In this document: in pieces, positions 1 through 64,000 of the stretch | Layout of the letters: each line of letters starts with the position of its first letter | Position numbering within the stretch: position 1 is the first letter of the stretch | DNA from: Alphaproteobacteria bacterium | GTDB taxonomy: Bacteria; Pseudomonadota; Alphaproteobacteria; RF32; CAG-239 | Length of the DNA stretch: 64,000 nucleotides | Reading direction: 5' to 3' | Assembly: GCA_017484225.1 (NCBI GenBank) | Contig: JAFUTN010000044.1 | Location: forward strand, 4,802 to 68,801 | Made by a program: the position numbers and the translations under genes | The notes under the pieces: model-generated | Told to the model about the DNA's origin: nothing | Seen by the model: only the letters and a program-made list of their open reading frames with translations | Databases searched by the model: none

Positions 1-500
1 ATGCACCTTCCCGCGGATTAATCGGATATCATTCCGAATTTTTGACCGACACTCGCGGAACCGGCGTTATGAATCGTATTTTTTACGAATTTGAGCCGTA
101 TAAGGGTGAAATTGACGAACGCCGGAACGGTGTTATGATTTCCAGCGAAGACGGCCAAGCAATCGCCTACTCTTTGTGGAAACTTCAAGACCGCGGACCA
201 ATGTTTGTGGAACACAACAGTCCGGTTTATGTCGGAATGATTATCGGTGAACATACAAAATACAACGACATTGAAGTTAACCCTACAAAATCAAAACAGT
301 TAACAAATATCCGTGCTGCCGGAAAAGATGAAGCCATTGATTTGATTCCTCCGCGTAAAATGAGTTTGGAGCAGGCTTTATCTTATATTCAAGCTGATGA
401 ATTATTGGAAGTTACACCGAAATCATTAAGGTTGCGCAAACGGATTTTAGATCCGATTGCCCGCAAGCGAGCCAATAATAAACCTACTGAAAATGCTTAA
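1..500 (+). CDS. typA: GTP-binding protein TypA/BipA, C-terminal part (CDS begins upstream of window)
   Basis: Frame 3 reads from base 3 as ...[34 protein letters not shown]..., the conserved C-terminal domain of the BipA/TypA translational GTPase. There is no start codon inside the window. The stop at 500 is followed by a hairpin terminator. Confidence 0.8.
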
Positions 501-518
501 ATTTAAAACTATTACAAG

Positions 519-556
519 CAGACCTTAAACGTATCAGATTTAAGGTCTGTTTTTTG
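519..556. terminator. Bidirectional rho-independent terminator (cagaccttaaa / tttaaggtctg followed by a T-run)
   Basis: An 11-bp perfect inverted repeat with a T-run on the + strand and an A-run on the - strand, lying between the convergent typA and 574..1218 genes. Confidence 0.7.
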
Positions 557-573
557 TTCACGAAATGTATATG

Positions 574-1218
574 TTAATCAAATACCCACTCTATATAATT
601 TTCATTGTCTGAAGAAGTAAGAGCATCAGCTTCTTGCACGGTATAACGTATTTTGTATACACAAACTCCGTCTATCGCTTCGGCATTATCACCGCATCCC
701 TCTTTTTCCGGAATACACTTATTACCGAAAAGCAGGAAACCTGCTCCGCATCCGTTATTTTTACTTACACACGCATAGTTTTTGAATAAATATCCTTCTT
801 TACATTCAGAACAACGTCCGGTATTCGTGCATTCTTGACAACCAGTTCCGCAAGACAGACAATTATTATAATCATTTTCGTAATATTTTCCGGATGGACA
901 TTGTTGACACACACCATTCTTGCAAGGAACACAAGCCTGTGACAAAGTATATGCATGCATTGAGATTGCGTATCCTTCCTCACATTCAATACAACGCCCT
1001 CCTCCGCATTGTTTGCAATGAGAACCATATAATTCTTGACATGTATAACACCCGTCCCCCCGCATCCAGTCTAAAATATATCCTTCCTCACAACTTCCGC
1101 AATACCATGTTCCGCTGCAAGAAGCGCAATGTTTTCTACCGACTGCACATTGAGCATATACATAGCTTATTTGGGAAAATAAAAGCACATTTAATACTAA
1201 AATTATTTTTTTAATCAT
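574..1218 (-). CDS. Secreted cysteine-rich repeat protein (EGF/furin-like CxxC repeats) with a conserved C-terminal tag
   Basis: N-terminal signal peptide MIKKIILVLNVLLFSQISYVYA. About 40 Cys arranged in recurring C-x2-C...C-x2-C-x-E-G-Y units. The C-terminal YKIRYTVQEADALTSSDNENYIEWVFD is shared with the 54894..55616 protein. Confidence 0.6.
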   Translation of the reverse strand: MIKKIILVLNVLLFSQISYVYAQCAVGRKHCASCSGTWYCGSCEEGYILDWMRGDGCYTCQELYGSHCKQCGGGRCIECEEGYAISMHAYTLSQACVPCKNGVCQQCPSGKYYENDYNNCLSCGTGCQECTNTGRCSECKEGYLFKNYACVSKNNGCGAGFLLFGNKCIPEKEGCGDNAEAIDGVCVYKIRYTVQEADALTSSDNENYIEWVFD

Positions 1219-1535
1219 GGTTAAATCCTTTGCAATTTCTTATTAAAAGAATAACCACCTATCACAGGTGGCTGGAAGTTGCAAACTACTAACCATGAAT
1301 AGTGTATCGTATTCGGGAATCATACCTTTATTCCGATACCTTCCAGCTATACTGGAAACAAGGCGCTTAAAACTCAGCACCTTTTTATGGTTAGGAGGTT
1401 TGCACACCTCAAAACACCCTTTTCAGACGTTTCAAAAATATTGTAAGAAAAAATTTTATGCTTGTAAAGAAGAGATTTTAACATTATGCTTAGTCTATTG
1501 TTATGTAACAAACCTGATTCGATAAGGAATTAAAA

Positions 1536-2096
1536 ATGAAAAAAACGATTGTTTTAAGCTTAACCTGTCTGCTTATGTTACCGGCAGTTGCTTTTTCGGC
1601 CGAAAAAATGAGTTACACTGACGAAGCTTCAGCCCTCGGTTCTATTTCCGGACAAGGATTGGCTTGCCATGCAAAAAAATATCATCAGTATGAATTGCTG
1701 GCCAGAGCCATTGTAAAAAGCAAAGCAGTCAGCGACAAAGCGGAAGAAGACGGTTTTTATGCCTTTAACGACGGAAAAGCAAACGCTTTTATGGACATAT
1801 TAAACAATAATTTTTCCGAATGTGAAGAAATAAACTATTCGTTTAATCGCCAAAAAATATTCAAAAGCGTGCTTTATTCAGACGGTAAAATAAAAATGTT
1901 TGACGGAACCGTTATTACTCCGCGCCAACCGTATAACGCTGCCGACTTATACAAAAAAGATCCGGAAGCATACTTGAAAGCGGAAGCTGCCTATAAACAG
2001 GCAATCAGCAATGCCGAAAAAAATGCCGCAACCAAAGAAAAAATTCCATTGCGCGATTCTAATTACAGCCGCTTTGCCAATCAATTTGAAAACTAA
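1536..2096 (+). CDS. Secreted hypothetical protein (signal peptide)
   Basis: 186-aa ORF with RBS-like ggaattaaaaATG, N-terminal signal peptide MKKTIVLSLTCLLMLPAVAFSA, and no recognisable catalytic motif. Confidence 0.5.
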   Translation: MKKTIVLSLTCLLMLPAVAFSAEKMSYTDEASALGSISGQGLACHAKKYHQYELLARAIVKSKAVSDKAEEDGFYAFNDGKANAFMDILNNNFSECEEINYSFNRQKIFKSVLYSDGKIKMFDGTVITPRQPYNAADLYKKDPEAYLKAEAAYKQAISNAEKNAATKEKIPLRDSNYSRFANQFEN

Positions 2097-2114
2097 AATT
2101 TAAGGGAGTTATTT

Positions 2115-3794
2115 ATGGCCGCATACCAATATATATTTGTAATGCAAAATCTGACCAAAGTTCTGCCGGGGGGACGTGAACTGTTCAAAAACATTACTTT
2201 GTCTTTTTTGCCGGGAGCAAAAATCGGAGTTTTGGGAGTCAACGGCGCCGGAAAGTCTACACTGCTGAAAATCATGGCCGGCGTTGATAAAGATTATAAC
2301 GGCGAAGCTTGGGCTGCCGATGGCGTTAAAATCGGTTATTTGGAACAAGAACCACAGTTAGATCCGAATAAAAACGTTATGGAAAACGTTATGGACGGAC
2401 TTGGTGAAATTAAAGATTTGTTACAAAGATTTGAGGAAGTTTCCGCAAAATTTGCCGAACCGATGAGTGACGAGGAAATGAATGCTCTCATAGAAGAACA
2501 AGCTGACTTGCAAGAAAAAATTGATGCTTGCAACGGTTGGGATTTTGAGCGCACAATTCAAATAGCAATGGATGCTTTGCGCTGTCCACCGGCTGATGCC
2601 GACGTAACAAAGCTTTCCGGCGGCGAAAAACGAAGAGTTGCCCTTTGCCGCTTATTATTGCAAAAACCGGATATGTTGTTGTTGGATGAACCTACAAACC
2701 ATTTGGATGCTGAATCCGTGGCATGGCTGGAACGCCATTTACGTGAATATAACGGCACAGTGGTGATGGTAACTCACGACAGATATTTTCTTGATAATGT
2801 AACCGGATGGATTTTGGAACTTGACCGCGGTCAAGGTATCCCTTATGAAGGAAATTACACTTCTTGGTTGGAACAAAAAGAAAAACGACTTGCCCAAGAA
2901 GCCAGAGAAGAAAACTCACGTCAACGCACATTGGCTCTTGAATTAGAGTGGATTCATAAAAATCCTAAAGCTCGTCAGGCAAAATCAAAAGCACGTATTA
3001 ATGCTTATGATGAATTGCTGTCACAAGCAGCAAAAGAAAAAATCACCACGGCTCATATAAATATTCCGATGACCGAACGTTTGGGCGATTTGGTAATTGA
3101 AGCCAATCATATCAGCAAAGCCTTCGGAGACAAAGTTTTGATTGATGATTTATCATTCAAGATTCCCAAAGGTGCTATTGTCGGTATTATCGGTCCGAAC
3201 GGAGCCGGAAAAACAACTTTGTTTAAAATGATTACCGGACAGGAAAAACCGGATTCAGGCGAAATCAGAATCGGTGACACCGTTGATTTGGGATACGTTG
3301 ATCAATCTCGCGACGAACTCAGTGCCGACAAAAATGTTTGGGAAGAAATTTCTGACGGCTTGGATATGATTTGGCTCGGTAAAAACGAAGTATCTTCACG
3401 CTCTTATGTGGGACAATTTAATTTTAAGGGGGCGGACCAACAGAAAAAGGTCGGCAACCTTTCCGGCGGTGAACGCAATCGCGTTCACTTGGCAAAAATG
3501 CTCAGAAAAGGTGCTAATGTCATTTTGCTTGACGAGCCGACCAATGACTTGGATGTTGATACTTTGCGCTCACTGGAAGAAGGTATCATCAATTATCCGG
3601 GGTGCGTTTTGGTTACATCACATGACCGTTGGTTTTTAGACCGTTTAGCAACACATATCTTAGCTTATGAAGACAACGGACATGTTGAATGGTTTGAAGG
3701 TAACTTTGAAGAATACGAAAAGGATAAAAAAGCCCGCTTGGGTGAAGATGCCTGCAATCCGCACCGCATTAAATACAAAAAATTAACCAACTAA
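2115..3794 (+). CDS. ettA: Energy-dependent translational throttle protein EttA (ABC-F ATPase)
   Basis: Two ABC cassettes with Walker [10 protein letters not shown] and GPNGAGKTT, signature LSGGEKRRV and LSGGERNRV. Family-typical N-terminus MAAYQYIF and an inter-domain arm/linker. 559 aa. Confidence 0.9.
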
Positions 3795-3812
3795 CAGAAA
3801 AGGACCAGTTTC

Positions 3813-4637
3813 ATGAAACAAAATAATACTATCACCCCGAGTAATATTGCCGGAACAGCCGGTAAAATAATCTCATTACCGTTAATATTGATTGCTGTTG
3901 CCGGTTTGGCGATTTCTTCCGCTAAACAAATTGACACCGGAAAACGCGGTATCCGCACATGGTGGGGAGAAATTACCTCTAAAGAACCGCTGTCTGAAGG
4001 TTTATATTTTTATGTTCCCGTTGCCGGCAACATTGTTGAATACGATTGCAAAACTCAGCTTTATGCCGAAACATTTGCAACTTATACAAAAGATATGCAA
4101 ACTGCGGATATCAATATTGCCATTAACTATTCACTTGATCCGAACGGTGTGGTTGATTTGCACCGCAAAATCGGCAGCACGTATGAGCAAAAAGTTTTGT
4201 TTCCGGCTATCAGCGGCGGCGTTAAAGATGTTATCGGTAAATGGGATGCCGCCTCATTGGTGGAAAACAGAGATAAAGCGGCAAAACAAATTTTGGAGAA
4301 TCTGTCAAAAGAACTGAGTAACAGTCATATTCTTTTGGAAAGCGTAGCCATTCGTAATATTGATTATTCGGATACTTTTGAGCGTTCCATTGAGGCTAAA
4401 GTGGTTGCGAAACAAAAAGCCGAAGAAGCAAAAAACCGCACGGTTGAGGTTCAAGAAGAAGCCAAACAAAAAGTATTAAGCGCAGAAGCTGAAGCAAAAT
4501 CAATGCAAATTCGTGCAGAAGCATTGGCGCAAAACAAAAGCCTTGTTTCTTATGAAGCCGTGCAAAAATGGGACGGTAAATTACCGGTTAATATCTACGG
4601 CAGCGCTCCGATACCTTTTATTAATGCCGTAAAATAA
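3813..4637 (+). CDS. SPFH/band-7 (prohibitin/HflC-like) membrane protein
   Basis: N-terminal TM segment, then an SPFH core and a C-terminal Ala/Glu/Lys-rich coiled coil (EEAKNRTVEVQEEAKQKVLSAEAEAKS), as in HflK/C and prohibitin homologues. Confidence 0.65.
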   Translation: MKQNNTITPSNIAGTAGKIISLPLILIAVAGLAISSAKQIDTGKRGIRTWWGEITSKEPLSEGLYFYVPVAGNIVEYDCKTQLYAETFATYTKDMQTADINIAINYSLDPNGVVDLHRKIGSTYEQKVLFPAISGGVKDVIGKWDAASLVENRDKAAKQILENLSKELSNSHILLESVAIRNIDYSDTFERSIEAKVVAKQKAEEAKNRTVEVQEEAKQKVLSAEAEAKSMQIRAEALAQNKSLVSYEAVQKWDGKLPVNIYGSAPIPFINAVK

Positions 4638-4660
4638 AATACATTAACTTACAAGAAAAA

Positions 4661-4686
4661 GGCCGGTAAATTACCGGCTTTTTTGT
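4661..4686. terminator. Bidirectional hairpin terminator (ggccggtaa / ttaccggcc followed by a T-run)
   Basis: Perfect GC-rich inverted repeat followed by TTTTTT, lying between the convergent 3813..4637 and 4690..6150 genes. Confidence 0.7.
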
Positions 4687-4689
4687 GGT

Positions 4690-6150
4690 TTATTTCTCTG
4701 TCAACGGCGGAGGCATCAGAATATCAAGGCTTAAGTTATTGACGGATATAAATGCAATTATCAAGCAAATAACGGCGTATATGTGCAACATACTCACCCA
4801 ACTTCGGTTAATATTTTCCGGTAAAGACTGATAAAGCTTAAGTTCCCACCTGTTAATGCCGTGAATACATAAAACTATCAGTATTAATTGCGGAAAAATT
4901 CCGATACTGCGGAAGGTTTCGGAAAACGGAGAAATCATTTTGATTAAAGCCGAGAAAAACAAAAAATATCCGGCGGCAAAAGCATAATATTTAGTGTTTT
5001 TCTGGGTTTGTTCTTTCTTGATTTTTGCCTTTGCCGAATTTTCACCGGAAGCAATTTTTGCAACCTCCACACCACGAACTTTAACCGGTTCTGCCTGCTG
5101 TTTTTTATACTCTTTCATTTCGGCTTTTATTTTTTCATCAAGCATACACAGACCGCAACCTTTTGCCGTAAAATACGCATGATTAGGATTTTTTTTGCAC
5201 TTTTCCATGTGATTATATAAATAATCAAGATGATTTTGCCACTCCAAAGCTGACGGACGTTCATTACCTTTTGTAAAAGCACGTTCAAACAAATTCATTG
5301 TAGTTTTATCAAAATAATCATGAATACTGTATGGATGCGGTTTTTGATATTCATCCGCCCAAATTCCGTAAGCATAGTGATATTGTGCTATCCGCTCTTG
5401 CAATGACAGCATATCACCTTTTTTGCGCGGCGTTCCGCTGAACGGATGAATTCCTTCATTAAGTAACTTGAAAATAATTACGGCCAAAGCAAATTTATCT
5501 TGTTCTTCTCCCATTTGTTCACAAGTTTGCGTCATTCCTTCCGGATAAATATATTCTTCGCTCACATATTCAGCCGGATAGCGAGCTCCCTGTTCCCCTT
5601 TAATACTGAAGCCGTCACAATCAAACATAGCCATAAGCATTGTCTCTTTATATACGGACACATTTGAAGGTTTAAGGTCCACAATATAGTGTCCGCAAGC
5701 ATGCAATGCGGCAACAACGGTGGTAATATTAAATGCGGCACAAACACGATCGGCATAGTTTTCGGTGATACCCAGCTTTTTGCGCACGGCTTTTTGCATT
5801 AAATAATCAAGTGAAATTGCTTTTTCCGTATCTATCAAAGGCATCAGATAACCGACACAATAGCCTTGAGAATCTTCCAATAATGCTGTCGGCCAAGCGA
5901 TTTGTATATATTCTTCTCCTTTAAATTCTCGGGTAGGAATATCCGGACGATTCTGCAGCATAGCCTCCAATTTTTTGCGATTTGTTTCGCTTTTGTTGCG
6001 GTCATGATAAATTTTTGCCACACTTTTTTCGTGCGTAGTATCACGATAAATTTTTCCGGAAGCTCCTCCTTTGTTTAATAACTCACCCAACACCACCGTT
6101 TCGTGATGTCCGTCAGGATATAATGCTAAATATTGTGTATTGTCGGTCAT
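4690..6150 (-). CDS. Hanks-type Ser/Thr protein kinase with a C-terminal membrane anchor (kinase of a TerY-P triad)
   Basis: Kinase subdomains: the VAIK equivalent (SVAKIY) and a catalytic-loop HRDLKPxN equivalent (VDLKPSNV). The C-terminal ~90 residues hold 2-3 hydrophobic helices. The start codon overlaps the stop of the upstream PP2C gene (ATGA). Confidence 0.75.
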   Translation of the reverse strand: MTDNTQYLALYPDGHHETVVLGELLNKGGASGKIYRDTTHEKSVAKIYHDRNKSETNRKKLEAMLQNRPDIPTREFKGEEYIQIAWPTALLEDSQGYCVGYLMPLIDTEKAISLDYLMQKAVRKKLGITENYADRVCAAFNITTVVAALHACGHYIVDLKPSNVSVYKETMLMAMFDCDGFSIKGEQGARYPAEYVSEEYIYPEGMTQTCEQMGEEQDKFALAVIIFKLLNEGIHPFSGTPRKKGDMLSLQERIAQYHYAYGIWADEYQKPHPYSIHDYFDKTTMNLFERAFTKGNERPSALEWQNHLDYLYNHMEKCKKNPNHAYFTAKGCGLCMLDEKIKAEMKEYKKQQAEPVKVRGVEVAKIASGENSAKAKIKKEQTQKNTKYYAFAAGYFLFFSALIKMISPFSETFRSIGIFPQLILIVLCIHGINRWELKLYQSLPENINRSWVSMLHIYAVICLIIAFISVNNLSLDILMPPPLTEK

Positions 6151-6896
6151 GAAATTTTAGCCCATAAAATTGTTTTATCATCAGCGTTAATGCGCTGTGC
6201 TTTTTGATTATTCAACGTATTTTGCAATGCTTCCAGAGCATATATTTTACTTTGTTCATTTTCCAAATATTCGGCTATCGGAATTAAAAAATTATAGCGA
6301 ACGGAGGTGTAATCGTTATTAAATGCAAAGCAGGTAACCCCATCAGTCATCAACATAATTCGGTCGGCATTTTCAAATTCTTGAAAACGTAAACAATCTG
6401 CCCAATCAGTCATGGTATAAAAAAATGTTTCACAGGCAAAAGCTCCGTTTTCCGGCTCGGAAATTATAAAATTGTCATAGTTTCCGTGCTTAAAAGCAAC
6501 TCCGGCTCCATCTCCTATGTGAAAAAAAATCCCCTTGCCTTTGTAATAAAATACCCCCACCAACGTTGCCGAGAAATCAACCAACCCTTGCTCATCCTTA
6601 CTTTCATTCATTTTATGAACAATTAATTTTTGTCTGGCTATATTTATGGCTTTTATAACGTCTGAGCGAATATCGCCGGCATCAGACTTCAACAATTCCG
6701 TGCATAACGTCTCACACACATTTTTGGCACCGATTCTGCCGAACTTTGCCGATCCGGCACCGTCAGAAACCACAGCCACCATTTTTTGCCCTTTGCTTTT
6801 GGCGCACCCGTAATCTTGGCAGGGCAGCCCCCTCGCCTGATGCAACGCCCCGCAAATACTGGCTGTTATAAACGATATGTGGTGATCATTACTCAT
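6147..6896 (-). CDS. PP2C-family Ser/Thr protein phosphatase
   Basis: PPM signatures VVSDGAGS and MLMTDGV (the metal-binding Asp residues). The gene lies between the vWA and kinase genes with 4-bp overlaps. Confidence 0.75.
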   Translation of the reverse strand: MSNDHHISFITASICGALHQARGLPCQDYGCAKSKGQKMVAVVSDGAGSAKFGRIGAKNVCETLCTELLKSDAGDIRSDVIKAINIARQKLIVHKMNESKDEQGLVDFSATLVGVFYYKGKGIFFHIGDGAGVAFKHGNYDNFIISEPENGAFACETFFYTMTDWADCLRFQEFENADRIMLMTDGVTCFAFNNDYTSVRYNFLIPIAEYLENEQSKIYALEALQNTLNNQKAQRINADDKTILWAKIS

Positions 6897-6899
6897 ATT

Positions 6900-7595
6900 T
6901 TACTTTGTCTCATTCCAATCATTAATATCATCAAGATAGCTGTTGGCATTCGGGGCCGCTTTAGATATACACGAAACACTGCGACTGAGCCAGAGGAAAA
7001 ACTCGGTAAATTTAAGACCGGTTAAACGCTTTGGCGGCAACAATGAAAACTTGGCAAGTTTTTCCAAATTGGCATCTTGAGTTCCGATAGCATGAATCAC
7101 AACCTTTTTGTTTTTTTGTGCATACCGGCAAAGCTCTGCCGAATCTTCCCAACCGTAATCAGTAGGCTCTCCGTCACTGATTAAAAAAATCCACGGACGT
7201 TTTGAGGTAATACCGCAGTTATCATACAAACATTTTTGGTCCTCAATTTTTTTCAAAGCAAGTTCCATAGCTTTACCCAAAGGAGTTAAGCCGCCTGCTT
7301 CCATAGTCGGTGCCGTAAAATTCATAGCATCCGTCCAATCGGTAGAAACAACAACTTCATCTTTGCCGAAAGCTTTAATAATCAAAATTTGCACACGTGA
7401 ACTGGCATCAATATCCTCTTTCAATTCTTTTTCTAAGGCCGCCAATCCGGCAATAAGCTGTTTTATCGGTTCTCCACGCATGGAACCCGAACAATCCAAA
7501 ACCAATATGCAAGGAGTTCGTTCATTAGCATTATCGGCAAATTCCACAAAAGGAATCGTTGCCGGAGAATTTTCTTGTTTATTTTCTTCTGTCAT
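6900..7595 (-). CDS. von Willebrand factor A domain protein (TerY-like), cytoplasmic
   Basis: MIDAS motif DCSGSM at the N-terminus of a vWA fold, with no signal peptide. First gene of the vWA-PP2C-kinase operon. Confidence 0.7.
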   Translation of the reverse strand: MTEENKQENSPATIPFVEFADNANERTPCILVLDCSGSMRGEPIKQLIAGLAALEKELKEDIDASSRVQILIIKAFGKDEVVVSTDWTDAMNFTAPTMEAGGLTPLGKAMELALKKIEDQKCLYDNCGITSKRPWIFLISDGEPTDYGWEDSAELCRYAQKNKKVVIHAIGTQDANLEKLAKFSLLPPKRLTGLKFTEFFLWLSRSVSCISKAAPNANSYLDDINDWNETK

Positions 7596-7817
7596 TGTAT
7601 TTCCTTTCTAATCGTGCGGATAATTATGCGGAAAATCACTGCCTTCAATCGGCGACGGTTCGGAATATCTGCCGCAAGCCGAGAGAACATTGCACAAAGA
7701 AACGGCAAACAACACCAAAAATATTTTTTGCAAAATTTTCATTTATTAACCTTTTATTTTCACTATTTGTTTATACATAAATTCACTGTGAACAATTTAA
7801 CAGAAAGATGTTAACGA

Positions 7818-8369
7818 ATGAATAATATTTTAAAAACTTTGAGTATTTTGTTGATTGCTTTAACGTTTTTTGCAAATGCCGATGCTAAGCTTAACTTGTT
7901 TGCGCAACCCCGTTACATTCCGGAGCTGAGTTACTATAGCGACAGCGGCAAAAAGCACAAATTAACCGAATATAAAAGTGATTTGTTACTTGCTGTATTG
8001 TGGTCACGTTTTTGCGGTCCCTGCATAGGTGACATGAAACACTTGCAAAAATTTGCCGACAAAACAAAAAATAAAGGCATCAAAGTTATTATTATTTCTC
8101 CGGATGAAGAATGGAAAAGCATTGATGAACGCCGTAACTTTTTGAAAAAAATAGGCGCTCCGAATTTGGAATCCTACACAGATCGTAAATCAAACTTTGC
8201 ACACGGAATGGGAATTATGGTAACACCGGTGGCTGTTATGGTAAACCGCAACGGCGAAGAAATCGGACAGATTTCCGGTTCAGTGGAATGGGATGATGAT
8301 GAAGTCGTTGATTACATGATTAAGCTGAAAAATACGCAATATCAAACAATTCCGAATAAGTCAAAATAA
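7818..8369 (+). CDS. Periplasmic thioredoxin-like thiol:disulfide oxidoreductase (TlpA/ResA family)
   Basis: Signal peptide plus a WSRFCGPCIGD CxxC active site in a thioredoxin fold. Confidence 0.7.
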   Translation: MNNILKTLSILLIALTFFANADAKLNLFAQPRYIPELSYYSDSGKKHKLTEYKSDLLLAVLWSRFCGPCIGDMKHLQKFADKTKNKGIKVIIISPDEEWKSIDERRNFLKKIGAPNLESYTDRKSNFAHGMGIMVTPVAVMVNRNGEEIGQISGSVEWDDDEVVDYMIKLKNTQYQTIPNKSK

Positions 8370-8954
8370 CTTGATAAGCGCAAATCCGCCGATAAGCAAA
8401 ATCAAAAACAACACCGAAAGCCAGCCGAGATTCTTTTCAATAAACTCCCGCATCGGCTCGCCGAATTTGTATAACAACCATGCAATTAAATAAAAACGCA
8501 AACCGCGGGCAATTACCGAGGCCACGGTAAACACAACCAGATTAAGATGAACGGCACCGCTGGCGATAGTAATAATTTTGTAAGGAAACGGTGTAATACC
8601 GGCACCAAAAACTATCCACGCGCCGTATTGATTATACAAATCCTTAAATTCATTAAATTTAGCCATAGCCCCATAAAAATCCAATATGGGAACAGCTATC
8701 AAATCAAACCCCAATCTGCCGATAGCATAACCGAGATAAGCACCTATCACACTGCCGATTGTTGCAATACCGGCTAATTTCCAAGCTTCTTTAGGTGTTG
8801 CCAAAATCATCGGAATCAGCATAACATCAGGCGGAATCGGGAAAAATGAGCTTTCAATAAAAGCAACGGCAAACAAACAAATTAAGGCATGCCTGTTGGC
8901 AGAAAGATTAATAACCCAATCATAAATTCTGCGGACAAATTGTGTAAAGTTCAT
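8361..8954 (-). CDS. DedA/SNARE-associated family inner-membrane protein
   Basis: Polytopic membrane protein carrying the DedA-family signature region (GYAIGRLGFDLIAVPILDFYGA...). Confidence 0.6.
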   Translation of the reverse strand: MNFTQFVRRIYDWVINLSANRHALICLFAVAFIESSFFPIPPDVMLIPMILATPKEAWKLAGIATIGSVIGAYLGYAIGRLGFDLIAVPILDFYGAMAKFNEFKDLYNQYGAWIVFGAGITPFPYKIITIASGAVHLNLVVFTVASVIARGLRFYLIAWLLYKFGEPMREFIEKNLGWLSVLFLILLIGGFALIKLF

Positions 8955-8993
8955 TTTATCTCCATACGAATACCACCTTTATTTACCTTATTT

Positions 8994-9665
8994 TTAGCGC
9001 AAAAATTTTTCAATTTCAGCAACATCTTCTTGGCTATCCACATAAAATATTTTTTTATGAGCAATTTGCGGTTGAATACCTATAAACTGTTTAGAATATT
9101 CTATACAAACAGCTTTCGGCTCATTTTTGCTTAAATAGAGTCTGGCCGCAGATTCACAATGAACCTGAAAATATTTATACTGTGCTTGTTGCAGTTGTTC
9201 AGCAAACTTGCAACACTTTTCGCGGTAATCATTTAACAGCATTATATGGTGTTGTTTATGCCCGATACAATAACTTTCCACAATATCCACCAAGTCGCCG
9301 ATATCAAACGGAGAATGTAAATAATGCGCAATGGCCGGATGCTGCAGAAATTCGTATTGCCGCGGTTTTATGGCGATAATCGGAAATTTTTCCTCAGCAC
9401 CGAGTTCAGGTATAAGCCTATCCAAAAATGCGCGCACCGGATTATAATTTTCATCCACATAAAAAATCATTACATCCGGTTTAATTTCGTAAGTGTAGCG
9501 TAAAAGCTGATAAATATTATCGGTTCCAAACAGCAAAAAGCCGCGTTTTTCAAAAATTTCCTGAAATTTTTTCAGGCGTTCCCTGTCTGTGTCATAGGCA
9601 AAAATCCGTCCGCAATATGTTCGCCTCATCTCTGTACCCTTTCCTTTTATCAGAATATAATCCAC
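8994..9665 (-). CDS. Hypothetical protein, possibly a degenerate CheY-like receiver fold
   Basis: Cytoplasmic 223-aa ORF. Alternating beta-alpha pattern with acidic residues where receiver domains carry them (YDTD...MIFYVD...PIIAIKP), but no clear output domain. Confidence 0.3.
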   Translation of the reverse strand: MDYILIKGKGTEMRRTYCGRIFAYDTDRERLKKFQEIFEKRGFLLFGTDNIYQLLRYTYEIKPDVMIFYVDENYNPVRAFLDRLIPELGAEEKFPIIAIKPRQYEFLQHPAIAHYLHSPFDIGDLVDIVESYCIGHKQHHIMLLNDYREKCCKFAEQLQQAQYKYFQVHCESAARLYLSKNEPKAVCIEYSKQFIGIQPQIAHKKIFYVDSQEDVAEIEKFLR

Positions 9666-9715
9666 AGAGTTTGAATTTAAAGCGGAACACCTTGTAAAAA
9701 ACGGATTATTTTCTC

Positions 9716-11515
9716 CTACTCTTCACCGGACAGGTCCTTCTCTCCATGAAGAATCCGGATACTTTCTTTCGGCATATCATATTCCGACGAGAGCAAATTG
9801 TATTTTTCCGGCAAATTAGGCAAACCTTCAACACCAATCAGACGCACAAAAGTGTCATACAGCAAATCATTACTCCAATAGGCATTTTTATTGTTTTTGA
9901 GATTCTCCAGTTCTTGTTTCCGGCTGCCGGCAAACTTTGCCGATACATTCACCACAAACGGAATTCGGGCCATGCGATATGTAAAACGTGTACATTCGTG
10001 TCCGAGTTCGTTGTCGGCATCATCTCCATGGTCCGAAAAATATACCCACGCCATAAAATTAGGATAATCCCTCACCTTGTTATATATTTTTTGCAGAACA
10101 TAGTCTGTGTATAAAACACTGTTGTCATAAGTATCTATATTGCGGGTAGAACCGTAAAAATGCCGAAAATTTTTCGGATAACGATCGCGATAAGCCCCAT
10201 GGCTGCCCATTAAATGAATTACTATCAGCATTTTATCGTTGTCGTCCGCCGGCGGAATAGCATCTACTAATTTTTCATCATAATATGATGTAAAAATTTT
10301 GTCACCCGTATTCATATTCAACCAATGTTGCTCGTCAGCCAGTGAAGCCATCGTGGTAACCGGAGTTCCCATTACCTCATATTTTGACTGATTACTGAGC
10401 CAATACGTCTTAAGCCCTGCAGCCTCTGCAACCTCTATTATGGAAAAAGCATCCTTTAAATCAATATCATTATACTGATTTTTTTCACTCAGGGCATAGG
10501 TCAACGTCGGAATGGTATGGGTGTGATTTGAATAAGCGCGCTCAAAAACAACGGTATTTTCGTTTTGCGCAAATTCGCTTAACCAAGGAGTTGTCGGACG
10601 TTTATAACCATAAACATTCATGTGATCTTTGGTTTCCGACTCTCCGATTACCAAAACATAAATTCCGTTACTTTGAGAATCCAGTTGCATACGCAAAAGA
10701 TTTTTAAGCTGTGCAATACGATTTTTTTGCGATTTTTTAAAGTCGTCAAAACCATTAAGGGTAGCTTTTGTTGTTTGCACAACATTCACAACAAAACACA
10801 AATTTAATTTCGGCATTATGGAATAGGCACAGTAGCTGAGCCAAACCAGCGCAAAAGTATAGGGAATCAAGTTAAATTTTTTGCTTTTCAGCGTGCAGGC
10901 AAAGCATATATACAAAACAACGAATGCCACAATCATGACCGAACCGAACGCCCATAAATAAAGATTTTTGTCTTTCAAATAAGAGGCAATTTCATCTGGA
11001 TTTGTCTGAAAAAGCGTCAACATGATATCAGATGAAAAGATTCCGCCGTTTACTGCAGCATATCCCAAAAATAACAAGGCCGGCATAATAAAAAGCACAC
11101 AAGAAATCAAAGCAACAACGGACAATATATTTTTTACCGTTTTATCGGCACAGTGTTGAGAGGTGTAATACAAAAATGACAACACGGAAAACAAAATAAG
11201 CGCAAAGCCTATGGTATGCGTTATCTCACGTTCCATCAGTATCATATCACCCTGTAATTTCACAAATGCCGAAAGCAAATATATGCCGACAAAAACAGCA
11301 CACAGTATCAGATGTTTTTTACTGTTGTTCCACATAAATGTTAAACCGGTAAAAAGAAGCGAAAAACTGGCCACATACCCTAAATCGCGGCTATAATCAA
11401 GTGCTTCGCTTGTAAATAAGCGACATATCATTACAAAGGCAAAACACGCAAAAAAGATAAGAAAAAATTTTTTCACCCCATTTAAGGAACAATTATTTTT
11501 TATGTAGTCTAACAT
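9716..11515 (-). CDS. Phosphoethanolamine transferase (EptA/LptA-like; N-terminal 5-TM domain plus sulfatase-fold domain)
   Basis: N-terminal ~250 aa with multiple TM helices, then an alkaline-phosphatase/sulfatase superfamily domain (…VLVIGESETKDH…, …HLMGSHGAYRDRYP…). This architecture is typical of lipid A/LPS pEtN transferases. Confidence 0.7.
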   Translation of the reverse strand: MLDYIKNNCSLNGVKKFFLIFFACFAFVMICRLFTSEALDYSRDLGYVASFSLLFTGLTFMWNNSKKHLILCAVFVGIYLLSAFVKLQGDMILMEREITHTIGFALILFSVLSFLYYTSQHCADKTVKNILSVVALISCVLFIMPALLFLGYAAVNGGIFSSDIMLTLFQTNPDEIASYLKDKNLYLWAFGSVMIVAFVVLYICFACTLKSKKFNLIPYTFALVWLSYCAYSIMPKLNLCFVVNVVQTTKATLNGFDDFKKSQKNRIAQLKNLLRMQLDSQSNGIYVLVIGESETKDHMNVYGYKRPTTPWLSEFAQNENTVVFERAYSNHTHTIPTLTYALSEKNQYNDIDLKDAFSIIEVAEAAGLKTYWLSNQSKYEVMGTPVTTMASLADEQHWLNMNTGDKIFTSYYDEKLVDAIPPADDNDKMLIVIHLMGSHGAYRDRYPKNFRHFYGSTRNIDTYDNSVLYTDYVLQKIYNKVRDYPNFMAWVYFSDHGDDADNELGHECTRFTYRMARIPFVVNVSAKFAGSRKQELENLKNNKNAYWSNDLLYDTFVRLIGVEGLPNLPEKYNLLSSEYDMPKESIRILHGEKDLSGEE

Positions 11516-11582
11516 TTTATCATACCTCTGCCGAATTTACTTACGGATATTTTTACCAAAGGTATGTTCAAATTACAACAAT

Positions 11583-14399
11583 TTATTTTTCGGAAGTTTC
11601 ATAAGTATCGCCTAAATGATCTTCTGCAACTTCTTTTACTTTTTCAATAAATTTTTGTTCAAATGCTTTTCCTTTATCTGAATTAAAGTATTCATATTTA
11701 TACCACTGTTCATAAAAATTTTCGTATGGCTGAGGTATATGTGCATAAAAAATATTTATACCCTGTTTTCTGTATGCCTGCATTTTCTGTTTAAAATCAA
11801 GAATACGCGCCTGTTCATTTTTTGATATATTAACAAACAACAAAATATTATTTTTATTTTTTTGATTTAAATACTTGCCAAAATTAAGAACATCATTTGT
11901 TGAAATTTTTTCATCAACCGAACTCAATATAAATAATCGTTTGCCTGATGATAACATGACCTCAAAATTTTCAATACGCTTTTTATATCTGTCAATAAAC
12001 TTATCTTTGTCATATTGAGAACAATCCTGATCATGATTATAGTAAATACCATATTTAGAATTAATCCATAATTTATTTGTTTGATCCCACTCTAAATTGT
12101 TGAAATAATCACTAAATTTTGATTTAACCACTCGCACTGTTGAATTAAAAGAACATACACATAAGTCAAACGGACAACTAAGTTCACCTTGTTCTTTATG
12201 TGCTTTCATATTATATCTTGTTAAAACAGTTCTGGTAAAACAACATTCTCCCAAGCTTATGAAATAATTGTTAGGAAAAACAGCCTCAGAAATTTTCAGT
12301 ATTCTTTTCAAATTAGCCAAAGATTCTTGATAAATGTTCCTCTGCAACTTTTGTAAATTTTTGACTATACTCATGTAATGCTCATTAGACATTTCTATAG
12401 CATTTTTCATAGCATCTGACAAATCATTATTGGTTTTGTAACTGATAGAATTTGAATTATCAAACAAATTAACCGAAGTTTGAAATTTTTCAGCTATTAT
12501 ACAAGGAATACTAAAGCCGTATATTAACTGATAAGAACCGCTTGAACCACAACTGATGTAACGTTCATGTTGTTTATTTTCCGGATCAAATAAAGGCAAA
12601 TAAAAATCAGCCTTTTTCATTTCATTATACATATCTTTATAACTTAACCGACCCATGAAATCTATGTATGGTTTTATATGTTCGGGAACATTTAAATTGC
12701 CTGCTCTTGCTATAACCGTAACTTTAAAATTTTTAATACCTCTTTTTAAAATATTATCTATTGCATCAATCAACACAGAATGATTTTTACGTTCGCTTTC
12801 AATTTGTCCCACACATACAAATGTCGTTAAGTTATGTTTTTTTAGTCTATTAAAAGTTTCAAAAAAATGAGCATTTACCATAGACACATTTTCACTTTGG
12901 AAAATAGGAAGTTTATTTAAGGAAACAACCTTGAATTTATCGCTTTGGGGCTTAATATCTGCATATTGATCAGCATGATGACATAAAGTTAAGACCTTCC
13001 CTTTGGGAAGTTGAATATTTTCTCCAATATACTTCAAAACCGGCACAAAACCTTCATCATTAATATACACTCGGTCTGAATTGATATAAAGGTGCATATA
13101 TCTCTCTACAATATTGTGGGTGACTATTTTTAATATATCATTGCGAGACATTGCGAAGACATGAAACTTTTCATCCTTAATGCCTGCAAACGGTTCCAGA
13201 TTACTTTCTTCTTCCGTTAAACATACATCTACATTATACCCTAAATCCAAAAAATATTTAGCCATCCCCGGTAAACACTCTCCGTGAAAATAATTAAATT
13301 CTATCATTAGAACACTGTTTTCACGAACGTCGTGACATAAAAAATCATAAAATTTATCATTTTTTATTATTTTAACGTTTGGTGCCGGAAATTTATATTC
13401 GGAACAAAAAATAGGTATAAAACCAAAAAGATTATATTTTTTCTTTTCTATACATATCAAAGGTTTATCAAGATATAAATTTAAACTTTCTTCATTTTTT
13501 ATTTCTGCATATTCTTTATAAGATGAGTTTAAAGAATTCAAAACAATTATAAACTTTAGAATATATTGTTTAATTAACTCATATTTATCATTTTCTTTTG
13601 CCTTTCCAATGAATTCTATTAAAAAATGTATTCTGTCATAAATAAACAAAGCCTTGTCCTCATTATCTATTTTTTGAGACAAAATATATAAAATCAAATC
13701 ATCAAAAATAGAGCAAACATCAACTATGTGAGCAGGAGTTATTTTATGTGTTAGAGAATCATCATTATTAAAGTAGTGATAGTATACATCATCAATAATC
13801 TTGTAACTTTTTATATGACATAAAAAGTGGGCTATAAAATATAAGTCTTCGCCTAGTAAAGATTTCTTAAAACCAATTTTATTTTTCTCAACTATTTCCT
13901 TTTTATATAACGCGCTCCACCATTCATAAGTAAAGACAGCAACAATATTCCCTTTATGTTTTTTTATTATATTATTCAAAATTCCATTTTTATCAGTTTT
14001 TTTACCAGACTCGTATGCCGTATTTCCCTTAATTATATCTATCTCACCATTATTACTGTTTTGATAAAGTCTTTCATAAAAATTCTCATCTACCCAATCA
14101 TCTGCATCACAAAAAGCAAGATATTTACCTCTGGCCACATTAATTGCACAGTTTCTGGCAATAGCAGCCCCTTCATTTTTTTTATGGACAACTATTATTC
14201 TCTTATCCTTTGTTGCATATTTATCCAGAATTTGACCTGACCCATCTGAAGAACCATCATTAACACAAATTATTTCTATATTTTTAATTGTTTGTTTTAT
14301 TAAGCTGTTTAAGCATCTGCCCAAGAACTTTTCTGCGTTATAAACCGGAACTATTACACTTATAGCAACATCATCTGAGTTAGTTGAATTATTCACCAT
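11583..14399 (-). CDS. Multi-module glycosyltransferase: N-terminal GT2, internal K-Y-x-L-F-G-x-P-I-F tail repeat, then two further domains
   Basis: N-terminal SVIVPVYNAEKFL...CDADDW GT2 signature (DxD). At residues ~320-340, KKKYNLFGFIPIFCSEYKF matches the C-terminal tail repeat found on other GTs in the locus, suggesting a fusion to a downstream ~600-aa region with further transferase-like domains. Confidence 0.6.
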   Translation of the reverse strand: MVNNSTNSDDVAISVIVPVYNAEKFLGRCLNSLIKQTIKNIEIICVNDGSSDGSGQILDKYATKDKRIIVVHKKNEGAAIARNCAINVARGKYLAFCDADDWVDENFYERLYQNSNNGEIDIIKGNTAYESGKKTDKNGILNNIIKKHKGNIVAVFTYEWWSALYKKEIVEKNKIGFKKSLLGEDLYFIAHFLCHIKSYKIIDDVYYHYFNNDDSLTHKITPAHIVDVCSIFDDLILYILSQKIDNEDKALFIYDRIHFLIEFIGKAKENDKYELIKQYILKFIIVLNSLNSSYKEYAEIKNEESLNLYLDKPLICIEKKKYNLFGFIPIFCSEYKFPAPNVKIIKNDKFYDFLCHDVRENSVLMIEFNYFHGECLPGMAKYFLDLGYNVDVCLTEEESNLEPFAGIKDEKFHVFAMSRNDILKIVTHNIVERYMHLYINSDRVYINDEGFVPVLKYIGENIQLPKGKVLTLCHHADQYADIKPQSDKFKVVSLNKLPIFQSENVSMVNAHFFETFNRLKKHNLTTFVCVGQIESERKNHSVLIDAIDNILKRGIKNFKVTVIARAGNLNVPEHIKPYIDFMGRLSYKDMYNEMKKADFYLPLFDPENKQHERYISCGSSGSYQLIYGFSIPCIIAEKFQTSVNLFDNSNSISYKTNNDLSDAMKNAIEMSNEHYMSIVKNLQKLQRNIYQESLANLKRILKISEAVFPNNYFISLGECCFTRTVLTRYNMKAHKEQGELSCPFDLCVCSFNSTVRVVKSKFSDYFNNLEWDQTNKLWINSKYGIYYNHDQDCSQYDKDKFIDRYKKRIENFEVMLSSGKRLFILSSVDEKISTNDVLNFGKYLNQKNKNNILLFVNISKNEQARILDFKQKMQAYRKQGINIFYAHIPQPYENFYEQWYKYEYFNSDKGKAFEQKFIEKVKEVAEDHLGDTYETSEK

Positions 14400-14417
14400 G
14401 GCATATCCTAAAAAACA

Positions 14418-14630
14418 CTAATCTAATACTTCTCTTTGTTTAACTTTTATTTTTAAGACCAATAATCCAAATAAATAGTACTTTGTAATGTTATTTTCTG
14501 AATCAATCACTCTTTTAATAAAAGGGATTTCTAATATTTTCCATATTTTTTTATTGTTGCGAATTTTCCAGCTGTATATGGGTATAAAACACAACAATTT
14601 CAATTTAAAAGATTCTTTATTCTTAGACAT
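14418..14630 (-). CDS. 70-aa ORF made only of three copies of the glycosyltransferase tail repeat (stand-alone or remnant)
   Basis: LLCFIPIYSWKIR / KIWKILEIPFIKRV / KYYLFGLLVLKIKVK. Same repeat as the C-termini of the 17875, 27734, 28848 and 32007 genes. Confidence 0.35.
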   Translation of the reverse strand: MSKNKESFKLKLLCFIPIYSWKIRNNKKIWKILEIPFIKRVIDSENNITKYYLFGLLVLKIKVKQREVLD

Positions 14631-14832
14631 TTAGTTCTCCAAAAACCACCGTTTATTTTGTATAATGTGTGCAGTATACAAAGTTATACGATTAAGTCAA
14701 CCAATTATTGTAAGTATAAACAATTTGCATTTTTTTGTAAGTAAATATAATGTTGTTGTTTTATATCTTCAAGATTATTTCGGTGTTCGCTATAACAAGT
14801 TGAAAAAACATGAGAATGAAATAAAAATTATG

Positions 14833-14922
14833 CTCACTCAAAATCTTTCCAAAGCCGAAATTGCACGTCGTATGAACTGTTCTTGGGCCACGTTAAGCAG
14901 ATTTATCAAACAATTAGACTGA
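14833..14922 (+). CDS. 30-aa helix-turn-helix peptide resembling a transposase/resolvase N-terminal HTH (possible remnant)
   Basis: MLTQNLSKAEIARRMNCSWATLSRFIKQLD matches the LSxxEIARxLG-S-xTVxR HTH of IS-element OrfA/resolvase proteins. The call is only 30 aa and is tentative. Confidence 0.25.
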   Translation, partial: LTQNLSKAEIARRMNCSWATLSRFIKQLD

Positions 14923-14925
14923 TAA

Positions 14926-15999
14926 CTATTCTTTAATCCATTTCAGCAACCGGAATTTTCCTCTTAAGAATGACCATAAAATAAGACGTTTCCGCAAACT
15001 CAAATCTGCATATTTAATGTATTTGTTTGCCAGCAAATATTGCAGATTTTCCGTAATTTTTGCATAATTTTGCTCATCATCTTCCGGATTACAGCGTTGC
15101 ATATATTCCTTAACGCACATTCCGTAAGCATAACGCGAAGCCAGTTTTTGCAAAATCCCCTTATATTGCGGAAATTGTTCACTCAGTATGTTTATTTCCA
15201 CCGGCAAATTTTTATATTCTTCAATGCGGGCAAATGACAGCGGTTTCATTGTTTGAGAAGTGGAAATGATGCGATATGCAATCAATTTTTCTTTGCACAC
15301 AACTATTTTTTCGGCATGAAGCAAAATTTCAATATTCAGCAAAATATCATTGATTGCCGGTAAACTTTCAGCAAAACGCACCTCGTCAAACAAGCTTTTT
15401 TTATAGAGTTTGGTCCACATTAAAGTTTCTATTTTCTTTTTGCGCTCAAACTTATCCTTAAACGGTTCTGCCGACACAAAATCAAAATGTGGTTTTATGT
15501 TTGTTTTTTCAAATTCATATTTTTCATCACCGTTAAAGCGCAAATATGAACAACAGCTTACATCTGCTCCGCTTTCTGTTATATTTTTATACAGAATTTC
15601 CAAATACTGCGGGTGATATATGTCATCATTATCCAAAAACGCAATATATTGCCCCAGAGCCAAATCCAGCCCTTTATTACGACTGGCACTGCCACCGGAA
15701 TTTTTTTGCGAAAATACTTTTATGCGTTTGTCATCTTTCGCCGCGGTTTTTAAAATTTCTGCCGAATTGTCGTCGGAACCGTCATTAACACAAACCAGTT
15801 CAAAATTCGTGAAAGTTTGATTTTTTACGGATTCAAGTGTCATCTGCAAATATTTTTCCGCATTATACACCGGCATGATTACGGAGATAATCGGTTTTTC
15901 TTCCGTTTCTGTGTTATTTTGCAAAATATGAGAGTGCCTGATTAAGTTTTTCAGCCACTCTGTTAAGTGTGTAATTTTTTTGACAAAGTTCATAGCCAT
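14926..15999 (-). CDS. Family 2 glycosyltransferase
   Basis: ISVIMPVYNAEKYL ... VNDGSDDNS ... FLDNDD (DxD) GT-A signatures. Confidence 0.75.
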   Translation of the reverse strand: MAMNFVKKITHLTEWLKNLIRHSHILQNNTETEEKPIISVIMPVYNAEKYLQMTLESVKNQTFTNFELVCVNDGSDDNSAEILKTAAKDDKRIKVFSQKNSGGSASRNKGLDLALGQYIAFLDNDDIYHPQYLEILYKNITESGADVSCCSYLRFNGDEKYEFEKTNIKPHFDFVSAEPFKDKFERKKKIETLMWTKLYKKSLFDEVRFAESLPAINDILLNIEILLHAEKIVVCKEKLIAYRIISTSQTMKPLSFARIEEYKNLPVEINILSEQFPQYKGILQKLASRYAYGMCVKEYMQRCNPEDDEQNYAKITENLQYLLANKYIKYADLSLRKRLILWSFLRGKFRLLKWIKE

Positions 16000-16963
16000 T
16001 TTTTGCCACCTCTCTTGTTTGTGATAGATTTGTTATTGATTTTTCAAGCTGTGCCGCCATTTTCTCGGGATTTTCCATCGGAAACAAATAGGCACATTCC
16101 GGATTGCCGGCAAAGATTTCTCGCGGTCCTTCAGCTTCGGAAGAAACAATCGGTTTTGAGCGCATCATGGCTTCTAACAACACTATTCCGAACGGTTCAA
16201 ACCGTGAAGGCAAAACAAAAACATCTATCTTATCAAAAAATTCGTCTTTATTTTGCACCCATCCCAAAAATTTAACATCTTTTTCCAAACCGAATAATTT
16301 TACTTTAGCGGCAATACGTTCATATTCTTTTTTGTAGCTTTCCTGCACGGCTCCGCCGATAACAGCCTGAAACGGAACTTTTTTTCTTTTCAGTATTGCC
16401 AATGCATCAATAAAATCCGGAAATCCTTTCATCGGATCAAACCGTCCCATTGTGCCGATAACCGGAGGATTATGAAATTCAGTTATCGGAATAAATGCAC
16501 GTTGTTCAGATATTAAGTTAGGCACCACAAAAATATTGTCGCGCGGAAATCCTTTGTCGGAAAAAATTTCTTTTTGATACCGCGTAATCGTAAAAATTCC
16601 GTCACACTTATTAACCTGCTTATATTTCGGATTATGAGAAACACCGATAATTTTTGCATTCAGCATACGTGCAACCGCCTTAAATATCGGAATTGCTTTT
16701 TTGTTGTGGACAATAATCACATCAGGAGCATAGCTTTTCAGCTTAAAATAAAGATAGCATATCAGCAAATAATTATAATGAACAAACGGAATTTTTATGA
16801 TTTTATCCGGTTGCAGAGCCTCTAATTGCGCTTGAATTTTACACCCGTTGTCAATTACGGCAAACACCTGATGATTATACATTTTAAGCGCATTACAATA
16901 ATCTGAAAATGCCTGTTCTATTCCGCCTAAATTTCGGCTTATCATAACGTTAACCGTTTTCAT
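15914..16963 (-). CDS. GT-B (family 4-like) glycosyltransferase
   Basis: C-terminal GT4 signature ...PSRFEPFGIVLLEAMMRSKPIVSSEAEGPREI... (the E-x7-E motif region). Confidence 0.75.
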   Translation of the reverse strand: MKTVNVMISRNLGGIEQAFSDYCNALKMYNHQVFAVIDNGCKIQAQLEALQPDKIIKIPFVHYNYLLICYLYFKLKSYAPDVIIVHNKKAIPIFKAVARMLNAKIIGVSHNPKYKQVNKCDGIFTITRYQKEIFSDKGFPRDNIFVVPNLISEQRAFIPITEFHNPPVIGTMGRFDPMKGFPDFIDALAILKRKKVPFQAVIGGAVQESYKKEYERIAAKVKLFGLEKDVKFLGWVQNKDEFFDKIDVFVLPSRFEPFGIVLLEAMMRSKPIVSSEAEGPREIFAGNPECAYLFPMENPEKMAAQLEKSITNLSQTREVAKNGYELCQKNYTLNRVAEKLNQALSYFAK

Positions 16964-17859
16964 TGTCCAAAATCCTCAAGTTTACCATTCAGCAAAGCAT
17001 CCAAAAAATCACCTTTCTGAGGTTCTTTCTTGTATTTCCATGACAACTTGTGAACTGATGTTTGTTCCCTGATTTTTTTCCACTTTTTTTCATCATAAGG
17101 AACAAAATAATTTGCCTCCAATTCGTAGCAGTCATCATATATCAGCGGGACATTTGCCCACATTGCCGCACATTCGGCATTATGTTCCACCATCATATCA
17201 AAAAATATGTGATACAAAAAGTAGTCAATAAGTTTGTGTTCTTTTTTCCAATAGGCAAACAGCAAATTCTGCATATTTTTCATCAACAGGTTTCCGGCTT
17301 CCGCCTGCAAAAGCCAACTTTGATTTTTCACGTATGAATGAGTATGGTATGCAAAAAATTTTGTTTGCGTTATCTCCGGCATTAATTGAGCCGTAAGTAA
17401 TACCGTCGCATCTATCCAAATTCCGCCGTATTCCGCCAGCAACGAAACCCGTAAAATATCGGAAAAATGCGTATTTGTCATCTCGCCCGCTTGTCGGCGT
17501 TCGGCAATATATTCCGGAAAAGCGATAAATTCCGGAATATTTTTATCGGTCAAAATAATGATTTTATACTCCGGACAAAATTTGCGCACTGATTGCAAAC
17601 ATTTTTTCACAATCGGAGGCATATTTTCTTCACCTTGCAACCAACAAATCCAAATAATTTTCGGACTGTTTCCCGTAATTTCCTTTTGTTGTTCGTTTTG
17701 TAAAACATCTAAATAACGCCGTAAATATTTTTTCTCGGCATTAACAATTAAATTTTTGCGCATTTGTTTACGAACCGTCTTATTCGGATAACGCAAAACA
17801 ACCCAAGCGCGAAGCATTGTCTTTTTTATTTCCGTTGTTACGTATGCAATTTTTCCCAC
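16960..17859 (-). CDS. Putative capsular/LPS glycosyltransferase (OCH1/GT32-like 'capsular polysaccharide synthesis' family)
   Basis: IIWICWLQGEENMPPIVKKCLQSVRKF... N-terminal region typical of this sugar-transferase family. The call is motif-level only. Confidence 0.4.
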   Translation of the reverse strand: MGKIAYVTTEIKKTMLRAWVVLRYPNKTVRKQMRKNLIVNAEKKYLRRYLDVLQNEQQKEITGNSPKIIWICWLQGEENMPPIVKKCLQSVRKFCPEYKIIILTDKNIPEFIAFPEYIAERRQAGEMTNTHFSDILRVSLLAEYGGIWIDATVLLTAQLMPEITQTKFFAYHTHSYVKNQSWLLQAEAGNLLMKNMQNLLFAYWKKEHKLIDYFLYHIFFDMMVEHNAECAAMWANVPLIYDDCYELEANYFVPYDEKKWKKIREQTSVHKLSWKYKKEPQKGDFLDALLNGKLEDFGQ

Positions 17860-17874
17860 CGATAGTCCCCTTTT

Positions 17875-18900
17875 TTATAATGAAAAATCTTTTACTTTAT
17901 ACAACGGAATCACATTAAACAGCTTCACATATTTTTTTCCGCGTTTTCTTTCAATCGTCAAAAATGGTAGAAATCCGAACAAATAATATTTATGCTTGTA
18001 TTCTTTGATGCGATTGAGAAAAACCTGATAATGATTATACGGCAAAACATTTTGCACCGCACCAGCATACTTGCCCCGCAATTCTTCCGGTATGAGTTGA
18101 TAAGTATGGGCCAAATTAAAGGTGTACCAACGCCAAAATCCTTGCTTGAACGAATCATAAAGCGAACTCTTGGCAAAAATTTCGGCAATAAAATCTTTGA
18201 TTTTGATAATCTCAAAATTTTCACTGCGGCATTTAGTTGAACAAGTTTGCGGATGTTTACAATAAAAATATAAAGGCTCAGCCAAAAAATAAGCCCTGTC
18301 AATATGCGGATACAGTTCTATCAAAAACAACGCATCTTCCAAAAACGGAACTTCGTAAAACCGTATATTTTGCAAAATTTCTTTTTTATACAGCAAGCGC
18401 CAAATATGGAAGGAACTTTGGTAGATTTTGTTTCCGGCCTTTTGTAAAGACATTGCGGTATTTTTTGCTACATTTAAATATCTGATTATCTGTTTTTTGC
18501 CGTCAATATCAACATTCCATGCGTTGCACCCTACCAAAGAAACATTTTCTTTTTCCATGGCGGAAATCATTTTTTCATACATATCCGCTGCAATGTAATC
18601 ATCAGAATCCACAAAAGATATATATTGCCCCTTTGCCTTATCCAAACCCAAATTACGAGAAAAGCAGACTCCCTGATGAACGGCATTGCCAAAAAACTTT
18701 ATCCGCGCATCTTTTTTGGCATACTCTTTGCAAATTGCCTTGGAATTATCCGAACTGCAATCATCAATCAGCAAAACTTCTATATTTTCAACCGTAGAGG
18801 CTAAAATACTGTCCAAACACTTCGGCAAATACTCTTCCACATTAAAAACCGGAACAATCACCGATATCAACGGCTCCTCTTTTTTCATTAACTTCATCAT
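17875..18900 (-). CDS. Family 2 glycosyltransferase with a C-terminal tail repeat (2 copies)
   Basis: ISVIVPVFNVEEYL...IDDCSSDNS...FVDSDD. The C-terminus is KYYLFGFLPFLTIERKRGKKYVKLFNVIPLYKVK. Confidence 0.75.
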   Translation of the reverse strand: MMKLMKKEEPLISVIVPVFNVEEYLPKCLDSILASTVENIEVLLIDDCSSDNSKAICKEYAKKDARIKFFGNAVHQGVCFSRNLGLDKAKGQYISFVDSDDYIAADMYEKMISAMEKENVSLVGCNAWNVDIDGKKQIIRYLNVAKNTAMSLQKAGNKIYQSSFHIWRLLYKKEILQNIRFYEVPFLEDALFLIELYPHIDRAYFLAEPLYFYCKHPQTCSTKCRSENFEIIKIKDFIAEIFAKSSLYDSFKQGFWRWYTFNLAHTYQLIPEELRGKYAGAVQNVLPYNHYQVFLNRIKEYKHKYYLFGFLPFLTIERKRGKKYVKLFNVIPLYKVKDFSL

Positions 18901-18915
18901 TTTTCGGTCCTCACA

Positions 18916-19323
18916 TCAAAAAAGCAGAATTATTCCCCAAACAGTTATTAAATTAACCAATGCCAGCAACACCAGAAATGAGCCGATATCTTTGGCTTTT
19001 TTAGACAGGGGATGAATTTTGGTTGATATCCTGTCAATTACGGTTTCTATTGCAGTATTAACCGTTTCGGCCATTAAAAGCAAAAACAAAGACAACATCA
19101 TAACTGCCAATTCGGCACGGCTCACATTTACAAAAAACAACACTATCAAGCCTACGGCAAAAATGCCTAAATCCTGACGAAATGCCGGTTCTGATGCAAA
19201 CATTGACTTAACACCGTCAACAGAATAAAAAAAAGCATTATATATCCGCTTTATTGCATCTTTTGAGCTATCTTTAATCTTCACCGATAATTTCCTCCAA
19301 AAATTCACAAGCATCAGCCACAC
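18916..19323 (-). CDS. dgkA: Diacylglycerol kinase (prokaryotic DgkA family)
   Basis: About 120-aa core with three TM helices and the conserved AETVNTAIETVIDRIS...SKKAKDIGS region that aligns with the E. coli DgkA motif (E-x-N-S-A-I-E...D). Confidence 0.7.
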   Translation of the reverse strand: MWLMLVNFWRKLSVKIKDSSKDAIKRIYNAFFYSVDGVKSMFASEPAFRQDLGIFAVGLIVLFFVNVSRAELAVMMLSLFLLLMAETVNTAIETVIDRISTKIHPLSKKAKDIGSFLVLLALVNLITVWGIILLF

Positions 19324-19663
19324 AGTCCGGACATTCGCGCAAAACGATACCGCTTTCCGTTCCTTTAAGCAATTTGCATTGCGTTGCGCCGTTGCGTTTA
19401 TGAAAATTATTCATAATCTGCCGCATATCTTTCATTGATTTTACTCTGTCTTTATTAATCAAACCCAGAACAATACCGGCTCCGACCAAGGCACCGCATG
19501 TTCCTTGCGTATTTCCCATACCGGCAGCAAAGGAATTACCCAAATTCATTGCCATGTCTTCACTTATACCGGCTCGTTTACAATACGTGCAAATAACTGC
19601 TTGCGCACAATTACACAAACCGGTTCTTGTTTTTTCGGCAGCCTCATACTTTTTACTTGGCAT
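19274..19663 (-). CDS. C_GCAxxG_C_C family redox protein
   Basis: CNCAQAV...CGALVGAGIVLG...C motif arrangement characteristic of the C_GCAxxG_C_C family, which occurs in anaerobes. Confidence 0.6.
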   Translation of the reverse strand: MPSKKYEAAEKTRTGLCNCAQAVICTYCKRAGISEDMAMNLGNSFAAGMGNTQGTCGALVGAGIVLGLINKDRVKSMKDMRQIMNNFHKRNGATQCKLLKGTESGIVLRECPDCVADACEFLEEIIGED

Positions 19664-19728
19664 TTTTTTCCCTTTCGTTTTAAACTTTTATAATCAATTT
19701 TTGCCCCTATTGCAACCAAAAACCTTAT

Positions 19729-19757
19729 TTGACAAAAAGAGCAGAGTATGATATACT
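19729..19757 (+). promoter_or_regulatory. Sigma70-like promoter for glgX (TTGACA-17-TATACT)
   Basis: Perfect -35 TTGACA at 19729-19734, a 17-bp spacer and a -10 TATACT at 19752-19757, about 40 bp upstream of the glgX start. Confidence 0.5.
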
Positions 19758-19797
19758 TCACCGAAAATCGTAAGCGTTATTAAATAAGGAATGAGTC

Positions 19798-21900
19798 ATG
19801 ATTAAAAAAACTTCTTTAGGTGTAACTGCAAATGGTCCGAAAACTATCTTTTCCGTTTATTCCGAGCATGCCGAAAAAATTGAGTTGTGTCTGTTTTCTG
19901 AAGATGAAACAAAAGAAAAAAGAATTTCCTTAACCAAAGGAGAAGATAATATTTGGGTTGCCGAACTTGATAACATTAAAGCCGGCCAAAAATACGGTTA
20001 TCGTGCATACGGAGAATATGCTCCGCACAAAGGACTTTATTTCAACCCTAACAAGCTGTTGATTGATCCATTTGCCAAAGATTTATCCTCAACACTTAAG
20101 GACCATGAAGATCCGGCCATTCGTTTAAACAACAACATAGACAGTGCTTATGCCGTTCCTAAATCAGTTGTGGTATTTGACACCCCGAAAGAAGATGATA
20201 AAAAATATCCTTATCTGCATAAAAAACCGCAAACAAAGTGGAAAGACACTGTAATATATGAGTTGAACGTTAAAGGTTTTACGGCACAGCATCCGGATAT
20301 TCCCGAACAAGACCGTGGAACTTTCAGAGCTCTTTCAAATCCGGTAATTATTCAATATTTAAAGTCGCTCGGAGTTACTTGCCTTGAATTAATGCCGGTA
20401 ACAACCACTTGCGGCGGTTTGCAGCTCAAAAAAGAATTGGGCTTAAGCGATTATTGGGGATATAACCCGATTAATCATTTTGCGCTTGATAAACGTTTCG
20501 GAACCAGAGATGATTTCAAAAAAATGGTAAATGAAATGCACAAAGCCGGTATTGAAGTAACACTTGATGTTGTATACAACCACACCGGAGAATACGGGGC
20601 AGACGGAAATCTGCTTTCATACAAAGGTTTAGATGCCCCTAACTATTATCGCATGAATCCGGACGGGAGTTTTATTGATACCACGGGATGTAAGAACAGC
20701 ATGAACACAAACACCCCTATTATGGGACGTTTACTGGAAGATTCGTTAACATATTTTGCAAAAGATGCCGGTATTGACGGTTTTCGCTTTGATTTAGCCG
20801 GAGACTGCGCACTTGACGGAAATAACCGCTTTGATGAAAACGGACAGTTTATGCAAATTATCCGCAAAATTTCCGCACAATATAATGCTAAAATCAGCGG
20901 CGAGCCTTGGAGCGCTTTAGGCGGTTACTATCGCGGCAACATGAAAGGTATTATGGAATGGAACGACAAACACGAAGCAGCAATTCGCCGATTTTATCGC
21001 GGAGATGAATGGGTTGTCGGAGAGTTGGCCGGTCACATATCCGGCGGTGAAGGTCTTTGGCACGGGCAAAATCACGCAAAATATATTCGCTATATTGCCG
21101 CTCACGACGGTTTCACGGCAAATGATGTTGTAAATTATAATGAGAAAAACAACTGGGCGAATAATGAGAACAATAATGACGGAAACAATAATAATCACTC
21201 ATCTGTATCTCCAAGCAAAGAAATTGCCTACCGTCGCTTAAAATCCATGATGACGGCAAATATTCTCTCACGCGGTGTGCCGATGATATGTGCCGGAGAT
21301 GAATTGGCACGCACGCAAAAAGGCAATAACAATGCCTATTGTCAGGATAGTGATTTAACGTGGCTGAAATGGAAAGGTTTTGATAAAGAACAGCGCGAAC
21401 TATATATTCATATTCGCAAATTAACCGCATTACGAGCCAAACATCCGGTTTTTGCCAACCTTGATGTTTTTTCCGGTGAAGTTGTAGCGGAAAACGGACG
21501 TAAAGATATTGAGTGGATACGTGCCGACGGGCAGGAAATGCAAGAAGGAGATTGGAACAATCAATATAACCATATTTTGGCGTATGTTATAAACGGTAAA
21601 GGCAGTGAAGTCTCCAAAAACCCGCAAACTCCGAAGACTACTGATGATGATTTTATGGTATTAATGTGTGGAAACACTTACGGTGTGGTTGATTTCAAAC
21701 TCCCTACCCCGCCAAACGGGCAAAAATGGGAAGTTGTTTTTGATACAGCGGGAGAAGGCAAAAAGATTAACAAAAACGGGACTTATGCGTTGGAAGCATA
21801 CAGCTATGTTTTGCTTAAATCTCCGAAAAATGATAAGCAGAACGCCCGCCAAACAAAAGCCTTATCAATGGCTAAACAAAAAAATGGAATGGAAATGTAA
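19798..21900 (+). CDS. glgX: Glycogen debranching enzyme GlgX (GH13) with an Asn-rich insertion
   Basis: GH13 catalytic regions GFRFDLA (nucleophile Asp) and ...EPW... Overall GlgX/isoamylase layout. The insertion NEKNNWANNENNNDGNNNNHSS lies at ~aa 448-470. Confidence 0.8.
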   Translation: MIKKTSLGVTANGPKTIFSVYSEHAEKIELCLFSEDETKEKRISLTKGEDNIWVAELDNIKAGQKYGYRAYGEYAPHKGLYFNPNKLLIDPFAKDLSSTLKDHEDPAIRLNNNIDSAYAVPKSVVVFDTPKEDDKKYPYLHKKPQTKWKDTVIYELNVKGFTAQHPDIPEQDRGTFRALSNPVIIQYLKSLGVTCLELMPVTTTCGGLQLKKELGLSDYWGYNPINHFALDKRFGTRDDFKKMVNEMHKAGIEVTLDVVYNHTGEYGADGNLLSYKGLDAPNYYRMNPDGSFIDTTGCKNSMNTNTPIMGRLLEDSLTYFAKDAGIDGFRFDLAGDCALDGNNRFDENGQFMQIIRKISAQYNAKISGEPWSALGGYYRGNMKGIMEWNDKHEAAIRRFYRGDEWVVGELAGHISGGEGLWHGQNHAKYIRYIAAHDGFTANDVVNYNEKNNWANNENNNDGNNNNHSSVSPSKEIAYRRLKSMMTANILSRGVPMICAGDELARTQKGNNNAYCQDSDLTWLKWKGFDKEQRELYIHIRKLTALRAKHPVFANLDVFSGEVVAENGRKDIEWIRADGQEMQEGDWNNQYNHILAYVINGKGSEVSKNPQTPKTTDDDFMVLMCGNTYGVVDFKLPTPPNGQKWEVVFDTAGEGKKINKNGTYALEAYSYVLLKSPKNDKQNARQTKALSMAKQKNGMEM

Positions 21901-21901
21901 T

Positions 21902-22438
21902 TTAAGAGAGTCTGTCTTTATTCCAGATAGCCTCTCTGATTATATCAAATTTGCTTTTATAACCGATATTGGAATTGGCCTTTTGTTGTTGTAATTCAAG
22001 AAGACGAGCCTTTTTGGCCGCTTTAATTTGTTTTTCGTATTGCCGGCGCACCACTTTAGACATTTTATCTGCTCGTTTGTTGTAATACGAAAGCACCGAA
22101 CCATCTTGATAGTGTCCTTTAATCCACATCAAACTGCTTTTTGTTTCAGCCATTTGCTTTCTGATTTTATTGACAAGTTCTTTTTCATTTTTTCGGCACA
22201 ATCCGCAACGCAGCGCATTAATAACATAGATTGAATCCGTAAAAATCGTAACATGTTTTTTATCCATGTATTGAATATCTTCCAAAGCAAACGAGACAGC
22301 ACTAAGCTCTGCCGTATTGTTATCCCTTTGGGCAATCACGACACCTTTTTTATATAATTCCACATCACGAGAATCCGTAACAACAAAAGCTATTCCGGAT
22401 AATCCACCGCGTGTGCTTGCATCAGTATATACTCTCAT
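21902..22438 (-). CDS. rnhA: Ribonuclease H (RNase HI-like) with a C-terminal basic extension
   Basis: VYTDAS...NNTAELSAVSFAL...IFTDSIYVINAL...NKRADKMSK. The DEDD catalytic residues are in RNase H order. Confidence 0.65.
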   Translation of the reverse strand: MRVYTDASTRGGLSGIAFVVTDSRDVELYKKGVVIAQRDNNTAELSAVSFALEDIQYMDKKHVTIFTDSIYVINALRCGLCRKNEKELVNKIRKQMAETKSSLMWIKGHYQDGSVLSYYNKRADKMSKVVRRQYEKQIKAAKKARLLELQQQKANSNIGYKSKFDIIREAIWNKDRLS

Positions 22439-22689
22439 ATCATCCTCTTGCTGTTAGTTTGCACCGGAAAAATTATATATAAATCAAGACTTAGTTGCCA
22501 AAATTACTTAAGTGTCATCAAAAAAATAGAAAAAGTTATATTTCTTGTCTTATACGGCCTTATTCCATAATAACCAATCAAGAGCAATCCAAATTATTGA
22601 CACAAATTTATCATATACAAAATTATTTGTCAAGTTCTATACCATAACTTTTTCTTATATGTTTAATTAAAGAAACATTAAACGAATTT

Positions 22690-22717
22690 GTTGCGTATTT
22701 TTCCTATATGCTATAAT
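22690..22717 (+). repeat. 28-bp perfect direct repeat, copy 1 (gttgcgtatttttcctatatgctataat), promoter-like
   Basis: Identical to 24388-24415. Contains TTGCGT...TATAAT with ~15-16 bp spacing and sits 5 bp upstream of the 22723 ORF. Confidence 0.9.
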
Positions 22718-22722
22718 AAGCA

Positions 22723-24321
22723 GTGCAAATGGCACGTCAACAAACGCCGGAAGCACGTTTCAAAATATCTGGAAATATTGATAAAATCAACCGCGGGACC
22801 GTTGACCGTAACGAGGCCTTTATAAACGAAATGTTCGGAAACAAAAGCGGTTTTGTAGCCAAAGAAGAAGCTATGCAGGCGGCTAAAGAAAAAGCACGTC
22901 CGCTGTTTAATGAACTTGAAAACATGGGGGATTTGGACCCTAATTTCACCGCTCGTAACAATTTGATAAATCAATTAAATACTAAAGAATATTCTGACAT
23001 TCCTTTTGGTTCATTACCAGAAAACATAAGAAAACAGGTTAATCAAATCAGAATAAATAGCGGGCAGAAACCATTAAAGTCTGATATGATGATTCCTGCT
23101 GGCGTGGTGCAAAAATGGAGAGGTAATAGAATGTTTGAAAATTACACTCCAGAAAGGATTGCACAAATAGCAGATGAAGTATATCATTCGCCTAATGTAA
23201 AAGTATCAGAAGGAGATTATCCTCATATTCAAAAGTTATTAAAAGAGCGTGAAGGACATAACAACGACTTTGTCGGCTTTATATCTCAAAATCCTAAAAC
23301 AGGGGATACGGTAGCAAAAACGGTATATCAAGTAAAAAGAAATGCCCAGACTGGGCGCCAACCAGTGTCGTTACAAGATAATCTTGTCGGCAGGAAGCGA
23401 CTCTCTGACCTACAAAGCACTTCTTCAGAAGATAATATACCATCACTTGGGGAGATTGTCAAGGGAAATGACGTTATAGCCGATGCGATAAGTAAGGTTA
23501 AACGCTCATATTCGTCATTAAAGAATTTGCCGGATACCGATGCAAGGGTTATTTTGGAAGCGCGTAAGCTTTTGAGCAAGCAAAGTGCAAACCAGCTTGA
23601 CAGCACCGCAGCATATCAGGCACGGCAAGCATTAAAAGAATTTGACCCTGCATTGAAAAATGTTTTCGGCGATAAGCTGGAGCAGGCAAACAAGCTGTAT
23701 GCCGGTGCGCATCAGTTTGAAAACGCTTATGAGCAAGGAAGCAATATTTTTAACAAAATGACACCGGATGAGTTCGGTACTATGTTTAAAAATATGACAG
23801 CCGATGAAAAAATTGCACTCAAAGGCGGAATGAAAGACGAGTTATGGAACATTATTCATGGCAGAGAAAATGAAACTCTGGGGTGGAAAAGAGTTGTACC
23901 GAAATCGGCACAAGATAAAATCCGTATGGCATTAGGGGAAAAAGAAGGCAATAAGCTGATTGCTTATGCCAATGCCGAAATCAAAAAAATGCGCAACTTT
24001 AATGAATTGTTGAGAGGCTCACAAACATCAGAAAAGCAGAAATTGCGCGATGGAGTGGGTTTTGTGCGCAAAATACTCAAAAATCCGACCGGAATTATCG
24101 GGGAAGTTTTGCCGGCGGCAAATGCCAGAAACAGAGGTATTGCCGAAATCATGACTAATCCGAGCGCAACAACAGCGCGGGAAGCTTTTAATCAGGTAGT
24201 TAATCCGACTTCCAAGTTAGAGGCTTTATATCAGGCGTTGTATAATCCGAGCGCAAGAACAACTGCCGTTAATTCGGCGTTGGCGGCCTATTTGGCAAAT
24301 ATGCCGCTGAAAAACAACTAG
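22723..24321 (+). CDS. Orphan 532-aa cytoplasmic protein (no recognisable domain)
   Basis: Long ORF, K/N/Q-rich, with no signal peptide or TM segment. Bracketed by 28-bp direct repeats. No motif I can assign. Confidence 0.5.
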   Translation: MQMARQQTPEARFKISGNIDKINRGTVDRNEAFINEMFGNKSGFVAKEEAMQAAKEKARPLFNELENMGDLDPNFTARNNLINQLNTKEYSDIPFGSLPENIRKQVNQIRINSGQKPLKSDMMIPAGVVQKWRGNRMFENYTPERIAQIADEVYHSPNVKVSEGDYPHIQKLLKEREGHNNDFVGFISQNPKTGDTVAKTVYQVKRNAQTGRQPVSLQDNLVGRKRLSDLQSTSSEDNIPSLGEIVKGNDVIADAISKVKRSYSSLKNLPDTDARVILEARKLLSKQSANQLDSTAAYQARQALKEFDPALKNVFGDKLEQANKLYAGAHQFENAYEQGSNIFNKMTPDEFGTMFKNMTADEKIALKGGMKDELWNIIHGRENETLGWKRVVPKSAQDKIRMALGEKEGNKLIAYANAEIKKMRNFNELLRGSQTSEKQKLRDGVGFVRKILKNPTGIIGEVLPAANARNRGIAEIMTNPSATTAREAFNQVVNPTSKLEALYQALYNPSARTTAVNSALAAYLANMPLKNN

Positions 24322-24387
24322 ACTTAATTTTATTTCAGGAGAAAAAATATGAAAGATTGCAAAGTAACAAAAAATGAAGAAGAGGCA

Positions 24388-24415
24388 GTTGCGTATTTTT
24401 CCTATATGCTATAAT
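24388..24415 (+). repeat. 28-bp perfect direct repeat, copy 2
   Basis: Identical 28-mer. Lies 25 bp upstream of a strong hairpin terminator, which would give a ~55-nt transcript. Confidence 0.9.
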
Positions 24416-24440
24416 CTTGCTCATCTTGCAACATAAATTA

Positions 24441-24477
24441 AACGGACGGGAGTTTGTCTCTCGTCCGTTTTTTTTGA
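24441..24477. terminator. Bidirectional rho-independent terminator (aaacggacgggag / ctcgtccgttt)
   Basis: 13-bp stem with a T-run on + and an A-run on -. Terminates the 24490..26553 gene (- strand) and any + strand transcript from the repeat promoter. Confidence 0.75.
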
Positions 24478-24489
24478 TGTCCGGATTTA

Positions 24490-26553
24490 TTATTTGAATT
24501 TATACGATACAATATTCCCCGACGGCATACATTCCGGAAATCCGGTAAAGTTGGAGCCGCATACAACATTAGGAATATTTTCGCATTTGTCGGCATATAC
24601 TTTGTTTAAATCGGTATTAACACCGAAAGCTACAAAACTCTTATCCGACATCAAATCCCAACTGTTGAAAATCATATTTTCACACACACTTTCAGACAAA
24701 TTGGTAAGGCGAATAATGAAAGCATCCTGTTTTTCTTCCACGCTGTTAAGTTGCGAAGAAGAAATATTAACGGTGCCTCCCAAAGCATGAACTATTGCAT
24801 TATTTGCCCCTATCATATCTTCGGGAACGACTCCAATCTTTTTGGCTGTTTCACTATTTAGTCCGCTGTAATCATCCTGAGTTGCATACATTGTGCGAAT
24901 ATTTAGTGCCAACATACTCAGTTGGTCGGCGACTTTATTTTCTTTATATTTATCCATTGCATTAAAATATCCGCTGTAAAATCCCATAGTGAACGGATCT
25001 GCCGTAACTTTTCCGCTATCTATCAGTTCTTTTACCTGCTTCATTTCTTTTTCAATGTCTTTCATTGTGGCATCTATGGCATTCATATCTATGTAATTTT
25101 CAATTTCGTTCTCAAAAATCCTTTTGCCGTTAGCTACAAAACCATTTTTTAAATCACCGGAAATAACATTTTCAACCTTGTTATCTTTATATGTAATGAT
25201 TTTTAAAGTAACCGCTTCTTCAGGAGACTCCATGAATGTTGAAAAATCAACACCTTTTTTAATACCGACTACACCGCCGATAATTTTTTCTCCTTTATTG
25301 TTAAGCAGCAAACCGTTAACGGAATCCAAAACATCGGAAATCTCCATTGCATATTCAGGCAACGCTTGCATAAGATGTTCCATTGCCACATCTTCCGTAT
25401 TTTCGGAAAACTCATTCAAAACATTATTCAACAGCTTTTTATAGGTAGCCTTAAATTTGTCATTAAATTTCATACCGAAAGACATTAAAGGCTTTCCGGA
25501 AACAGGATATGCCAGATTCAAAATTGTTCCCTTATCGGTAATTTTGAGTTCGGTCCCCGGTTTATTATCAAACCCGAAAAATGTTGCTTTCCACTGATTG
25601 GAAAAACCATCCATCAGATTAAAATCTCCGGTGCTTTCAAAAATTTTACGACCGTTTACCTGCATAAAGCTGTCGGAGCTGGTAATTTTACTTAATACGA
25701 CCTTTATCAATTTTACGATATCTTTATTTTCCTGTTTGGAAAAACCGAATTCACCGATTGCCGGTATAACCTCATCAAGACCTTTAATTATTTGTGTCTG
25801 TTCGTATTTATTGTTGCTGTCTGCCGATTTGAAAGAAAACTGATTTTTATCGGCATCATACGAAAAACTTATTTTAAATTTTCCTAAATTTTCCAATCCG
25901 TAAAGAGACGCATAAAGATTAACCATCTCCCCGCTTTTATCTTCACACGAAAAAGAAGAGTTTTGCGTAAATTTAGGATAAACAAATCCACCTTCATATT
26001 CACAAGAATATTCTTTCCCTTCTGCCGAGGCTGATGAAAAATCAAAACATTCCGCCAAAGCGGTAAATGTTTCCAAGTTGCCGTTTTCGGCAAAACTCTG
26101 AACTTTGGCAAACAAATTTTCATCTTCACAAATTATTTTACTGCCGACCGAAACAATATCATCTTCTTCTTTTTGCTGAACAGATAACACTCCGTCATTT
26201 ACCGAAAACTCTGTTTTGGAAAGTTCCGGATATTTTTCATGTGTATCAAAAGATACCGAGCCGGACAGCTTGCCGTTTGCATAATTTACCTTGATAACAT
26301 TTTGACCTGCAAAAATATCAGCTTCACCTTCTTTAACCCCGTTTACCATATTATATTGCTGTGAAATTGAACCATTCACATTGTATATGGTGTATTTGCC
26401 GGTTTTCTGAAAAAATTTTCTTTGCACCGTTGTATGGATTTTTCCGTCAGGATAATAAGTTGTTTCCGGTTGATTTCCCATCCACACTGCACCACCGCAC
26501 GCCGCAGCTATTATCGCACCGGCGGAAACAGAAGCAATTACCTTTGTTTTCAT
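24490..26553 (-). CDS. Large secreted/lipoprotein-like hypothetical protein (687 aa)
   Basis: Signal peptide MKTKVIASVSAGAIIAAACGG (lipobox-like AACG). Otherwise no recognisable domains; Asn/Ser/Gly-rich beta-type composition. Confidence 0.5.
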   Translation of the reverse strand: MKTKVIASVSAGAIIAAACGGAVWMGNQPETTYYPDGKIHTTVQRKFFQKTGKYTIYNVNGSISQQYNMVNGVKEGEADIFAGQNVIKVNYANGKLSGSVSFDTHEKYPELSKTEFSVNDGVLSVQQKEEDDIVSVGSKIICEDENLFAKVQSFAENGNLETFTALAECFDFSSASAEGKEYSCEYEGGFVYPKFTQNSSFSCEDKSGEMVNLYASLYGLENLGKFKISFSYDADKNQFSFKSADSNNKYEQTQIIKGLDEVIPAIGEFGFSKQENKDIVKLIKVVLSKITSSDSFMQVNGRKIFESTGDFNLMDGFSNQWKATFFGFDNKPGTELKITDKGTILNLAYPVSGKPLMSFGMKFNDKFKATYKKLLNNVLNEFSENTEDVAMEHLMQALPEYAMEISDVLDSVNGLLLNNKGEKIIGGVVGIKKGVDFSTFMESPEEAVTLKIITYKDNKVENVISGDLKNGFVANGKRIFENEIENYIDMNAIDATMKDIEKEMKQVKELIDSGKVTADPFTMGFYSGYFNAMDKYKENKVADQLSMLALNIRTMYATQDDYSGLNSETAKKIGVVPEDMIGANNAIVHALGGTVNISSSQLNSVEEKQDAFIIRLTNLSESVCENMIFNSWDLMSDKSFVAFGVNTDLNKVYADKCENIPNVVCGSNFTGFPECMPSGNIVSYKFK

Positions 26554-26717
26554 TGATTAACCTCGCTTAATAATTAACACTGCAAACAGTCTATATAAAA
26601 AACAATTTTTTTTCAACTGCTTTTAGCATTGCAAGCAACAAAATTGAGTGTTGACTTAAACAACTTTTTATGTAAAATACAGAAAAATTTTAATAATAGT
26701 GGAGTAAGGGCTTTCGT

Positions 26718-27728
26718 ATGGTATCCGTTTCTGTTATAATGCCGGTCTATAATACCGCAGAAAGTTATTTGCGCGACGCTGTTTCCAGTGTTTTGGCACA
26801 GAGTTTTACCGATTTTGAATTTTTAATTTTGAATGACAGTCCGGATAATCGCAAGCTGAAAAACATTGTTTTAAGCTATAATGACAAACGCATAAAATAT
26901 TTTGAAAACCCATATAATATGGGAATCCCGCAGAGTTACAACAAATTATTGGAATTGGCTTCCGGAAAATATGTTGCCGTTATGAATCATGACGATATTA
27001 TGCTGAACTCTCGGCTATCTACTCAATATACGTATTTAGAAAAACATCCGGAAATTGTTCTTTTGGGTTCTTGGTATAAAAAATTCGGAGAAATCAACCG
27101 TTTCAAGATAGTAAAGAATCCGCGTTCTCACGAGGAAATATGCGCATGCCTTTTGTTTAAGTCTTCCCTCCATCACCCGACAATTATGATGCGCCGTGAC
27201 ATTATTGAGCTGCACAAAATAAGATATAATGAAAACTATATCTCCTTAAATGACAGAATTTTGTGTTATGACTTCAGTAAATACGGCAGATTGGAAAACT
27301 TGCCGCAAGTTCTTTACAAATACCGTTTTCATAAAAATATGACCAGTAAAGCGCAAAAAGACATTATTCGCAAAGAGCGTGCCATGTTCCACAAACTTTG
27401 GTTTGCCGGCAACAATATTGACCTTGATGCGGATGAAATTGATGTTTTTGACAATTATACCACTTGCGGACGCAATAAAATTACGGATAAAACGGTTTTG
27501 CTGACTGCACTCCGAACTTTAGAAAAACTTTCCGAAATTAACAAAAGTAAAAACATACTGTCTCTATCAGAATTTGATAAGGTATGCTCTAAATACTACT
27601 TTAAGCGTTGTTTGGGAGCTTTAATTTACGGAAAAATCAACTTAAAAAGCAACTTAAGTTCCCCTCTTCTTAAGAAAAAAGAAAAATTCCTCTTAAGATT
27701 TCTTAATATCTTTTGCGGTTGGAAATAA
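26718..27728 (+). CDS. Family 2 glycosyltransferase
   Basis: VSVIMPVYNTAESYL...LNDSPDN...MNHDD GT-A signatures, with a weak tail-like C-terminus KFLLRFLNIFCGWK. Confidence 0.7.
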   Translation: MVSVSVIMPVYNTAESYLRDAVSSVLAQSFTDFEFLILNDSPDNRKLKNIVLSYNDKRIKYFENPYNMGIPQSYNKLLELASGKYVAVMNHDDIMLNSRLSTQYTYLEKHPEIVLLGSWYKKFGEINRFKIVKNPRSHEEICACLLFKSSLHHPTIMMRRDIIELHKIRYNENYISLNDRILCYDFSKYGRLENLPQVLYKYRFHKNMTSKAQKDIIRKERAMFHKLWFAGNNIDLDADEIDVFDNYTTCGRNKITDKTVLLTALRTLEKLSEINKSKNILSLSEFDKVCSKYYFKRCLGALIYGKINLKSNLSSPLLKKKEKFLLRFLNIFCGWK

Positions 27729-27733
27729 AATTT

Positions 27734-28864
27734 TTATTCCGGTGTTCGCCACATTGTTTCACGCGATATTTTCATTATCTTTTTCAATATCGGCAATCCG
27801 AAAATGTAATATTTTTTCAATTCCGGATATATCTTGATTTTTAGCACCGGAATTCCGACAAAAGAAACAACTGTTTTTTGTTCGTCACAACTCATGCGAA
27901 AAAGCGGCATTCCCAAAAAATAAATTTTTGTTTTTTTAATTCCTTTTTTAATTTTCAGAAACGAAATAAATCCAAACAATTTATATTTAATGTTCGCCGT
28001 TGTTCGTGCATCATAAAAAGGATTGCGGTGCGCATATAAACAAGTAAAAAATTCTTTCACCCACATTGGATTTTCTAATTTAATCCCGAGTTCAATCGCC
28101 TCATTCAGAGGTAAAGAACAAAAATCACAACCATACAAATGCTCACAATCTGTTTTTGTTAAGCCATGATATTTTCCGTAATTTTCAAACAGTGCCTTTT
28201 TCACATCAGAAGCAACTGCATCTGCATTACTTGATGCTCCGCCGGTGCGAAAAGAAACTATTTCCGGTTCTATACTGCAAACCTTTTTACCTGCCTGTAG
28301 CATTTTCAACATAAATGCCGTATCGGCCGAAATTTTGTATTCCAAATCATAAAATCCGAGTTCTTTCATAACATCTGTTTTAATGATGTAAGTTTGATGA
28401 TTTGCCATTGACCCGAATATCAAATTGTAGTGTTCCTCGCTCGGAAAATGTGCTAAAAAAGTGCCGTCTTTTTCATCAATAATGCGAGCTGAAGCACAAC
28501 AAGCATCTGCATTTTCCCGTTCTGCTTTTTCCACCAGCAATTCAACCGCTCTGTCATTGCAATAATAATCATCGGAATTAAGACAAACCACATATTTCCC
28601 TTTTGCCTTTTTAATTCCCTTGTTCATGGCATCATAAATACCCTTATCCGGTTCGGAATAATATTTTATCAAGCCTTGTTTTTGATATTCTTCCAACATT
28701 TCAACCGTGCCATCGGTTGAAGCGCCGTCTATTACAATATGCTCAATATTTTTGTATGTTTGTTTTTGCACGCTTTCCACATTTTGCGCAAACATTTCTT
28801 TGCGTTTTGCTTTAAGCAAATTGTATGTTGCCGTAATGATGGTTATCTTAGGCTGTTTTTTCAT
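27734..28864 (-). CDS. Family 2 glycosyltransferase with a C-terminal tail repeat (3 copies)
   Basis: ITIITATYNLLK...IDGASTDG...LNSDD. The C-terminus is KIYFLGMPLFRMS...VSFVGIPVLKIKIY...KYYIFGLPILKKIMK. Confidence 0.75.
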   Translation of the reverse strand: MKKQPKITIITATYNLLKAKRKEMFAQNVESVQKQTYKNIEHIVIDGASTDGTVEMLEEYQKQGLIKYYSEPDKGIYDAMNKGIKKAKGKYVVCLNSDDYYCNDRAVELLVEKAERENADACCASARIIDEKDGTFLAHFPSEEHYNLIFGSMANHQTYIIKTDVMKELGFYDLEYKISADTAFMLKMLQAGKKVCSIEPEIVSFRTGGASSNADAVASDVKKALFENYGKYHGLTKTDCEHLYGCDFCSLPLNEAIELGIKLENPMWVKEFFTCLYAHRNPFYDARTTANIKYKLFGFISFLKIKKGIKKTKIYFLGMPLFRMSCDEQKTVVSFVGIPVLKIKIYPELKKYYIFGLPILKKIMKISRETMWRTPE

Positions 28865-49733: not shown

Positions 49734-50015
49734 ATGAAAACTGTTACTCGTGTTAATATTACTGAAGCAATTTATGAAGAAATCGGCTTGTCACGCAAAG
49801 ATTCCGGAGATATTCTGGATATGGTGATAGATGAGGTTTGCAATGAATTAGCAAGCGGTAATGATGTTAAAATTTCTTCATTCGGGACGTTTGCTTTGCG
49901 CAAAAAAAATGCCAGAATCGGCAGAAATCCGAAGACCGGTGAAGAAGCAGAAATCACACCGAGAACGGTTATTTCGTTCAAGCCTTCGCAAATTTTGCGC
50001 AAATCCGTAAACTAA
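49734..50015 (+). CDS. HU/IHF-family DNA-binding protein (IHF-alpha-like)
   Basis: 93 aa with ...GRNPKTGEEAEITPRTVISFKPSQ..., the DNA-binding arm signature. Confidence 0.8.
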   Translation: MKTVTRVNITEAIYEEIGLSRKDSGDILDMVIDEVCNELASGNDVKISSFGTFALRKKNARIGRNPKTGEEAEITPRTVISFKPSQILRKSVN

Positions 50016-50038
50016 CCTGATTTTAACGAGGTCAAAGA

Positions 50039-50494
50039 GTGATAAACAAGTCCAAATCCGCATTCAGAACAATAGCCGAAGTAGCTGATGAAATCGGCGT
50101 AGCTACCCACGTTTTGCGCTTTTGGGAAACTAAATTTGCTCAAATAAAACCGATGAAAGCTGCCGGCGGAAGAAGATATTATCGTCCGGAAGATGTTGAG
50201 TTAATAAAACTTATTCGCACTCTTTTATATGAAAATCGCTACACTATTGAAGGAGCGCAAAGACTAATCAAAGAAAAGGGAATCAAAGCTCTGCTCGGAG
50301 ACGGTGCCGAAATTCAAAAGGATTTTTTTGCCGACGACGAACCGGATTTACCTTTGGGGCTTGAACCGATAGAAAAAAAGGTTGAAGAACCGGAAATTCC
50401 GTTGGAAATTATCAATGCAGATGTTTTGGAACGTGTTGCCGAGGCCGTTGATGAATTAAAAGTCTTGAGCAATAACTTAAAGAAGTTTCTCTAA
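50039..50494 (+). CDS. MerR-family transcriptional regulator
   Basis: N-terminal [28 protein letters not shown]...[18 protein letters not shown], the MerR signature. Confidence 0.7.
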
Positions 50495-50512
50495 ACTTTA
50501 TGCAAAAAAAAC

Positions 50513-50542
50513 AAAAAACTCCCGAATTATCGGGAGTTTTTT
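50513..50542. terminator. Bidirectional hairpin terminator (ctcccga / tcgggag with flanking A/T runs)
   Basis: Lies between the convergent MerR-family and glgP genes. Confidence 0.7.
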
Positions 50543-50555
50543 GTCAGCACTGACA

Positions 50556-53021
50556 TCAGTCAACCGGTTTAACATGCCATATTTTTTCGGCATATTCACT
50601 AACTGAACGATCGCTGGAAAAATTACCGATACGAGCAACATTAAGCAGCGCCTTTTTGGCCCACACTTTTTTATTGTTATAATCTTTTTCTGCTTGATGA
50701 ATTGCTCGGTTAAAATCTTCCAAATCGGCCAAAATAAAGTAATAATCACTATTGAGAAGATAATCAAAAATCGGACGAAACAGCTGCGGATAGTCCTTTT
50801 CGCAAAACATATTGGAATTTACGGCATTCAAAATACGTTTAATGTAGTCTGAATTTTCGTATATTTCATGCGGATTATAAGTAAGACGCTTACTTCTAAC
50901 TTCTTCATCATTCAAACCGAACAAATAAAAGTTATCTTCGCCTACAGCTTCACGAATTTCAATATTCGCACCATCATAAGTGCCAACCGTTAAAGCGCCG
51001 TTTAAGGCAAATTTCATATTACTTGTTCCGGAGGCCTCAAAACCGGCAGTAGAAACCTGACAGCTCATATCGGCAGCCGGAATTAAGTATTCGGCAACCG
51101 AAACTTTGTAGTCCGGAATAAAAATCACCTTCAAGAACTTATTAGCTCTGTCGTCATTATTGATTACCTGAGCAACATTGTTTATCAATTTAATAATTAA
51201 TTTAGCAAACGTGTATGAAGGAGCTGCTTTGCCGGCAAAGATATAAGTTTTCGGAGTAATCGGATGAACATTATCGCGAACAATACTCAAGTATTCGCCG
51301 ATTACTTGCAAGGCAGTCATCAACTGACGTTTGTATTCATGTATTCTTTTAGCATGAACAATAAACATACTGTCGGCATCCACCATAACGCGTGTTGCCT
51401 TGTAAGCTTTTTGCGCCATGCGACGTTTATTTTCTTGTTTAATTTCCATAAAGTCGTGCAAAAACTTATCGTCATCAGCATATTTTTCCAACTGATGCAG
51501 TTGGTCCAAATCAACAACCCATCCTTTTCCGATTTTTGAGACTATTAAATCAGCTAAGGAGTTATTGGCGTGAACGAGCCAACGACGCGGAGTTATTCCG
51601 TTCGTAATATTCAAAAACTTTTCCGGCCAAAGTTCATAAAATTCAGGCACAAGGGAATGCTTTACCAATTCGGAATGGAGTTTTGCCACTCCGTTAACCG
51701 AGAATGAACCGACAATGGACAGGTTTGCCATGCGAATTACCTGATTATCGCCCTCACCGTCTACAATAGAAACTTTACCGAGCTTATAGCTGTCTTCACC
51801 GAAGCGTAAACGAGCAAACTCCATAAATCGGCGGTTAATTTCATAAATAATCTGCAAGTGACGAGGTAAAATACGTCCCAAAATATTACTGCTCCATTTT
51901 TCCAAAGCCTCCGGCAAAAGAGTGTGGTTGGTATAAGCAAACAATTTGGTAGTAATATTCCATGCATCATCCCATTCCTGACCATAAACGTCCACAAGCT
52001 GACGCATCATTTCAACAATAGCCAATGCCGGATGGGTATCATTCAGCTGAATACAAATATTGTCCGGCATTTTATAAAAATCATTACTCTTTTCCAAAAA
52101 ACGACGAATAATGTCTTGAACCGCGCAGGAAACAAAGAAGTATTGTTGCGTTAAGCGTAATTCTTTGCCGGATTCAATATTGTCTGACGGATACAAAACT
52201 TTAGAAATTGTTTCCGTTCTGATTTTGTCGCGCACCGCTTCAATATAACCGCCGCTGTTAAATATATTGATGTCTAGTTCATCATCCGTTTTTGCCGAGA
52301 ACAAACGCAAATAATTGACTGATTTTCCGGCATATCCTACTATTGGAAAATCATACGGAACACCATACAAAGTATGGGTATTTGTCCAAACATAACTAAC
52401 TTTTCCGTCCGGTTTGTTATACATTTCAACATGACCGCCGATAGGAATTGTAACAGTTCTGTCGTAACGTGCAAACTGCCATGGAGAATTTTCACCCAAC
52501 CAGCTGTCTGATTGCTCTACCTGATAGCCGTTATCAAACTTTTGTTTGAACAAACCGAATTGATAGTTGATTCCGTATCCGAATCCGGGAATACCGAGCG
52601 AAGCCATAGAATCAAGATAGCACGCCGCCAAACGACCTAACCCGCCGTTTCCAAGCGCCGGATCATATTCGGCATCAAAAATATCTTGCAAAGAAAATTC
52701 CGGAAAACCCTCTATATTTATATCCTTTAAAATATCATACAAACCAAGGTTATAGAGATTATTTTCTAATGAGCGACCGATTAAATATTCAATGGAAAGA
52801 TAATATACACGTTTTGTGCCAACTTTATTGTATCGGGCAATCGTTTCATACATTTTATCCATAGCAAATTCACGCACAGCCAAGGCCACCACATTGAACG
52901 CTTCTTCTTTTGTAATTTCGCAAACACGCTTACCGATAAAATATTTAATGTAATGCTCTATCGCCAACTTTAATCTGGCTCTGTCTATTTCATCCAAAAC
53001 TCGTTGATGACTTTCTACCAC
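50556..53021 (-). CDS. glgP: Glycogen/alpha-glucan phosphorylase (GT35)
   Basis: 821 aa with the PLP-Lys region EASGTSNMKFALNGALT and typical GT35 blocks (...NDTHPA..., ...TNHT...). Confidence 0.9.
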   Translation of the reverse strand: MVESHQRVLDEIDRARLKLAIEHYIKYFIGKRVCEITKEEAFNVVALAVREFAMDKMYETIARYNKVGTKRVYYLSIEYLIGRSLENNLYNLGLYDILKDINIEGFPEFSLQDIFDAEYDPALGNGGLGRLAACYLDSMASLGIPGFGYGINYQFGLFKQKFDNGYQVEQSDSWLGENSPWQFARYDRTVTIPIGGHVEMYNKPDGKVSYVWTNTHTLYGVPYDFPIVGYAGKSVNYLRLFSAKTDDELDINIFNSGGYIEAVRDKIRTETISKVLYPSDNIESGKELRLTQQYFFVSCAVQDIIRRFLEKSNDFYKMPDNICIQLNDTHPALAIVEMMRQLVDVYGQEWDDAWNITTKLFAYTNHTLLPEALEKWSSNILGRILPRHLQIIYEINRRFMEFARLRFGEDSYKLGKVSIVDGEGDNQVIRMANLSIVGSFSVNGVAKLHSELVKHSLVPEFYELWPEKFLNITNGITPRRWLVHANNSLADLIVSKIGKGWVVDLDQLHQLEKYADDDKFLHDFMEIKQENKRRMAQKAYKATRVMVDADSMFIVHAKRIHEYKRQLMTALQVIGEYLSIVRDNVHPITPKTYIFAGKAAPSYTFAKLIIKLINNVAQVINNDDRANKFLKVIFIPDYKVSVAEYLIPAADMSCQVSTAGFEASGTSNMKFALNGALTVGTYDGANIEIREAVGEDNFYLFGLNDEEVRSKRLTYNPHEIYENSDYIKRILNAVNSNMFCEKDYPQLFRPIFDYLLNSDYYFILADLEDFNRAIHQAEKDYNNKKVWAKKALLNVARIGNFSSDRSVSEYAEKIWHVKPVD

Positions 53022-53204
53022 CTTATTTCTCCCGCAATATTTAAATTAACATACCTATTTATACCAGAACATAAGCAAAATTCGTTGAAAATTGCTTAAC
53101 AATATTTCATTTTATCCCCAGATAATATAACAACATTATTTGATTTTTAACCATTTTACCGGTAATAAAATGTCTATGGGTAAATTTTAAAACAGAGAAA
53201 GAAT

Positions 53205-54560
53205 ATGATTAATAAAAAACTTATATTGGCTGTTTCGTTCGGATTGATTACATCTGCCAACGTTCATGCCGAATCAATTTTTGAAGCCATGACCGAGGCT
53301 TACAACACGAATCCTGTATTGCAGGGACAACGGGCAACCAGCGGTATTGCAAATGAAGATGCAGCATTAGCTCGTTCCGGTTTCAGACCGGTGATAAGTG
53401 CAAATTCCAGTTACACGGATTCGCACACTCATACCAAACCTAACCCTACAAATGACGGCTACGGTAAGGGGTATAATGCTCAGGTTTCTCAATCGTTGTT
53501 CAGCGGTTTGCAAACTTACAATGCCGTGAGAGCTGCCGACCAAGCCGCAAAAGCCGGTATTCAGACTTTGTATGAAACAGAACAAAATGTTTTGCTGAAT
53601 GCCTCAAAAGCCTATTTAGATGTTTTACGCGACGAAGCTATTGTTAAGTTGCAAAAAAACAATGAAAAATTACTAAAAAAACAATTAGATGAAACACTTG
53701 CCCGTTTTGATGTCGGTGAAGTTACCAGAACTGACGTGGCTCAATCAAGAGCAAGTTACGCCCAAGCACAATCTGATTTGATTTCTGCCGAAGGCAACTT
53801 GGAAATATCTAAAGCAAACTATTTGCATTATGTCGGCAGCCAACCTGACGATTTGAAAACACCGGAAGGTTTGCAAAAATTTTTCCCTGTTCAATATGCC
53901 GAAGCTTTGCAATATGCCAAAAATAACAATCATGCTCTTAAAGCAGCCCAAAAAAATGCCAGAGCAGCAAAATATGATGTGAGAAGCAAAACAGGCGCAC
54001 TGTTACCGGAAGTATCGTTTAATGCCAGAACCGGTAAAAATGAAGCTTCCAACCATCTCGGCAAAAATATTAATACAACTGATACGGAATACACCGTTAA
54101 TATGAGTGTTCCACTCTATGCCGGCGGTGCTACTCGCGCCAAAATACGCCAAAGCAAGTATAAAAAATGGGCAGCCAAAGAAAACCTAAAAGAAACAGAG
54201 CGCGCCGTTGAAGCCGGAGTTACCGGTTCTTGGGAGGCTATGCAAACCAGTCGTTCCAACATAAAATCCATTCAAGAGCAAGTAAAAGCTTCGGCCATTG
54301 CTTTGGAAGGAACGCAAAAAGAAGAGGCTTTAGGTAATCGCACTGTCTTAGATGTATTAAATGCTTATCAAGCTTTACTGTTATCTCAGGTTACCGAAGT
54401 AGAAGCTCAGCATGACTACTACCTTTCAGGTTTACAACTTCTGCAGGTTATGGGTAAACTCACCGCTAAAGATATGCATTTAAATGTCAGCTATTACAAC
54501 CCTGAGGAACATTTTGAAAATACCAAAGGTAAATGGTTGACTCTGGATATTGATGACTAA
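53205..54560 (+). CDS. TolC-family outer-membrane efflux protein
   Basis: Signal peptide, then two TolC/OEP repeats (…LEEALQYAKNNNHALKAAQ…). 451 aa. Followed by a terminator at 54591-54622. Confidence 0.75.
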   Translation: MINKKLILAVSFGLITSANVHAESIFEAMTEAYNTNPVLQGQRATSGIANEDAALARSGFRPVISANSSYTDSHTHTKPNPTNDGYGKGYNAQVSQSLFSGLQTYNAVRAADQAAKAGIQTLYETEQNVLLNASKAYLDVLRDEAIVKLQKNNEKLLKKQLDETLARFDVGEVTRTDVAQSRASYAQAQSDLISAEGNLEISKANYLHYVGSQPDDLKTPEGLQKFFPVQYAEALQYAKNNNHALKAAQKNARAAKYDVRSKTGALLPEVSFNARTGKNEASNHLGKNINTTDTEYTVNMSVPLYAGGATRAKIRQSKYKKWAAKENLKETERAVEAGVTGSWEAMQTSRSNIKSIQEQVKASAIALEGTQKEEALGNRTVLDVLNAYQALLLSQVTEVEAQHDYYLSGLQLLQVMGKLTAKDMHLNVSYYNPEEHFENTKGKWLTLDIDD

Positions 54561-54691
54561 GCTGATATTTTCGCAGATTTTTATTACACAAATAATCCTC
54601 AACTGTTTGAGGATTATTTTGTTAATGAAAACTCTTTACAAAAGACTATATATTTTATAAAATAGTTGCAGAATGTAAAAAATACATTTTA

Positions 54692-54872
54692 GGGCGTGAG
54701 AACCCTTTTACTTCATCAGTCGCATTGATTTGCGACTCAAAATGTGTACCGAGTTCGCTCGTAAATTAGAGCGGATGTCGGTGTTATAAGGCTTTTGAGC
54801 GCGAAAACGCCGAGCCGTTTGATGAAGTACGGTTTCTCAACATCCGCCCACCGTTTTAGGTGGCTTTTTTAT
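54692..54872 (+). ncRNA. Candidate ~180-nt structured sRNA (6S-like closing stem plus intrinsic terminator)
   Basis: The 5' segment gggcgtgagaacccttttacttcatc (54692-54718) is almost perfectly complementary to the 3' segment gatgaagtacggtttctcaacatccgccc (54820-54849). Internal hairpin gtcgcattgatttgcgac. Terminator ccaccgttttaggtggctttttt. Upstream promoter-like TTTACA-17-TAAAAT at 54644-54672. No ORF. Confidence 0.45.
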
Positions 54873-54893
54873 TAACTTTTTAATAATGAAAGG

Positions 54894-55616
54894 ATGTTTG
54901 GAATGAAGTATTCTGCATTTATTTTTTGTTTTATCGGTGCCGGTGCTGCCTTTGCCGAAACATGGAATTGCGGACCGGCAACTGACGGGGTATACAGTGA
55001 CAGCGTTAAATGCACGTATGATGAAGCAAGTAAAACTTTAACCATTTCCGGTGAAGGAAAAATGGGGAATTATCATTATGTACAGGTTGACGGAGAATCT
55101 GCAACCGACACACCATGGCTAAGAAAAGATATTGTCCACGCCGTTGTGGAAAAAGGGGTTACCACAATCGGGGATAGAGTATTTAAGGCATTATACAATT
55201 TGGAAGATGTCACCGGATTGGAAAATATTGAATCAGTAGGGAATTTTGCTTTTGGTTATGATGGAAAATTAACAAGTATAGATATTCCGAATGCACAAAA
55301 TATCGGTCAGGGTGCGTTTGCAGATACTGTTTCTTTAATGTATGCAGGGTTCTCGGAAAGTGTTGATTTTGCTACCGAACCGCATCTTCCATTTAGAGCT
55401 TCACGGCTTTCTAAATGTGCTTCTCATGGAGAATGCGGAAATTGCGGAGAAAAATTCGTGCAAGCGGGAGTTGGTTGTGTAAATGATTGCTATGTCGGAT
55501 ATTATCCGACAAATCAAGGATACTGCAAAATAATTAAACTCCGTTACACCCTGCCGGAAGCAGACGCGGCAACGAGTAATGACAACGAAAATATGATTGA
55601 ATGGATATTTGAATAA
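54894..55616 (+). CDS. Secreted leucine-rich-repeat (BspA-like) plus Cys-rich protein sharing a C-terminal tag with 574..1218
   Basis: Signal peptide, then LRR_5/BspA-like repeats (...VTTIGDRVFKALYNLEDVTGLENIESVGNFAFGYDGKLTSIDIPNAQNIGQGAFADT...), then Cys-rich CxxC units. The C-terminus KIIKLRYTLPEADAATSNDNENMIEWIFE is nearly identical to that of the 574..1218 protein. Confidence 0.6.
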   Translation: MFGMKYSAFIFCFIGAGAAFAETWNCGPATDGVYSDSVKCTYDEASKTLTISGEGKMGNYHYVQVDGESATDTPWLRKDIVHAVVEKGVTTIGDRVFKALYNLEDVTGLENIESVGNFAFGYDGKLTSIDIPNAQNIGQGAFADTVSLMYAGFSESVDFATEPHLPFRASRLSKCASHGECGNCGEKFVQAGVGCVNDCYVGYYPTNQGYCKIIKLRYTLPEADAATSNDNENMIEWIFE

Positions 55617-55693
55617 CCATTGTCGGCTGATTATACAGTTTCTAAATTAGGCATGGCTAAAACCACTTAAAATTTTAGCCATGAAATTTTTAA

Positions 55694-58600
55694 CTAAAAA
55701 CGGTATTTAGCGCCAACGGTTCCGGTGTGTTCGGTATATTTACCGCGCCAGTTACCGATATATGTCATGTTGATGTCAAATTTTTCATTCATCTTGATAT
55801 TCAGTCCCAAATTACCTTCTAAGCTGAATTTATCGGTATTTGAGGTAACAAACGTATAGCTTCTGCCGTTTTTAAGCTGAATAACCGATTTTTCGTCATC
55901 AGATTTCATATCATAACCGACACCGAGATATGCCTCCGGACGCACAATAGCGGAATCCCCTACTCTGTAACTTTTATTCATCCGCAAGCCGGCAAGTCCG
56001 GTAACCACTTTCATATCGGCAGAATCTACATGCTGAGTCGTATCGTCCGTGTATGCGTCACGAGAAATACTGGTTACGCGCGCTCCGAACTCCGGAATAT
56101 AATTTATGTAGTGACCGATAAATTCATAACCGGTTTTAAATTGAACCGACGAATACTTAACATCATACTTAGCTTTGAATTTTTTACCCAAAGCTTTTTT
56201 ATCTTCTTCGTATTCGGACATGCTGTATGATGCCATCAAATTAGCAAACCAATGATTTGGTTTCACTTCACCGTAAACAAATCCGGTGTGAGTGGTAATA
56301 TCTGTATCACGGGAACTATTTTCCGCCGTTGACAAATCAAAGGCATAGCCGACGCCTACTCTTACGGACTCACCTAAATTGGTATCGGCACCGATTGCCA
56401 TACCTTTAGCATCCAAATCAAAACCGCTTATGGCACCGTCATCATCATAATTTCCCTTAGAAAAGTAAGCTTTTGCCCATGTTGTGCTGTATTTGAGCGA
56501 ATTATCTCCGGATGATACGCCGTAATATCTTGTGCCGTAAGAATCCTGATAGCTGTCGTAAGTATTGTTGTATTGATAATAACCGCTGTTCATATATCTG
56601 CCGAACATGGAGCGATTACGCTGAATAACACGATTGTTGCGCAAGTGAGAGCCTATCATATTAAACAAACGGTCACTGTTGGTTATGGCAGCGGTTTTCA
56701 CTATCGGTGCTTCGGACGGAGCAATGGCTGCCAACGCCTCATTGAGTTTTTTGCCGTCATTTTGAGCCAATTCAAACAAACCGTCGGCAATACTTTGTCC
56801 GACCGTTCCATCATCAAACGGCGACAAATCAACCCAGTTGCGCGCAGTTAAAGCGTTATCTTCCGTTCCGCCGTTTTCACGGGAAACCTCTTCAGCCGTT
56901 TTGTAGTATTGAATGATATAAACACCTTCTTCACCGGCCTTTTTGCTGATTTTATACATATTATTGCTTACAACATCCGTGAAATTGTTAACAAAATCAT
57001 CATTACCGGCCGAAAGCAAACGAACTTCAACCGAAGGTTTGCCGCCCAATAATCCCGTTCCGAGTGTTGCTTTCAACACAGCCCCCTCGTTAACCACCAT
57101 ATTATCGGCAACAACCAATCCATGTCTGCCATCTGTTACGGCGCGGATTTTTAAATCCAAAACCGAACCGGAATTAAACACAACACTGTTCAAATTAACG
57201 GTATTTGTTCCGATTGTTAAGCTTCCTCCGGTTGCATACAAAGAATCGGTTGTTCCGAATGTTGCGGAAGCATCATCTGCTTTCAAGTTACCGCTGTTAA
57301 GATTAATTCGGTTGTCGGTTATTGAATTTTTCAGCGTAACATCTCCGGCAATATTTATGATTCCGTTATCACCGTTAATGCCGTCTGCCAAAACAATCTT
57401 GTTACCGTTTGTCGTGCTAAAATTAAGTATTCCGGCATTATAAATTGCATTAGCTGCCTCATTAACCATATTTCCTTCAAAGCTTACATCTCTGTCATCA
57501 GCCATAACATTAACCGTTCCTTTATTGTATATTGCACCTCCGGAACCGGTTGCATTATTGTCATATAAGTTAACATTGGTTAAATTAACCTTGGCGGAAC
57601 TGTTGACTACTTTAATGGCGGAGCCGTCAATACCGGAAGCATTTTTTATGTCAACGTTTGAAATGTTAAGTGTTGATATGTTATTCAAAACAAAACCGCT
57701 ATGTGCATTCATATTAATGCTTGATGCTTTATCGGCAGACGAGCTCAGCACGCCTCTCACATTAAATGTGTCTGTTGATGAACTGCCGAGATTGTCTTCA
57801 ACCTTATATATGTTGTTATAGCGATTGAAATAAAATTCTTTTTCTGCTCCCAGATTTGCCTGATTTACTAAGGCTAACGTGTCACCTTGATAGCCGATAA
57901 ATGTTTTTTCTCCCGGAGTAAGTGAGGTAACTTTCAAAACAATACTGTCATTTGCCGTATCTTTGGTTCCTATTTCCAATATTCCGTTCACACCGAATTT
58001 TTGATTATAAACAGCATACTTGTCGTTCCATGCCGTAGAAATTTTTATTGCATCACTTACTTCTTTTTCGGTTAACCCTACCTGTTTTTCAACCGAAGTT
58101 TGTTCTCGCAACTCGTCCGTCATACTTAATTGTAACGCATTGTTATTATTTGCATTATTCAATACTTTAATCTTGTATGTATCCCCGACATCTGCATCAG
58201 CAATAAATTCGGAATCGCTATTCAATATATTCAGCTTATTAAGCAGAACCGTTCCGTTGGAAGCAGTGCCTGTTGATGTTCCGTAATCATCTGTTGTGGT
58301 AAATGTATCTGATTGCAAAGTAACATAATTAATGTCAATTTCATATTTTGCAACATCTGTTCCGATATTGGAAAACAGTGACTTAAACGCATTATCCCGA
58401 GTGGTGTTATCCAAGGTATTAACGGTTAAAGTTCCGGAACTTCCGCCGCCAAAAGTAACAATGGCATCTTTCATTTCTCCTGCAAGCAAAAATGTTCCGG
58501 TTGAACCGTCCGTAATTCCGACATTAACGGCATAATTATTTGTTCCGTTAATAACATCATCAAGTTCAAATACACCGGCTTTGGATAAACCGATATTCAA

Positions 58601-61600
58601 ATTACTTCCGTCCATATAAACCGCACTGTTGCCGGAATTATCTTTAATTACTGATGTGTAACCGACGTCTGTTGTTTCTCCGCTATCCGGATCGGTAACC
58701 GTTGTGCCGGTAACATACAAATTCACATCCTTATCGGCATAAATTGCACTGCCCTCTTCATCTGCTCTGGCAGACGAATTGCCTTTGAAATCAACATTCG
58801 TAAAATTTTGAATTGAATTTGCATCGGCAAATGTAAATGTATTCACGCCGTTGGTGAAAAGAACGTTATTGATATCATATTCCGCACCGTCTCCGGAAAC
58901 AAAACCGGTGTATTGGTTCAAATCAATCGTTGATTTTGTTCCGCCGGAATTACTCTTTCCGTTGATTACAAATTTTCCGGCACCGGTTGTTCCCATATAG
59001 TTTTGTCCCGCCAAATCGGAAACATATTCCGTCTCTTCCACAACAATTTTATCATTATTAACCACTTTTACATTGTTAAATGAGCCAAAATCAAAACTGC
59101 GGGAAGAAAATCCGGCGGCAGTTCCGTTCAATCTGTTAACCATTACGAGATTGTCACCCAAACCGGCTTCAATATCTTTACTGTATGTAGTCGGACCTTC
59201 CGTAATCACAAGACTGTCGTTTGTTGTATCTTTGGTAGCAAGTTTAACCGTGCCGTTAACGATTTCCGTCATTTTTCCGCGGGTATAATTTTCAGCCCAA
59301 TTTGTTTCAGATTCAACACTATCGGTATACGGCGCGCCGATTATTGAGCTAACCGGAAACAACAATCCCTCTACCGGACTACCGTCTTCTTCTTCCAAAC
59401 GAAGCTGAATATTGTCTTTATTGTTCATATTTTTAACGATTTGCAGCTTTTTCCCGCTTTCTTTCAAGCTGTTATAAGCATCAACACTAAAATCGGTAAA
59501 ATTAATTTTGCTCAAAGTAATATACTGTCCGGCATCCGCACTTTGGGCAACAATTCTGTCCCACCAATAAGTGCTTCCGGAGGTTTCTGCCGCCGAATTA
59601 CCCAGTGATAAATCTATTTCGTAACGAGCATTTTCGGTTGATGTAAACTGCCGGTATCCTTCCGGAATTGTTCCGTCTCCGCCGGAAAACTTGTATTCGG
59701 TATACATTCCGGATATTCCGTCATAGGAAACAGCATTTCCAAGCATACTGACGGTTATTTTATCAATATTTATTTCCCCTTGATTAAGTCTGGCATCTGA
59801 GGCACTTGCATAGTCCCATTTTATTTGGCTGTTCAGGTGGAATTTTTCCGTTTTTGCATCATTTCCACTTATTATGACTTTATATCCGTTAACACCGGAA
59901 ATACCTTGATTTAAATATATTTCTCCGCCGTTAACGGCATTAAATGTCACATTAACATCTGAAATTCCGACATATCCGGCAGCATCAGATCCTTCTGTCC
60001 CTGTTTGCCCGATTACAATACCGAAAGCACTGTTGCCAGCACTTCCAATCACAGTTGAAGCAACTACACCTTCAACATCATCATCTGTTGTAATATCTCC
60101 TAAATCAGTGCCATCGGCAACAATTTTAAAATCTGTTTTAGACTGTATGGCGTATCCCGATGTCGGAAGCAACCTGACATTTGTAAACGTTATGGTTTTA
60201 TCGCCGCTTTTTTTGGTTGTTTTGAAATCAAACAAATTGCTTGCATTTTGAAAAGCAACATTTTTAACGGTAAATGTATCGGCAAACGTTTCACGATAGC
60301 TACCGGTTTGTGAATTTTTATCAATATAAAATCCTCCGGCACCGTTGATTGTTGACAAGAAAATATTGCCGGAAGAATCTTTTCCCCATTTACCTTCAAT
60401 ATCAAATGACGTTCCGTGAATCGGAAGCTGACCGTAATATAAACCTCCGAAGATATCATATCTTGCTTTGCTTGAATTATACGCATAAACCTCATCTGCA
60501 TTTTGCGAAATAAAACTTCTGCTGACAGGAGCACCGCTGTCTGAATATGTGCAACTTGAAAGATTGCAAGTGACATTAGGAGACAGTGTTGTTGCCACCC
60601 ACAATGCATCAGCGGTTTTATCTCCCTTATCTTCTCTATCTTCAACTTTCTTTTCTAATTTATAAACACCGTTATCACCTTGCTTCAGATACGAAACTTT
60701 GCTTAAATATATTTTCTTTTTTATTGCCGACTCATAACCGAGTTCTCTTTGGGTATATTCAGCCGTATCCGGATCATAATCACTCATCCATGTAATTGTG
60801 TTATCAACATTTTCAAGTTCAACGCTGCCGCCTACCTGCTGTTCATAACTATTCCATCCTCCTTCTCCGGAAGCTGTCCAGCTTCCGCCTCCGGTTTTCA
60901 GGATAGTCCACTGCCAAGACCCGCTTTCGTCAACCGACGGAGTATCAAAAGAAAAGTGACTTGAATCAAATTTTCCGTTAAATATTCCGGTTTGTATAAC
61001 ATCACTACTGCCGGTAGAAAGTGCTGACATATAAAACCTTCCGTCACCCAGTGTCAAATCTCCGAATTTATACACACCATCCCTGTTGTCATATCTTGTA
61101 TCAAAATACACATAAGAACCGACGTTGATGTTGGAATCGGTAATTCCCACATCATTACTTGAACTTTCATTGTATAAATAAAACCTTCTGCTGCCACTTG
61201 AAGATGTAATATTTGTCGTCGTTGCACCGGTTATCAAATCATGAAGATGAACGTCCCTCGTCAAATTAATATTGAGAGTTCCGCCGTTCATATAAACAGC
61301 TTCATTTTTTCCGTTTGCCGTATTATGATTACCGGAATTTCCTATCTTCAATTCATTTGTAACATTAAGAGTTAAATTACCTCCGTCCATATAAACGGCA
61401 CCGCCGTGACCGCTGGCACTATTGCCGGTGATATTGGAAGCTCCGGTTATCGTCACATCTTTAGTGCTGTATATCGCGCCGCCGTTAGTGCCTGCACTGT
61501 TACCGGTAATATCACCGCCTATCGTTATTGCCGAGCCGGTATTATAAATTGCGCCACCGCTACCGTCATTTGTCTTGTTGTTTGTTAAACTGCCTATGGT

Positions 61601-61867
61601 TCCGCTAACCGTTCCTTCATTAAGAATTGCACCGCCGTTTTTGTTGGATGCATCATCTGCCGGAGATAATCCGGAAAAAGACTTTCCGTCCAGATTTGCA
61701 TCATTTCCGCTTTCAACCACACAACGACTGTTTCCGTCACAGGTAATTGTTTCGGCCAATACCGGAGATACGACAAAAAACAGTCCGGTATTAATCAAAA
61801 AACACTTTTTCAAAACACTGCGATACTGTGCATTCAAAAAACCAAGGGCAGATTTGGTGTAGCGCAT
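55694..61867 (-). CDS. Type Va autotransporter, 2057 aa (beta-helical passenger plus C-terminal beta-barrel)
   Basis: Extended signal peptide (MRYTKSALGFLNAQYRSVLKKCFLINTGLFFVVSPVLA). Gly/Thr/Asn/Ser-rich passenger with GGAIY-type pectate-lyase-like repeats (GGAIYN, GGAIYSTKDV, HGGAVYMDGG). The C-terminal ~280 aa show an alternating-hydrophobic beta-barrel pattern and end in ...GAKYRF (terminal Phe). Confidence 0.8.
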   Translation of the reverse strand: MRYTKSALGFLNAQYRSVLKKCFLINTGLFFVVSPVLAETITCDGNSRCVVESGNDANLDGKSFSGLSPADDASNKNGGAILNEGTVSGTIGSLTNNKTNDGSGGAIYNTGSAITIGGDITGNSAGTNGGAIYSTKDVTITGASNITGNSASGHGGAVYMDGGNLTLNVTNELKIGNSGNHNTANGKNEAVYMNGGTLNINLTRDVHLHDLITGATTTNITSSSGSRRFYLYNESSSNDVGITDSNINVGSYVYFDTRYDNRDGVYKFGDLTLGDGRFYMSALSTGSSDVIQTGIFNGKFDSSHFSFDTPSVDESGSWQWTILKTGGGSWTASGEGGWNSYEQQVGGSVELENVDNTITWMSDYDPDTAEYTQRELGYESAIKKKIYLSKVSYLKQGDNGVYKLEKKVEDREDKGDKTADALWVATTLSPNVTCNLSSCTYSDSGAPVSRSFISQNADEVYAYNSSKARYDIFGGLYYGQLPIHGTSFDIEGKWGKDSSGNIFLSTINGAGGFYIDKNSQTGSYRETFADTFTVKNVAFQNASNLFDFKTTKKSGDKTITFTNVRLLPTSGYAIQSKTDFKIVADGTDLGDITTDDDVEGVVASTVIGSAGNSAFGIVIGQTGTEGSDAAGYVGISDVNVTFNAVNGGEIYLNQGISGVNGYKVIISGNDAKTEKFHLNSQIKWDYASASDARLNQGEINIDKITVSMLGNAVSYDGISGMYTEYKFSGGDGTIPEGYRQFTSTENARYEIDLSLGNSAAETSGSTYWWDRIVAQSADAGQYITLSKINFTDFSVDAYNSLKESGKKLQIVKNMNNKDNIQLRLEEEDGSPVEGLLFPVSSIIGAPYTDSVESETNWAENYTRGKMTEIVNGTVKLATKDTTNDSLVITEGPTTYSKDIEAGLGDNLVMVNRLNGTAAGFSSRSFDFGSFNNVKVVNNDKIVVEETEYVSDLAGQNYMGTTGAGKFVINGKSNSGGTKSTIDLNQYTGFVSGDGAEYDINNVLFTNGVNTFTFADANSIQNFTNVDFKGNSSARADEEGSAIYADKDVNLYVTGTTVTDPDSGETTDVGYTSVIKDNSGNSAVYMDGSNLNIGLSKAGVFELDDVINGTNNYAVNVGITDGSTGTFLLAGEMKDAIVTFGGGSSGTLTVNTLDNTTRDNAFKSLFSNIGTDVAKYEIDINYVTLQSDTFTTTDDYGTSTGTASNGTVLLNKLNILNSDSEFIADADVGDTYKIKVLNNANNNNALQLSMTDELREQTSVEKQVGLTEKEVSDAIKISTAWNDKYAVYNQKFGVNGILEIGTKDTANDSIVLKVTSLTPGEKTFIGYQGDTLALVNQANLGAEKEFYFNRYNNIYKVEDNLGSSSTDTFNVRGVLSSSADKASSINMNAHSGFVLNNISTLNISNVDIKNASGIDGSAIKVVNSSAKVNLTNVNLYDNNATGSGGAIYNKGTVNVMADDRDVSFEGNMVNEAANAIYNAGILNFSTTNGNKIVLADGINGDNGIINIAGDVTLKNSITDNRINLNSGNLKADDASATFGTTDSLYATGGSLTIGTNTVNLNSVVFNSGSVLDLKIRAVTDGRHGLVVADNMVVNEGAVLKATLGTGLLGGKPSVEVRLLSAGNDDFVNNFTDVVSNNMYKISKKAGEEGVYIIQYYKTAEEVSRENGGTEDNALTARNWVDLSPFDDGTVGQSIADGLFELAQNDGKKLNEALAAIAPSEAPIVKTAAITNSDRLFNMIGSHLRNNRVIQRNRSMFGRYMNSGYYQYNNTYDSYQDSYGTRYYGVSSGDNSLKYSTTWAKAYFSKGNYDDDGAISGFDLDAKGMAIGADTNLGESVRVGVGYAFDLSTAENSSRDTDITTHTGFVYGEVKPNHWFANLMASYSMSEYEEDKKALGKKFKAKYDVKYSSVQFKTGYEFIGHYINYIPEFGARVTSISRDAYTDDTTQHVDSADMKVVTGLAGLRMNKSYRVGDSAIVRPEAYLGVGYDMKSDDEKSVIQLKNGRSYTFVTSNTDKFSLEGNLGLNIKMNEKFDINMTYIGNWRGKYTEHTGTVGAKYRF

Positions 61868-61955
61868 ATTATTCCCCTATTTTTAAGTACATACTTTCAA
61901 GGAAAAATATTAGCACCGATATTATTAACAAAAAGCTAAATTTTTTTGAGATTTT

Positions 61956-64000
61956 TCAGGCGCGTCGCAAATAAGTTCCCATTACTTTATGCACACCTTT
62001 TGCACCAAAATCAACTTTGCATACCTGTCCGTCAACCTCTAAAATTTCGCCGTAACCGAAACTCTCATGGTATACACGAATACCGACAAGTGCGGAAGAT
62101 GCGCCGGAATAAGCATCATAGTTTGCATATTCGTCCTGATTATAATCATAATCCGATTTATAGCTCGGCTTTGTGGAAAATTGGTAGTTTTTTTTGCCGG
62201 AATAATACGAATTTTTACCGTATCCTCCGCCGTAAGAAGGCGATTTTCCGCTATAACAACCGCTGGTCTGATTGATAATCTGCACGGCAGATGACGGAAT
62301 TTCATCCAAAAAGCGCGAAGGCTCATTTTCCTGCAACTGACCATACAACATCCTTTGTGTCGTCGTGGTGATATACAACCGGCTTTTAGCTCTTGTTATT
62401 GCCACATAAGCTAAACGACGCTCTTCTTCCAAAGCATTTATCCCGCCTTCATCTATGCTTTTTTTATGCGGAAACAACCCCTCTTCCCATCCCGGCAAAA
62501 ATACGGTGTCAAACTCCAAACCTTTAGCCGAATGAAGTGTCATCAACATAACTTTGTTTTTATCTATAACACTGTCATTGTCCATAACCAGACTGACGTG
62601 TTCCAAAAATTCAGCCAAAGTCGGATATGTTTGTGTATCACTCATGGCATTAATCAACTCTTTTAAGTTTTCAATGCGTGCCGGAGCTTCAACCGAAGAA
62701 TCGTTTTTCAGCATATCCCAATAACCGGAATCCTCAAGCACTTCGGAGGCAAAATCTCCCGGCGTCAGTTCATTAACCTTTTTACGCCAATCGGCAAACT
62801 TGAACAGCAAATCATCCATATTTGCCTTGCTTTTACCGCTAAAAATCCCCTGTTCGTTCATCATTTCGGCGGCATCATACATGGAAACTCCGGAACGGTG
62901 AGCAAAATCACGAATTTTATCAATGGTTTTTGCGCCGATACCTCTTGCCGGTTTATTGATTATGCGCTCAAAAGCCAAATCATCATTTTTTTGCACTATT
63001 ACTCTGAAATAAGCCAATGAATCTCTGATTTCGGCACGTTCATAAAACTTTGGCCCGCCGATAACCTGATACGGTATGGCCTCACTGATAAATCTTTCTT
63101 CAAACTCACGGGTTTGCGCTGCCGTGCGCACCAAAACAGCCATATCGGAATAATTTTCTCCGGCACGACGCAAACGCATAATTTCTCCGGCAATCCATTG
63201 GGCTTCTTCCTTACCATTATACATACTCACCATTTTAATTTTACTGTTTTCCGCATACGAGGCCGGCGAATTTTCCGCAACCTTAAGAGTTTTTCCCAGT
63301 CTGGTAGAATTATGAGCAATCAAGCTGGAAGCTGCCGCCAAAATATTTGCCGTTGAACGATAATTGCGCTCCAAACGTATCACTTTTGCATCCGTAAAAT
63401 CTTTCTGGAAGCGCATAATATTTTCAATTTCGGCACCGCGCCACGAATAAATTGATTGGTCATCATCACCAACACAGCACAAGTTGCGGTATTTTTGGGA
63501 TAAAAGTCGCAAAAACAGGTATTGGGTAACATTGGTGTCTTGATACTCATCAACCATAATGTATTTAAACTGCTCCTGATATTTTTCCAAAACCTGCGCA
63601 TCCGACATCAAAATATAGAGTGTATAAAGCAAAATATCACCGAAATCCACGCAATTCAGCTCTAAAAGGCGCATTTGATATTTTTTGTATACCTGCAGCA
63701 AAACATTCGGTCTGTAATCGCGTTCGGCACGCTCCACCGTAATACCTTTGTCTTTTAAACGAGAAATACTTTCAACCAAACTTTGCGGAGGATATTTTTT
63801 ATCATCAATCCCCTCTGCTTCTAAAATTTGCTTAATCAGGCGTTTTTGATCATCTTCCCCCAAAATGGTAAAATTTGACTGCAAGCCCGCAAGATGTGCA
63901 TGACGGCGCAAAATTTTCGCACACACACCATGAAAAGTTCCGAGCCACACACTTTCGGATGCTTCACCGATAAGCGACTGCACACGCTCGCGCATTTCTT
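61956..64000 (-). CDS. UvrD/PcrA/Rep-family DNA helicase (N-terminus beyond the window end)
   Basis: Contains helicase motifs (…WLGTFHGVCAKIL…, …MVDEYQDTN…, …VGDDDQSIYSWRGA…, …NYRST…, …TLHSAKGLEFDTVF…, …LAYVAITRAK…). The Met at 63995 is internal, since the reading frame stays open to base 64000. Tyr/Gly-rich linker before the C-terminal Tudor-like domain. Confidence 0.85.
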   Translation of the reverse strand, partial: EMRERVQSLIGEASESVWLGTFHGVCAKILRRHAHLAGLQSNFTILGEDDQKRLIKQILEAEGIDDKKYPPQSLVESISRLKDKGITVERAERDYRPNVLLQVYKKYQMRLLELNCVDFGDILLYTLYILMSDAQVLEKYQEQFKYIMVDEYQDTNVTQYLFLRLLSQKYRNLCCVGDDDQSIYSWRGAEIENIMRFQKDFTDAKVIRLERNYRSTANILAAASSLIAHNSTRLGKTLKVAENSPASYAENSKIKMVSMYNGKEEAQWIAGEIMRLRRAGENYSDMAVLVRTAAQTREFEERFISEAIPYQVIGGPKFYERAEIRDSLAYFRVIVQKNDDLAFERIINKPARGIGAKTIDKIRDFAHRSGVSMYDAAEMMNEQGIFSGKSKANMDDLLFKFADWRKKVNELTPGDFASEVLEDSGYWDMLKNDSSVEAPARIENLKELINAMSDTQTYPTLAEFLEHVSLVMDNDSVIDKNKVMLMTLHSAKGLEFDTVFLPGWEEGLFPHKKSIDEGGINALEEERRLAYVAITRAKSRLYITTTTQRMLYGQLQENEPSRFLDEIPSSAVQIINQTSGCYSGKSPSYGGGYGKNSYYSGKKNYQFSTKPSYKSDYDYNQDEYANYDAYSGASSALVGIRVYHESFGYGEILEVDGQVCKVDFGAKGVHKVMGTYLRRA

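What the first reader, a model, noticed from the sequence alone, without database searches (positions are those of the whole stretch)
4690..7595. Complete vWA-PP2C-Ser/Thr-kinase 'TerY-P triad' operon with translationally coupled genes and a membrane-anchored kinase
Three minus-strand genes overlap by 4 bp (ATGA) at both junctions. They are a cytoplasmic vWA/MIDAS protein (6900..7595), a PP2C phosphatase (6147..6896) and a Hanks-type kinase (4690..6150). This is the 'TerY-P triad' architecture described from comparative genomics as a phosphorylation switch associated with tellurite-resistance-type stress systems. Here it is free-standing, with no other ter genes in the window. The kinase has an unusual C-terminal multi-TM anchor rather than the usual N-terminal kinase followed by an extracellular sensor. 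The triad sits next to a periplasmic thioredoxin (TlpA-like) and a DedA membrane protein, which hints at an envelope-stress role.
Basis: partly seen in the sequence, partly recalled or inferred. Interest (0 to 1): 0.6.

Follow-up and report, generated by a model that had tools for sequence, protein, structure and literature searches.

The report
vWA–PP2C–kinase triad, YegL/PphC/YegI type
This is a real but already-known kind of three-gene phosphorylation switch (a metal-binding vWA protein, a PP2C phosphatase and a membrane-anchored Ser/Thr kinase, as in E. coli yegL-pphC-yegI); here it is fixed in the chromosome of an uncultured gut alphaproteobacterial lineage together with a tiny lipoprotein gene and a periplasmic thioredoxin gene.

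Summary
The three minus-strand ORFs exist exactly as stated and are a MIDAS-intact vWA protein, a PP2C phosphatase and a Hanks-type kinase. All catalytic residues of their families are present.

Only the PP2C/kinase junction is an ATGA overlap. The vWA/PP2C junction is a 3-nt gap.

The proteins are homologues of E. coli YegL (41%), PphC (29%) and YegI (28%). They are more distant from the TerY/PP2C/kinase genes of a classical ter plasmid (25-33%). So this is a free-standing TerY-P triad of the YegLKI type, a known kind.

The gene order vWA-PP2C-kinase recurs in all clade loci tested and in seven distant bacteria.

The membrane anchor is not unusual. About 88% of family representatives have a hydrophobic segment after the kinase and zinc ribbon. 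The compact 3-TM tail with no ectodomain is a minority form, resembling two-pass YegI.

It does not match the PADLOC TerY model, has no OB fold and sits in no defence island.

New here is a 44-aa lipoprotein gene 12 nt upstream of the vWA gene. With a divergent TlpA-like gene it forms a five-gene block that stays intact while its flanks change.

The physiological function is still unknown. Interest is low to moderate.

The parts
4656..4684 (.). G+C-rich hairpin followed by T-runs on both strands. It is the likely bidirectional intrinsic terminator ending the operon (kinase stop at 4690) and the convergent SPFH gene.
   Evidence: Terminator-like scan, (13-pair stem on +, 7-pair stem on -). Sequence read. 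This is a consensus match only.
4690..6150 (-). Ser/Thr kinase of the YegI type, 486 aa. It has an N-terminal Hanks kinase domain, a C-x5-H-x7-C-x2-C zinc ribbon, a basic linker and a 3-TM tail.
   Evidence: Pfam Pkinase. 28% identity and E=1e-26 to E. coli YegI over residues 17-340. AF2 model mean pLDDT 84.7; best PDB fold match is the PknB kinase domain, E=5e-9. K46, D158, K160, N163, D177, D179, D218 and R298 are 97-100% conserved in 147 family sequences.
5146..5199 (-). Zinc-ribbon/knuckle directly after the kinase domain. The ligands are C318, H324, C332 and C335.
   Evidence: All four residues are 100% conserved in 147 family sequences including YegI and invariant in alignments A1 and A3. 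This matches the 'STK fused to a zinc ribbon' description of TerY-P kinases (PMC11090510). Metal binding itself is inferred.
4732..4986 (-). C-terminal membrane anchor with three hydrophobic helices (about aa 391-407, 417-434, 455-473). Predicted topology is N-in/C-out, with only about 9 and 14 residues exposed outside.
   Evidence: Kyte-Doolittle peaks 1.53/1.82/2.49. The segments are conserved in 120 clade homologues, with K+R enrichment before TM1 and between TM2 and TM3. AF2 models helices 363-400, 402-416, 418-442 and 450-470. The prediction is heuristic; no dedicated topology predictor was available.
6147..6896 (-). PP2C-family Ser/Thr phosphatase, PphC/YegK type, 249 aa.
   Evidence: Pfam PP2C_2 at 9.1e-37, full length. 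29% identity and E=3e-16 to E. coli PphC. The metal-binding Asp residues D28, D45, D129, D185, D239 and D240 are invariant across 8 distant homologues.
6900..7595 (-). Cytoplasmic TerY/YegL-like vWA protein with an intact MIDAS (D34-x-S36-x-S38, T104, D141) and an invariant C-terminal F-x-W-x-S-x-S-x4-S patch.
   Evidence: Pfam VWA and VWA_2. 41% identity and E=4e-46 to YegL. 33% identity and E=1.5e-20 to TerY1 of a Klebsiella ter plasmid. Invariant residues in 11 diverse sequences. No hydrophobic segment. It is the most conserved gene of the block, with median 86% identity in the clade.
7608..7742 (-). First gene of the operon: a 44-aa lipoprotein precursor (lipobox LSAC, mature peptide about 22 aa ending in the F/Y-P-H-x-Y-P motif). 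It is restricted to this clade.
   Evidence: Sequence read. Present in 66 of 67 clade loci. There are 32 distinct peptides with invariant C23, G24, P31, S35, P38, H39, Y41 and P42. It lies 0-29 nt from the vWA ATG in 35 of 39 distinct junctions. 260 homologues, those listed about 41-70 aa (mostly 44) and, where named, from 'Alphaproteobacteria'/'Pseudomonadota bacterium' MAGs.
7743..7817 (.). 75-nt divergent intergenic region shared by the operon and tlpA. It is the presumed promoter region.
   Evidence: The region is 74-101 nt long in 33 distinct relatives. Only the two ribosome-binding sites are clearly conserved. The promoter-like hit at 7854-7827(-) is not above chance.
7818..8369 (+). Divergently transcribed periplasmic TlpA/ResA-like thioredoxin (signal peptide, C-G-P-C active site). 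It is a conserved partner of the block within the clade; a functional link is not shown.
   Evidence: Pfam Redoxin at 1.5e-12 and NCBIfam TlpA at 6e-20, the latter below its cutoff. Adjacent and divergent in 61 of 61 loci. It stays attached while the genes beyond it fall into at least 13 unrelated families (examples).

Best explanation
The locus is a chromosomal, vertically inherited TerY-P-type phosphorylation triad of the E. coli YegL-PphC-YegI kind.

Proposed working:
1. The kinase sits in the inner membrane through a short 3-TM tail, with its catalytic domain and zinc ribbon in the cytoplasm.
2. It activates itself by autophosphorylation near its 'D-x-D' (DFG-equivalent) loop, probably with Mn2+.
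3. The co-translated PP2C removes these phosphates and resets the switch.
4. The cytoplasmic vWA protein is the third, most strongly constrained partner. It would be either the substrate or a MIDAS-metal-dependent adaptor that reads the phosphorylation state and carries the output.

In this gut/rumen alphaproteobacterial lineage the triad is co-transcribed behind a 44-aa lipoprotein gene and paired with a divergent periplasmic thioredoxin gene. This suggests, but does not show, that the input comes from the envelope.

Basis of each step:
- Shown here: gene content, order, tight spacing, intact catalytic, MIDAS and zinc-ribbon residues, homology, and conservation of the block.
- Shown elsewhere for the E. 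coli homologues: kinase activity, Mn2+ preference, need for the DSD loop, two-pass membrane location, and dephosphorylation of YegI by PphC.
- Inferred: the role of the vWA protein, the signal, and the output.
For: - Domains.
- Homology to YegL, PphC and YegI.
- Homology to classical ter-plasmid TerY, PP2C and kinase.
- Family size: 6873 representatives at E<=1e-3, with only the kinase and zinc-ribbon region (about residues 13-345) conserved.
- Catalytic and zinc-ribbon residues 97-100% conserved. PP2C Asp and MIDAS residues invariant.
- Kinase fold: AF2 pLDDT 84.7 and PknB as top structural match.
- Co-conservation in the clade: PP2C in 75 of 75 loci and vWA in 71 of 71 loci.
- Tight junctions in 71 distinct triads: ATGA in 35 and a 1-nt overlap in 26 at PP2C/kinase; an 11-20 nt overlap in 55 at vWA/PP2C.
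- The same order vWA-PP2C-kinase occurs in Azospirillum and in Granulicella, Deinococcus, Sinorhizobium, Cupriavidus, Trichormus and Methylocystis. In E. coli K-12 yegJ is inserted.
- Terminator hairpin after the kinase gene.
- Experimental data on YegI and PphC: bioRxiv 10.1101/819920, 10.1101/303594 and PMC13232886.
Against: - No experiment links any YegL/TerY vWA protein to the kinase or phosphatase. The E. coli papers found no physiological substrate and no inducing condition.
- The phospho-acceptor serines mapped in YegI (S153, S160, S162) are not positionally conserved in the window kinase. The DSD-S sequence of YegI is DCD-G here.
- The TM topology is heuristic.
- The link to the lipoprotein and TlpA rests on synteny within one lineage. 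Triads outside it lack both genes.
Confidence: 0.8

Rival explanations
1. It is an anti-phage defence system of the TerY-P type reported by Gao et al. 2020. In that reading the triad senses infection and triggers protection or abortive infection.
For: - The three-domain composition matches the validated TerY-P system, which protects against T7-like phages (PMC7699616; PMC11090510).
- Distant family members sit on plasmids beside transposases, integrases and a HipA toxin-antitoxin pair.
- TerY-P triads are embedded in CoCoNuT/McrBC restriction loci.
Against: - None of the three window proteins matches PADLOC's TerY model or any other defence model, even at E<=10. The only hit is a weak kinase-domain match to MkoA.
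- The defence version has an OB fold after the kinase. This kinase has a zinc ribbon and a TM tail.
- The block has a fixed composition and a stable partner set in all clade loci. The vWA protein is at median 86% identity, which indicates strong purifying selection rather than diversification.
- The neighbours checked are housekeeping or envelope genes, not defence genes.
- A pattern-limited scan of 2.9 million viral contigs found no relative.
Confidence: 0.1
2. It is a trans-envelope stress or redox sensing module. The short lipoprotein, the TlpA-like thioredoxin, or both report a periplasmic or outer-membrane condition to the sensor-less 3-TM kinase. The kinase then switches the vWA effector.
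For: - The lipoprotein gene heads the operon in 66 of 67 loci and lies 0-29 nt from the vWA gene in 35 of 39 distinct junctions.
- tlpA is divergent and adjacent in 61 of 61 loci, across a 74-101 nt shared intergenic region.
- The five-gene block stays intact while the genes beyond tlpA fall into at least 13 unrelated families.
- The kinase has no ectodomain, so an accessory membrane or periplasmic partner would be a plausible source of input.
Against: - All evidence is synteny within one lineage (kinase identity 52-76%).
- Triads elsewhere lack both genes.
- No conserved operator was found in the shared intergenic region.
- The mature lipoprotein has no cysteine for a thioredoxin to act on.
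- No interaction evidence exists.
Confidence: 0.2
3. It is part of a tellurite or metal-stress (Ter) resistance system, as the name TerY suggests.
For: The vWA protein is 28-33% identical to TerY1, TerY2 and TerY3 of a Klebsiella ter plasmid. On that plasmid the TerY genes are followed by a PP2C and a kinase inside the ter cluster.
Against: - No TerA, B, C, D, E, Z or X gene and none of the ter-linked biosynthetic genes is present in 64 kb.
- The window PP2C and kinase are only 26% and 25% identical to the ter-cluster ones, over part of their length. The ter-cluster proteins have different architectures (577-aa PP2C, 499-aa kinase).
- The closest characterised relatives are the non-ter E. coli yegLKI genes.
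Confidence: 0.03

Closest known systems
E. coli yegL-pphC(yegK)-yegI locus (Rajagopalan & Dworkin; bioRxiv 10.1101/303594 and 10.1101/819920)
   Same: - Same three proteins in the same order: 41%, 29% and 28% identity.
- ATGA overlap between the phosphatase and kinase genes, as in most E. coli strains.
- The kinase has a D-x-D motif in place of DFG (DCD versus DSD) and the same C/H/C/C zinc ribbon after the kinase domain.
- The kinase is membrane-embedded without an extracytoplasmic sensor domain.
   Different: - The window kinase keeps the canonical D-L-K-P-x-N catalytic loop, where YegI has D-V-N-Q-N-S.
- It ends after a third TM helix (486 aa). YegI has a two-pass hairpin followed by about 210 cytoplasmic residues (648 aa).
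- The window operon starts with a small lipoprotein gene and is paired with tlpA. E. coli has neither; its neighbours are ibsA/sibA and yegD.
TerY-P (TerY-phosphorylation) triad of Anantharaman, Iyer & Aravind 2012, as summarised in PMC11090510 and PMC4978471
   Same: It has a TerY-like vWA protein, a PP2C and a Ser/Thr kinase fused to a C-terminal zinc ribbon, in one tight operon. The vWA protein is homologous to bona fide TerY1-3.
   Different: - It is not linked to ter genes, McrBC/CoCoNuT loci, WXG100/FtsK genes or DNA-processing genes.
- It holds a stable chromosomal position in a clade rather than sitting in a mobile island.
- I could not read the 2012 paper itself, so its criteria are taken second-hand.
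TerY-P anti-phage system of Gao et al. 2020 (PADLOC TerY model PDLC02224)
   Same: The same three enzyme and domain classes.
   Different: - There is no match to the PADLOC TerY model.
- The kinase tail is a zinc ribbon plus TM helices instead of an OB fold.
- There is no defence-island context.
Classical bacterial Hanks kinase/PP2C pairs (PknB-PstP, PrkC-PrpC)
   Same: A Hanks fold, with the PknB kinase domain as the best structural match. A partner PP2C is encoded in the same operon. The kinase domain is N-terminal and cytoplasmic, followed by a membrane segment.
   Different: - There are no PASTA or other extracytoplasmic domains.
- The DFG motif is replaced by D-x-D-G.
- A zinc ribbon follows the kinase domain.
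- There is an obligatory vWA partner gene.

Membership tests
TerY-P triad (sensu Anantharaman et al. 2012, criteria as quoted in PMC11090510) | TerY-like vWA-domain protein with a MIDAS | tested here: met
   Pfam VWA. 33%, 28% and 29% identity to TerY1, TerY2 and TerY3 of pK66-45-1, with E values from 1.5e-20 to 1e-14. D34, S36, S38, T104 and D141 are invariant with TerY1/2.
TerY-P triad (sensu Anantharaman et al. 2012, criteria as quoted in PMC11090510) | PP2C-like phosphatase encoded next to the vWA gene | tested here: met
   PP2C_2 at 9.1e-37. The catalytic Asp residues are invariant. The gene starts 3 nt after the vWA stop.
TerY-P triad (sensu Anantharaman et al. 2012, criteria as quoted in PMC11090510) | Ser/Thr kinase fused at its C-terminus to a zinc ribbon | tested here: met
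   Pkinase hit and PknB-like fold. C318, H324, C332 and C335 are 100% conserved in 147 sequences. Zinc binding itself was not tested.
TerY-P triad (sensu Anantharaman et al. 2012, criteria as quoted in PMC11090510) | The three genes are co-inherited as one cassette | tested here: met
   PP2C in 75 of 75 and vWA in 71 of 71 clade loci. The same order occurs in seven distant bacteria and, with yegJ inserted, in E. coli K-12.
YegL-PphC-YegI system of E. coli | Sequence homology of all three proteins over most of their length | tested here: met
   BLASTP gives 41% (4e-46), 29% (3e-16) and 28% (1e-26). Orthology in the strict sense was not established; no tree was built.
YegL-PphC-YegI system of E. 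coli | Kinase with D-x-D in place of DFG, and membrane-embedded without an ectodomain | tested here: met
   D177-C-D179, with both Asp residues 100% conserved. Three predicted TM helices with only 9 and 14 external residues. Membrane insertion and topology are predictions.
YegL-PphC-YegI system of E. coli | Mn2+-preferring autophosphorylating kinase that is dephosphorylated by the PP2C | not testable with these tools
   This is biochemistry known only for the E. coli proteins.
TerY-P anti-phage defence system (Gao et al. 2020; PADLOC) | Proteins match the curated defence-system HMMs (PADLOC TerY model) | tested here: not met
   No PADLOC hit for the vWA protein or the PP2C even at E<=10. The kinase matches only MkoA at 0.003. 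The library does hold a TerY model, PDLC02224, which E. coli YegL touches at 0.032.
TerY-P anti-phage defence system (Gao et al. 2020; PADLOC) | Kinase carries a C-terminal OB fold (as described in PMC11090510) | tested here: not met
   The region after the zinc ribbon is a basic helix plus three TM helices and the protein ends at residue 486.
TerY-P anti-phage defence system (Gao et al. 2020; PADLOC) | Confers phage resistance | not testable with these tools
   This needs plaque assays.
ter (tellurite resistance) gene cluster | Presence of TerZ/A/B/C/D/E-type genes beside TerY | tested here: not met
   tblastn of 18 ter-cluster proteins against the window matches only the vWA and PP2C genes.
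LptM (YifL) lipoprotein family, considered for the 44-aa ORF | Similarity of the mature region to LptM, beyond the signal peptide and lipobox | tested here: not met
   Pfam LptM_cons appears only in 5 of 18 members, with best E=0.0072. hhalign against E. coli LptM aligns only columns 1-26, which are the signal peptide and lipobox.

The most novel reading that the evidence does not exclude
In this gut/rumen alphaproteobacterial lineage the mobile TerY-P cassette has been domesticated into a five-gene trans-envelope signalling module. A roughly 22-residue lipid-anchored periplasmic peptide (invariant S-x-x-P-H-x-Y-P) and/or a TlpA-like thioredoxin would supply the input to a sensor-less 3-TM YegI-type kinase. 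The output would be the unusually constrained vWA/MIDAS protein. If true, this would give the first physiological input and a tractable partner set for the YegLKI/TerY-P class, whose function is still unknown.
Probability: 0.15. Interest if true: 0.6.

Novelty: new member of a known kind. Interest (0 to 1): 0.3.

Why it matters
The identification itself adds little. TerY-P triads were described in 2012. The E. coli homologues PphC and YegI have been characterised biochemically, and a related form is a validated anti-phage system.

What could matter is the context. The physiological role, signal and substrate of the YegL-PphC-YegI class are still unknown. Here the cassette is not mobile. It is fixed, strongly conserved (vWA at median 86% identity) and permanently associated with two envelope genes. 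A lineage in which the triad behaves like a core gene set, with candidate partners, may be a better place to ask what these switches do than E. coli, where no expression condition has been found.

The invariant Ser-rich patch at the C-terminus of all TerY/YegL vWA proteins is a concrete candidate phosphorylation site to test.

Tried and rejected
- PADLOC scans, including at E<=10, gave no defence-family membership.
- NCBIfam gave only sub-threshold, uninformative hits for the three proteins.
- The genome-contig scan with the single kinase returned only one locus.
- The metagenome scan and a third protein search, both with a diverse kinase-domain alignment (A1), were swamped by the same gut clade. 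They did not sample distant relatives. Distant triads were obtained instead from the plasmid collection.
- The viral-contig scan found no relative, but it was limited to two peptide patterns.
- A PDB sequence search gave only weak hits: the RSK2 C-lobe for the kinase and one vWA 'conserved protein'.
- The Anantharaman 2012 paper (PMC4104200) is not held. A literature search for TerYA/B/C and mechanism papers found nothing new.
- LptM was considered as the identity of the small lipoprotein and rejected, because the similarity is confined to the signal peptide and lipobox.
- I looked for a conserved operator in the divergent tlpA/operon intergenic region. The window's TTCACAGTGAA palindrome is not conserved, and only the ribosome-binding sites are.
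- Promoter-like hits are not above the shuffled expectation.
- DedA as a functional partner was rejected, because its position varies.


Full report
**1. What is in the sequence**

The three minus-strand ORFs are at the stated coordinates:
- 6900..7595, 231 aa
- 6147..6896, 249 aa
- 4690..6150, 486 aa

Reading the minus strand shows that the PP2C and kinase genes overlap by ATGA (6150..6147). The vWA gene ends with TAA at 6902..6900. The PP2C ATG is at 6896..6894, so that junction is a 3-nt gap and not an overlap.

A G+C-rich hairpin with T-runs lies at 4656..4684, just after the kinase stop.

A further small ORF lies upstream and on the same strand. It spans 7608..7742 and encodes MKILQKIFLVLFAVSLCNVLSACGRYSEPSPIEGSDFPHNYPHD, a lipoprotein precursor. 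Its stop is 12 nt before the vWA ATG.

**2. Domain identity and integrity**

Pfam gives VWA/VWA_2, PP2C_2 (9.1e-37, full length) and Pkinase, which covers the C-lobe only at the sequence level.

An AlphaFold2 model of the kinase, built on 52 clade sequences, has mean pLDDT 84.7. Its best PDB match is the PknB kinase domain from M. tuberculosis (E=5e-9).

I aligned 147 family sequences. These residues are 97-100% conserved:
- the beta3 lysine K46
- the catalytic loop D158-x-K160-P-x-N163
- D177-x-D179-G180, which stands in place of DFG
- D218 and R298
- a C318/H324/C332/C335 zinc ribbon

The window kinase is closer to the family consensus than E. coli YegI is.

The PP2C keeps all metal-binding aspartates (D28, D45, D129, D185, D239, D240). 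The vWA protein keeps a complete MIDAS (D34, S36, S38, T104, D141). Both sets are invariant across distant homologues.

**3. The membrane anchor**

Hydropathy shows three segments, 391-409, 415-433 and 452-470. They are conserved in 120 clade homologues. Basic residues are concentrated before the first segment and between the second and third. This fits an N-in/C-out three-pass topology with only about 9 and 14 residues outside. The model shows matching helices.

This is a heuristic prediction.

The anchor is not unusual for the family. Of 145 representatives of at least 400 aa:
- 127 have at least one strongly hydrophobic segment after the zinc ribbon, with a median start at residue 399
- 108 have a single segment followed by a median of about 250 residues
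- 19 have two or more segments

E. coli YegI is an experimentally shown two-pass membrane protein without an ectodomain (10.1101/819920). So the window form is a minority architecture of a normally membrane-anchored kinase.

**4. Closest relatives**

| Window protein | E. coli homologue | Identity | E-value |
|---|---|---|---|
| vWA | YegL | 41% | 4e-46 |
| PP2C | PphC/YegK | 29% | 3e-16 |
| kinase | YegI (residues 17-340, including the zinc ribbon) | 28% | 1e-26 |

Published work shows the following for the E. coli proteins:
- YegI is an active kinase that prefers Mn2+ and needs K39, D141 and its DSD loop.
- PphC dephosphorylates YegI.
- pphC and yegI overlap by ATGA in most strains.
- No substrate or inducing condition is known.

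I also compared the window proteins with the classical ter cluster of Klebsiella plasmid pK66-45-1, whose order is TerY1-TerX-TerY2-TerY3-PP2C-kinase. The window vWA protein is 28-33% identical to TerY1-3. The PP2C is 26% and the kinase 25% identical, each over part of its length.

No other ter gene is present in the 64 kb.

The locus is therefore a free-standing TerY-P triad of the YegLKI type. It matches the published description 'TerY-like vWA, PP2C, and STK fused to a zinc ribbon' (PMC11090510; PMC4978471).

**5. Co-conservation**

The kinase family is large. There are 6873 representatives at E<=1e-3 and 678 at E<=1e-30. Only residues about 13-345 are conserved, and the tails vary.

Close homologues (52-76% identity) come from human-gut and rumen metagenomes and from 'Alphaproteobacteria bacterium' MAGs. 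In the loci recovered, every one with enough upstream DNA has the PP2C (75 of 75) and the vWA gene (71 of 71).

The junctions are tight in 71 distinct triads:
- PP2C/kinase: ATGA in 35 and a 1-nt overlap in 26
- vWA/PP2C: an 11-20 nt overlap in 55

Outside the clade, the order vWA-PP2C-kinase recurs in Azospirillum and in Granulicella, Deinococcus, Sinorhizobium, Cupriavidus, Trichormus and Methylocystis plasmids. There it often sits beside transposases or toxin-antitoxin genes.

**6. What is particular to this lineage**

*The lipoprotein gene.* It is present in 66 of 67 loci, as 32 distinct peptides. The lipidated Cys and a G...P...S..PH.YP core are invariant. It lies 0-29 nt from the vWA ATG in 35 of 39 distinct junctions. 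Its 260 detectable homologues, as far as listed, are about 41-70 aa (mostly 44), and those that carry a source name are 'Alphaproteobacteria'/'Pseudomonadota bacterium' MAG proteins. Its similarity to LptM covers only the signal peptide and lipobox.

*The TlpA-like gene.* It is divergent and adjacent in 61 of 61 loci, across a 74-101 nt intergenic region.

*The block as a unit.* The genes beyond tlpA fall into at least 13 unrelated families in 58 loci. Examples are pnp-rpsO-truB, DnaJ/PRTase and, in the window, DedA. Yet the five-gene block stays intact. Beyond the kinase gene, an NMO-family gene follows in 51 of 59 loci. The window lineage has SPFH-EttA there instead. DedA and its partner orf223 move around.

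*Relative conservation.* Median identity to the window protein:

| Protein | Median identity |
|---|---|
| vWA | 86% |
| kinase | 58% |
| PP2C | 52% |
| lipoprotein | 50% |
| TlpA | 42% |

**7. Defence system or not**

PADLOC holds a TerY model, PDLC02224. E. coli YegL touches it only at E=0.032, and the window vWA protein and PP2C do not match anything.

The validated defence form has an OB fold after the kinase, which is absent here.

The neighbours checked in the window are housekeeping or envelope genes. They include EttA, SPFH, DedA, a sulfatase-family membrane protein and glycosyltransferases. A pattern-limited scan of viral contigs found nothing.

A defence role is not excluded. It is not supported for this lineage, where the cassette behaves like a conserved chromosomal operon.

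**8. Mechanism**

The most likely mechanism is a membrane-tethered kinase/PP2C toggle. The vWA/MIDAS protein would be its substrate or a phospho-state-dependent adaptor.

Steps known from the E. coli homologues are autophosphorylation, Mn2+ dependence, reversal by PphC and membrane location. The role of the vWA protein is inferred. The inference rests on its strict co-inheritance, its extreme conservation, its intact MIDAS and an invariant C-terminal F-x-W-x-S-x-S-x4-S patch shared with true TerY proteins.

The input signal is unknown. The conserved lipoprotein and TlpA-like genes make an envelope-derived input the leading speculation (probability about 0.15-0.2).

**9. Verdict**

- one junction is a gap, not an overlap
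- the anchor is typical of the family rather than unusual
- a fourth gene was missed

It is a new member of a known kind. The added value lies in the clade-specific five-gene block.

Noticed in passing
window 7608-7742 (-): A 44-aa lipoprotein gene heads the operon. It is not called in the public assembly of the same scaffold. It defines a family of short proteins (those listed are about 41-70 aa, mostly 44) seen only in this MAG lineage, with an invariant S-x-x-P-H-x-Y-P C-terminal motif.
   Followed up: yes
window 6960-6999 (-), vWA residues 200-211: The C-terminal motif F200-x-W202-x-S204-x-S206-x4-S211 is invariant from classical TerY1/TerY2 through YegL to this protein. It is a candidate phospho-acceptor patch for the partner kinase. 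This is inference only.
   Followed up: partly
window 8994-9665 (-): A 223-aa ORF has no Pfam or NCBIfam hit. It travels together with the DedA gene in relatives, upstream of the block in some and 3-5 kb downstream in others.
   Followed up: no
window 574-1218 (-): A 214-aa secreted protein is very rich in cysteine, with repeated C-x-x-C-type units. It has no Pfam hit.
   Followed up: no
window 11583-18900: A low-GC stretch (28-37% against about 39% elsewhere) is full of glycosyltransferase and capsule-synthesis genes. It includes a 938-aa GT2/GT1/DUF1796 fusion. It is probably a horizontally acquired surface-polysaccharide locus.
   Followed up: no
L002-L006 and most of L007-L086, immediately after the kinase gene: A roughly 465-aa NMO-family (PF03060) gene follows the kinase gene in 51 of 59 relatives. 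In the window lineage it is replaced by SPFH-EttA.
   Followed up: partly
L092 (Sinorhizobium meliloti plasmid) 396-3495: A distant vWA-PP2C-kinase triad sits directly after the hxsBCA His-Xaa-Ser radical-SAM peptide system. The Cupriavidus triad lies next to a J-domain protein. In E. coli the neighbour is the Hsp70-like yegD.
   Followed up: no
window 55694-61867 (-): A very long ORF of 2057 aa. I did not examine it.
   Followed up: no

What the first reader, a model, noticed from the sequence alone, without database searches (positions are those of the whole stretch)
14400..14926. Tail-repeat-only mini-ORF plus an IS-type HTH fragment between two transferase operons, a likely recombination scar
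The 526-bp gap between the 938-aa transferase and the next GT2 gene contains a 70-aa ORF (14418..14630) made only of three tail repeats. It also contains a 30-aa peptide (14833..14922) that is a textbook transposase/resolvase-type HTH (LSKAEIARRMNCSWATLSRFIK). Neither looks like a complete gene. Together they suggest that an IS element or recombinase once mediated exchange here and left the detached 3' tail of a deleted glycosyltransferase. This would be a junction between glycan-locus modules and a candidate site of serotype/antigen switching.
Basis: partly seen in the sequence, partly recalled or inferred. Interest (0 to 1): 0.55.

Follow-up and report, generated by a model that had tools for sequence, protein, structure and literature searches.

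The report
Broken on/off switch, locked on
The gap holds the remains of a flip-able promoter switch for surface-sugar genes: a deletion removed most of its recombinase gene and one of its two flip sites, probably leaving the promoter stuck "on", and the small 70-aa ORF is a real, conserved gene rather than a leftover fragment.

Summary
Both features exist at the stated coordinates. The HTH peptide is not an IS fragment. It is the last 47 codons (14779-14919) of a 195-aa Mpi-family serine DNA invertase that is intact in other strains (L005/L006, L010-L013). In those strains the invertase gene lies next to a 143-bp segment bounded by perfect 14-bp inverted repeats (AAACCACCGTTTAT). The segment carries a TTGACT-16-TATACT promoter aimed at the 70-aa ORF. 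In the window, 502 bp are replaced by 6 nt (14772-14777). This removes invertase residues 1-148 and one repeat, so the promoter is fixed facing the 70-aa ORF and the 938-aa glycosyltransferase. Relatives with the same repeat core carry the segment in both orientations between conserved flanks (L017 vs L018), so elements of this type do invert. The 70-aa ORF is not a detached tail of a deleted gene. It belongs to a family of stand-alone ~70-aa proteins (three beta-hairpins; pN 0.19 vs pS 0.75) that is the first gene of glycosyltransferase operons in all seven loci examined, four of them behind related repeat-flanked segments. Gene content does differ exactly here between strains: a low-GC glycosyltransferase cassette versus a different sulfatase-family gene. 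This is a decayed example of a known kind of switch. The small protein family is the less expected part.

The parts
14778..14922 (+). 3' remnant of an Mpi-family serine DNA invertase gene. Codons F149-D195 occupy 14779-14919 and the stop is at 14920-14922. Only the C-terminal HTH is left. The catalytic domain (residues 1-148, including the YIRVS serine) is missing.
   Evidence: Alignment to the intact alleles L005/L006. blastn break at window 14778. Translation of the intact gene. tblastn finds only residues 144-195 anywhere in the window. NCBIfam NF009949 matches profile positions 156-195.
14772..14777 (.). Deletion junction. Six bases (AGATTA on the + strand) stand where L005 has 502 bp (L005 8008-8509). 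The lost DNA is invertase codons 1-148, 46 bp upstream of the gene, and the invertase-proximal inverted repeat.
   Evidence: blastn window vs L005/L006; alignment A1.
14657..14771 (.). Interior of the formerly invertible segment, in the orientation that points its promoter at the 70-aa ORF. A ~20-bp patch near 14745-14765 differs at about ten positions from the intact alleles.
   Evidence: Colinear alignment with L005/L006. 94% identity to L010/L011 over 14638-14771. Orientation check in every fetched locus.
14673..14700 (-). Sigma-70-like promoter TTGACT-16 nt-TATACT reading towards lower coordinates, into the 70-aa ORF and the 938-aa transferase gene.
   Evidence: Consensus scan, 10 of 12 matches. 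It lies inside the repeat-flanked segment in the intact alleles. The call rests on consensus and position only: the AT-rich region has no more promoter-like hits than shuffled sequence.
14643..14656 (.). The one surviving inverted-repeat arm, AAACCACCGTTTAT. Its partner is deleted, so the segment can no longer invert.
   Evidence: One match in the 64-kb window even with 2 mismatches allowed. In L005 the two arms (8497-8510 and 8626-8639) are 100% complementary and 115 nt apart.
14418..14630 (-). 70-aa gene encoding a stand-alone three-beta-hairpin 'transferase-tail' module. It is the first gene behind the switch. A GGAG Shine-Dalgarno site lies at 14637-14640, and the ORF stops 18 nt before the 938-aa gene.
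11583..14399 (-). 938-aa multidomain glycosyltransferase: GT2, a single internal tail hairpin at residues ~321-338, a GT1-like region, and DUF1796. It is the gene the locked promoter would drive.
   Evidence: Pfam; residues 300-350. No terminator-like site in 11400-15100.
11612..14637 (.). Strain-variable low-GC cassette (GC 0.28, flanks 0.37-0.38) holding the 70-aa ORF and the 938-aa gene. L010-L013 carry a different 600-aa sulfatase-family gene in this position. The two cassettes share only the last 8 codons (DTYETSEK) on one side and the switch on the other.
14665..14922 (+). 85-aa ORF that gene callers sometimes report. It is a chimera: 38 codons read antisense through the promoter segment and the junction, then the 47 invertase codons. 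It is unlikely to be a gene.
   Evidence: No Shine-Dalgarno-like sequence precedes either ATG (read).
14926..15999 (-). GT2 glycosyltransferase gene, convergent with the invertase gene. It is conserved on the invertase side of the switch in all allele types.

Best explanation
The interval is a decayed promoter-inversion (phase-variation) switch.

Ancestral state, still intact in other strains of the same uncultured gut alphaproteobacterium:
- A 195-aa Mpi-family serine invertase gene sits next to a 143-bp segment bounded by 14-bp inverted repeats.
- The segment carries a promoter. In one orientation it transcribes the cassette behind the switch: here the 70-aa gene, the 938-aa glycosyltransferase and probably the 599-aa sulfatase-family gene beyond it. 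In the other orientation it faces the invertase gene.

In the window's lineage:
- A 502-bp deletion removed the invertase catalytic domain, its upstream region and the invertase-proximal repeat.
- With one repeat left, the promoter is fixed in the ON orientation and the glycan-modifying cassette should be expressed constitutively.
- The HTH peptide is the non-functional 3' stump of the invertase gene.

The 70-aa ORF is an intact gene of the cassette. It is a stand-alone copy of a three-hairpin module that many glycosyltransferases carry at their C-terminus.

Shown: the deletion, the identity of the stump, the loss of one repeat, the orientation, alternative cassettes between strains, inversion in relatives, and conservation of the small gene.

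Inferred: that this promoter is the active one, that the intact alleles of this locus actually flip, and that the window allele is constitutively ON.
For: - Intact alleles exist. L005/L006 carry a 196-aa ORF with PF00239 plus an HTH between the same GT2 gene and the same 70-aa ORF. The flanks are 98.8-99.1% identical to the window, and 502 bp there are replaced by 6 nt here.
- Family. NF009949 'master DNA invertase Mpi family' scores 267.8 bits over the full length. Many relatives of about 70-77% identity were found, two of them named that way by NCBI.
- Repeats. L005 has perfect 14-nt arms 115 nt apart. The same arrangement is in L010-L013. The window has a single arm.
- Promoter. TTGACT-16-TATACT lies inside the segment and points at the cassette.
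- Inversion happens in this element type. L017 and L018 share flanks (94-100% identity over 100 nt, 92-95% over 300 nt). Their inner segments match at 83% only when one is reverse-complemented (48% direct). Their adjacent invertase is 70.6% identical to this one and the repeat core is identical.
- The deletion allele is not an assembly artefact. It is in at least 7 contigs from 7 samples and several assemblers.
- No other invertase copy lies in the 64-kb window.
- Literature. Mpi is a serine recombinase that inverts polysaccharide promoters, and deleting it locks the promoter states (PMC4747536, PMC10403206).
Against: - No OFF-orientation copy of this particular locus was seen. All six intact contigs are ON. 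Assemblies report only the majority orientation, so this is weak evidence either way.
- The promoter call rests on consensus and position only. The AT-rich region has as many promoter-like hits as shuffled sequence (27 vs 24.9).
- The intact invertase scores 4 bits below NCBIfam's curated cut-off (267.8 vs 272).
- The junction has a 6-nt filler, and a nearby ~20-bp patch differs from the intact alleles, so the event was not a clean deletion and its mechanism is unknown.
- Expression was not measured.
- An invertase elsewhere in the genome cannot be excluded, though it could not flip a segment with a single repeat.
Confidence: 0.8

Rival explanations
1. One reading: an IS element or transposase-type recombinase mediated gene exchange here. 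It left an IS-type HTH fragment and the detached 3' tail of a deleted glycosyltransferase.
For: The HTH reaches Pfam HTH_38 (an IS30-type HTH) at 27.1 bits against a cut-off of 27. Gene content does differ at this junction between strains. The cassette has a foreign GC content.
Against: The stump matches residues 149-195 of a resolvase/invertase-fold protein, not a transposase. IS607 scores only 20 bits. There are no terminal repeats or transposase remnants. The 70-aa ORF is a complete, conserved, stand-alone gene. In L027 a stand-alone copy sits behind a transferase that still has its own full tail.
Confidence: 0.03
2. The HTH ORF (85 aa, or the 30-aa peptide) is a new small DNA-binding regulator kept after the deletion. 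For example, it might bind the remaining repeat and tune the promoter.
For: The reading frame is open. The allele is common: at least 7 contigs against 2 intact contigs with the same cassette. The HTH is the part of a serine recombinase that recognises the site.
Against: The invertase gene's own upstream region is deleted. No Shine-Dalgarno-like sequence precedes either ATG. The first 38 codons are antisense promoter DNA and junction. All copies are near-identical, so there is no evidence of selection. Gene callers skip it in several contigs.
Confidence: 0.05
3. The 70-aa ORF is a non-functional remnant or a chance ORF, and only the 938-aa gene matters.
For: Some consensus positions are degenerate in this copy: E where the family has G in WKILGIP, and L where it has P in FGIP. 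Within this species all copies are identical, so selection cannot be measured here. One variant, at the very end of contig L033, has a stop codon.
Against: At least 25 sequence clusters of stand-alone 61-73-aa homologues were found. All seven loci examined place it first in a transferase operon, 1-18 nt before or 4 nt overlapping the next gene. For the L034/L035 pair pN is 0.19 and pS 0.75, and the small ORF is better conserved than the neighbouring GT2 (70% vs 38% amino-acid identity). The fold prediction is confident. A GGAG site lies 6 nt before the ATG.
Confidence: 0.1
4. The invertase itself produced the deletion, by recombining the repeat with a pseudo-site inside its own gene. The locking would then be a by-product of the switch's own chemistry.
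For: The left breakpoint lies at AACACCGAAA in the invertase gene. This resembles the repeat core AACCACCGTTTA and is in direct orientation to the lost arm.
Against: The junction is not the hybrid site that a serine-recombinase crossover would leave. It has a 6-nt filler and keeps AAA from the gene. A 5-nt match (CACCG) is within chance.
Confidence: 0.1

Closest known systems
Bacteroides fragilis Mpi and its invertible polysaccharide promoters
   Same: A small (~195-200 aa) serine recombinase with a C-terminal HTH. Its best NCBIfam model is the Mpi equivalog. Short inverted repeats bound a promoter-bearing segment of 100-200 bp placed in front of surface-glycan genes. Loss of the recombinase locks the promoter state (PMC4747536, PMC10403206).
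   Different: The host is an uncultured gut alphaproteobacterium, not Bacteroidales. The invertase gene sits directly beside this target. The promoter looks sigma-70-like rather than Bacteroides-type. The target appears to be a lipopolysaccharide/oligosaccharide-type transferase cluster with phosphoethanolamine-transferase-like genes, not a capsule locus. The NCBIfam score is 4 bits below the cut-off. Control of many distant loci is untested. In the window the system is broken.
Salmonella Hin / H-segment flagellar switch and its monophasic (locked) variants (from general knowledge, not tested here)
   Same: A serine invertase, a repeat-flanked promoter segment giving on/off expression of a surface antigen, and natural locked variants arising from loss of the invertase or of a site.
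   Different: The hin gene lies inside its ~1-kb invertible segment. Here the invertase gene is outside a 143-bp segment. No Fis-type enhancer was looked for.
Naturally biased or locked invertible switches, e.g. repeat variants of the Clostridioides difficile flagellar switch (PMC11463649, abstract)
   Same: Strain-to-strain changes in the switch itself alter or abolish phase variation of a surface structure.
   Different: That switch uses the tyrosine recombinase RecV (PMC8890394, abstract), and its variants involve the switch inverted repeats. Here 502 bp are lost, including the recombinase.
IS30-type (HTH_38) and IS607-type transposases
   Same: An HTH of similar sequence type. IS607 transposases also have the serine-recombinase fold.
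   Different: There is no transposase domain and no element ends. The stump matches the C-terminus of an invertase. IS30 and IS607 carry their DNA-binding domain at the N-terminus (PMC6188088 for IS607; IS30 from general knowledge).
C-terminal tails of bacterial glycosyltransferases (no curated family found)
   Same: The 70-aa protein aligns end to end with the last ~60 residues of GT2, GT8, GT1 and FUT8-like enzymes.
   Different: Here the module is a separate gene. No Pfam-A or NCBIfam model covers it. It has no significant structural match in the PDB (best E 0.16), and a literature search for the motif found nothing.

Membership tests
Mpi-family master DNA invertase (NCBIfam NF009949) | Serine-recombinase catalytic domain (PF00239) with the active-site serine | tested here: not met
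   Window: only residues 149-195 remain. The intact allele P0001/L005 has PF00239 and YIRVS(9)TDKQ. The ancestral gene meets the feature; the window copy does not.
Mpi-family master DNA invertase (NCBIfam NF009949) | C-terminal helix-turn-helix | tested here: met
   Window residues match NF009949 profile positions 156-195; Pfam HTH_38 27.1 bits and HTH_7 18.5 bits.
Mpi-family master DNA invertase (NCBIfam NF009949) | Whole-protein score at or above the curated cut-off (272 bits) | tested here: not met
   The intact allele scores 267.8 bits, 4 bits short. The window fragment scores 21.7 bits. NCBI names two relatives of 71-73% identity (P0066, P0117) as Mpi family.
Mpi-family master DNA invertase (NCBIfam NF009949) | Acts on a promoter segment bounded by short inverted repeats | tested here: inconclusive
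   The substrate architecture is present in the intact alleles. Both orientations are seen in relatives with the same repeat core. No flipped copy of this locus was seen. No biochemistry.
Mpi-family master DNA invertase (NCBIfam NF009949) | One invertase controls several distant loci ('master') | not tested
   There is only one repeat arm in the 64-kb window. The identical 14-nt core bounds unrelated segments in other metagenome contigs, some with no invertase gene immediately next to the segment (L014, L016, L019). This is suggestive only.
Functional invertible promoter (inverton) | Two inverted repeats flanking the promoter | tested here: not met
   The window has one arm (14643-14656). The partner arm lies in the 502 bp that are deleted.
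IS element / transposase remnant (IS30, IS607, ISL3 types) | Transposase catalytic domain or its remnant | tested here: not met
   No transposase family was found. IS607 scores 20 bits for the intact protein, against 267.8 for Mpi. The window has no other match to the intact invertase.
IS element / transposase remnant (IS30, IS607, ISL3 types) | Terminal inverted repeats bounding an element | tested here: not met
   In the window region only weak or short repeats were found: 10-20 nt, the longer ones at 70-92% complementarity.
Stand-alone three-hairpin 'transferase-tail' proteins (unnamed family defined here) | ~60-residue module with KLF.F.P.Y.W / WKI.G.P / KYY..G.P..K motifs covering the whole protein | tested here: met
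   phmmer hits from 3e-10 to 8e-4 to 25 representatives other than the near-identical P0122. Alignment A3 has invariant KYY and six near-invariant positions. The window ORF scores 95 bits against a profile built from an alignment that includes it.
Stand-alone three-hairpin 'transferase-tail' proteins (unnamed family defined here) | First gene of a glycosyltransferase operon, tightly followed by the next gene | tested here: met
   Window (18-nt gap) and L025, L027, L029, L031, L034, L035.

The most novel reading that the evidence does not exclude
The 70-aa gene may represent an undescribed family of small three-beta-hairpin proteins that work in trans with glycosyltransferases.

Observations behind this:
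- The same module is fused to the C-terminus of GT2, GT8, GT1 and FUT8-like enzymes.
- In the four loci whose downstream genes were read (L025, L027, L029, L031), nearly every transferase ends in a single hairpin of the same type (e.g. KLFGFIPLLSIEDK).
- The small gene is the first gene of the operon in all seven loci. In four of them (window/L005, L031, L034, L035) it follows a repeat-flanked segment or a related repeat.

The proposal: the hairpins could add to one another as strands of a shared sheet. The small protein would then act as a docking platform or membrane anchor that assembles the transferases of the operon switched ON. This would couple phase variation to the assembly of a particular enzyme set.
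Probability: 0.25. Interest if true: 0.7.

Novelty: new member of a known kind. Interest (0 to 1): 0.5.

Why it matters
It replaces a vague "recombination scar" with a concrete and testable picture. A gut alphaproteobacterium uses Mpi-type promoter inversion to vary a surface-glycan cassette. Natural populations contain both switchable alleles and alleles locked ON by deletion, and strains carry alternative cassettes behind the same switch.

The locked allele was found in more of the contigs retrieved (at least 7, against 2 intact contigs with the same cassette). If that proportion holds in unbiased sampling, it would point to selection for constant expression of this transferase in some hosts.

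The work also exposes a conserved small protein family that curated domain libraries miss. That family may explain the repeated C-terminal tails seen on many bacterial glycosyltransferases.

Tried and rejected
- IS/transposon reading. Rejected after family scans and after finding the intact alleles.
- Second copy of the repeat or of the invertase in the window. None found.
- Invertase relatives in species-representative genomes (L021-L024, 58-71% identity). None has inverted repeats of 12 nt or more in the 600 bp upstream, so they gave no information on this switch.
This was solved by first retrieving it as P0001.
- BLASTP of the 70-aa ORF against single transferases in the window gave only 8-residue matches. 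The relationship became clear only with whole-library HMMER and a profile.
- The variant P0122/L033 of the small ORF has three changes, including a stop, in the last 50 nt of a contig. It was judged uninformative.
- Literature. No paper holds the tail motifs. I recalled a B. fragilis Mpi repeat consensus (ARACGTWCGT) but could not verify it in the library, so it is not used as evidence.
- Clean site-specific or microhomology deletion. The junction does not fit either.
Full report
**What is in the sequence**

All genes around the interval are on the - strand:
- a sulfatase-family (phosphoethanolamine-transferase-like) gene at 9716-11515;
- a 938-aa multidomain glycosyltransferase at 11583-14399;
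- a 70-aa ORF at 14418-14630;
- a GT2 gene at 14926-15999, followed by more transferase genes.

GC content falls from about 0.38 to 0.25-0.30 between about 11520 and 14850.

**The HTH is the stump of a DNA invertase gene**

Looking up the exact 70-aa protein in public assemblies returned contigs of the same organism, an uncultured gut alphaproteobacterium. NCBI names the protein [quoted passage not shown].

- Two contigs (L005, L006) carry a complete 196-aa ORF between the same GT2 gene and the same 70-aa ORF. It has a Resolvase domain and an HTH, and begins MIYGYIRVSTDKQ….
- The window matches the last 47 codons. At the DNA level it differs only by one base of the stop region.
- blastn places the break precisely. 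L005 8008-8509 (502 bp) is replaced in the window by six bases (14772-14777), within flanks that are 98.8-99.1% identical.
- The intact protein's best curated family is NCBIfam NF009949, "master DNA invertase Mpi family serine-type recombinase". It scores 267.8 bits over its full length, against a cut-off of 272. IS607 scores 20 bits.
- The protein search returned about 8000 relatives (the tool's scoring cap). The 119 best after the self-hit are 69-77% identical, and NCBI names two of them Mpi-family.
- tblastn finds no other copy in the window.

**The invertase sat beside an invertible promoter**

- In L005 the invertase start codon is 46 bp from a 143-bp segment bounded by perfectly complementary 14-nt arms: AAACCACCGTTTAT at 8497-8510 and ATAAACGGTGGTTT at 8626-8639, 115 nt apart.
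- Inside the segment lies TTGACT-16-TATACT, pointing at the 70-aa ORF. That ORF starts 12 nt beyond the outer arm, behind a GGAG site.
- The same switch is in L010-L013.
- The window keeps the outer arm (14643-14656), the promoter (14673-14700, - strand) and the segment interior in the same orientation. The deletion removed the inner arm together with invertase residues 1-148.
- With one arm left the segment cannot invert, so the promoter is fixed facing the cassette.
- The deleted allele is in at least seven contigs from seven samples and several assemblers, so it is real and common.

**Do such segments really flip?**

A scan of metagenome contigs for the two arms 100-130 nt apart gave seven loci.

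- L017 and L018 have the same flanks: an invertase gene 70.6% identical to this one on one side and the same protein-coding gene on the other. Flank identity is 94-100% over 100 nt.
- Their inner segments match at 83% only when one is reverse-complemented, and at 48% in direct orientation.
- L015 and L020 repeat the L017 state.

This is direct evidence that segments bounded by this repeat core exist in both orientations in nature. For the window's own locus, all six intact contigs are in the ON orientation. Assemblies report the majority state, so inversion at this locus remains inferred.

The literature held here confirms the reference system. Mpi is a serine recombinase that inverts 13 regions in Bacteroides fragilis, including seven polysaccharide promoters, and deleting it locks the promoter states (PMC4747536, PMC10403206).

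**Gene content differs at exactly this junction**

L010-L013 have the same GT2 gene, the same invertase and the same switch. Behind the switch they carry a different 600-aa sulfatase-family gene, 26% identical to the window's 599-aa protein, and no 70-aa or 938-aa gene.

- The two arrangements diverge within about five bases of the outer repeat arm.
- They rejoin in the last eight codons (DTYETSEK) of the cassette's last gene.
- The window-specific cassette is 11612-14637, with GC 0.28 against 0.37-0.38 in the flanks.

Nothing shows that the invertase performed the exchange.

**The 70-aa ORF is a gene**

A word-indexed search found only itself. A full HMMER scan of 1.8 billion representatives found 26 hits at E <= 0.001.

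- About a third are stand-alone proteins of 67-73 aa. A few are slightly longer small proteins (86-135 aa).
- The rest are the last ~60 residues of GT2, GT8, GT1 and FUT8-like enzymes.
- A profile search added many more stand-alone members, mostly from gut Alphaproteobacteria MAGs.
- No Pfam-A or NCBIfam model covers the module.
- AlphaFold2 with this alignment predicts six strands forming three hairpins (pLDDT 87.7, pTM 0.65). There is no significant PDB match.

In six other loci the stand-alone gene is the first gene of a transferase operon, 1-13 nt before or 4 nt overlapping the next gene (L025, L027, L029, L031, L034, L035).

- In L027 it follows a transferase that still has its own complete tail, so it is not that gene's detached end.
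- For the closest pair (L034/L035), pN is 0.19 and pS 0.75. The small protein is 70% identical between them while the adjacent GT2 is only 38% identical. All 21 pairs compared show pN below pS.

**Recurrent architecture**

- L031 has a 21-nt inverted-repeat pair 113 nt apart, with TTGACT-17-TATACA inside, ending 18 nt before the small gene. By my reading, its arms match this locus's core at 11 of 14 positions.
- L035 has a 34-nt pair 86 nt apart, ending 7 nt before the small gene.
- Contig L034 begins at a related repeat sequence.

The order [quoted passage not shown] therefore recurs in four of seven loci.

In the four loci whose downstream genes were read (L025, L027, L029, L031), nearly every transferase ends in a single hairpin of the same type, such as KYKLFGILPILSIEER or YRLFGFIPLLSIDDN. 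The window's 938-aa protein carries one internally, at residues 321-338. This suggests hairpin-to-hairpin docking, but that is a hypothesis only.

**Mechanism and verdict**

The best-supported reading (confidence 0.8) is a phase-variation switch of the Mpi type that was disabled by a 502-bp deletion. The deletion leaves the promoter locked ON in front of a strain-variable, low-GC glycosyltransferase cassette whose first gene is a conserved small protein.

- Shown: the deletion, the stump's identity, the lost repeat arm, the orientation, the alternative cassettes, inversion in relatives, and selection on the small gene.
- Inferred: promoter activity, flipping at this locus, and constitutive expression.

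The deletion mechanism is unclear. There is a CACCG match near both breakpoints, but the junction has a 6-nt filler and a nearby ~20-bp divergent patch.

Promoter inversion by Mpi-type invertases is well known, and NCBI already names these recombinases in such MAGs. As an instance of that, the finding is a new member of a known kind. The small-protein family is the part that a specialist would not have predicted.

Noticed in passing
L025 4217-5846; L027 4285-7034; L029 4210-5930; L031 4224-6153; window 11583-14399 (residues 321-338) and 17875-18900: In operons led by the stand-alone three-hairpin gene, almost every transferase ends in one hairpin of the same motif (…KLFGFIPLLSIEDK, often with an acidic end). 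The window's 341-aa GT2 ends in two, and the 938-aa protein has one internally at the end of its GT2 part. The individual profile scores are weak, but the position at the extreme C-terminus is consistent.
   Followed up: partly
window 27734-33401: A second glycan locus in the window has transferases carrying the full or multiplied tail module: the 464-aa GT1 at 32007-33401 (60 bits; by eye at least four hairpin motifs), the 376-aa protein at 27734-28864 and the 362-aa protein at 28848-29936.
   Followed up: partly
L019 1-205: Here the inverted repeats extend to about 48 nt because they include the first 34 nt of two divergent GT2 genes with identical 5' ends (ATGAAGATTATGAAAAAGG…). The promoter segment between them would toggle expression between the two transferase genes rather than on/off.
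   Followed up: no
L017 1574-1724 vs L018 1720-1871: The same locus is captured in both orientations in two metagenomes. The gene on the non-invertase side encodes a protein beginning MTKLRNSTKENPISQEEALEF… of about 230 aa and unknown function.
   Followed up: partly
L007 3520-4517 (= window 14926-15999) and L033 2264-3163 (= window 16960-17859): Other strains carry inactivating mutations in neighbouring transferase genes. One is a 1-nt loss in an A6 run of the GT2 gene (frameshift). The other is a CAG-to-TAG nonsense change in the Caps_synth-family gene. The locus seems to vary by gene loss as well as by the switch.
   Followed up: partly
window 11583-11610 and L010 595-623: The two alternative cassettes end in the same eight codons (DTYETSEK, then stop), although the proteins are unrelated (a 938-aa transferase and a 600-aa sulfatase-family protein). 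The exchange boundary therefore lies inside the coding sequence.
   Followed up: partly
L011, L012, L013 position 1: At least two (L011, L012; L013 not read) of these independent contigs start at the same base inside the 600-aa sulfatase-family gene. This hints at a recurrent assembly break, i.e. a repeat or strain polymorphism at that point.
   Followed up: no
P0163 vs P0164: Two stand-alone small proteins share an identical C-terminal half (FGIPVLKRKEKENARGNVKYYLFGIPVLKIKQRYV) but have divergent N-terminal halves. This suggests recombination within the small gene.
   Followed up: no
L023 8689-9276: In one related MAG, a 195-aa ORF (function not checked) lies about 2 kb downstream of the invertase homologue. 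It is the same length as the invertase and may be a second one.
   Followed up: no
window 15914-15999: The longest ORF of the GT2 gene (357 aa) overlaps the upstream GT1 gene by 86 nt. Gene callers in other contigs use internal starts (332 or 316 aa), so the true start is probably downstream of 15999.
   Followed up: no

What the first reader, a model, noticed from the sequence alone, without database searches (positions are those of the whole stretch)
22690..24477. Orphan 532-aa gene bracketed by perfect 28-bp direct repeats that carry a promoter
The 28-mer gttgcgtatttttcctatatgctataat occurs twice in the same orientation (22690-22717 and 24388-24415), exactly flanking a single orphan ORF (22723..24321). 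Otherwise the window has essentially no long exact repeats. Each copy contains -35-like TTGCGT and -10 TATAAT elements. Copy 1 is 5 bp from the ORF start. Two explanations fit: the segment is a ~1.7 kb insertion (cassette or target-site duplication) between rnhA and the lipoprotein gene, or a promoter has been duplicated to drive two independent transcripts. The encoded protein has no signal peptide or TM segment and no motif I recognise.
Basis: seen in the sequence. Interest (0 to 1): 0.75.

Follow-up and report, generated by a model that had tools for sequence, protein, structure and literature searches.

The report
Phage gene inside decayed CRISPR array
The two 28-base repeats are damaged repeats of a CRISPR-Cas9 immune locus that has lost its cas genes, and the "orphan" gene between them is a 1.7-kb piece of phage DNA sitting where a 30-base spacer should be, which is unusual for CRISPR arrays.

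Summary
In detail: the exact 28-mer occurs at 22690-22717 and 24388-24415, flanking an ORF at 22723/22729-24321. It is not a cassette with a target-site duplication. Other strains of the same uncultured gut alphaproteobacterium carry cas9-cas1-cas2, a tracrRNA gene and an array of 36-nt repeats with 29-30-nt spacers at exactly this site, which makes it a type II-C locus. The 28-mer is that repeat (GTTGCGTATTGACTGGAATTTCCTATATGCTATAAT) minus 8 nt. Copy 1 sits at the position of the array's first repeat. The hairpin after copy 2 is the 3' stump of the tracrRNA gene. In the window, the cas genes and the rest of the array have been deleted. The ORF is phage DNA. It starts at an internal methionine of a 780-920-aa phage virion "polyvalent" protein. 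In sister strains the insert continues through the phage's 34-aa gene and the first 118 codons of its tail-fibre gene, so a contiguous 2158-bp phage slice abuts a repeat at each end like a giant spacer. The full repeat is a near-consensus promoter. The 28-nt form keeps only the extended -10 and is placed to give a near-leaderless mRNA. The central module of the ORF differs between strains, which implies repeated recombination with phages. How the slice was captured, and whether the protein does anything, are inferred only.

The parts
22439..22689 (+). AT-rich intergenic region between the RNase H gene and the first CRISPR repeat (the upstream flank of the array).
   Evidence: Window 22401-22717 aligns to cas+ strain L081 at 17997-17672 with 95.7% identity. 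The last 70 nt before the repeat are identical.
22690..22717 (+). First ('extra', oldest-end) repeat of a type II-C CRISPR array. This is a 28-nt variant lacking repeat positions 11-18 (GACTGGAA). It keeps the extended -10 TGCTATAAT but has lost the -35 TTGACT.
   Evidence: It occupies the same position, after the same flank, as repeat 1 in L081 and L082. In strain L025/L086 this position holds a 36-nt repeat. The scanner calls the 36-nt repeat as a promoter but not the 28-nt form.
22718..24387 (+). Phage-derived insert of 1670 bp occupying a spacer position. It is a shortened version of the 2158-bp slice seen in L001 and L002, with an internal deletion of about 490 bp near 24376-24381.
   Evidence: tblastn and blastn match phage contigs L013-L015 and L026. 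The junction alignments are A1 and A2. The deletion was mapped against L001.
22729..24321 (+). ORF of 530 aa (532 aa from the GTG at 22723). It is an N-terminally truncated copy of a phage virion 'polyvalent'-type protein gene, and its first Met corresponds to an internal Met of the phage protein (residue ~277 of 806).
   Evidence: It matches phrog_5880. The central module (aa ~69-235) differs between strains.
24349..24414 (+). Remnant of the phage 34-aa gene. It is now a 21-codon frame that runs into the downstream repeat, and its Shine-Dalgarno sequence (AGGAG) is retained.
   Evidence: Comparison with the 34-aa ORF of L001 and L002 and with the phage 34-aa ORFs.
24388..24415 (+). Second CRISPR repeat, the same 28-nt deletion variant.
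   Evidence: L001 and L002 have a full 36-nt repeat at this place. In L002 it is followed by further spacer-repeat units.
24416..24432 (+). 17 nt (CTTGCTCATCTTGCAAC) with no counterpart in the cas+ strain. It is probably the first 17 nt of a spacer, cut off by the deletion that removed the cas genes.
   Evidence: blastn against L081 finds no match. This reading is an inference.
24433..24477 (+). 3' stump of the tracrRNA gene: the terminal hairpin (24440-24470) and its T-run. It now serves as the terminator for anything transcribed from the repeats.
   Evidence: Window 24433-24700 is 100% identical to L081 12121-11854, which is the 3' end of the tracrRNA candidate. The scanner calls a 13-bp-stem terminator here.

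Best explanation
Window 22690-24477 is the wreck of a type II-C CRISPR-Cas locus. In intact strains of this species the site reads, in window orientation: RNase H gene, 250-bp flank, array of 36-nt repeats and 29-30-nt spacers transcribed towards cas2, then cas2-cas1-cas9 on the opposite strand, the tracrRNA gene and the PilS-like gene. The window differs from that layout in three ways. (1) The first spacer position holds a piece of phage genome instead of a 30-nt spacer. The piece is 2158 bp in sister strains and 1670 bp here after an internal deletion. It abuts a repeat at each end. It comprises the 3' two-thirds of a virion 'polyvalent' protein gene, a 34-aa gene and, in sister strains, the first 118 codons of the tail-fibre gene. 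(2) A deletion of about 5.5 kb removed the rest of the array, cas2, cas1, cas9 and the promoter, anti-repeat and middle of the tracrRNA gene. Only its terminator hairpin is left. (3) Both remaining repeats carry the same 8-nt deletion. That deletion destroys the repeat's -35 box and halves its predicted pairing with the tracrRNA. CRISPR interference from this locus should therefore be dead in this strain. What can still happen is transcription. The extended -10 (TGCTATAAT) at the 3' end of copy 1 should start an RNA about 4-6 nt before the ATG at 22729. That RNA would be a near-leaderless mRNA for the truncated phage protein, ending at the tracrRNA-derived terminator. Copy 2 would give only a short RNA of about 55 nt. 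The most likely capture route is inferred: homologous recombination between phage DNA and two pre-existing spacers of the array that matched the phage about 2.2 kb apart in the same orientation. This would replace whatever lay between them and leave exact repeat-to-phage borders. Later recombination with related phages swapped the central module of the ORF between strains. I rate the protein as more likely a passenger than a functional gene.
For: SHOWN. (a) The sequence is a CRISPR repeat. L002 has the 36-nt repeat three times with 30-nt unique spacers. L081 and L082 have 9 perfect repeats and 8 spacers, and L085 has at least 4 repeats. (b) Same site: the cas+ strains have cas9 (TIGR01865, 511 bits), cas1 (the type II NMENI model) and cas2 between the PilS-like gene and RNase H. 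The flank upstream of repeat 1 is identical to the window's. (c) tracrRNA: the candidate in L081 has its own promoter and an anti-repeat with a predicted duplex of -39 kcal/mol against the repeat, and its terminator is 100% identical to window 24433-24477. (d) The array is or was active against this phage group. L002 spacer 1 matches an IMG/VR virus at 30/30 and phage contig L026 at 28/30, at the 3' end of the tail-fibre gene next to the polyvalent gene. (e) The insert is phage DNA. Its homologues lie in contigs of up to about 37 kb carrying portal, capsid, Phage_stabilise, tail-fibre, lysozyme and integrase genes, in the order polyvalent gene, 34-aa gene, tail fibre. The chromosomal ORF, the 34-aa ORF and the 121-aa ORF are collinear with that order. 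(f) The borders look like spacer borders. Phage homology starts within about 0-5 nt of the upstream repeat and ends at the last codon before the downstream repeat. (g) Promoter: TTGACT-16 nt-TATAAT with a TG extension scores 11/12 in every 36-nt repeat. The 28-nt form is not called. Promoters inside type II-C repeats are established (PMC5965381), and mutated first repeats are common (PMC12080349). (h) The 8-nt deletion lowers predicted pairing with the tracrRNA from -39.0 to -20.1 kcal/mol. (i) Exchange with phages: flanking genes show pS 0.02-0.05 between strains, while the conserved parts of the ORF show pS 0.07-0.17 with pN/pS 0.13-0.46. The central module is non-homologous between strains, and the window's module is 84% identical in DNA to phage contig L026. 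INFERRED: the capture route, the order of events, transcription and translation.
Against: No strain in hand shows the phage slice together with cas genes. L002 has the slice plus normal spacers, but its contig ends inside the array. No spacer in the cas+ strains equals the first or last 30 nt of the slice, so the two-spacer recombination route has no direct support. The PAM-type evidence is weak: the known protospacer flanks are CAGAAC and TAGAAC, and nt 31-36 of the slice read CGGAAG. The identical 8-nt deletion in either repeat in different strains is not explained. The ORF is intact in all four alleles and shows coding constraint, so a host function cannot be excluded. No expression data exist. 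The nearest phage in hand is only 60-84% identical, so the donor phage has not been seen.
Confidence: 0.85

Rival explanations
1. Domesticated decoy. The truncated phage virion protein is expressed from the repeat promoter and protects the cell without Cas proteins, for example by poisoning virion assembly or DNA ejection of related phages. On this view it is kept after cas loss and is updated by recombination with current phages.
For: The ORF is intact in four alleles that differ by up to 30% in protein sequence, while the DNA just downstream of it decays by deletion. pN/pS is 0.13-0.46 in the conserved parts. A promoter element sits at the right distance from an ATG. The two deletions, or deletion variants, remove the phage-internal terminator but keep the ORF.
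Against: The low pN/pS and the intact frame are also expected if alleles are simply imported from functional phage genes, and pS is 3-6 times higher than in the flanks. The 8-nt deletion weakens the promoter rather than strengthening it. There is no match to any defence-protein model and no informative fold. The ATG coincides with a Met that is already present in the closest phage proteins (P0005-P0009) but absent from more distant ones (P0015-P0028).
Confidence: 0.12
2. Decayed prophage. A temperate phage integrated into a CRISPR repeat through a repeat-mimicking attP, as PhiAP1.1 does in S. pyogenes. The prophage was then whittled down to about 2 kb, leaving attL and attR as the two repeats.
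For: Integration of prophages into CRISPR repeats is documented (bioRxiv 10.1101/2020.10.09.333658). Related phage contigs carry integrases (L014, L015, L026).
Against: Both repeat borders abut the middle of structural genes (codon ~274 of the polyvalent gene and codon 118 of the tail-fibre gene), not att-proximal phage ends. Two independent deletions would each have had to stop exactly at a repeat edge. No repeat-like sequence was found in the phage contigs held. There is no integrase in the locus.
Confidence: 0.06
3. Aberrant adaptation. Cas1-Cas2 integrated a 2.2-kb phage fragment as if it were a prespacer, and this was the array's oldest acquisition.
For: The borders are exact spacer-like borders. 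The slice lies at the oldest end of the array, and normal spacers follow it in L002. In type II-C arrays new spacers enter at the last repeat (PMC12080349).
Against: Spacer length is normally set by the integrase complex. All 13 ordinary spacers seen here are 29-30 nt, except one cut down by a later deletion. I know of no precedent for kilobase integration by a type II Cas1-Cas2 (own knowledge). This route does not by itself explain the later module swaps.
Confidence: 0.12
4. Mobile cassette with a target-site duplication, or a duplicated housekeeping promoter.
For: Direct repeats flank one ORF, and TATAAT is present in each copy.
Against: The same sequence, in its 36-nt form, is tandemly arrayed with 30-nt spacers next to cas9-cas1-cas2 in sister strains. 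The locus has no transposase, integrase or inverted ends. The alternative allele at this site is a CRISPR-Cas locus, not an empty site with one copy of the 28-mer.
Confidence: 0.01

Closest known systems
[quoted passage not shown]
   Same: The operon contains only cas9-cas1-cas2. Repeats are 36 nt and spacers about 30 nt. The array is transcribed towards cas2. The repeat ends in an extended -10 (TGCTATAAT here; TGCTACAAT in Neisseria, from memory). A tracrRNA with an anti-repeat is present. The first repeat is mutated in its tracrRNA-pairing part.
   Different: In the window the cas genes, most of the array and most of the tracrRNA gene are gone. Here the full repeat also has a near-consensus -35 (TTGACT), not only an extended -10. 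The first spacer position holds 1.7-2.2 kb of phage DNA.
Orphan or decaying CRISPR arrays after loss of cas genes
   Same: Repeats remain without cas genes, and the repeats are degenerate. Strains of one species are polymorphic for the presence of the system.
   Different: What remains is not a set of short spacers but a translated-looking phage gene fragment. The deletion end lies inside the tracrRNA gene and keeps its terminator.
Recombination between phages and CRISPR loci through spacer-protospacer homology (Varble et al. 2019, Nat Microbiol 4:956; known to me by title and from memory, the paper was not held in the library)
   Same: It proposes homologous exchange between phage DNA and an array, using the 30-nt spacers as the homology. 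Here there is independent evidence that this locus recombines with phages, in the form of allele and module swaps.
   Different: That work, as I recall it, concerns phage-CRISPR hybrids that transduce CRISPR loci. A stable replacement of array units by a kilobase phage segment is not something I know to have been described.
Prophage integration into CRISPR repeats (PhiAP1.1, S. pyogenes; bioRxiv 10.1101/2020.10.09.333658)
   Same: Phage DNA lies between two CRISPR repeats, and this is associated with erosion of the array.
   Different: In that case a whole prophage enters by integrase at an 8-bp core inside a repeat. Here a mid-gene to mid-gene slice of structural genes sits in a spacer position, without an integrase or att-end sequences.
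Phage 'polyvalent' virion proteins (Iyer et al. 2017, PMC5512222; Pfam PF18760 ART-PolyVal)
   Same: The full-length homologues are 780-930 aa and are encoded among virion genes. Several carry the ART-PolyVal domain, and the central modules are swappable.
   Different: The window's copy lacks the N-terminal ~270 aa and has no ART domain. Its central module has no recognisable family or fold.

Membership tests
Type II-C CRISPR-Cas locus | cas9, cas1 and cas2 (no csn2, no cas4) lie next to the array. | tested here: met
   This is met in conspecific strains at the same site: L081-L085 have Cas9 (TIGR01865, 511 bits), cas1_NMENI (244 bits) and cas2. It is not met in the window itself, where no cas genes occur in 64 kb. 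The window is therefore a relic, not a working member.
Type II-C CRISPR-Cas locus | Identical direct repeats of about 36 nt are separated by unique spacers of about 30 nt. | tested here: met
   L002, L081, L082 and L085 have 36-nt repeats and 29-30-nt spacers. In the window only two 28-nt derivatives remain, 1670 bp apart.
Type II-C CRISPR-Cas locus | Positional identity of the window's repeats with array repeats. | tested here: met
   The 70 nt upstream of copy 1 are identical to those upstream of repeat 1 in L081 and L082. L025/L086 carry a 36-nt repeat at the copy-1 position, and L001 and L002 carry one at the copy-2 position.
Type II-C CRISPR-Cas locus | Spacers match mobile elements. | tested here: met
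   L002 spacer 1 matches IMG/VR UViG_3300031867_000823 at 30/30 and phage contig L026 at 28/30. Four other spacers searched had no exact match in IMG/VR.
Type II-C CRISPR-Cas locus | A tracrRNA with an anti-repeat complementary to the repeat. | tested here: met
   L081 12085-12215 (minus strand) holds a promoter, an anti-repeat (predicted duplex -39 kcal/mol) and a terminator; the fold z-score is -5.2. The window keeps only the last 45 nt, and no anti-repeat occurs anywhere in the window. Rfam gave no hit.
Type II-C CRISPR-Cas locus | A promoter inside each repeat that is actually used. | not testable with these tools
   At the sequence level, TTGACT-16-TATAAT with TG scores 11/12 in the 36-nt repeats, and only TGCTATAAT remains in the 28-nt form. 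Transcription start sites need dRNA-seq or 5' RACE.
Phage polyvalent proteins / ART-PolyVal (PF18760) | The ART-PolyVal domain is present. | tested here: not met
   The window ORF has no Pfam hit above cut-off. The domain is present in the homologues P0009, P0015 and P0018. The window ORF shares the family's conserved frame, but its central module is a different one.
Phage polyvalent proteins / ART-PolyVal (PF18760) | The gene is encoded among virion structural genes of a phage. | tested here: met
   This holds for the full-length homologues, which have portal, capsid, tail-fibre and lysis genes around them. The window copy is chromosomal and truncated.
Insertion cassette with target-site duplication (IS, transposon or integron cassette) | A transposase or integrase, terminal inverted repeats or attC, and an empty site with one copy of the duplicated target. 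| tested here: not met
   No such gene or ends are present. The alternative allele is a CRISPR-Cas locus.
Prophage integrated into a CRISPR repeat (PhiAP1.1-like) | The phage ends next to the repeats are att-proximal ends, and an integrase is present. | tested here: not met
   The borders lie in the middle of the polyvalent and tail-fibre genes. There is no integrase in the locus.

The most novel reading that the evidence does not exclude
A CRISPR array can take up a kilobase-sized, protein-coding piece of phage genome in a spacer position, by recombination guided by its own spacers. The promoter inside the repeat then expresses the truncated phage virion protein as a second, Cas-independent layer of immunity. 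That layer would survive loss of cas9 and would keep being updated by recombination with circulating phages.
Probability: 0.1. Interest if true: 0.85.

Novelty: new variant of a known kind. Interest (0 to 1): 0.55.

Why it matters
Most of what is here is known biology: type II-C CRISPR loci, promoters inside repeats, degenerate first repeats, and loss of cas genes within a species. The unusual part is a 2.2-kb contiguous slice of phage genome bounded at both ends by CRISPR repeats exactly as a spacer would be. The slice is polymorphic between strains, with whole-module swaps that point to continuing recombination with phages. If this is general, arrays are not only libraries of 30-nt tags. They would also be places where phage genes can be captured, expressed from repeat promoters and exchanged with phages. 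That would bear on how CRISPR loci contribute to gene flow and on what can remain useful after cas genes are lost. It also has a practical consequence. Array finders that expect short spacers will miss such loci, and gene callers will annotate the insert as an 'orphan' host gene, as happened here.

Tried and rejected
- **Exact-repeat scans.** Scans for the repeat (28- or 36-nt form) in genome contigs, viral contigs and metagenome contigs found nothing. An 18-mer scan of metagenomes gave 52 hits. Only one of them (L049) had repeat context, and the rest looked like chance matches. An 18-mer scan of viral contigs gave 2 chance hits.
- **Phage searches.** DNA similarity to the GenBank phage collection gave no match. 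The search for related loci with the ORF in IMG/VR found no close relative.
- **Syntenic species.** Loci from nine related species, pulled with the isoamylase gene, lack the RNase H gene, the ORF and the PilS-like gene next to isoamylase. They therefore offer no site that can be compared.
- **RNA searches.** Rfam gave no CRISPR-DR or tracrRNA hit. An RNAduplex scan found no anti-repeat in the window.
- **Spacer searches.** Four spacers besides L002 spacer 1 had no exact viral match, so no PAM consensus could be built.
- **Protein function.** Pfam gave only a sub-threshold SbsC_C hit. PADLOC gave nothing. The PDB sequence profile search gave nothing meaningful. The whole-chain AlphaFold model has pLDDT 67 and no Foldseek PDB match below E of about 0.5; a weak RelE-like hit (probability 0.23) is not evidence. 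The isolated central module modelled at pLDDT 50 and was not searched.
- **Spacer identity test.** I tested whether the first or last 30 nt of the slice occur as spacers in the cas+ strains. They do not.
- **Rejected readings.** A target-site duplication or cassette, a duplicated housekeeping promoter, a decayed prophage, and an assembly chimera.
- **Literature.** Varble 2019 could not be read because it is not held.
Full report
**1. The observation**

The 28-mer GTTGCGTATTTTTCCTATATGCTATAAT occurs exactly twice, in the same orientation, at 22690-22717 and 24388-24415. None is expected by chance. It is the only perfect repeat pair of that length that the repeat finder reported for the window. 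The ORF at 22723(GTG)/22729(ATG)-24321 is real. Identical arrangements appear in independent assemblies from at least ten samples, so this is not an assembly chimera.

The window itself is ordinary chromosome. It carries gyrB, glycogen phosphorylase, uvrD, an autotransporter gene and many glycosyltransferase genes, and it has no cas genes. The organism is an uncultured gut or rumen alphaproteobacterium.

**2. What the repeats are**

Sister strains of the same species were found through the ORF and through the flanking genes.

- In L002 the sequence at the place of copy 2 is GTTGC(A/G)TATTGACTGGAATTTCCTATATGCTATAAT. It is followed by two 30-nt unique sequences, each followed by the same 36-mer, up to the end of the contig.
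- The window's 28-mer is this 36-mer without positions 11-18 (GACTGGAA).
- In strains L081-L085, the interval between the PilS-like gene and the RNase H gene holds cas9 (1188 aa), cas1 and cas2, all above the curated NCBIfam cut-offs. There is no csn2 or cas4. The array has nine perfect 36-nt repeats and eight spacers of 29-30 nt.
- The 70 nt in front of the first repeat are identical to the 70 nt in front of the window's copy 1. Copy 1 is therefore, by position, the first repeat of a type II-C array.
- In strain L025/L086 that position still carries a 36-nt repeat with one mismatch, while the downstream position carries the 28-nt form.
- One L002 spacer matches an IMG/VR virus at 30/30 and a phage contig (L026) at 28/30, so the array behaves as a real one.

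**3. The right-hand end**

In L081 the 213 bp between the PilS-like gene and cas9 encode a tracrRNA candidate. It lies on the strand that corresponds to the window's + strand. It has a promoter (TTGACA-16-TATCAT with TG) and an anti-repeat that pairs with the repeat at a predicted -39 kcal/mol. It ends in a hairpin terminator.

Window 24433-24700 is 100% identical to the 3' end of that region. The strong terminator at 24440-24477 is therefore the stump of the tracrRNA gene.

Compared with L081, the window lacks about 5.5 kb: the remaining spacer-repeat units, cas2, cas1, cas9 and the 5' two-thirds of the tracrRNA gene. The 17 nt at 24416-24432 have no counterpart in L081 and may be the start of a spacer cut off by that deletion (inference).

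**4. What the ORF is**

The ORF has 33 homologues. Most are 780-930 aa, and several carry the ART-PolyVal domain.

Their genes lie in phage contigs among portal, capsid, stabilisation-protein, tail-fibre, lysis and integrase genes. The order there is: a ~690-aa gene, the homologue, a 34-aa gene, then a tail-fibre gene.

The chromosomal ORF begins at MARQQTP, which aligns with an internal methionine of the phage proteins (residue ~277 of 806 in L014).

In L001 and L002 the ORF is followed by the 34-aa gene and by a 121-codon frame. The first 118 codons of that frame are the start of the phage tail-fibre gene, and its last codons and stop come from the CRISPR repeat.

The chromosome therefore holds one contiguous 2158-bp slice of phage genome. 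Phage homology begins within a few nucleotides after the upstream repeat and ends at the last codon before the downstream repeat. That is the geometry of a spacer, about seventy times too long. The window and L003 carry the same slice with an internal deletion of about 490 bp. L025/L086 have nearly the same deletion with a slightly different junction.

**5. Promoter reading**

The scanner calls every full 36-nt repeat as TTGACT-16 nt-TATAAT with a TG extension, scoring 11 of 12. This fits the established rule that type II-C repeats carry their own promoters (PMC5965381). It also fits the finding that the first repeat must keep promoter function and is often mutated in its tracrRNA-pairing part (PMC12080349).

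The 8-nt deletion removes the -35, so the 28-mers are not called as promoters. It also lowers predicted pairing with the tracrRNA from -39.0 to -20.1 kcal/mol. The extended -10, TGCTATAAT, remains.

A start about 7 nt downstream of copy 1 would fall at about 22723-22726, which is 4-6 nt before the ATG at 22729. That would give a near-leaderless mRNA running to the tracrRNA-derived terminator. In L001 and L002 a phage-internal terminator after the 34-aa gene would stop it earlier. All of this is sequence-based inference, and no expression data were available.

**6. Variation between strains**

Flanking genes are 98-100% identical in protein between strains, with pS of 0.02-0.05. The four ORF alleles are 99%, 90%, about 70% and about 70% identical to the window's.

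- The conserved N- and C-terminal parts have pS of 0.07-0.17 and pN/pS of 0.13-0.46.
- The central ~165 codons are non-homologous modules.
- The window's central module is 84% identical in DNA to the module in phage contig L026.

The simplest reading is that the chromosomal slice has repeatedly recombined with related phages, or was captured more than once at the same borders. On that reading the intact frame and the coding constraint are inherited from functional phage genes.

**7. How the slice got there (inferred)**

I favour recombination between phage DNA and two array spacers that matched the phage 2.2 kb apart in the same orientation. Three points support this. It gives exact repeat borders. 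It could recur at the same borders. This locus demonstrably exchanges DNA with these phages, and one of its spacers targets the neighbouring tail-fibre gene of the same phage group.

Direct support is lacking. No spacer in the cas+ strains equals either end of the slice. The PAM-type comparison is weak: the protospacer flanks are CAGAAC and TAGAAC, and nt 31-36 of the slice read CGGAAG.

The alternatives are integration of an over-long prespacer by Cas1-Cas2, and a decayed prophage that had integrated into a repeat (precedent: bioRxiv 10.1101/2020.10.09.333658). The prophage idea fits poorly, because both borders lie in the middle of structural genes.

**8. Function**

With no Cas9, no anti-repeat and both repeats damaged, this locus cannot perform CRISPR interference in this strain. 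The ORF product has no recognisable domain, defence-family match or fold. I rate it a passenger (about 0.7 to 0.8) rather than a domesticated decoy (about 0.1).

**9. Verdict**

The element is a decayed type II-C CRISPR-Cas locus with a kilobase phage gene fragment in a spacer position. It is a new variant of a known kind. Interest is moderate. It would be high only if the capture route or a Cas-independent protective role of the expressed fragment were demonstrated.

Noticed in passing
L049 8759-8794 (minus strand), metagenome contig OQVS01002973.1: In another organism a solitary, related 36-nt repeat (3 mismatches) is fused directly to ACATAATTAAA plus a hairpin. The hairpin resembles the tracrRNA terminator of this species, with compensatory stem changes. 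The repeat sits between a glycosyltransferase gene and the convergent nusA-infB-rbfA operon, and no cas genes are nearby. It looks like a second, independent cas loss that ended at almost the same point in the tracrRNA gene.
   Followed up: partly
window 22690-22717 and 24388-24415; L001 9962-9989; L025 3019-3046: The identical 8-nt deletion (GACTGGAA) is found in the upstream repeat, the downstream repeat or both, depending on the strain. There is no microhomology at its ends. It could reflect gene conversion between the two repeats or recurrent selection, since it removes the -35 and weakens tracrRNA pairing. This is unexplained.
   Followed up: partly
window 23434-23462 (minus strand); L002 10706-10734; L025 2063-2091: A strong antisense promoter-like site (TTGACA-17-TATATT with TG, 11/12) lies inside the captured ORF and is conserved in three alleles.
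   Followed up: no
window 26718-27728 and 29921-32008: The glycosyltransferase genes flanking the CRISPR site vary between strains. The 329-aa and 351-aa genes are missing in L001. L081 has a different 302-aa gene in place of the 336-aa GT2 gene. This is a surface-polysaccharide locus that is polymorphic within the species.
   Followed up: no
window 21902-22438 (minus strand): A 178-aa RNase H gene with a C-terminal extension (best match: the phage RNase H family phrog_531) always lies 250 bp upstream of the first CRISPR repeat in this species. It is absent next to the isoamylase gene in nine related species.
   Followed up: partly
L082 10566-10655: In one cas+ strain a spacer is cut to 18 nt and the following repeat starts GTAGCG. 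This is a 12-nt deletion across a spacer/repeat border, an example of array erosion in progress.
   Followed up: no
window 55694-61867 (minus strand): A 2057-aa autotransporter gene with Chlamydia-type polymorphic membrane protein repeats.
   Followed up: no
proteins P0005-P0029; phage loci L013-L015 and L026: The phage protein family has a conserved frame: an N-terminal glycine-rich ~270 aa, a QMARQQTPEA segment and a C-terminal ~290 aa. Around a freely swapped central module, ART-PolyVal occurs in some members and unknown modules in others. It always lies just upstream of a 34-aa gene and the tail-fibre gene.
   Followed up: partly

Follow-up and report, generated by a model that had tools for sequence, protein, structure and literature searches.

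CRISPR arrays of type II-C, such as those of Neisseria meningitidis and Campylobacter jejuni, alternate 36-nt repeats with spacers of ~30 nt. Their repeats start with 5' GTTG and carry a gnTAnaaT -10 box at the 3' end (PMC4607530 Table 1); the repeat listed there for Neisseria is GTTGTAGCTCCCTTTCTCATTTCGCAGTGCTACAAT, and that for C. perfringens is GTTATAGTTCCTAGTAAATTCTCGATATGCTATAAT, which ends in ATATGCTATAAT. In N. meningitidis and C. jejuni, crRNAs arise from promoters embedded in the repeats and start at about the 6th nucleotide of the spacer (PMC5965381, PMC12477760), as established for II-C repeats by Zhang 2013 and Dugar 2013 (reviewed in PMC5965381). In the canonical locus, a cas9-cas1-cas2 operon lies next to the array and is convergent with it.

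Arrays also exist in orphan or degenerate forms, with mutated repeats and no cas genes nearby, and can collapse by recombination between repeats (PMC8616872, PMC8047081). In addition, recombination between spacers and phage protospacers has been documented (Varble 2019, via PMC8616872), and viruses can themselves carry mini-arrays (Faure 2019, Medvedeva 2019, via PMC8616872). Repeat-embedded promoters, orphan arrays, and intrinsic terminators, each of which is relevant to the locus described here, are thus already known.

The window analysed here is a stretch of 64,000 nucleotides from an uncultured gut or rumen alphaproteobacterium, on a metagenome contig; among named genomes, its closest relatives are MAGs of uncultured Alphaproteobacteria sampled from rumen and faeces. 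It is chromosomal, encoding GyrB, glycogen phosphorylase, isoamylase, and glycosyltransferases. We read positions 24349-24477, with a probability of roughly 0.8, as the downstream end of a type II-C-style array that is decayed and lacks cas genes. In this reading, a phage insert fills a spacer slot and a 21-codon ORF is chimeric debris (Table 1). All of the evidence was obtained computationally, from metagenome assemblies of short reads. The same structure is present at the locus in several independent assemblies and is therefore not an assembly artefact.

Table 1. Features of the locus, numbered by position in the window, and the order of elements in the window and in sister strains (R28 and R36, repeats of 28 and 36 nt)
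Feature	Positions	Strand	Remarks
AT-rich non-coding stretch (25.5% GC)	22439-22689	+	97-100% identical in sister strains; without an anti-repeat
Repeat copy 1, degenerate 28-nt form	22690-22717	+	Keeps the extended -10 TGCTATAAT
Phage-derived insert in presumed spacer slot	22718-24387	+	1,670 bp in the window; ~2.15 kb in L005 and L006
Intact 530-aa ORF	22729-24321	+	Starts 12 nt past repeat copy 1
Shine-Dalgarno AGGAG	24337-24341	+	7 nt before ATG 24349; from the phage small ORF
21-codon chimeric ORF, peptide MKDCKVTKNEEEAVAYFSYML	24349-24414	+	Stop TAA 24412-24414 inside TATAAT
Deletion junction	24378-24379	+	484 bp of L005 (11654-12137) missing in the window
Repeat copy 2, terminal, degenerate 28-nt form	24388-24415	+	Extended -10 TGCTATAAT at 24407-24415
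Array trailer, unstructured 5' part of the predicted transcript	24416-24439	+	Conserved in L005 and L007
Intrinsic terminator, possibly bidirectional	24440-24478		13-bp stem, 5-nt loop, U8 (+), UUUAAUUUAU (-)
Convergent 687-aa gene, PilS/Bundlin-like C-terminal domain (Pfam)	24490-26553	-	98.7% identical across strains
Layout in L006 and L037			R28 - insert - R36 - spacers
Layout in L005			R28 - insert - R36 - trailer
Layout in L007			R36' - shortened insert - R28
Layout in the window			R28 - shortened insert - R28

A repeat search of the window finds the 28-mer GTTGCGTATTTTTCCTATATGCTATAAT in exactly two copies with 1,670 bp between them, which confirms the two copies described in a first-pass annotation of this DNA. 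An 18-nt core of the 28-mer, searched with up to 3 mismatches, is likewise found twice, versus 0.11 occurrences expected from shuffled sequence. These two copies are the only repeats at the locus in the window itself, which contains no regular array of repeats and spacers. Such an array is present at the same locus in sister strains, defined here by isoamylase, RNase H, and 687-aa genes that share 97-100% identity with their counterparts in the window. Comparison with these strains indicates that the 28-mer equals a 36-nt repeat, GTTGCGTATTGACTGGAATTTCCTATATGCTATAAT, minus the 8 internal nucleotides GACTGGAA. The position of copy 1 is occupied in L007 by a full 36-nt repeat, GTTGCGTATTGACTGTAATTTCCTATATGCTATAAT; that of copy 2 is occupied by an intact 36-nt repeat in L005 and by the 36-nt repeat GTTGC(G/A)TATTGACTGGAATTTCCTATATGCTATAAT in L006, L035, and L036. 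The last three strains share the layout repeat-S1-repeat-S2-repeat, with 30-nt spacers and a period of 65-66 nt, after which the contigs end; in L037, these repeats are combined with two other spacers, one of 30 nt and one of 29 nt. The sister-strain locus consequently has the geometry of a CRISPR array, with at least three repeats of 36 nt and spacers of 29-30 nt, the first two spacers of each array being visible and the contigs breaking within it.

The spacers at the sister-strain locus vary from strain to strain and point to mobile elements as their source. All 30 nucleotides of spacer S1, ACCGCCTGCGTATCGTGTCAATGTATGGCG, are matched in the IMG/VR viral contig L033, where the protospacer lies at the 3' end of a tail-collar fibre gene. 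This match is not background, since four other 18-20-mers used as controls gave no viral match. It is the one viral match among the four spacers, of which S1 and S2 were covered by the IMG/VR viral scan. No protospacer was found in the viral scan for S2 or for the right end of the insert; S3 returned nothing relevant from GenBank phages, and S4 gave a match of 14 nt only, to phage L019. It is the regular 36/30-nt geometry, the strain-specific spacers, and the perfect phage protospacer that identify the locus as a CRISPR array. By comparison with the sister strains, the "promoter repeat" of the first-pass annotation is a CRISPR repeat that has lost 8 nt, the -35 box included. The 36-nt repeat itself had 0 matches in an exact scan of GTDB genomes, IMG/VR, and JGI metagenomes. 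A looser repeat-gap-repeat pattern had two chance matches, neither of them an array, and none in viral contigs, and looking for the spurious ORFs that translation across such arrays would yield, as a route to cas-linked copies, found none.

The intact repeat has the hallmarks of type II-C when compared with the repeats of PMC4607530 Table 1: a length of 36 nt, a 5' GTTG, and the 3' end TGCTATAAT. Within it, TTGACT and TATAAT are separated by 16 nt and a TG extension is present, giving agreement at 11 of 12 positions with the σ70 consensus. As in N. meningitidis and C. jejuni, then, 36-nt repeats are combined with ~30-nt spacers; the repeat runs from GTTG to a TG-extended gnTAnaaT -10 box; each repeat is predicted to be able to start transcription a few nucleotides into the sequence that follows; and the array points towards a convergent gene. 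There are also three differences. Neither cas9-cas1-cas2 nor a tracrRNA gene is found next to the array or elsewhere in the 64 kb, both window repeats have lost 8 nt, among them some with which a tracrRNA would be expected to pair, and one spacer slot contains 1.7-2.2 kb of phage DNA.

The search for cas genes covered both the window and its relatives. No cas9 is present in the 64-kb window, where every ORF of at least 800 aa encodes GyrB, glycogen phosphorylase, an autotransporter, or a glycosyltransferase, and the gene tables for 10 kb on each side of the locus in four strains contain no Cas domains. An adjacent cas9-cas1-cas2 operon convergent with the array was found neither in the window nor in the flanks of the four strains. 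The 687-aa gene occupies the place that the cas operon has in a canonical II-C locus. A tracrRNA-like anti-repeat, complementary to repeat nt ~1-24 (GTTGCGTATTGACTGGAATTTCC), was not found by a duplex scan of both strands of the 64 kb; the scan returned the repeats' own complements and a weak repeat-like stretch in the autotransporter gene (61306-61355). Since no Cas9 is linked to the repeat anywhere seen, the assignment to type II-C rests on repeat anatomy. The array is thus probably a cas-less one of type II-C style and, as far as is visible, an orphan.

The AT-rich stretch upstream of copy 1 may be the leader of this array. The forms seen among the strains (Table 1) fit a progressive collapse of the array together with exchange between repeats (PMC8047081). 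The locus resembles the orphan and degenerate arrays described above in that its repeats are mutated, cas genes are not found nearby, and strains range from at least two ordinary spacers (L006 and L037) to none (L005 and the window). It differs from them in that the remaining "spacer" is a gene-sized phage fragment with an intact ORF, kept in every strain seen. We are aware of no earlier description of a phage fragment the size of a gene whose two ends coincide exactly with CRISPR repeats and which all strains have kept. In GTDB MAGs of related species, whose isoamylase is 67-82% identical, no RNase H gene, insert, or 687-aa gene lies beside the isoamylase gene; for this reason there is no "empty site" with which to compare the locus. 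The host RNase H gene was also considered as a phage-derived gene, a candidate that was rejected given an identity of only 25% to phage RNase H.

Several features of the insert relate it to phage DNA. Its GC content is 40.6%, versus 25.5% for the stretch upstream of it. Throughout its length, the 530-aa ORF aligns with residues 277-806 of P0005, a phage protein of 806 aa, at an identity of 60%, and it is 48% identical to a second phage protein (P0006) of 809 aa. It matches PHROG 5880, whose function is unknown, and no Pfam family; searches of IMG/VR with the 530-aa protein and of GenBank phages with P0005 returned nothing relevant. The genes for both phage proteins are located in structural modules, with capsid, Phage_stabilise, tail-fibre, lysozyme, and integrase genes as neighbours. 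In the phage contigs L017 and L018, the order is the 806-aa gene, a 36-aa ORF, a terminator, and a tail-fibre gene, and the insert has the same order: between the repeats of L005, L006, and L037 lie an ORF of 530 or 531 aa, a 34-aa ORF, a terminator, and a 121-codon ORF. The 121-codon ORF of L005 corresponds to residues 1-117 of the tail fibre and runs straight into the repeat; the complete tail-collar fibre gene of L017 encodes 389 aa. When homologues of the 121-aa ORF were sought, only members of its own cluster came up, and it was this cluster that led to L035-L037. Phage homology reaches to within a few nucleotides of both repeats. At the left end, for example, the codons immediately after the repeat, A-V-Q-M-A-R-Q, match A/T-I-Q-M-A-R-Q of the phage. 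The repeat itself is absent from the related phage contigs. The insert is probably a contiguous piece of the structural module of a temperate phage, cut inside two genes and located exactly in the spacer slot.

In each of the four alleles that are complete in the assemblies, the 530-aa ORF is intact. Its central codons, 71-245, have been swapped between strains, and within its C-terminal part synonymous differences outnumber non-synonymous ones. The intact alleles and the synonymous excess suggest that the insert could be a gene in use rather than passive relic DNA. The idea that the whole insert is swapped between strains as a cassette was rejected, as divergence is confined to ~22940-23460. 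The ORF has no Shine-Dalgarno sequence and would be nearly leaderless if transcribed from the repeat promoter. The first-pass annotation had recognised neither the repeat as CRISPR nor the gene between the copies as phage DNA.

How a piece of phage DNA of this size might have come to lie between two repeats can be considered from the positions of its ends. We favour a double recombination, in which two ordinary spacers would have recombined with their protospacers, ~2.2 kb apart, on an infecting phage, because such an event would explain why both ends of the insert coincide with repeat boundaries. As in the recombination described by Varble et al. 2019 (via PMC8616872), phage DNA and array would have been joined through ~30-bp homologies; the known outcome of that process is phage particles that transduce CRISPR loci, whereas here a chromosomal array carries a phage segment. 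The 5 nt that follow the first 30 nt of the insert are CGGAA, which resembles CAGAA, the 3' flank of the S1 protospacer. With two sites only, this likeness is a weak hint that the first 30 nt were once a normal, PAM-selected spacer. We know of no description of a stable chromosomal array with a phage segment between two former spacers.

A different origin, which appears improbable, is that Cas1-Cas2 integrated an over-long prespacer at the leader-proximal repeat and duplicated that repeat, in the manner of a casposon. The repeats do bound the insert precisely on both sides. However, the integrase normally sets spacer length tightly, we know of no natural precedent for the integration of a kilobase fragment by Cas1-Cas2, and the likeness of CGGAA to CAGAA, at two sites only, fits an ordinary spacer that was later extended by recombination. 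The location of the insert, between the AT-rich upstream stretch and the rest of the array, would be the position at which new spacers enter (PMC12477760) if that stretch is the leader.

Much less credible is the possibility that the 28-nt copies have nothing to do with CRISPR and instead mark, as att sites or as a target-site duplication, the two ends of a small mobile cassette with the 530-aa gene as its cargo. Perfect direct repeats do enclose a single foreign gene here, and L006 has a resolvase gene ~8 kb upstream. Yet in sister strains this sequence is found in arrays of regular 36/30-nt geometry, whose spacers vary by strain and in one case match a phage; the insert contains no integrase or transposase; its ends cut two phage genes in mid-ORF; and the 28-nt and 36-nt forms of the repeat are mixed between positions across the strains. 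We consider it just as unlikely that repeat, insert, and repeat came ready-made from a phage mini-array or from solitary repeat units and entered by repeat-repeat recombination. Viral mini-arrays and solitary repeat units do exist, as short repeat-spacer-repeat units accompanied by phage genes, and their recombination with host arrays has been proposed (PMC8616872). Nevertheless, the related phage contigs have no copy of the repeat, the junctions fall inside continuous phage coding sequence, at codon ~274 in the gene for the 806-aa protein and at codon ~118 in that for the tail fibre, and the locus is on a bacterial chromosome, with gyrB and glycogen genes.

With a decayed array holding a recombined phage segment as the preferred reading, the sequence that follows copy 2 can be interpreted as the end of that array. 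The first-pass annotation took the 28-bp repeat to be a promoter, a claim that holds in part: the extended -10 is promoter-like, and the intact 36-nt form comes close to the consensus, but a simple σ70 scan called no promoter at either window copy. This is because the 28-nt form has no -35 box and retains the extended -10 TGCTATAAT only. If the extended -10 of copy 2 fires, transcription is predicted to start at ~24421-24423. The start of ~24422 proposed in the first-pass annotation agrees with the documented start of II-C transcripts at about the 6th nucleotide downstream of the repeat (PMC12477760, PMC5965381, PMC4607530). The transcript would then stop at the hairpin and U8, yielding a run-off RNA of ~55 nt. 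Such an RNA is most likely a by-product of the promoter in the last repeat. It cannot be a crRNA since there is no repeat downstream of it. A tracrRNA-like role for the trailer RNA was considered and rejected, the duplex scan revealing no complementarity to the repeat; likewise, the 36 nt after the trailer were rejected as a degenerate terminal repeat, having ~33% identity by eye. The trailer of L007 has 2-3 changes within its first 5 nt. In L005, an intact 36-nt repeat precedes the same trailer, and thus the ~55-nt RNA, if it exists, should be more common in that strain.

The strong intrinsic terminator that had been predicted after copy 2 is borne out by folding. The hairpin, at 24440-24470, consists of 13 pairs, 7 of them GC, and is followed by a run of 8 T; hairpin and U8 together have the characteristics of a Rho-independent terminator. 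Its folding energy is -22.5 kcal/mol (z = -6.4) on the + strand and -19.8 kcal/mol (z = -5.0) on the - strand, where the U/A tract is weaker than the U8 of the + strand. Within a 130-nt fold the terminator is the sole strong element, and it is present in L005, L007, and L030, sister strains whose contigs reach it. In a search of the whole window and of the locus, Rfam reported only tRNA elsewhere above threshold, and the sub-threshold matches to the hairpin are noise. The terminator would end the transcripts of the array and of the 530-aa gene, shielding the convergent 687-aa gene from antisense transcription, and it probably ends the 687-aa gene as well. The first-pass annotation had allowed for the hairpin being the terminator of that gene, and it can serve in this way.

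The 21-codon ORF, with its AGGAG, its ATG, and its TAA within TATAAT, is present just where the first-pass annotation had placed it, and comparison with sister strains and phages accounts for each of its parts. In L005, L006, and L037, the peptide encoded at this position has 34 aa, MK(N/D)CKVTKNELKKSGMPLRQTLAAKGAKIKIKKK, ending in ...LKKSGMPLRQTLAAKGAKIKIKKK, and the ORF has its own terminator downstream. Phage L017 has a Lys-rich ORF of 36 aa with an AGGAG RBS (MNKGCKVTKNDLKKSGMPMRQTLAAKGAKINPKKKK) and the same AGGAGAAA...ATG context; inheritance from this phage small ORF explains the strong RBS of the 21-codon ORF. In the window, the 484-bp deletion has taken out the small ORF's 3' two-thirds and terminator, along with the tail-fibre fragment except for its last 9 nt. 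As a result, the phage ORF of 34-36 aa supplies codons 1-10, the remaining end of the tail-fibre fragment supplies codons 11-13, and the CRISPR repeat supplies codons 14-21 and the stop. L007 has the same deletion junction, with a GAAGA microhomology, and its ORF of 31 aa, MKNCKVTKNELKRQLRIFPICYNSRSSCNIN, crosses the repeat in another frame. Relative to L007, the window has lost TT, and the resulting frameshift leads to ...NEEEAVAYFSYML and to the stop inside TATAAT. A length of 21 codons is unremarkable, as 9 kb contain 138 ORFs of at least 20 codons. The ORF is probably a decayed stump of the phage small ORF and not a regulator.

The first-pass annotation had likened this arrangement to leader-peptide/attenuator regulation or to a type I toxin-antitoxin locus. 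In its compactness, and in having a small ORF with a strong RBS near a promoter-like element and a strong terminator, the locus does resemble those systems, and both of these elements are conserved in those sister strains whose contigs extend this far. Conservation in relatives had been set beforehand as a test, however, and it is the terminator that is conserved and not the ORF: the peptide has 34, 31, or 21 aa with differing C-termini despite flanks that are at least 97% identical. Unlike an attenuator, the locus has no conserved peptide, no regulated gene downstream, and none of the alternative pairing that attenuation needs; the next gene is convergent, and no + strand gene follows that could be controlled. 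Unlike a type I toxin-antitoxin locus, it has no overlapping antisense partner, and the peptide MKDCKVTKNEEEAVAYFSYML is largely polar, with no sign in its sequence of the hydrophobic helix typical of type I toxins. Since, in addition, a deletion and a frameshift recently turned a phage ORF into this chimera, and no Rfam family matches at threshold, it is exceedingly unlikely that copy 2 drives a functional small RNA and that the 21-codon ORF is a leader peptide, an attenuator element, or a type I toxin.

The small ORF and the short RNA are most likely debris of the decayed array and its phage insert. They caution against reading function into a strong RBS, a consensus promoter, and a terminator, since all three can be remnants passed on from elsewhere. 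A more far-reaching reading, which we regard as doubtful, is that phage DNA the size of a gene (~2.2 kb) can take the place of a 30-nt spacer in a CRISPR array, where it is kept, refreshed by phages, and expressed from the repeat promoter as a factor that benefits the host. Capture would have occurred through two spacers recombining with a phage or through integration of a long fragment by Cas1-Cas2. The truncated virion-protein gene would then have been kept intact and renewed whenever incoming phages recombined with it, a process that would account for the central module swapped between strains, and its product might act, for example, as a dominant-negative decoy against related phages. If true, this would represent a second, protein-based use of a CRISPR locus.

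For the uncultured gut Alphaproteobacteria, the locus adds II-C-style repeats with built-in promoters, in what is probably a cas-less array caught in different stages of collapse. If spacers recombining with protospacers are what brought in the phage segment, it would record in nature a process that has so far been shown mainly in the laboratory, and if the repeat promoter drives expression of the captured gene, a CRISPR repeat would have been reused as the promoter of a gene.

Sister strains differ within the 530-aa ORF of the phage-derived insert. The central ~500 bp of this ORF (codons ~71-245) are strongly divergent in the sister-strain contigs L006 and L007, where 132-139 of ~170 codons carry non-synonymous differences from the window, and have diverged in part in a third strain, L005. 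The N- and C-terminal parts of the ORF and the flanking genes are near-identical between strains, and the reading frame is kept in all alleles. The pattern looks like module swapping within the central part of the ORF through recombination with different phages.

The CRISPR repeat copies that bracket the insert, at 22690-22717 and 24388-24415 of the window, also vary. In the window, both copies are of the form that lacks 8 nt; L005 and L006 have this form at position 1, and L007 has it at position 2. Such a distribution implies gene conversion or recombination, either between repeat copies or between strains. A repeat-like stretch, TTGCCGTATTATGATTACCGGAATTTCCTATCT, is also found within the gene for a 2057-aa autotransporter. 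The pairing of its complement with the CRISPR repeat (-28.7 kcal/mol) is the top non-self hit in the window; this likeness is probably due to chance.

The insert also retains the remnant of a small Lys-rich ORF of 34-36 aa, which is conserved in phages and host inserts alike. It is flanked by the genes for the virion protein and the tail fibre, has its own terminator and a strong RBS, and has the consensus M(K/N)..CKVTKN(E/D)LKKSGMP(L/M)RQTLAAKGAKI...KKK; it has no PHROG match. Spacer S4, from the array of the sister strain L037, has 14 contiguous nt, GCGCGGATTGTAAA, in common with the phage contig L019. The match lies on the antisense strand at the 3' end of a phage 809-aa gene, which belongs to the family from which the captured gene in the insert comes, and is marginal (E about 0.03 in a small local database).

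Coordinates of the features discussed
Feature	Contig	Position	Strand
Central module, 530-aa ORF	window	22940-23460	
Lys-rich ORF	L005	11624-11728	
Lys-rich ORF	L017 (phage)	~10280-10390	
Lys-rich ORF, remnant	window	24349-24378	
Repeat-like stretch	window	61306-61355	+
Spacer S4	L037	1241-1269	
S4 match	L019	12357-12370	
687-aa protein gene	window	24490-26553	-
UvrD-type helicase gene	window	61956-63995	-
ABC-type ATPase gene	window	2115-3794	+
Resolvase and sulfatase genes	L006	1607-2194	
Region replaced in L006	window	~11583-14399	

Elsewhere in the window, a UvrD-type helicase gives strong PADLOC matches to GajB/DRT-helicase, and an ABC-type ATPase gives mad3/AriA-like PADLOC matches; both are probably housekeeping paralogues, not defence genes.

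The convergent neighbour of the array encodes a 687-aa protein with a signal or lipobox-like sequence at its N-terminus. Residues ~534-646 of this protein form a PilS/Bundlin-like (type IV pilin-like) domain, a C-terminal placement that is unusual for such a domain. GTDB relatives lack the 687-aa gene beside isoamylase. In L006, resolvase and sulfatase genes replace the 938-aa glycosyltransferase of the window, and L005 has a downstream difference within the glycosyltransferase cluster. The cluster of surface-polysaccharide genes in which the locus lies is therefore variable between strains.

What the first reader, a model, noticed from the sequence alone, without database searches (positions are those of the whole stretch)
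54644..54872. Structured ~180-nt RNA candidate with a 6S-like long closing stem between tolC and the LRR/Cys-rich gene
The 330-bp tolC-downstream intergenic region has no ORF. It contains a promoter-like TTTACA-17-TAAAAT, then a segment whose 5' ~27 nt (54692-54718) pair almost perfectly with its 3' ~30 nt (54820-54849). That pairing encloses ~100 nt with internal hairpins (gtcgcattgatttgcgac), and a canonical intrinsic terminator follows (ccacc-gtttta-ggtgg-cuuuuuu). A ~180-nt RNA with a long terminal closing helix is the layout of 6S RNA (SsrS). It could also be another housekeeping sRNA. I do not see the signatures of tmRNA, RNase P or SRP RNA.
Basis: seen in the sequence. Interest (0 to 1): 0.6.

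Follow-up and report, generated by a model that had tools for sequence, protein, structure and literature searches.

The report
Multi-copy structured leader RNA, not 6S
The candidate is a real, strongly conserved folded RNA, but it is not 6S RNA: it is one copy of an apparently undescribed leader (promoter, about 180-nt fold, terminator) that precedes many surface and secreted-protein genes in gut Alphaproteobacteria and probably switches them on and off.

Summary
Window 54668-54870 (+) has a promoter-like site, a very stable fold (-71 kcal/mol, z = -5.3) and an intrinsic terminator.

The 6S reading fails. No Rfam 6S hit appears even at E<=10. The fold is branched, not a rod with a bubble. The element is multi-copy.

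Two independent pattern scans found about 190 distinct copies in gut Alphaproteobacteria MAGs and metagenomes, at least 10 in one assembly. In 178 of 199 copies with a called ORF, an ORF with a Shine-Dalgarno starts 40-59 nt downstream. These ORFs fall into 36 unrelated families: autotransporters, pilin-like proteins, lipoproteins, and here a secreted LRR protein.

Covariation supports a 5' hairpin whose loop pairs with a distal 3' strand, a variable long-range stem and an inner hairpin. It also supports two mutually exclusive pairings of one central strand.

The terminator's 5' arm (146/150 copies) and an anti-Shine-Dalgarno (AACAUCC vs GGAUGUU) both lie in the conserved 3' strand. I read this as an attenuator or riboswitch-like switch.

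The 3' half resembles sRNA-Xcc1 (RF02221) in every copy tested, at 26-41 bits against a gathering score of 53. The trigger is unknown.

The parts
54635..54663 (+). Sigma-70-type promoter-like site, TTTACA-17-TAAAAT. The transcription start is inferred near 54670.
   Evidence: In 109 of 150 distinct copies the best -35/-10 match ends 20-29 nt upstream of the AGGG motif; the distance here is 27 nt.
54670..54690 (+). P0: 5'-terminal hairpin (AGAAUGUA-AAAAA-UACAUUUU) directly abutting the core.
   Evidence: MFE fold. A hairpin ends 0-1 nt before AGGG in 141 of 150 copies, with different sequences and loops often GAGA, AAUA or GAUA.
54691..54706 (+). S1: local hairpin A-GGG / CCC-U. Its loop CGUGAGAA carries the 5' strand of the pseudoknot or long-range helix (UGAGAA, 54697-54702).
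   Evidence: helix 1 (98.3% paired; closing pair A:U 71, C:G 5, U:A 5, G:C 2) and helix 2.
54709..54718 (+). var: 5' strand of the variable long-range stem. It pairs with 54820-54829.
   Evidence: All 7 modelled pairs show double-sided changes, with 94-97% of cells paired.
54719..54736 (+). P2 hairpin, GUCGCA-UUGAUU-UGCGAC.
   Evidence: helix 5: 6 of 6 pairs show double-sided changes, 97% paired.
54748..54760 (+). 5' strand of P3 (ACCGA-GUUCGCUC). I propose it acts as the anti-antiterminator strand.
   Evidence: helices 6-7 (98.9% and 90.6% paired; G:C, G:U and A:U variation).
54769..54783 (+). Switch strand GAGCGGAUGUCGGUG. It pairs either with 54748-54760 (P3), or with 54808-54813 (P4a) plus 54841-54846 (CGGAUG:CAUCCG).
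   Evidence: Both the P3 outer helix and P4a covary with the same middle strand. P4a is 99.8% paired, and all 5 of its pairs show double-sided changes.
54784..54818 (+). P4 region with the conserved AUAAGG, a small apical hairpin, the CGCCGA strand of P4a, and the invariant GAGCCGU.
   Evidence: This region aligns with hairpin 1 of the sRNA-Xcc1 model.
54820..54829 (+). var': 3' strand of the variable long-range stem.
54829..54849 (+). Conserved 3' element ACGGUUUCUCAACAUCCGCCC. UUCUCA pairs with the S1 loop. CAUCCG is complementary to CGGAUG of the switch strand. AACAUCC is complementary to the downstream SD region. CCC begins the terminator arm.
   Evidence: AACAUCCG is retained in all genuine copies, and the full pattern in 69 of 87 distinct sequences matched by a scan that did not specify it; about 5 of the 87 are unrelated coding DNA..
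54848..54870 (+). Intrinsic terminator, CCACC-GUUUUA-GGUGG plus a U-run.
   Evidence: A terminator is found in 146 of 150 copies. Its 5' arm starts inside AUCCGCCC in 141 of the 146.
54889..54905 (+). Translation initiation region of the LRR gene: SD AAAGGA, GGAUGUU (54892-54898) complementary to AACAUCC (54839-54845), and start codon ATG at 54903.
   Evidence: (gene callers give a 237-aa product).
54903..55616 (+). Regulated gene: a secreted BspA-type LRR protein with a Cys-rich C-terminus.
   Evidence: Paralogues and orthologues in other genomic contexts carry the same leader.

Best explanation
Window 54668-54870 is the 5' leader of the downstream secreted LRR-protein gene. It is one member of a multi-copy family of cis-regulatory leader RNAs in gut Alphaproteobacteria. 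Each copy has its own promoter, a 5' hairpin, a structured core of about 160 nt, an intrinsic terminator and then the ribosome-binding site.

Shown: the core's helices covary. They comprise a local hairpin whose loop pairs with a distal 3' strand, a variable long-range stem, the P2 hairpin, and two mutually exclusive partners for one central strand (GRCGGAUGUCGGY).

Inferred, OFF state: the central strand pairs with the upstream strand (P3). This is the minimum-free-energy state, -75.8 kcal/mol in the window RNA. The conserved 3' strand AACAUCCGCCC is then free, so the terminator forms. In any read-through transcript AACAUCC can also mask the Shine-Dalgarno region GGAUGUU.

Inferred, ON state: the central strand pairs with the downstream GCCGA (P4a) and with CAUCCG. 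This gives the sRNA-Xcc1-like three-helix fold. It sequesters both the terminator's 5' arm and the anti-SD, allowing read-through and translation.

The factor that tips the balance is shared by all copies and is not identified. I favour a small ligand such as a second messenger, that is, a riboswitch (about 35% of the total). The alternatives are the leader's own short terminated isoform acting in trans, or a protein.
For: - Conservation outside tolC synteny, upstream of homologous LRR genes in different contexts.
- At least 110 genome stretches and at least 120 metagenome stretches from two independent patterns.
- CM scores of 71-161 bits for the full-length copies on the sense strand (128 for the window copy), against 35 or less on the antisense strand.
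- 94.6-96% of cells paired, with 0/500 shuffles reaching the observed covariation, and slid controls at 36-47%.
- G.U 308 against A.C 25 in the helices, which indicates selection at the RNA level on this strand.
- Promoter at a fixed distance in 109/150 copies, and P0 abutting the core in 141/150.
- Terminator in 146/150 copies, with its 5' arm starting inside AUCCGCCC in 141 of the 146.
- An ORF with a Shine-Dalgarno 40-59 nt downstream in 178/199 copies, across 36 unrelated families dominated by envelope proteins.
- GGATGTT in 40% of the regulated initiation regions against 2.9% of control sites. Duplex energy with the 3' element is -12.2 against -8.5 kcal/mol.
- The P3 outer helix and P4a both compensate changes in the shared middle strand.
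Against: - No transcript or ligand data exist; switching is inferred from sequence only.
- The CGGAUG:CAUCCG helix and GCCGU:ACGGU never vary, so covariation neither supports nor refutes them.
- With CGGAUG:CAUCCG enforced, the window RNA is 13.5 kcal/mol less stable than the MFE. That calculation ignores the pseudoknot. The ON fold would therefore need a cofactor or kinetic control.
- The ON fold cannot include both the GCCGU:ACGGU hairpin and the var:var' stem, so its exact form is unresolved.
- About 12 of 211 copies have no called ORF, and some are tandem or degenerate.
Confidence: 0.7

Rival explanations
1. Self-antisense leader of the phage C4 / P4 CI / IsrK type. The terminated short isoform, or an sRNA-Xcc1-like RNA of about 85 nt processed from it, acts in trans on read-through transcripts of its own and sister copies. 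It would pair through UUUNNNAACAUCC with initiation regions, or with the 5' decoy sequences. The regulon would then be set by the ratio of short to long RNA rather than by a metabolite.
For: - The 3' domain is hit by RF02221 sRNA-Xcc1 over the full model in the window and in all 14 other copies where that domain was available, at 26-41 bits. C4 (RF01695) hits weakly in 2 of them.
- The layout has complementary sequences both upstream (S1 loop, var) and downstream (GGAUGUU at the RBS) of the antisense-like domain. This parallels seqA-CI-seqC of P4 and the two IsrK isoforms described in PMC4825925.
- sRNA-Xcc1 is a stable 88-nt RNA (PMC2996969). It lies upstream of symE or ORF6N genes.
Against: - All scores are below the gathering thresholds of 53 and 45 bits.
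- There are no hits in viral contigs.
- The variable stem has no copy-specific match in the downstream gene.
- The three variable positions of the 3' strand show no evident matching complement in the initiation regions; this was judged by eye on the regions listed.
- Nothing shows processing or action in trans.
Confidence: 0.2
2. An independent trans-acting small RNA gene (an sRNA-Xcc1 relative) that only happens to lie upstream of genes. Its own terminator would end a functional sRNA of about 200 nt that acts elsewhere.
For: It has its own promoter and an efficient-looking terminator. Orphan and tandem copies exist. The closest Rfam family is annotated as an sRNA.
Against: The spacing to a same-strand ORF is fixed at 40-59 nt in 178/199 copies across 36 unrelated families. 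The terminator overlaps the conserved strand. The anti-SD matches the downstream SD. These features are unnecessary for a free-standing sRNA.
Confidence: 0.07
3. 6S RNA (SsrS) or another single-copy housekeeping RNA.
For: Its length is about 180 nt and it has a long terminal helix.
Against: There is no RF00013 hit at the gathering threshold or at E<=10. The fold is branched and pseudoknotted. One assembly holds at least 10 copies. It is absent from the syntenic position in relatives.
Confidence: 0.01
4. A DNA-level repeat: a MITE-like mobile element, or an invertible promoter switch flanked by inverted repeats.
For: It is multi-copy, carries terminal inverted complementarity and a promoter. 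Recurrent breakpoints occur inside the 3' element in four metagenome contigs.
Against: The inner segment has the same orientation relative to the flanks and the gene in every copy aligned. G.U pairs outnumber A.C 12-fold. Stems vary in sequence and length while keeping pairing. I did not look for target-site duplications or terminal repeats shared between copies.
Confidence: 0.02

Closest known systems
sRNA-Xcc1 (Rfam RF02221), an 88-nt RNA of Xanthomonas campestris, also found in integron cassettes, prophages and islands
   Same: The 3' 85-90 nt of every tested copy aligns to the whole model. The match covers a closing stem (GGRCGGAUG / CAUCCGCCC), a first hairpin with AAUA...GAAUAA internal-loop sequences, a second hairpin GCCGU...ACGGU, a U-rich joining strand and a CC-rich 3' tail. 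Like this RNA, sRNA-Xcc1 lies just upstream of a protein gene (symE, ORF6N).
   Different: - Scores are 26-41 bits against a gathering score of 53, so it is not a member by Rfam's criterion.
- This RNA has an extra 5' domain of about 75 nt (S1 hairpin, variable strand, P2, P3 5' strand) that pairs with the loop and joining strand of the Xcc1-like part.
- It has a separate terminator.
- It occurs in many chromosomal copies before envelope-protein genes in gut Alphaproteobacteria, not in integrons or phage.
C4 (P1/P7), CI (P4) and IsrK antisense or immunity RNAs (Rfam RF01695, RF01394)
   Same: The architecture resembles theirs: a leader-embedded structured RNA flanked upstream and downstream by sequences complementary to it, a terminator that gives short and read-through isoforms, and control of the downstream RBS. 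The comparison rests on PMC4825925 and on my own knowledge of P1 immI.
   Different: The CM similarity is weak, 22-24 bits against a gathering score of 45, in 2 of 15 loci. There is no phage context. The targets are surface proteins rather than antirepressors. RNase P processing and trans action are untested.
Transcription-terminating riboswitches that occur in many copies before surface or motility genes (for example c-di-GMP-I/II; from my own knowledge)
   Same: It is a conserved aptamer-sized fold with covariation and a pseudoknot. The terminator shares nucleotides with a conserved helix strand. There are many copies per genome before functionally related but non-homologous genes.
   Different: It matches no known riboswitch model at E<=10. 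No ligand is known. Alternative pairings lie inside the conserved core rather than only in an expression platform.
6S RNA (RF00013)
   Same: The length and a long terminal helix.
   Different: Everything else; see the membership test.

Membership tests
6S RNA (RF00013) | Matches the family covariance model at or above its gathering score | tested here: not met
   No hit in the 64-kb window at the gathering threshold, and none at E<=10 on 54500-54950.
6S RNA (RF00013) | Rod-like helix with a large central bubble that mimics an open promoter | tested here: not met
   The MFE and the covariation-supported structure form a multi-branch domain with three inner hairpins and a pseudoknot.
6S RNA (RF00013) | Single-copy housekeeping gene conserved in position | tested here: not met
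   At least 10 matches on 9 contigs of one assembly, and several in many others. Absent after tolC in relatives.
6S RNA (RF00013) | Binds sigma-70 RNA polymerase holoenzyme | not testable with these tools
   This needs biochemistry.
sRNA-Xcc1 (RF02221) | Covariance-model score at or above the gathering score (53 bits) | tested here: not met
   28.8 bits in the window and 26.3-41.4 bits in 14 other copies. It is always the best family and always covers the full model, positions 1-87.
sRNA-Xcc1 (RF02221) | Fold: a closing stem enclosing two hairpins | tested here: inconclusive
   The stem of hairpin 1 (P4a) covaries (99.8% paired, 5 pairs with double-sided changes). The closing stem and hairpin 2 are invariant. 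An alternative pairing of the same strand (P3) also covaries.
sRNA-Xcc1 (RF02221) | Accumulates as a free RNA of about 88 nt | not testable with these tools
   No expression data are available for these uncultured organisms.
C4 / CI / IsrK antisense RNAs (RF01695, RF01394) | Covariance-model score at or above the gathering score | tested here: not met
   C4 scores 22.4-23.6 bits (gathering score 45) in 2 of 15 loci, and gives no hit in the window region.
C4 / CI / IsrK antisense RNAs (RF01695, RF01394) | Complementary target sequences upstream and downstream of the antisense domain in the same transcript | tested here: met
   Upstream: the S1 loop and var pair with the 3' joining strand and var'. 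Downstream: GGAUGUU at the RBS is complementary to AACAUCC.
C4 / CI / IsrK antisense RNAs (RF01695, RF01394) | Phage or prophage immunity context; processing by RNase P | tested here: not met
   Context: no hits in IMG/VR viral contigs, and the neighbours are chromosomal genes. Processing cannot be tested here.
Riboswitch (generic definition) | Conserved structured domain with covariation in the 5' UTR of functionally related genes | tested here: met
Riboswitch (generic definition) | Expression platform whose terminator or SD competes with a conserved helix strand | tested here: met
Riboswitch (generic definition) | Direct, specific binding of a small ligand | not testable with these tools
   This needs in-line probing or ITC with candidate ligands.
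Invertible promoter / MITE | Both orientations of the inner segment, and DNA-level (strand-symmetric) repeat conservation | tested here: not met
   One orientation in all copies. G.U 308 against A.C 25.

The most novel reading that the evidence does not exclude
This is the founding example of an undescribed regulatory RNA class that gates much of the cell-surface repertoire of uncultured gut Alphaproteobacteria: autotransporters, pilin-like proteins, lipoproteins, LRR proteins and glycosyltransferases. It would be either a new riboswitch for a global signal, or a chromosomal, regulon-wide descendant of the phage C4/CI/sRNA-Xcc1 antisense fold that regulates in cis and in trans. If so, sRNA-Xcc1 itself may be a cis-acting leader domain rather than a classical sRNA.
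Probability: 0.35. Interest if true: 0.85.

Novelty: new variant of a known kind. Interest (0 to 1): 0.72.

Why it matters
Gut Alphaproteobacteria of this type are common in humans and ruminants but uncultured, and nothing is known about how they regulate surface structures. A single, highly conserved leader in front of dozens of adhesin, pilin and lipoprotein genes per genome would define a regulon from sequence alone. It would also give a concrete handle for finding the signal, whether a ligand or an RNA in trans.

The work links the orphan Rfam family sRNA-Xcc1 to a cis-regulatory architecture. It offers a natural case in which two mutually exclusive helices both covary. For the scan itself, it shows that 'long closing stem plus terminator' was correctly spotted but wrongly classed as 6S.

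Tried and rejected
- **6S RNA or a known Rfam family.** The gathering and E<=10 scans gave only a sub-threshold sRNA-Xcc1 hit.
- **Synteny with tolC.** Three relatives lack the element, so TolC was dropped as the anchor.
- **First look-up of the LRR protein.** The 240-aa version was not on record because gene callers start at ATG 54903.
- **MAFFT plus RNAalifold on 111 untrimmed copies.** This gave a poor structure and was replaced by a hand-annotated seed and a CM.
- **An over-strict regex parse** failed on nearly all copies.
- **Pairing of the variable stem with its own gene's start region.** The window shares AUGAAGUA, but there is no own-versus-permuted signal, so this is coincidence.
- **Covariation of the three variable 3'-strand positions with the initiation region.** Not seen by eye on the regions listed. 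Only GAACAUCC/GGAUGUUC is shared.
- **CsrA, Hfq or ProQ as the partner.** A tblastn search over 1.8 Mb of fetched DNA found none. This is uninformative, because only about 8 kb per locus was sampled.
- **Phage origin.** There are no hits in viral contigs.
- **Inverton or MITE.** Rejected on orientation and G.U asymmetry.
- **Literature searches** for a prior description found none.

Full report
**1. The observation**

- A promoter-like TTTACA-17-TAAAAT lies at 54635-54663, and an intrinsic terminator at 54848-54870.
- There are perfect 10-nt (54709-18 / 54820-29) and 6-nt (54697-02 / 54834-39) complementarities.
- No ORF of 30 aa or more lies inside the element.
- The 193-nt RNA folds at -71.4 kcal/mol, z = -5.3 against dinucleotide shuffles. 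The reverse strand folds almost as well, so strandedness had to be settled from relatives.

**2. Known families**

Rfam 15 at gathering thresholds finds only a tRNA in the whole window. At E<=10 on 54500-54950 there is no 6S, tmRNA, RNase P, SRP or riboswitch hit. The only notable match is sRNA-Xcc1 (RF02221) at 28.8 bits against a gathering score of 53, covering 54769-54857.

**3. Genomic context**

The organism is an uncultured 'Alphaproteobacteria bacterium', judging by the source names on the TolC and LRR hits.

Relatives with 70-76% identical TolC have only about 70-90 nt and unrelated genes after tolC. The element is therefore not a tolC-linked housekeeping gene.

It does recur upstream of homologous BspA-type LRR genes that sit in quite different neighbourhoods: after ispA-like, CCA-adding-enzyme, ribosomal-protein and other genes. 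In those copies the long stem shows clean compensatory changes: uacuucauca/ugaugaagua, aaaucuaauuaa/uuaguuagauuu, aaaauaaacg/aacguuuauuuu.

**4. Size of the family**

- An 18-base pattern from the 3' element found at least 110 stretches in GTDB species representatives. Nearly all are gut Alphaproteobacteria MAGs from humans and ruminants. One assembly (CAVGVF01) has at least 10 matches.
- A second pattern, taken only from the central blocks, found at least 120 metagenome stretches. Of its 87 distinct matched sequences, 69 carry the 3' pattern exactly. The other genuine copies differ by one or two bases, and about 5 of the 87 are unrelated coding DNA. The 3' conservation is therefore not an ascertainment artefact.
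- No copy was found in IMG/VR viral contigs.
- A covariance model built from 63 seeds scores the full-length copies at 71-161 bits on the sense strand, and 35 bits or less on the reverse strand. The window copy scores 128 bits, and it is the only copy in the window.

**5. Structure**

I counted pairs on the model alignment of 91 distinct sequences (A3). Between 94.6% and 96% of cells form standard pairs. None of 500 shuffles reaches the observed covariation, and sliding the partners drops pairing to 36-47%.

Helices with changes on both sides:
- **Local hairpin N-GGG/CCC-N'.** The closing pair is A:U 71, C:G 5, U:A 5, G:C 2.
- **Loop-to-3'-strand helix, U-NNN-AAA / UUU-N'N'N'-A.** The three variable positions are C:G 66 / A:U 14 / G:C 11; G:C 48 / A:U 39; and A:U 45 / G:C 32 / C:G 8.
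- **The variable stem.** All 7 modelled pairs change on both sides.
- **P2.** 6 of 6 pairs.
- **The outer part of P3**, GCCGA:UCGGC.
- **P4a**, which pairs the same UCGGC strand with a downstream GCCGA. It is 99.8% paired, and all 5 pairs show double-sided changes.

P3 and P4a cannot coexist, yet rare changes in the shared strand (UCAGC, UCGAC) are compensated in P4a in every case and in P3 in most.

The local hairpin is the better-supported partner.

G.U outnumbers A.C by 308 to 25. Selection therefore acts on the RNA of this strand, not on a DNA palindrome.

**6. Transcription-unit anatomy across copies**

- The best -35/-10 match ends 20-29 nt upstream of AGGG in 109/150 copies. A 5' hairpin of varying sequence abuts AGGG in 141/150.
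- A terminator follows in 146/150 copies. In 141 of those 146 its 5' arm starts inside the conserved AUCCGCCC.
- An ORF with a Shine-Dalgarno starts 40-59 nt after CCGCCC in 178/199 copies.
- The ORFs fall into 36 unrelated clusters:

| Cluster | Copies |
|---|---|
| Autotransporters | 52 |
| Type-IV-pilin-like proteins | 42 |
| Lipoproteins (several families; largest two) | 24 + 13 |
| LRR_5 proteins | 7 |
| Outer-membrane beta-barrels | 5 |
| EcoRI-like methylase | 4 |
| GT2 glycosyltransferases | 3 |
| GT8 glycosyltransferases | 3 |

- GGATGTT, the exact complement of the conserved AACATCC, occurs in 40% of these initiation regions against 2.9% of control sites. The predicted duplex with the 3' element is -12.2 against -8.5 kcal/mol. 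In the window, GGAUGUU (54892-98) faces AACAUCC (54839-45).

**7. Mechanism (inferred)**

The conserved 3' strand has three possible partners: CGGAUG of the central strand, the terminator's 3' arm, and the downstream SD region. The central strand in turn is either locked in P3 or released to form P4a plus CGGAUG:CAUCCG.

This is the logic of a classical attenuator or riboswitch:
- P3 formed: terminator forms and the anti-SD is free, so the gene is OFF.
- Xcc1-like fold formed: read-through occurs and the SD is free, so the gene is ON.

In the window RNA the P3 state is the MFE (-75.8 kcal/mol). Enforcing CGGAUG:CAUCCG costs 13.5 kcal/mol in a calculation that ignores the pseudoknot. The ON state would therefore need a cofactor or kinetic help.

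The trigger is unknown. The many copies per genome and the envelope-gene regulon suggest a global signal.

**8. Relation to known RNAs**

All 14 further copies where the 3' domain was available are hit by RF02221 over the full model, at 26-41 bits and below the gathering score. Two are also hit weakly by C4.

sRNA-Xcc1 is a stable 88-nt RNA (PMC2996969). It lies upstream of symE in Xanthomonas integron cassettes and upstream of an ORF6N gene in APSE phage. It is tandemly repeated in a Xylella island.

The layout here is complementary sequences upstream, then an antisense-like domain, then a terminator, then a complementary RBS. It recalls P4 seqA-CI-seqC and the short and long IsrK isoforms (PMC4825925). 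That is a resemblance in how it may work. It is not membership, because the model thresholds are not met and the context is chromosomal.

**9. Verdict**

The finding is real and considerably more interesting than a 6S gene. It is a large, apparently undescribed family of structured leaders. It is absent from Rfam 15, and I found no paper describing it. It has unusually clear covariation, including for two competing helices.

I class it as a new variant of a known kind: a terminator- and SD-controlling leader, distantly related to sRNA-Xcc1.

What remains unshown is transcription, switching and the signal.

Noticed in passing
L185:2230-2500(-), L205:4105-4375(-), L168:1303-1577(-), L229:7548-7822(+): Leader copies are normal up to ...GAACAUCCG (L185, L205) or ...GGUUUCUGA (L168, L229) and then continue into unrelated DNA. 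The same breakpoints appear in independent metagenome contigs. This may be an insertion or recombination site inside the conserved 3' element, or assembly chimeras.
   Followed up: no
L199:155-301 and 426-572; L131:517-664 and 788-934; L226:3173-3320 and 3445-3592: Two leader copies lie in tandem about 270 nt apart, with a promoter-like sequence but no ORF between them. In L199, the one I read, the first copy is degenerate: its 5' loop and variable strand no longer match its 3' strand. Only the second copy is followed by a lipoprotein gene.
   Followed up: partly
L013:1195-1470: A paralogous LRR_5 gene (P0161) has a longer, different leader. It shares only GUCAGA...UUUCUGAAC-UCUCCG plus a terminator with this family, and the covariance model does not detect it at E<=0.01. 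It may be a sister class.
   Followed up: no
window 54578-54631: An inverted repeat with 25-nt arms (84% complementary, 4-nt loop) lies immediately after the tolC stop codon. It is probably the tolC terminator and is separate from the leader.
   Followed up: no
window 54561-61867: The block of leader, LRR gene and a convergent 2057-aa autotransporter gene (55694-61867, minus strand) is absent downstream of tolC in relatives L006, L008 and L009. It looks like a variable surface-protein island. The autotransporter in this window has no leader of its own.
   Followed up: partly
window 54894-54905: The mechanical ORF starts at ATG 54894 (240 aa), but that ATG lies inside the SD/GGAUGUU motif. Gene callers, and the spacing from AAAGGA, favour ATG 54903 (237 aa, signal peptide MKYSAFIFCF...).
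   Followed up: yes
L020, L030, L034, L042, L053, L056, L068, L078, L082 (CAVGVF01); L023, L031 (CAVKTH01); L033 (CAVBCV01): Assemblies titled Eubacteriales, Bacteroidaceae and Lachnospiraceae carry many copies of this alphaproteobacterial leader in front of the same gene families. The bins are probably mislabelled or contaminated.
   Followed up: no
P2 loop and the strand 5' of P3, e.g. L034:5409-5563: In the main subclass the P2 loop (GCAUA, or GUGCAC in others) is complementary to the UAUGC / GUGC just upstream of GCCGA. This could be a further tertiary or alternative pairing. The window's subclass (UAUACCGA) lacks it.
   Followed up: no
window 44713-44786: A tRNA gene (Rfam RF00005, 59 bits) is the only family in the window that reaches its gathering score.
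   Followed up: no

What the first reader, a model, noticed from the sequence alone, without database searches (positions are those of the whole stretch)
54894..55616. Two otherwise unrelated secreted proteins 54 kb apart end in a near-identical ~28-aa acidic C-terminal tag
The 54894..55616 protein (BspA-type LRR N-terminal half) and the 574..1218 protein (pure Cys-repeat) share only their last ~28 residues: C-KII-K-LRYTLPEADAATSNDNENMIEWIFE versus C-VYKIRYTVQEADALTSSDNENYIEWVFD. A conserved extreme C-terminus on divergent secreted proteins is how several bacterial sorting and secretion systems recognise cargo, including type 9 CTDs, sortase and PEP-CTERM signals, and type 1 secretion signals. 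This tag matches none of those that I know. The second gene is adjacent to a TolC-family gene and the giant autotransporter.
Basis: seen in the sequence. Interest (0 to 1): 0.6.

Follow-up and report, generated by a model that had tools for sequence, protein, structure and literature searches.

The report
New C-terminal tag on secreted proteins
Two unrelated exported proteins in this window end in the same 26-residue acidic tail, and that tail marks a whole family of such proteins (at least 12-14 per genome) in uncultured ruminant-gut Alphaproteobacteria. It matches no described sorting signal and is probably an address or anchor label whose reader is still unknown.

Summary
The proteins at 54894..55616 (+) and 574..1218 (-) share only their last 28 residues (18/28 identical, E 8e-11). 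It is not a private duplication. A tag profile run against 1.84 billion cluster representatives found 61 true carrier clusters, and the match always ends at the C-terminus. Among 154 carrier sequences seen, none has an internal copy. Two NCBI MAGs ('Alphaproteobacteria bacterium', ruminant gut) hold at least 12 and 14 carriers. Consensus: [KR]-x-R-Y-T-[LMI]-[PQ]-E-A-D-x-[AL]-T-S-[ND]-D-N-E-N-x-I-E-W-I-F-E-COOH, net charge about -5, no Cys or Gly.

Carriers have signal-peptide-like N-termini. Their bodies are BspA-type LRRs (40 of 54) or eukaryote-like Cys-rich repeats. Synonymous sites in the tag are nearly saturated (pS 0.68) while pN is 0.12, so selection acts on the peptide. AlphaFold2 gives a short helix plus a low-confidence free tail in both window proteins. 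Pfam, NCBIfam and PDB have no match. No neighbouring gene is conserved, so the TolC adjacency is incidental and type 1 secretion is unlikely.

Best reading, inferred and not shown: a lineage-specific recognition tag for a step after Sec export, either surface export or anchoring. The partner is unknown.

The parts
54894..55616 (+). Carrier gene A: 240-aa exported BspA-type LRR protein ending in the tag
   Evidence: ORF. LRR_5 match at residues 85-157. AF2 model has mean pLDDT 87.9. Foldseek best hits are gut-bacterial cell-surface LRR proteins 4h09 and 4gt6.
54894..54956 (+). Predicted Sec signal peptide of A (MFGMKYSAFIFCFIGAGAAFA|ETWNCG)
   Evidence: Read from the sequence: hydrophobic core followed by A-F-A. 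The mature start ETWNCGP recurs in many carriers. No dedicated signal-peptide predictor was available.
55416..55526 (+). Cys-rich stalk of A (C175..C211) immediately before the tag
   Evidence: Cys 175, 184, 195, 199 and 211 are invariant or nearly invariant across 54 carriers. AF2 pLDDT is 77-87 here.
55536..55613 (+). C-terminal tag of A: KLRYTLPEADAATSNDNENMIEWIFE (stop codon at 55614..55616)
   Evidence: AF2 predicts a helix at residues 220-227 and then coil; the last 10 residues have mean pLDDT 57.
574..1218 (-). Carrier gene B: 214-aa exported Cys-repeat protein (26 Cys) ending in the tag; identical to MBR1399771.1 (IJ564_06340)
   Evidence: ORF. Identity to P0012 shown. No Pfam domain above cut-off.
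1153..1218 (-). Predicted Sec signal peptide of B (MIKKIILVLNVLLFSQISYVYA|QC)
   Evidence: Read from the sequence. AF2 models an N-terminal helix at residues 2-27.
577..654 (-). C-terminal tag of B: KIRYTVQEADALTSSDNENYIEWVFD (stop codon at 574..576)
   Evidence: AF2 predicts a helix at residues 194-201 and then coil with pLDDT about 50.
53205..54560 (+). TolC-family outer-membrane factor: a neighbour of A, judged not to be part of the feature
   Evidence: PF02321 at 8.7e-64. No TolC lies next to carriers in any other locus.
55694..61867 (-). 2057-aa autotransporter convergent with A: a neighbour, judged not to be part of the feature
   Evidence: PF03797 beta-domain at residues 1796-2035 plus Chlamydia PMP repeats. 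It ends in ...AKYRF, a normal beta-signal unlike the tag.

Best explanation
The shared tail is a lineage-specific, 26-residue, acidic C-terminal recognition tag. It defines a large family of Sec-exported surface-type proteins (BspA-like LRR and Cys-rich repeat proteins) in a clade of uncultured ruminant-gut Alphaproteobacteria. Proposed mechanism: the N-terminal signal peptide takes the protein into the periplasm, where the Cys-rich body folds with disulfides. The tail consists of a basic [KR]-x-R, a short helix (PEADAATS), an acidic N/D/E loop, and an amphipathic I-E-W-I-F-E end with a free carboxylate. It stays exposed and is bound by one common partner encoded elsewhere in the genome. That partner directs a shared step after Sec export, most likely passage across the outer membrane or tethering to it, perhaps by edge-strand pairing of the I/W/F face. 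Shown here: the tag's existence, its strict C-terminal position, its copy number, the diversity of passengers, peptide-level selection, a predicted unstructured state, and no match to known signals. Inferred: Sec export, recognition by a partner, and surface export or anchoring as the outcome.
For: A tag profile found 61 true carrier clusters among 1.84 billion representatives, and every match ends at the last residue. Of 154 carrier sequences, none has an internal copy. Single MAGs hold at least 12 and 14 carriers, and only 28 of the 61 clusters were checked. In the 26-residue tag, 18 positions are at least 94% conserved, net charge averages -4.7, and there is no Cys or Gly. In 11 distinct tag DNAs pS is 0.68 and pN 0.12, with Ser codons switching between AGY and TCN. 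Passengers differ: 40 of 54 are LRR_5, the rest are Ephrin_rec_like, furin-like, TNFR or VSP-type Cys repeats, and one is a YD-like fragment. A crude test finds signal-peptide-like N-termini in 122 of 137 full-length carriers; the others are mis-started, truncated or narrowly missed. AF2 gives helix plus low-confidence coil for the tag in both window proteins, next to confidently folded bodies. Pfam, NCBIfam and PDB have no match.
Against: No partner or machinery was identified, and no neighbouring gene family recurs across about ten independent contexts. No localisation or processing data exist. The tag lacks the features of every proven sorting signal. The terminal residue is Glu rather than an aromatic, which argues against a classical beta-signal. 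Low AF2 confidence could simply reflect a short segment. Recombination also helps keep the 3' end similar: two adjacent genes share 130 nt at 94.6% identity.
Confidence: 0.45

Rival explanations
1. Docking or effector motif. The tail is not read by a secretion machine. Instead it is a dockerin-like peg that plugs many different adhesin modules onto one scaffold or onto each other, or it is a short linear motif that binds a host or prey molecule after release.
For: It is a modular, strictly terminal peptide, very strongly conserved, on many different binding modules. It is predicted to be free and unstructured. The acidic N/D/E cluster with a terminal Glu could bind a divalent cation (read from the sequence). 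The organisms carry host-association genes such as VirB8, ankyrin repeats and autotransporters.
Against: No scaffold with repeated receptor modules was seen in 64 kb of window plus about 180 kb of related loci. There is no Pfam dockerin match. The tag has one acidic loop without Gly, not the duplicated F-hand of dockerins.
Confidence: 0.2
2. Structural or folding element. The tail is simply the conserved last piece of a Cys-rich stalk domain, acting as a cap or an intramolecular chaperone, inherited by descent and recombination and having no addressing role.
For: A Cys lies 5-8 residues before the RYT motif in 59 of 65 carriers. In the LRR subfamily the conserved block extends upstream over five Cys. 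A 130-nt 3' block including the last Cys loop is exchanged between neighbouring paralogues.
Against: The modules preceding the tag are not homologous to one another (compare CCPVCADLDGYC, NSNFSLEYGYC and GFEKVDGEC), and a few carriers have no nearby Cys. AF2 does not pack the tail onto the body in either protein. Eighteen near-invariant, mostly polar residues are unusual for a cap.
Confidence: 0.15
3. Type 1 secretion signal used with the adjacent TolC-family protein.
For: The tag is an acidic, uncleaved-looking extreme C-terminus, and a TolC-family gene lies 334 bp upstream of carrier A.
Against: Carriers have N-terminal signal peptides and up to 58 Cys, which implies periplasmic folding. No carrier has RTX/HemolysinCabind repeats. 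No ABC or MFP gene was found among the window ORFs annotated. No TolC lies next to any other carrier.
Confidence: 0.04
4. DNA-level or historical artefact. The similarity reflects recent gene conversion, a mobile-element end or an attachment site, and not a selected peptide.
For: Some tag ORFs are short remnants lying beside integrases. Adjacent paralogues share a nearly identical 3' end. Carriers sit at operon breakpoints.
Against: pS of 0.68 against pN of 0.12 shows long divergence with the peptide held constant. Sequences downstream of the stop codons are unrelated. The integrases are explained by an adjacent tRNA-Gly. There are no hits in IMG/VR or PLSDB.
Confidence: 0.03
5. Degron or processing handle. 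The tail is recognised by a periplasmic C-terminal protease or a PDZ protein, for regulated turnover or maturation of the family.
For: It needs a free, exposed, invariant C-terminus with an aromatic and hydrophobic end. An invariant basic [KR]-x-R just before the tag could be a cleavage site.
Against: Known tail-specific and PDZ proteases prefer non-polar last residues (established knowledge), whereas 95% of tags end in Glu. No protease gene is linked to the carriers.
Confidence: 0.1

Closest known systems
Type 9 secretion C-terminal domain (CTD; TIGR04183 / Por_Secre_tail) of Bacteroidota, including Tannerella BspA
   Same: It is a conserved C-terminal module on many otherwise unrelated proteins that also carry Sec signal peptides, including BspA-type LRR adhesins. 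There are many carriers per genome, scattered and not in operons with the machinery.
   Different: The T9SS CTD is a folded beta-sandwich of about 70-100 aa found in Bacteroidota. This tag is 26 aa, predicted as helix plus coil, occurs in Alphaproteobacteria, and gives no hit to the CTD models.
Sortase-like sorting signals (LPXTG/sortase, PEP-CTERM/exosortase, GlyGly-CTERM/rhombosortase and related -CTERM families)
   Same: These are short, family-defining, strictly C-terminal tags with multiple carriers per genome, and the processing enzyme is often encoded elsewhere.
   Different: All of them are tripartite: motif, hydrophobic transmembrane helix, basic tail. This tag has no hydrophobic helix and a net charge of about -5. 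No NCBIfam model matches it.
Type 1 secretion C-terminal signals (HlyA, RTX proteins, HasA, metalloproteases ending D-x-x-x hydrophobic)
   Same: They are acidic, uncleaved extreme C-termini, and a TolC-family gene lies next to one carrier.
   Different: T1SS substrates lack Sec signal peptides, are poor in Cys, usually carry RTX repeats and have weakly conserved signals. Here there are signal peptides, many Cys, no RTX repeats and a near-invariant sequence.
Dockerin modules of cellulosomal proteins
   Same: A short acidic C-terminal module is appended to many different catalytic or binding modules in rumen organisms. It works by docking to a common receptor.
   Different: Dockerins are about 70 aa with two Ca-binding F-hand repeats (D-x-N-x-D-G) and occur in Gram-positive Clostridia. 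This tag is 26 aa with one Gly-free acidic loop and gives no Pfam dockerin hit.
Outer-membrane protein beta-signal (C-terminal aromatic strand read by BamA/BamD)
   Same: The last residues, I-E-W-I-F, alternate hydrophobic/aromatic and polar like an amphipathic terminal beta-strand.
   Different: The beta-signal ends a beta-barrel and normally finishes with Phe or Trp as the very last residue. Here the last residue is Glu in 95% of carriers, and the proteins are soluble LRR or Cys-rich folds. The window's own autotransporter ends ...KYRF.

Membership tests
BspA-type leucine-rich repeat proteins (Pfam LRR_5, PF13306) | Match to the LRR_5 profile above the gathering score, and an LRR solenoid fold | tested here: met
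   Carrier A scores 37.7 bits against a cut-off of 27.7. Forty of 54 carriers match, best E 1.5e-40. The AF2 model has pLDDT >95 in the LRR, and Foldseek hits 4h09 and 4gt6. Carrier B is not a member.
T9SS C-terminal domain | Beta-sandwich CTD of about 70-100 aa matching TIGR04183 / PF18962 | tested here: not met
   No such hit in Pfam or NCBIfam at E <= 1 for the window proteins, nor at E <= 0.01 for 54 carriers. The conserved block is 26 aa and is predicted as helix plus coil.
T9SS C-terminal domain | T9SS machinery (PorK/L/M/N, SprA, PorU/V) present in the genome | not testable with these tools
   No complete genome of a carrier organism could be retrieved. None of these genes appears in the window or in the fetched loci.
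Sortase / exosortase / rhombosortase-type sorting signals | Tripartite C-terminus: signature motif, hydrophobic transmembrane helix of about 15-20 aa, then a basic cluster | tested here: not met
   The tag has 7-8 acidic residues, net charge -3 to -6, and no hydrophobic run longer than I-E-W-I-F. No NCBIfam -CTERM model hit.
Type 1 secretion substrates | No N-terminal Sec signal peptide; secretion directly from the cytoplasm | tested here: not met
   A heuristic finds signal-peptide-like N-termini in 122 of 137 full-length carriers, and most of the rest by eye. No SignalP-type predictor was available.
Type 1 secretion substrates | Linked ABC transporter and membrane-fusion protein genes, and commonly RTX Gly-rich repeats | tested here: not met
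   No ABC exporter or HlyD-type gene among the window ORFs annotated, nor beside carriers in loci L001-L014. No HemolysinCabind hit in 54 carriers.
Dockerin | Two tandem Ca-binding F-hand segments (D-x-N-x-D-G...) of about 22 aa each, matching PF00404 | tested here: not met
   No Pfam hit. The tag has a single acidic loop and no Gly at all.
Outer-membrane beta-barrel beta-signal | Terminal aromatic residue as the last residue of a beta-barrel domain | tested here: not met
   The last residue is E in 62 of 65 carriers. AF2 predicts LRR and Cys-rich folds with no barrel.

The most novel reading that the evidence does not exclude
The tag is the cargo label of an undescribed system in diderm Alphaproteobacteria that acts after Sec export to translocate proteins across the outer membrane or attach them to the cell surface. 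It would be a functional analogue of the T9SS CTD or of exosortase signals, but would use a 26-residue acidic peptide with no transmembrane segment and a free -I-E-W-I-F-E carboxy-terminus. The machinery would be encoded away from its cargo and is still unidentified.
Probability: 0.3. Interest if true: 0.8.

Novelty: new variant of a known kind. Interest (0 to 1): 0.6.

Why it matters
C-terminal tags shared by many cargo proteins have repeatedly led to the discovery of secretion and surface-attachment machinery, including sortases, exosortases, rhombosortases and the type 9 system. This tag has the same genomic signature: it is strictly terminal, it occurs in a dozen or more cargo proteins per genome, its passengers are diverse, and the peptide is under strong selection. 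It has none of the structural features of the known classes, and it occurs in an uncultured gut alphaproteobacterial lineage for which no such system is described. It gives a concrete handle for finding the partner by phylogenetic profiling or co-folding. It also gives a ready marker for the adhesin-like surface repertoire (BspA-type LRR and eukaryote-like Cys-rich proteins) of these rumen organisms. If the tag proves to be only a structural cap, the finding reduces to a lineage-specific domain family.

Tried and rejected
(1) The word-indexed protein search with tag profiles returned only 7-9 short fragments and missed the full-length carriers. The exhaustive representative search was needed.

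(2) Strict and relaxed degenerate DNA patterns gave 0 hits in GTDB representative genomes, JGI metagenome contigs and IMG/VR. The patterns do work on the window and the loci. The organism could therefore not be named beyond 'Alphaproteobacteria bacterium', and no whole genome was available for profiling.

(3) A GyrB search for taxonomy gave many relatives at 83-92% identity, but the only source name was 'Alphaproteobacteria bacterium'.

(4) An exact look-up of the 240-aa window protein found nothing on record.

(5) Integrase adjacency of one tag ORF is explained by a tRNA-Gly target, not by the tag.

(6) Several very short 'carriers' are artefacts or pseudogenes. P0003 is produced by a scaffold gap of Ns. 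P0001 results from an in-frame TAA.

(7) A search for recurrent neighbour families across all loci found only the carriers themselves.

(8) PDB sequence search, PLSDB tblastn and literature searches for the motif found nothing relevant.

(9) Resemblances to an EF-hand loop, the T7SS YxxxD/E motif, the TonB or TolB box, and LIR motifs were considered from memory and dropped. The registers do not fit or the biology is incompatible with a Sec-exported, Cys-rich alphaproteobacterial protein.

(10) Three profile hits (P0064, P0068, P0069) are false positives that arise from internal partial repeats.

Full report
**1. Observation**

The window holds a 240-aa ORF at 54894..55616 (+) and a 214-aa ORF at 574..1218 (-). 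BLASTP of the two proteins aligns only the last 28 residues: IIKLRYTLPEADAATSNDNENMIEWIFE against VYKIRYTVQEADALTSSDNENYIEWVFD. That is 18/28 identical and 24/28 similar, with E 8e-11, and no other segment is significant. Six-frame tblastn finds no third copy in the window. A degenerate DNA pattern for the last 11 residues hits only these two sites, with 0.00 expected from shuffles.

Protein A has a BspA-type LRR (PF13306, 37.7 bits against a cut-off of 27.7). Protein B has only Cys repeats. NCBIfam has no model for either tail.

- The pair in this window is 64% identical, so 'near-identical' overstates it.
- The gene beside TolC (53205..54560) and the 2057-aa autotransporter (55694..61867) is the 54894 gene.

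**2. Is it only a two-gene duplication?**

No. A seven-sequence profile of the tag was run with HMMER against 1.84 billion cluster representatives (50% identity). It gave 64 hits at E <= 1e-3 and 57 at E <= 1e-10. Three hits (P0064, P0068, P0069) are false positives from internal partial repeats. In the other 61, the match runs to the last residue of the protein, or to the last but one.

P0012 is identical to window protein B and is MBR1399771.1 (IJ564_06340) from an NCBI MAG named only 'Alphaproteobacteria bacterium'.

Cluster membership was read for 28 of the 61 clusters. This places at least 12 tag-ending proteins in the IJ564 MAG and at least 14 in a second MAG, IKN67 (verified by regular expression). 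Contigs come from ruminant and buffalo gut metagenomes, with sample labels XIEF21 and TONG22.

**3. Anatomy of the tag (65 sequences)**

The consensus is [KR]-x-R-Y-T-[LMI]-[PQ]-E-A-D-[AE]-[AL]-T-S-[ND]-D-N-E-N-[M/T/Y..]-I-E-W-I-F-E-COOH.
- Eighteen of the 26 positions are at least 94% conserved.
- Net charge averages -4.7.
- There is no Cys and no Gly.
- In 59 of 65 sequences the last Cys of the passenger lies 5-8 residues before the Tyr.
- A divergent form...TTNDNNNW/YVEW[TI]FE, occurs in three clusters (P0065-P0067). P0065 looks like a YD-repeat fragment.

**4. The carriers**

Sizes run from about 190 to 546 aa. Forty of 54 full-length carriers match LRR_5. The others are Cys-rich proteins with Ephrin_rec_like, furin-like, TNFR, NCD3G or Giardia-VSP-like signals.

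N-termini look like Sec signal peptides: a crude hydrophobic-run test passes 122 of 137. The failures are N-terminally truncated, called from an upstream start, or narrowly missed, such as MKHFKLLNFTFLSMLYSVNTYA. No dedicated predictor was available, so Sec export is inferred.

**5. Peptide or DNA?**

Eleven distinct tag DNAs from the window and loci L001-L011 differ mostly at synonymous sites. Mean pS is 0.68 and mean pN 0.12. The invariant Ser uses both AGY and TCN codons, and Ala, Thr and Leu use three or four codons each. Sequence after the stop codons is unrelated. The conservation is therefore selection on the peptide.

Recombination also contributes. In L011, two adjacent carriers with unrelated 5' parts share their last 130 nt at 94.6% identity. 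The 3' module is evidently moved between paralogues.

**6. Structure**

AlphaFold2 with family alignments folds the LRR of protein A confidently (pLDDT >95) and its Cys-rich stalk moderately (77-87). The tag is a short helix at residues 220-227 (PEADAATS) followed by coil, and the last ten residues have mean pLDDT 57.

Protein B gives the same picture: a helix at residues 194-201, then coil at pLDDT about 50. Foldseek places protein A with gut-bacterial cell-surface LRR proteins 4h09 and 4gt6, and weakly with EGFR-type L-domain plus Cys-rich architectures.

The tail looks like an exposed peptide awaiting a partner, not part of the fold. Low confidence on a short tail is weak evidence, however.

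**7. Genomic context**

Carriers are scattered among housekeeping genes:
- rpsA and a PPIase or malQ (L001, L002)
- virB8...gpsA and tRNA-Gly (L003-L005)
- lon/recR and ferritin (L006)
- mutS and a histidine kinase (L008)
- rplO (L011)
- smr...adk-secY (L012)
- lpxA (L013)
- rseP-bamA-lpxD-fabZ (L014)

An all-against-all comparison of ORFs around the carriers found only one family present in three or more independent contexts, and that was the carriers themselves. TolC and the autotransporter are therefore incidental neighbours.

No HlyB- or HlyD-type gene is present among the window ORFs annotated. The integrases beside one short tag ORF are explained by an adjacent tRNA-Gly.

**8. Distribution**

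- Neither a strict nor a relaxed DNA pattern occurs in the GTDB representative genomes, the JGI metagenome contigs or IMG/VR as held here. Both patterns work on the window and loci.
- PLSDB has no tblastn match.
- PDB has no relative.
- The literature library does not contain the motif.
- GyrB from the window has many relatives at 83-92% identity in metagenomes. The only source name among them is 'Alphaproteobacteria bacterium'.
- HydF, glycogen-metabolism genes and the sample sources point to an anaerobic gut lineage.

**9. Interpretation**

The genomic signature matches that of protein-sorting or docking tags:
- strictly terminal position
- a dozen or more carriers per genome
- heterologous passengers that all carry signal peptides
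- intense selection on the peptide
- no linkage between cargo and any machinery

I therefore favour a recognition tag for a common step after Sec export, either surface export or anchoring (confidence 0.45). The amphipathic I-E-W-I-F-E end is a candidate edge strand, and the acidic loop a possible cation site. Both of those are inferences.

Rivals:
- Dockerin-like or host-binding motif (0.2).
- Structural cap of the Cys-rich stalk (0.15).
- Degron or processing handle (0.1).
- Type 1 secretion signal (0.04). Signal peptides, many Cys, no RTX repeats and no ABC/MFP gene speak against it.
- Pure DNA-level artefact (0.03). The pS/pN contrast speaks against it.

**10. Comparison with known systems**

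Functionally the tag most resembles the T9SS CTD and the exosortase or rhombosortase class. In both, many Sec-exported cargo proteins share one tail and the machinery is encoded elsewhere.

It fails the defining features of each known class:
- It is not a 70-100-aa beta-sandwich.
- It has no transmembrane helix plus basic tail.
- It is not free of a signal peptide.
- It has no F-hand repeats.
- It has no terminal aromatic residue on a barrel.

These points rest.

I rate it a new variant of a known kind, a C-terminal cargo tag. There is roughly a 30% chance that it marks a truly new envelope-sorting system.

Noticed in passing
L011 9218-12135; L012 10001-15308; L013 10001-11685; L014 5885-10852: Carriers sit exactly where conserved operons are broken. 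In L011, rplO is followed by two carriers instead of secY. In L012, secY-adk lies next to two other carriers. In L014, fabZ is followed by a carrier. In L013, lpxA lies next to another carrier. The paralogous carriers may act as recombination substrates for genome rearrangement.
   Followed up: partly
L011 10750-10879 versus 12006-12135: Two adjacent carriers have unrelated N-terminal parts but share their last 130 nt at 94.6% identity. The 3' module (last Cys loop plus tag) appears to be exchanged by recombination or gene conversion.
   Followed up: yes
L001 and L002 9461-10159: A close homologue of window gene A carries an in-frame TAA between the LRR and the Cys-rich/tag part, so it is called as 160-aa and 52-aa genes. 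The same allele sits in two different upstream contexts (PPIase versus malQ). It is either a pseudogene or a tag-less variant.
   Followed up: partly
L003 4779-5204 and L004 3418-3966: A short tag-ending ORF with no signal peptide lies beside a tRNA-Gly(GCC). Two different integrase-bearing elements are inserted there in different samples. L003 also has an in-frame deletion relative to L004.
   Followed up: partly
L006 9409-10156 and L007 848-1595: The 51-aa 'protein' P0003 is an assembly artefact. The carrier gene is interrupted by a run of N (a scaffold gap) inside its repeat region.
   Followed up: yes
window 24490..26553 (-): A 686-aa protein has a C-terminal part matching type IVb pilin families (PilS N-terminal, bundlin). 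This is an unusually long protein for a pilin-like domain.
   Followed up: no
window 4690..7595 (-): Three consecutive genes encode a Ser/Thr protein kinase, a PP2C phosphatase and a VWA-domain protein, forming a eukaryote-like signalling triad.
   Followed up: no
window 55694..61867 (-): A 2057-aa autotransporter with Chlamydia polymorphic-membrane-protein repeats is convergent with carrier A, with only 78 bp between the two stop codons.
   Followed up: partly
P0065 (65-aa fragment on a 580-bp ENA contig): A YD/Rhs-like repeat fragment (YDDYGN...YIYD) is joined directly to the divergent tag form ...TTNDNNNWVEWTFE. The tag may therefore also be attached to Rhs-type proteins in a related lineage.
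   Followed up: no
window 22723..24321 (+), 40181..41821 (-), 1536..2096 (+), 8994..9665 (-), 29949..30938 (-): These sizeable ORFs have no Pfam match. 1536..2096 encodes a signal-peptide-bearing 186-aa protein next to carrier B.
   Followed up: no
Genome contigs and metagenome contigs collections: The tag is present in NCBI MAG proteins but gives 0 DNA hits in the GTDB representative genomes and the JGI contigs held here. One carrier (P0006) is labelled as coming from JGI. The lineage seems to be missing from these collections, or its contigs fall below their filters.
   Followed up: partly
L014 19191-19958 (-); L003 1588-2364 (+): An ankyrin-repeat protein and a VirB8 (type 4 secretion) gene occur in the same organisms as the carriers, which fits a host-associated lifestyle.
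   Followed up: no
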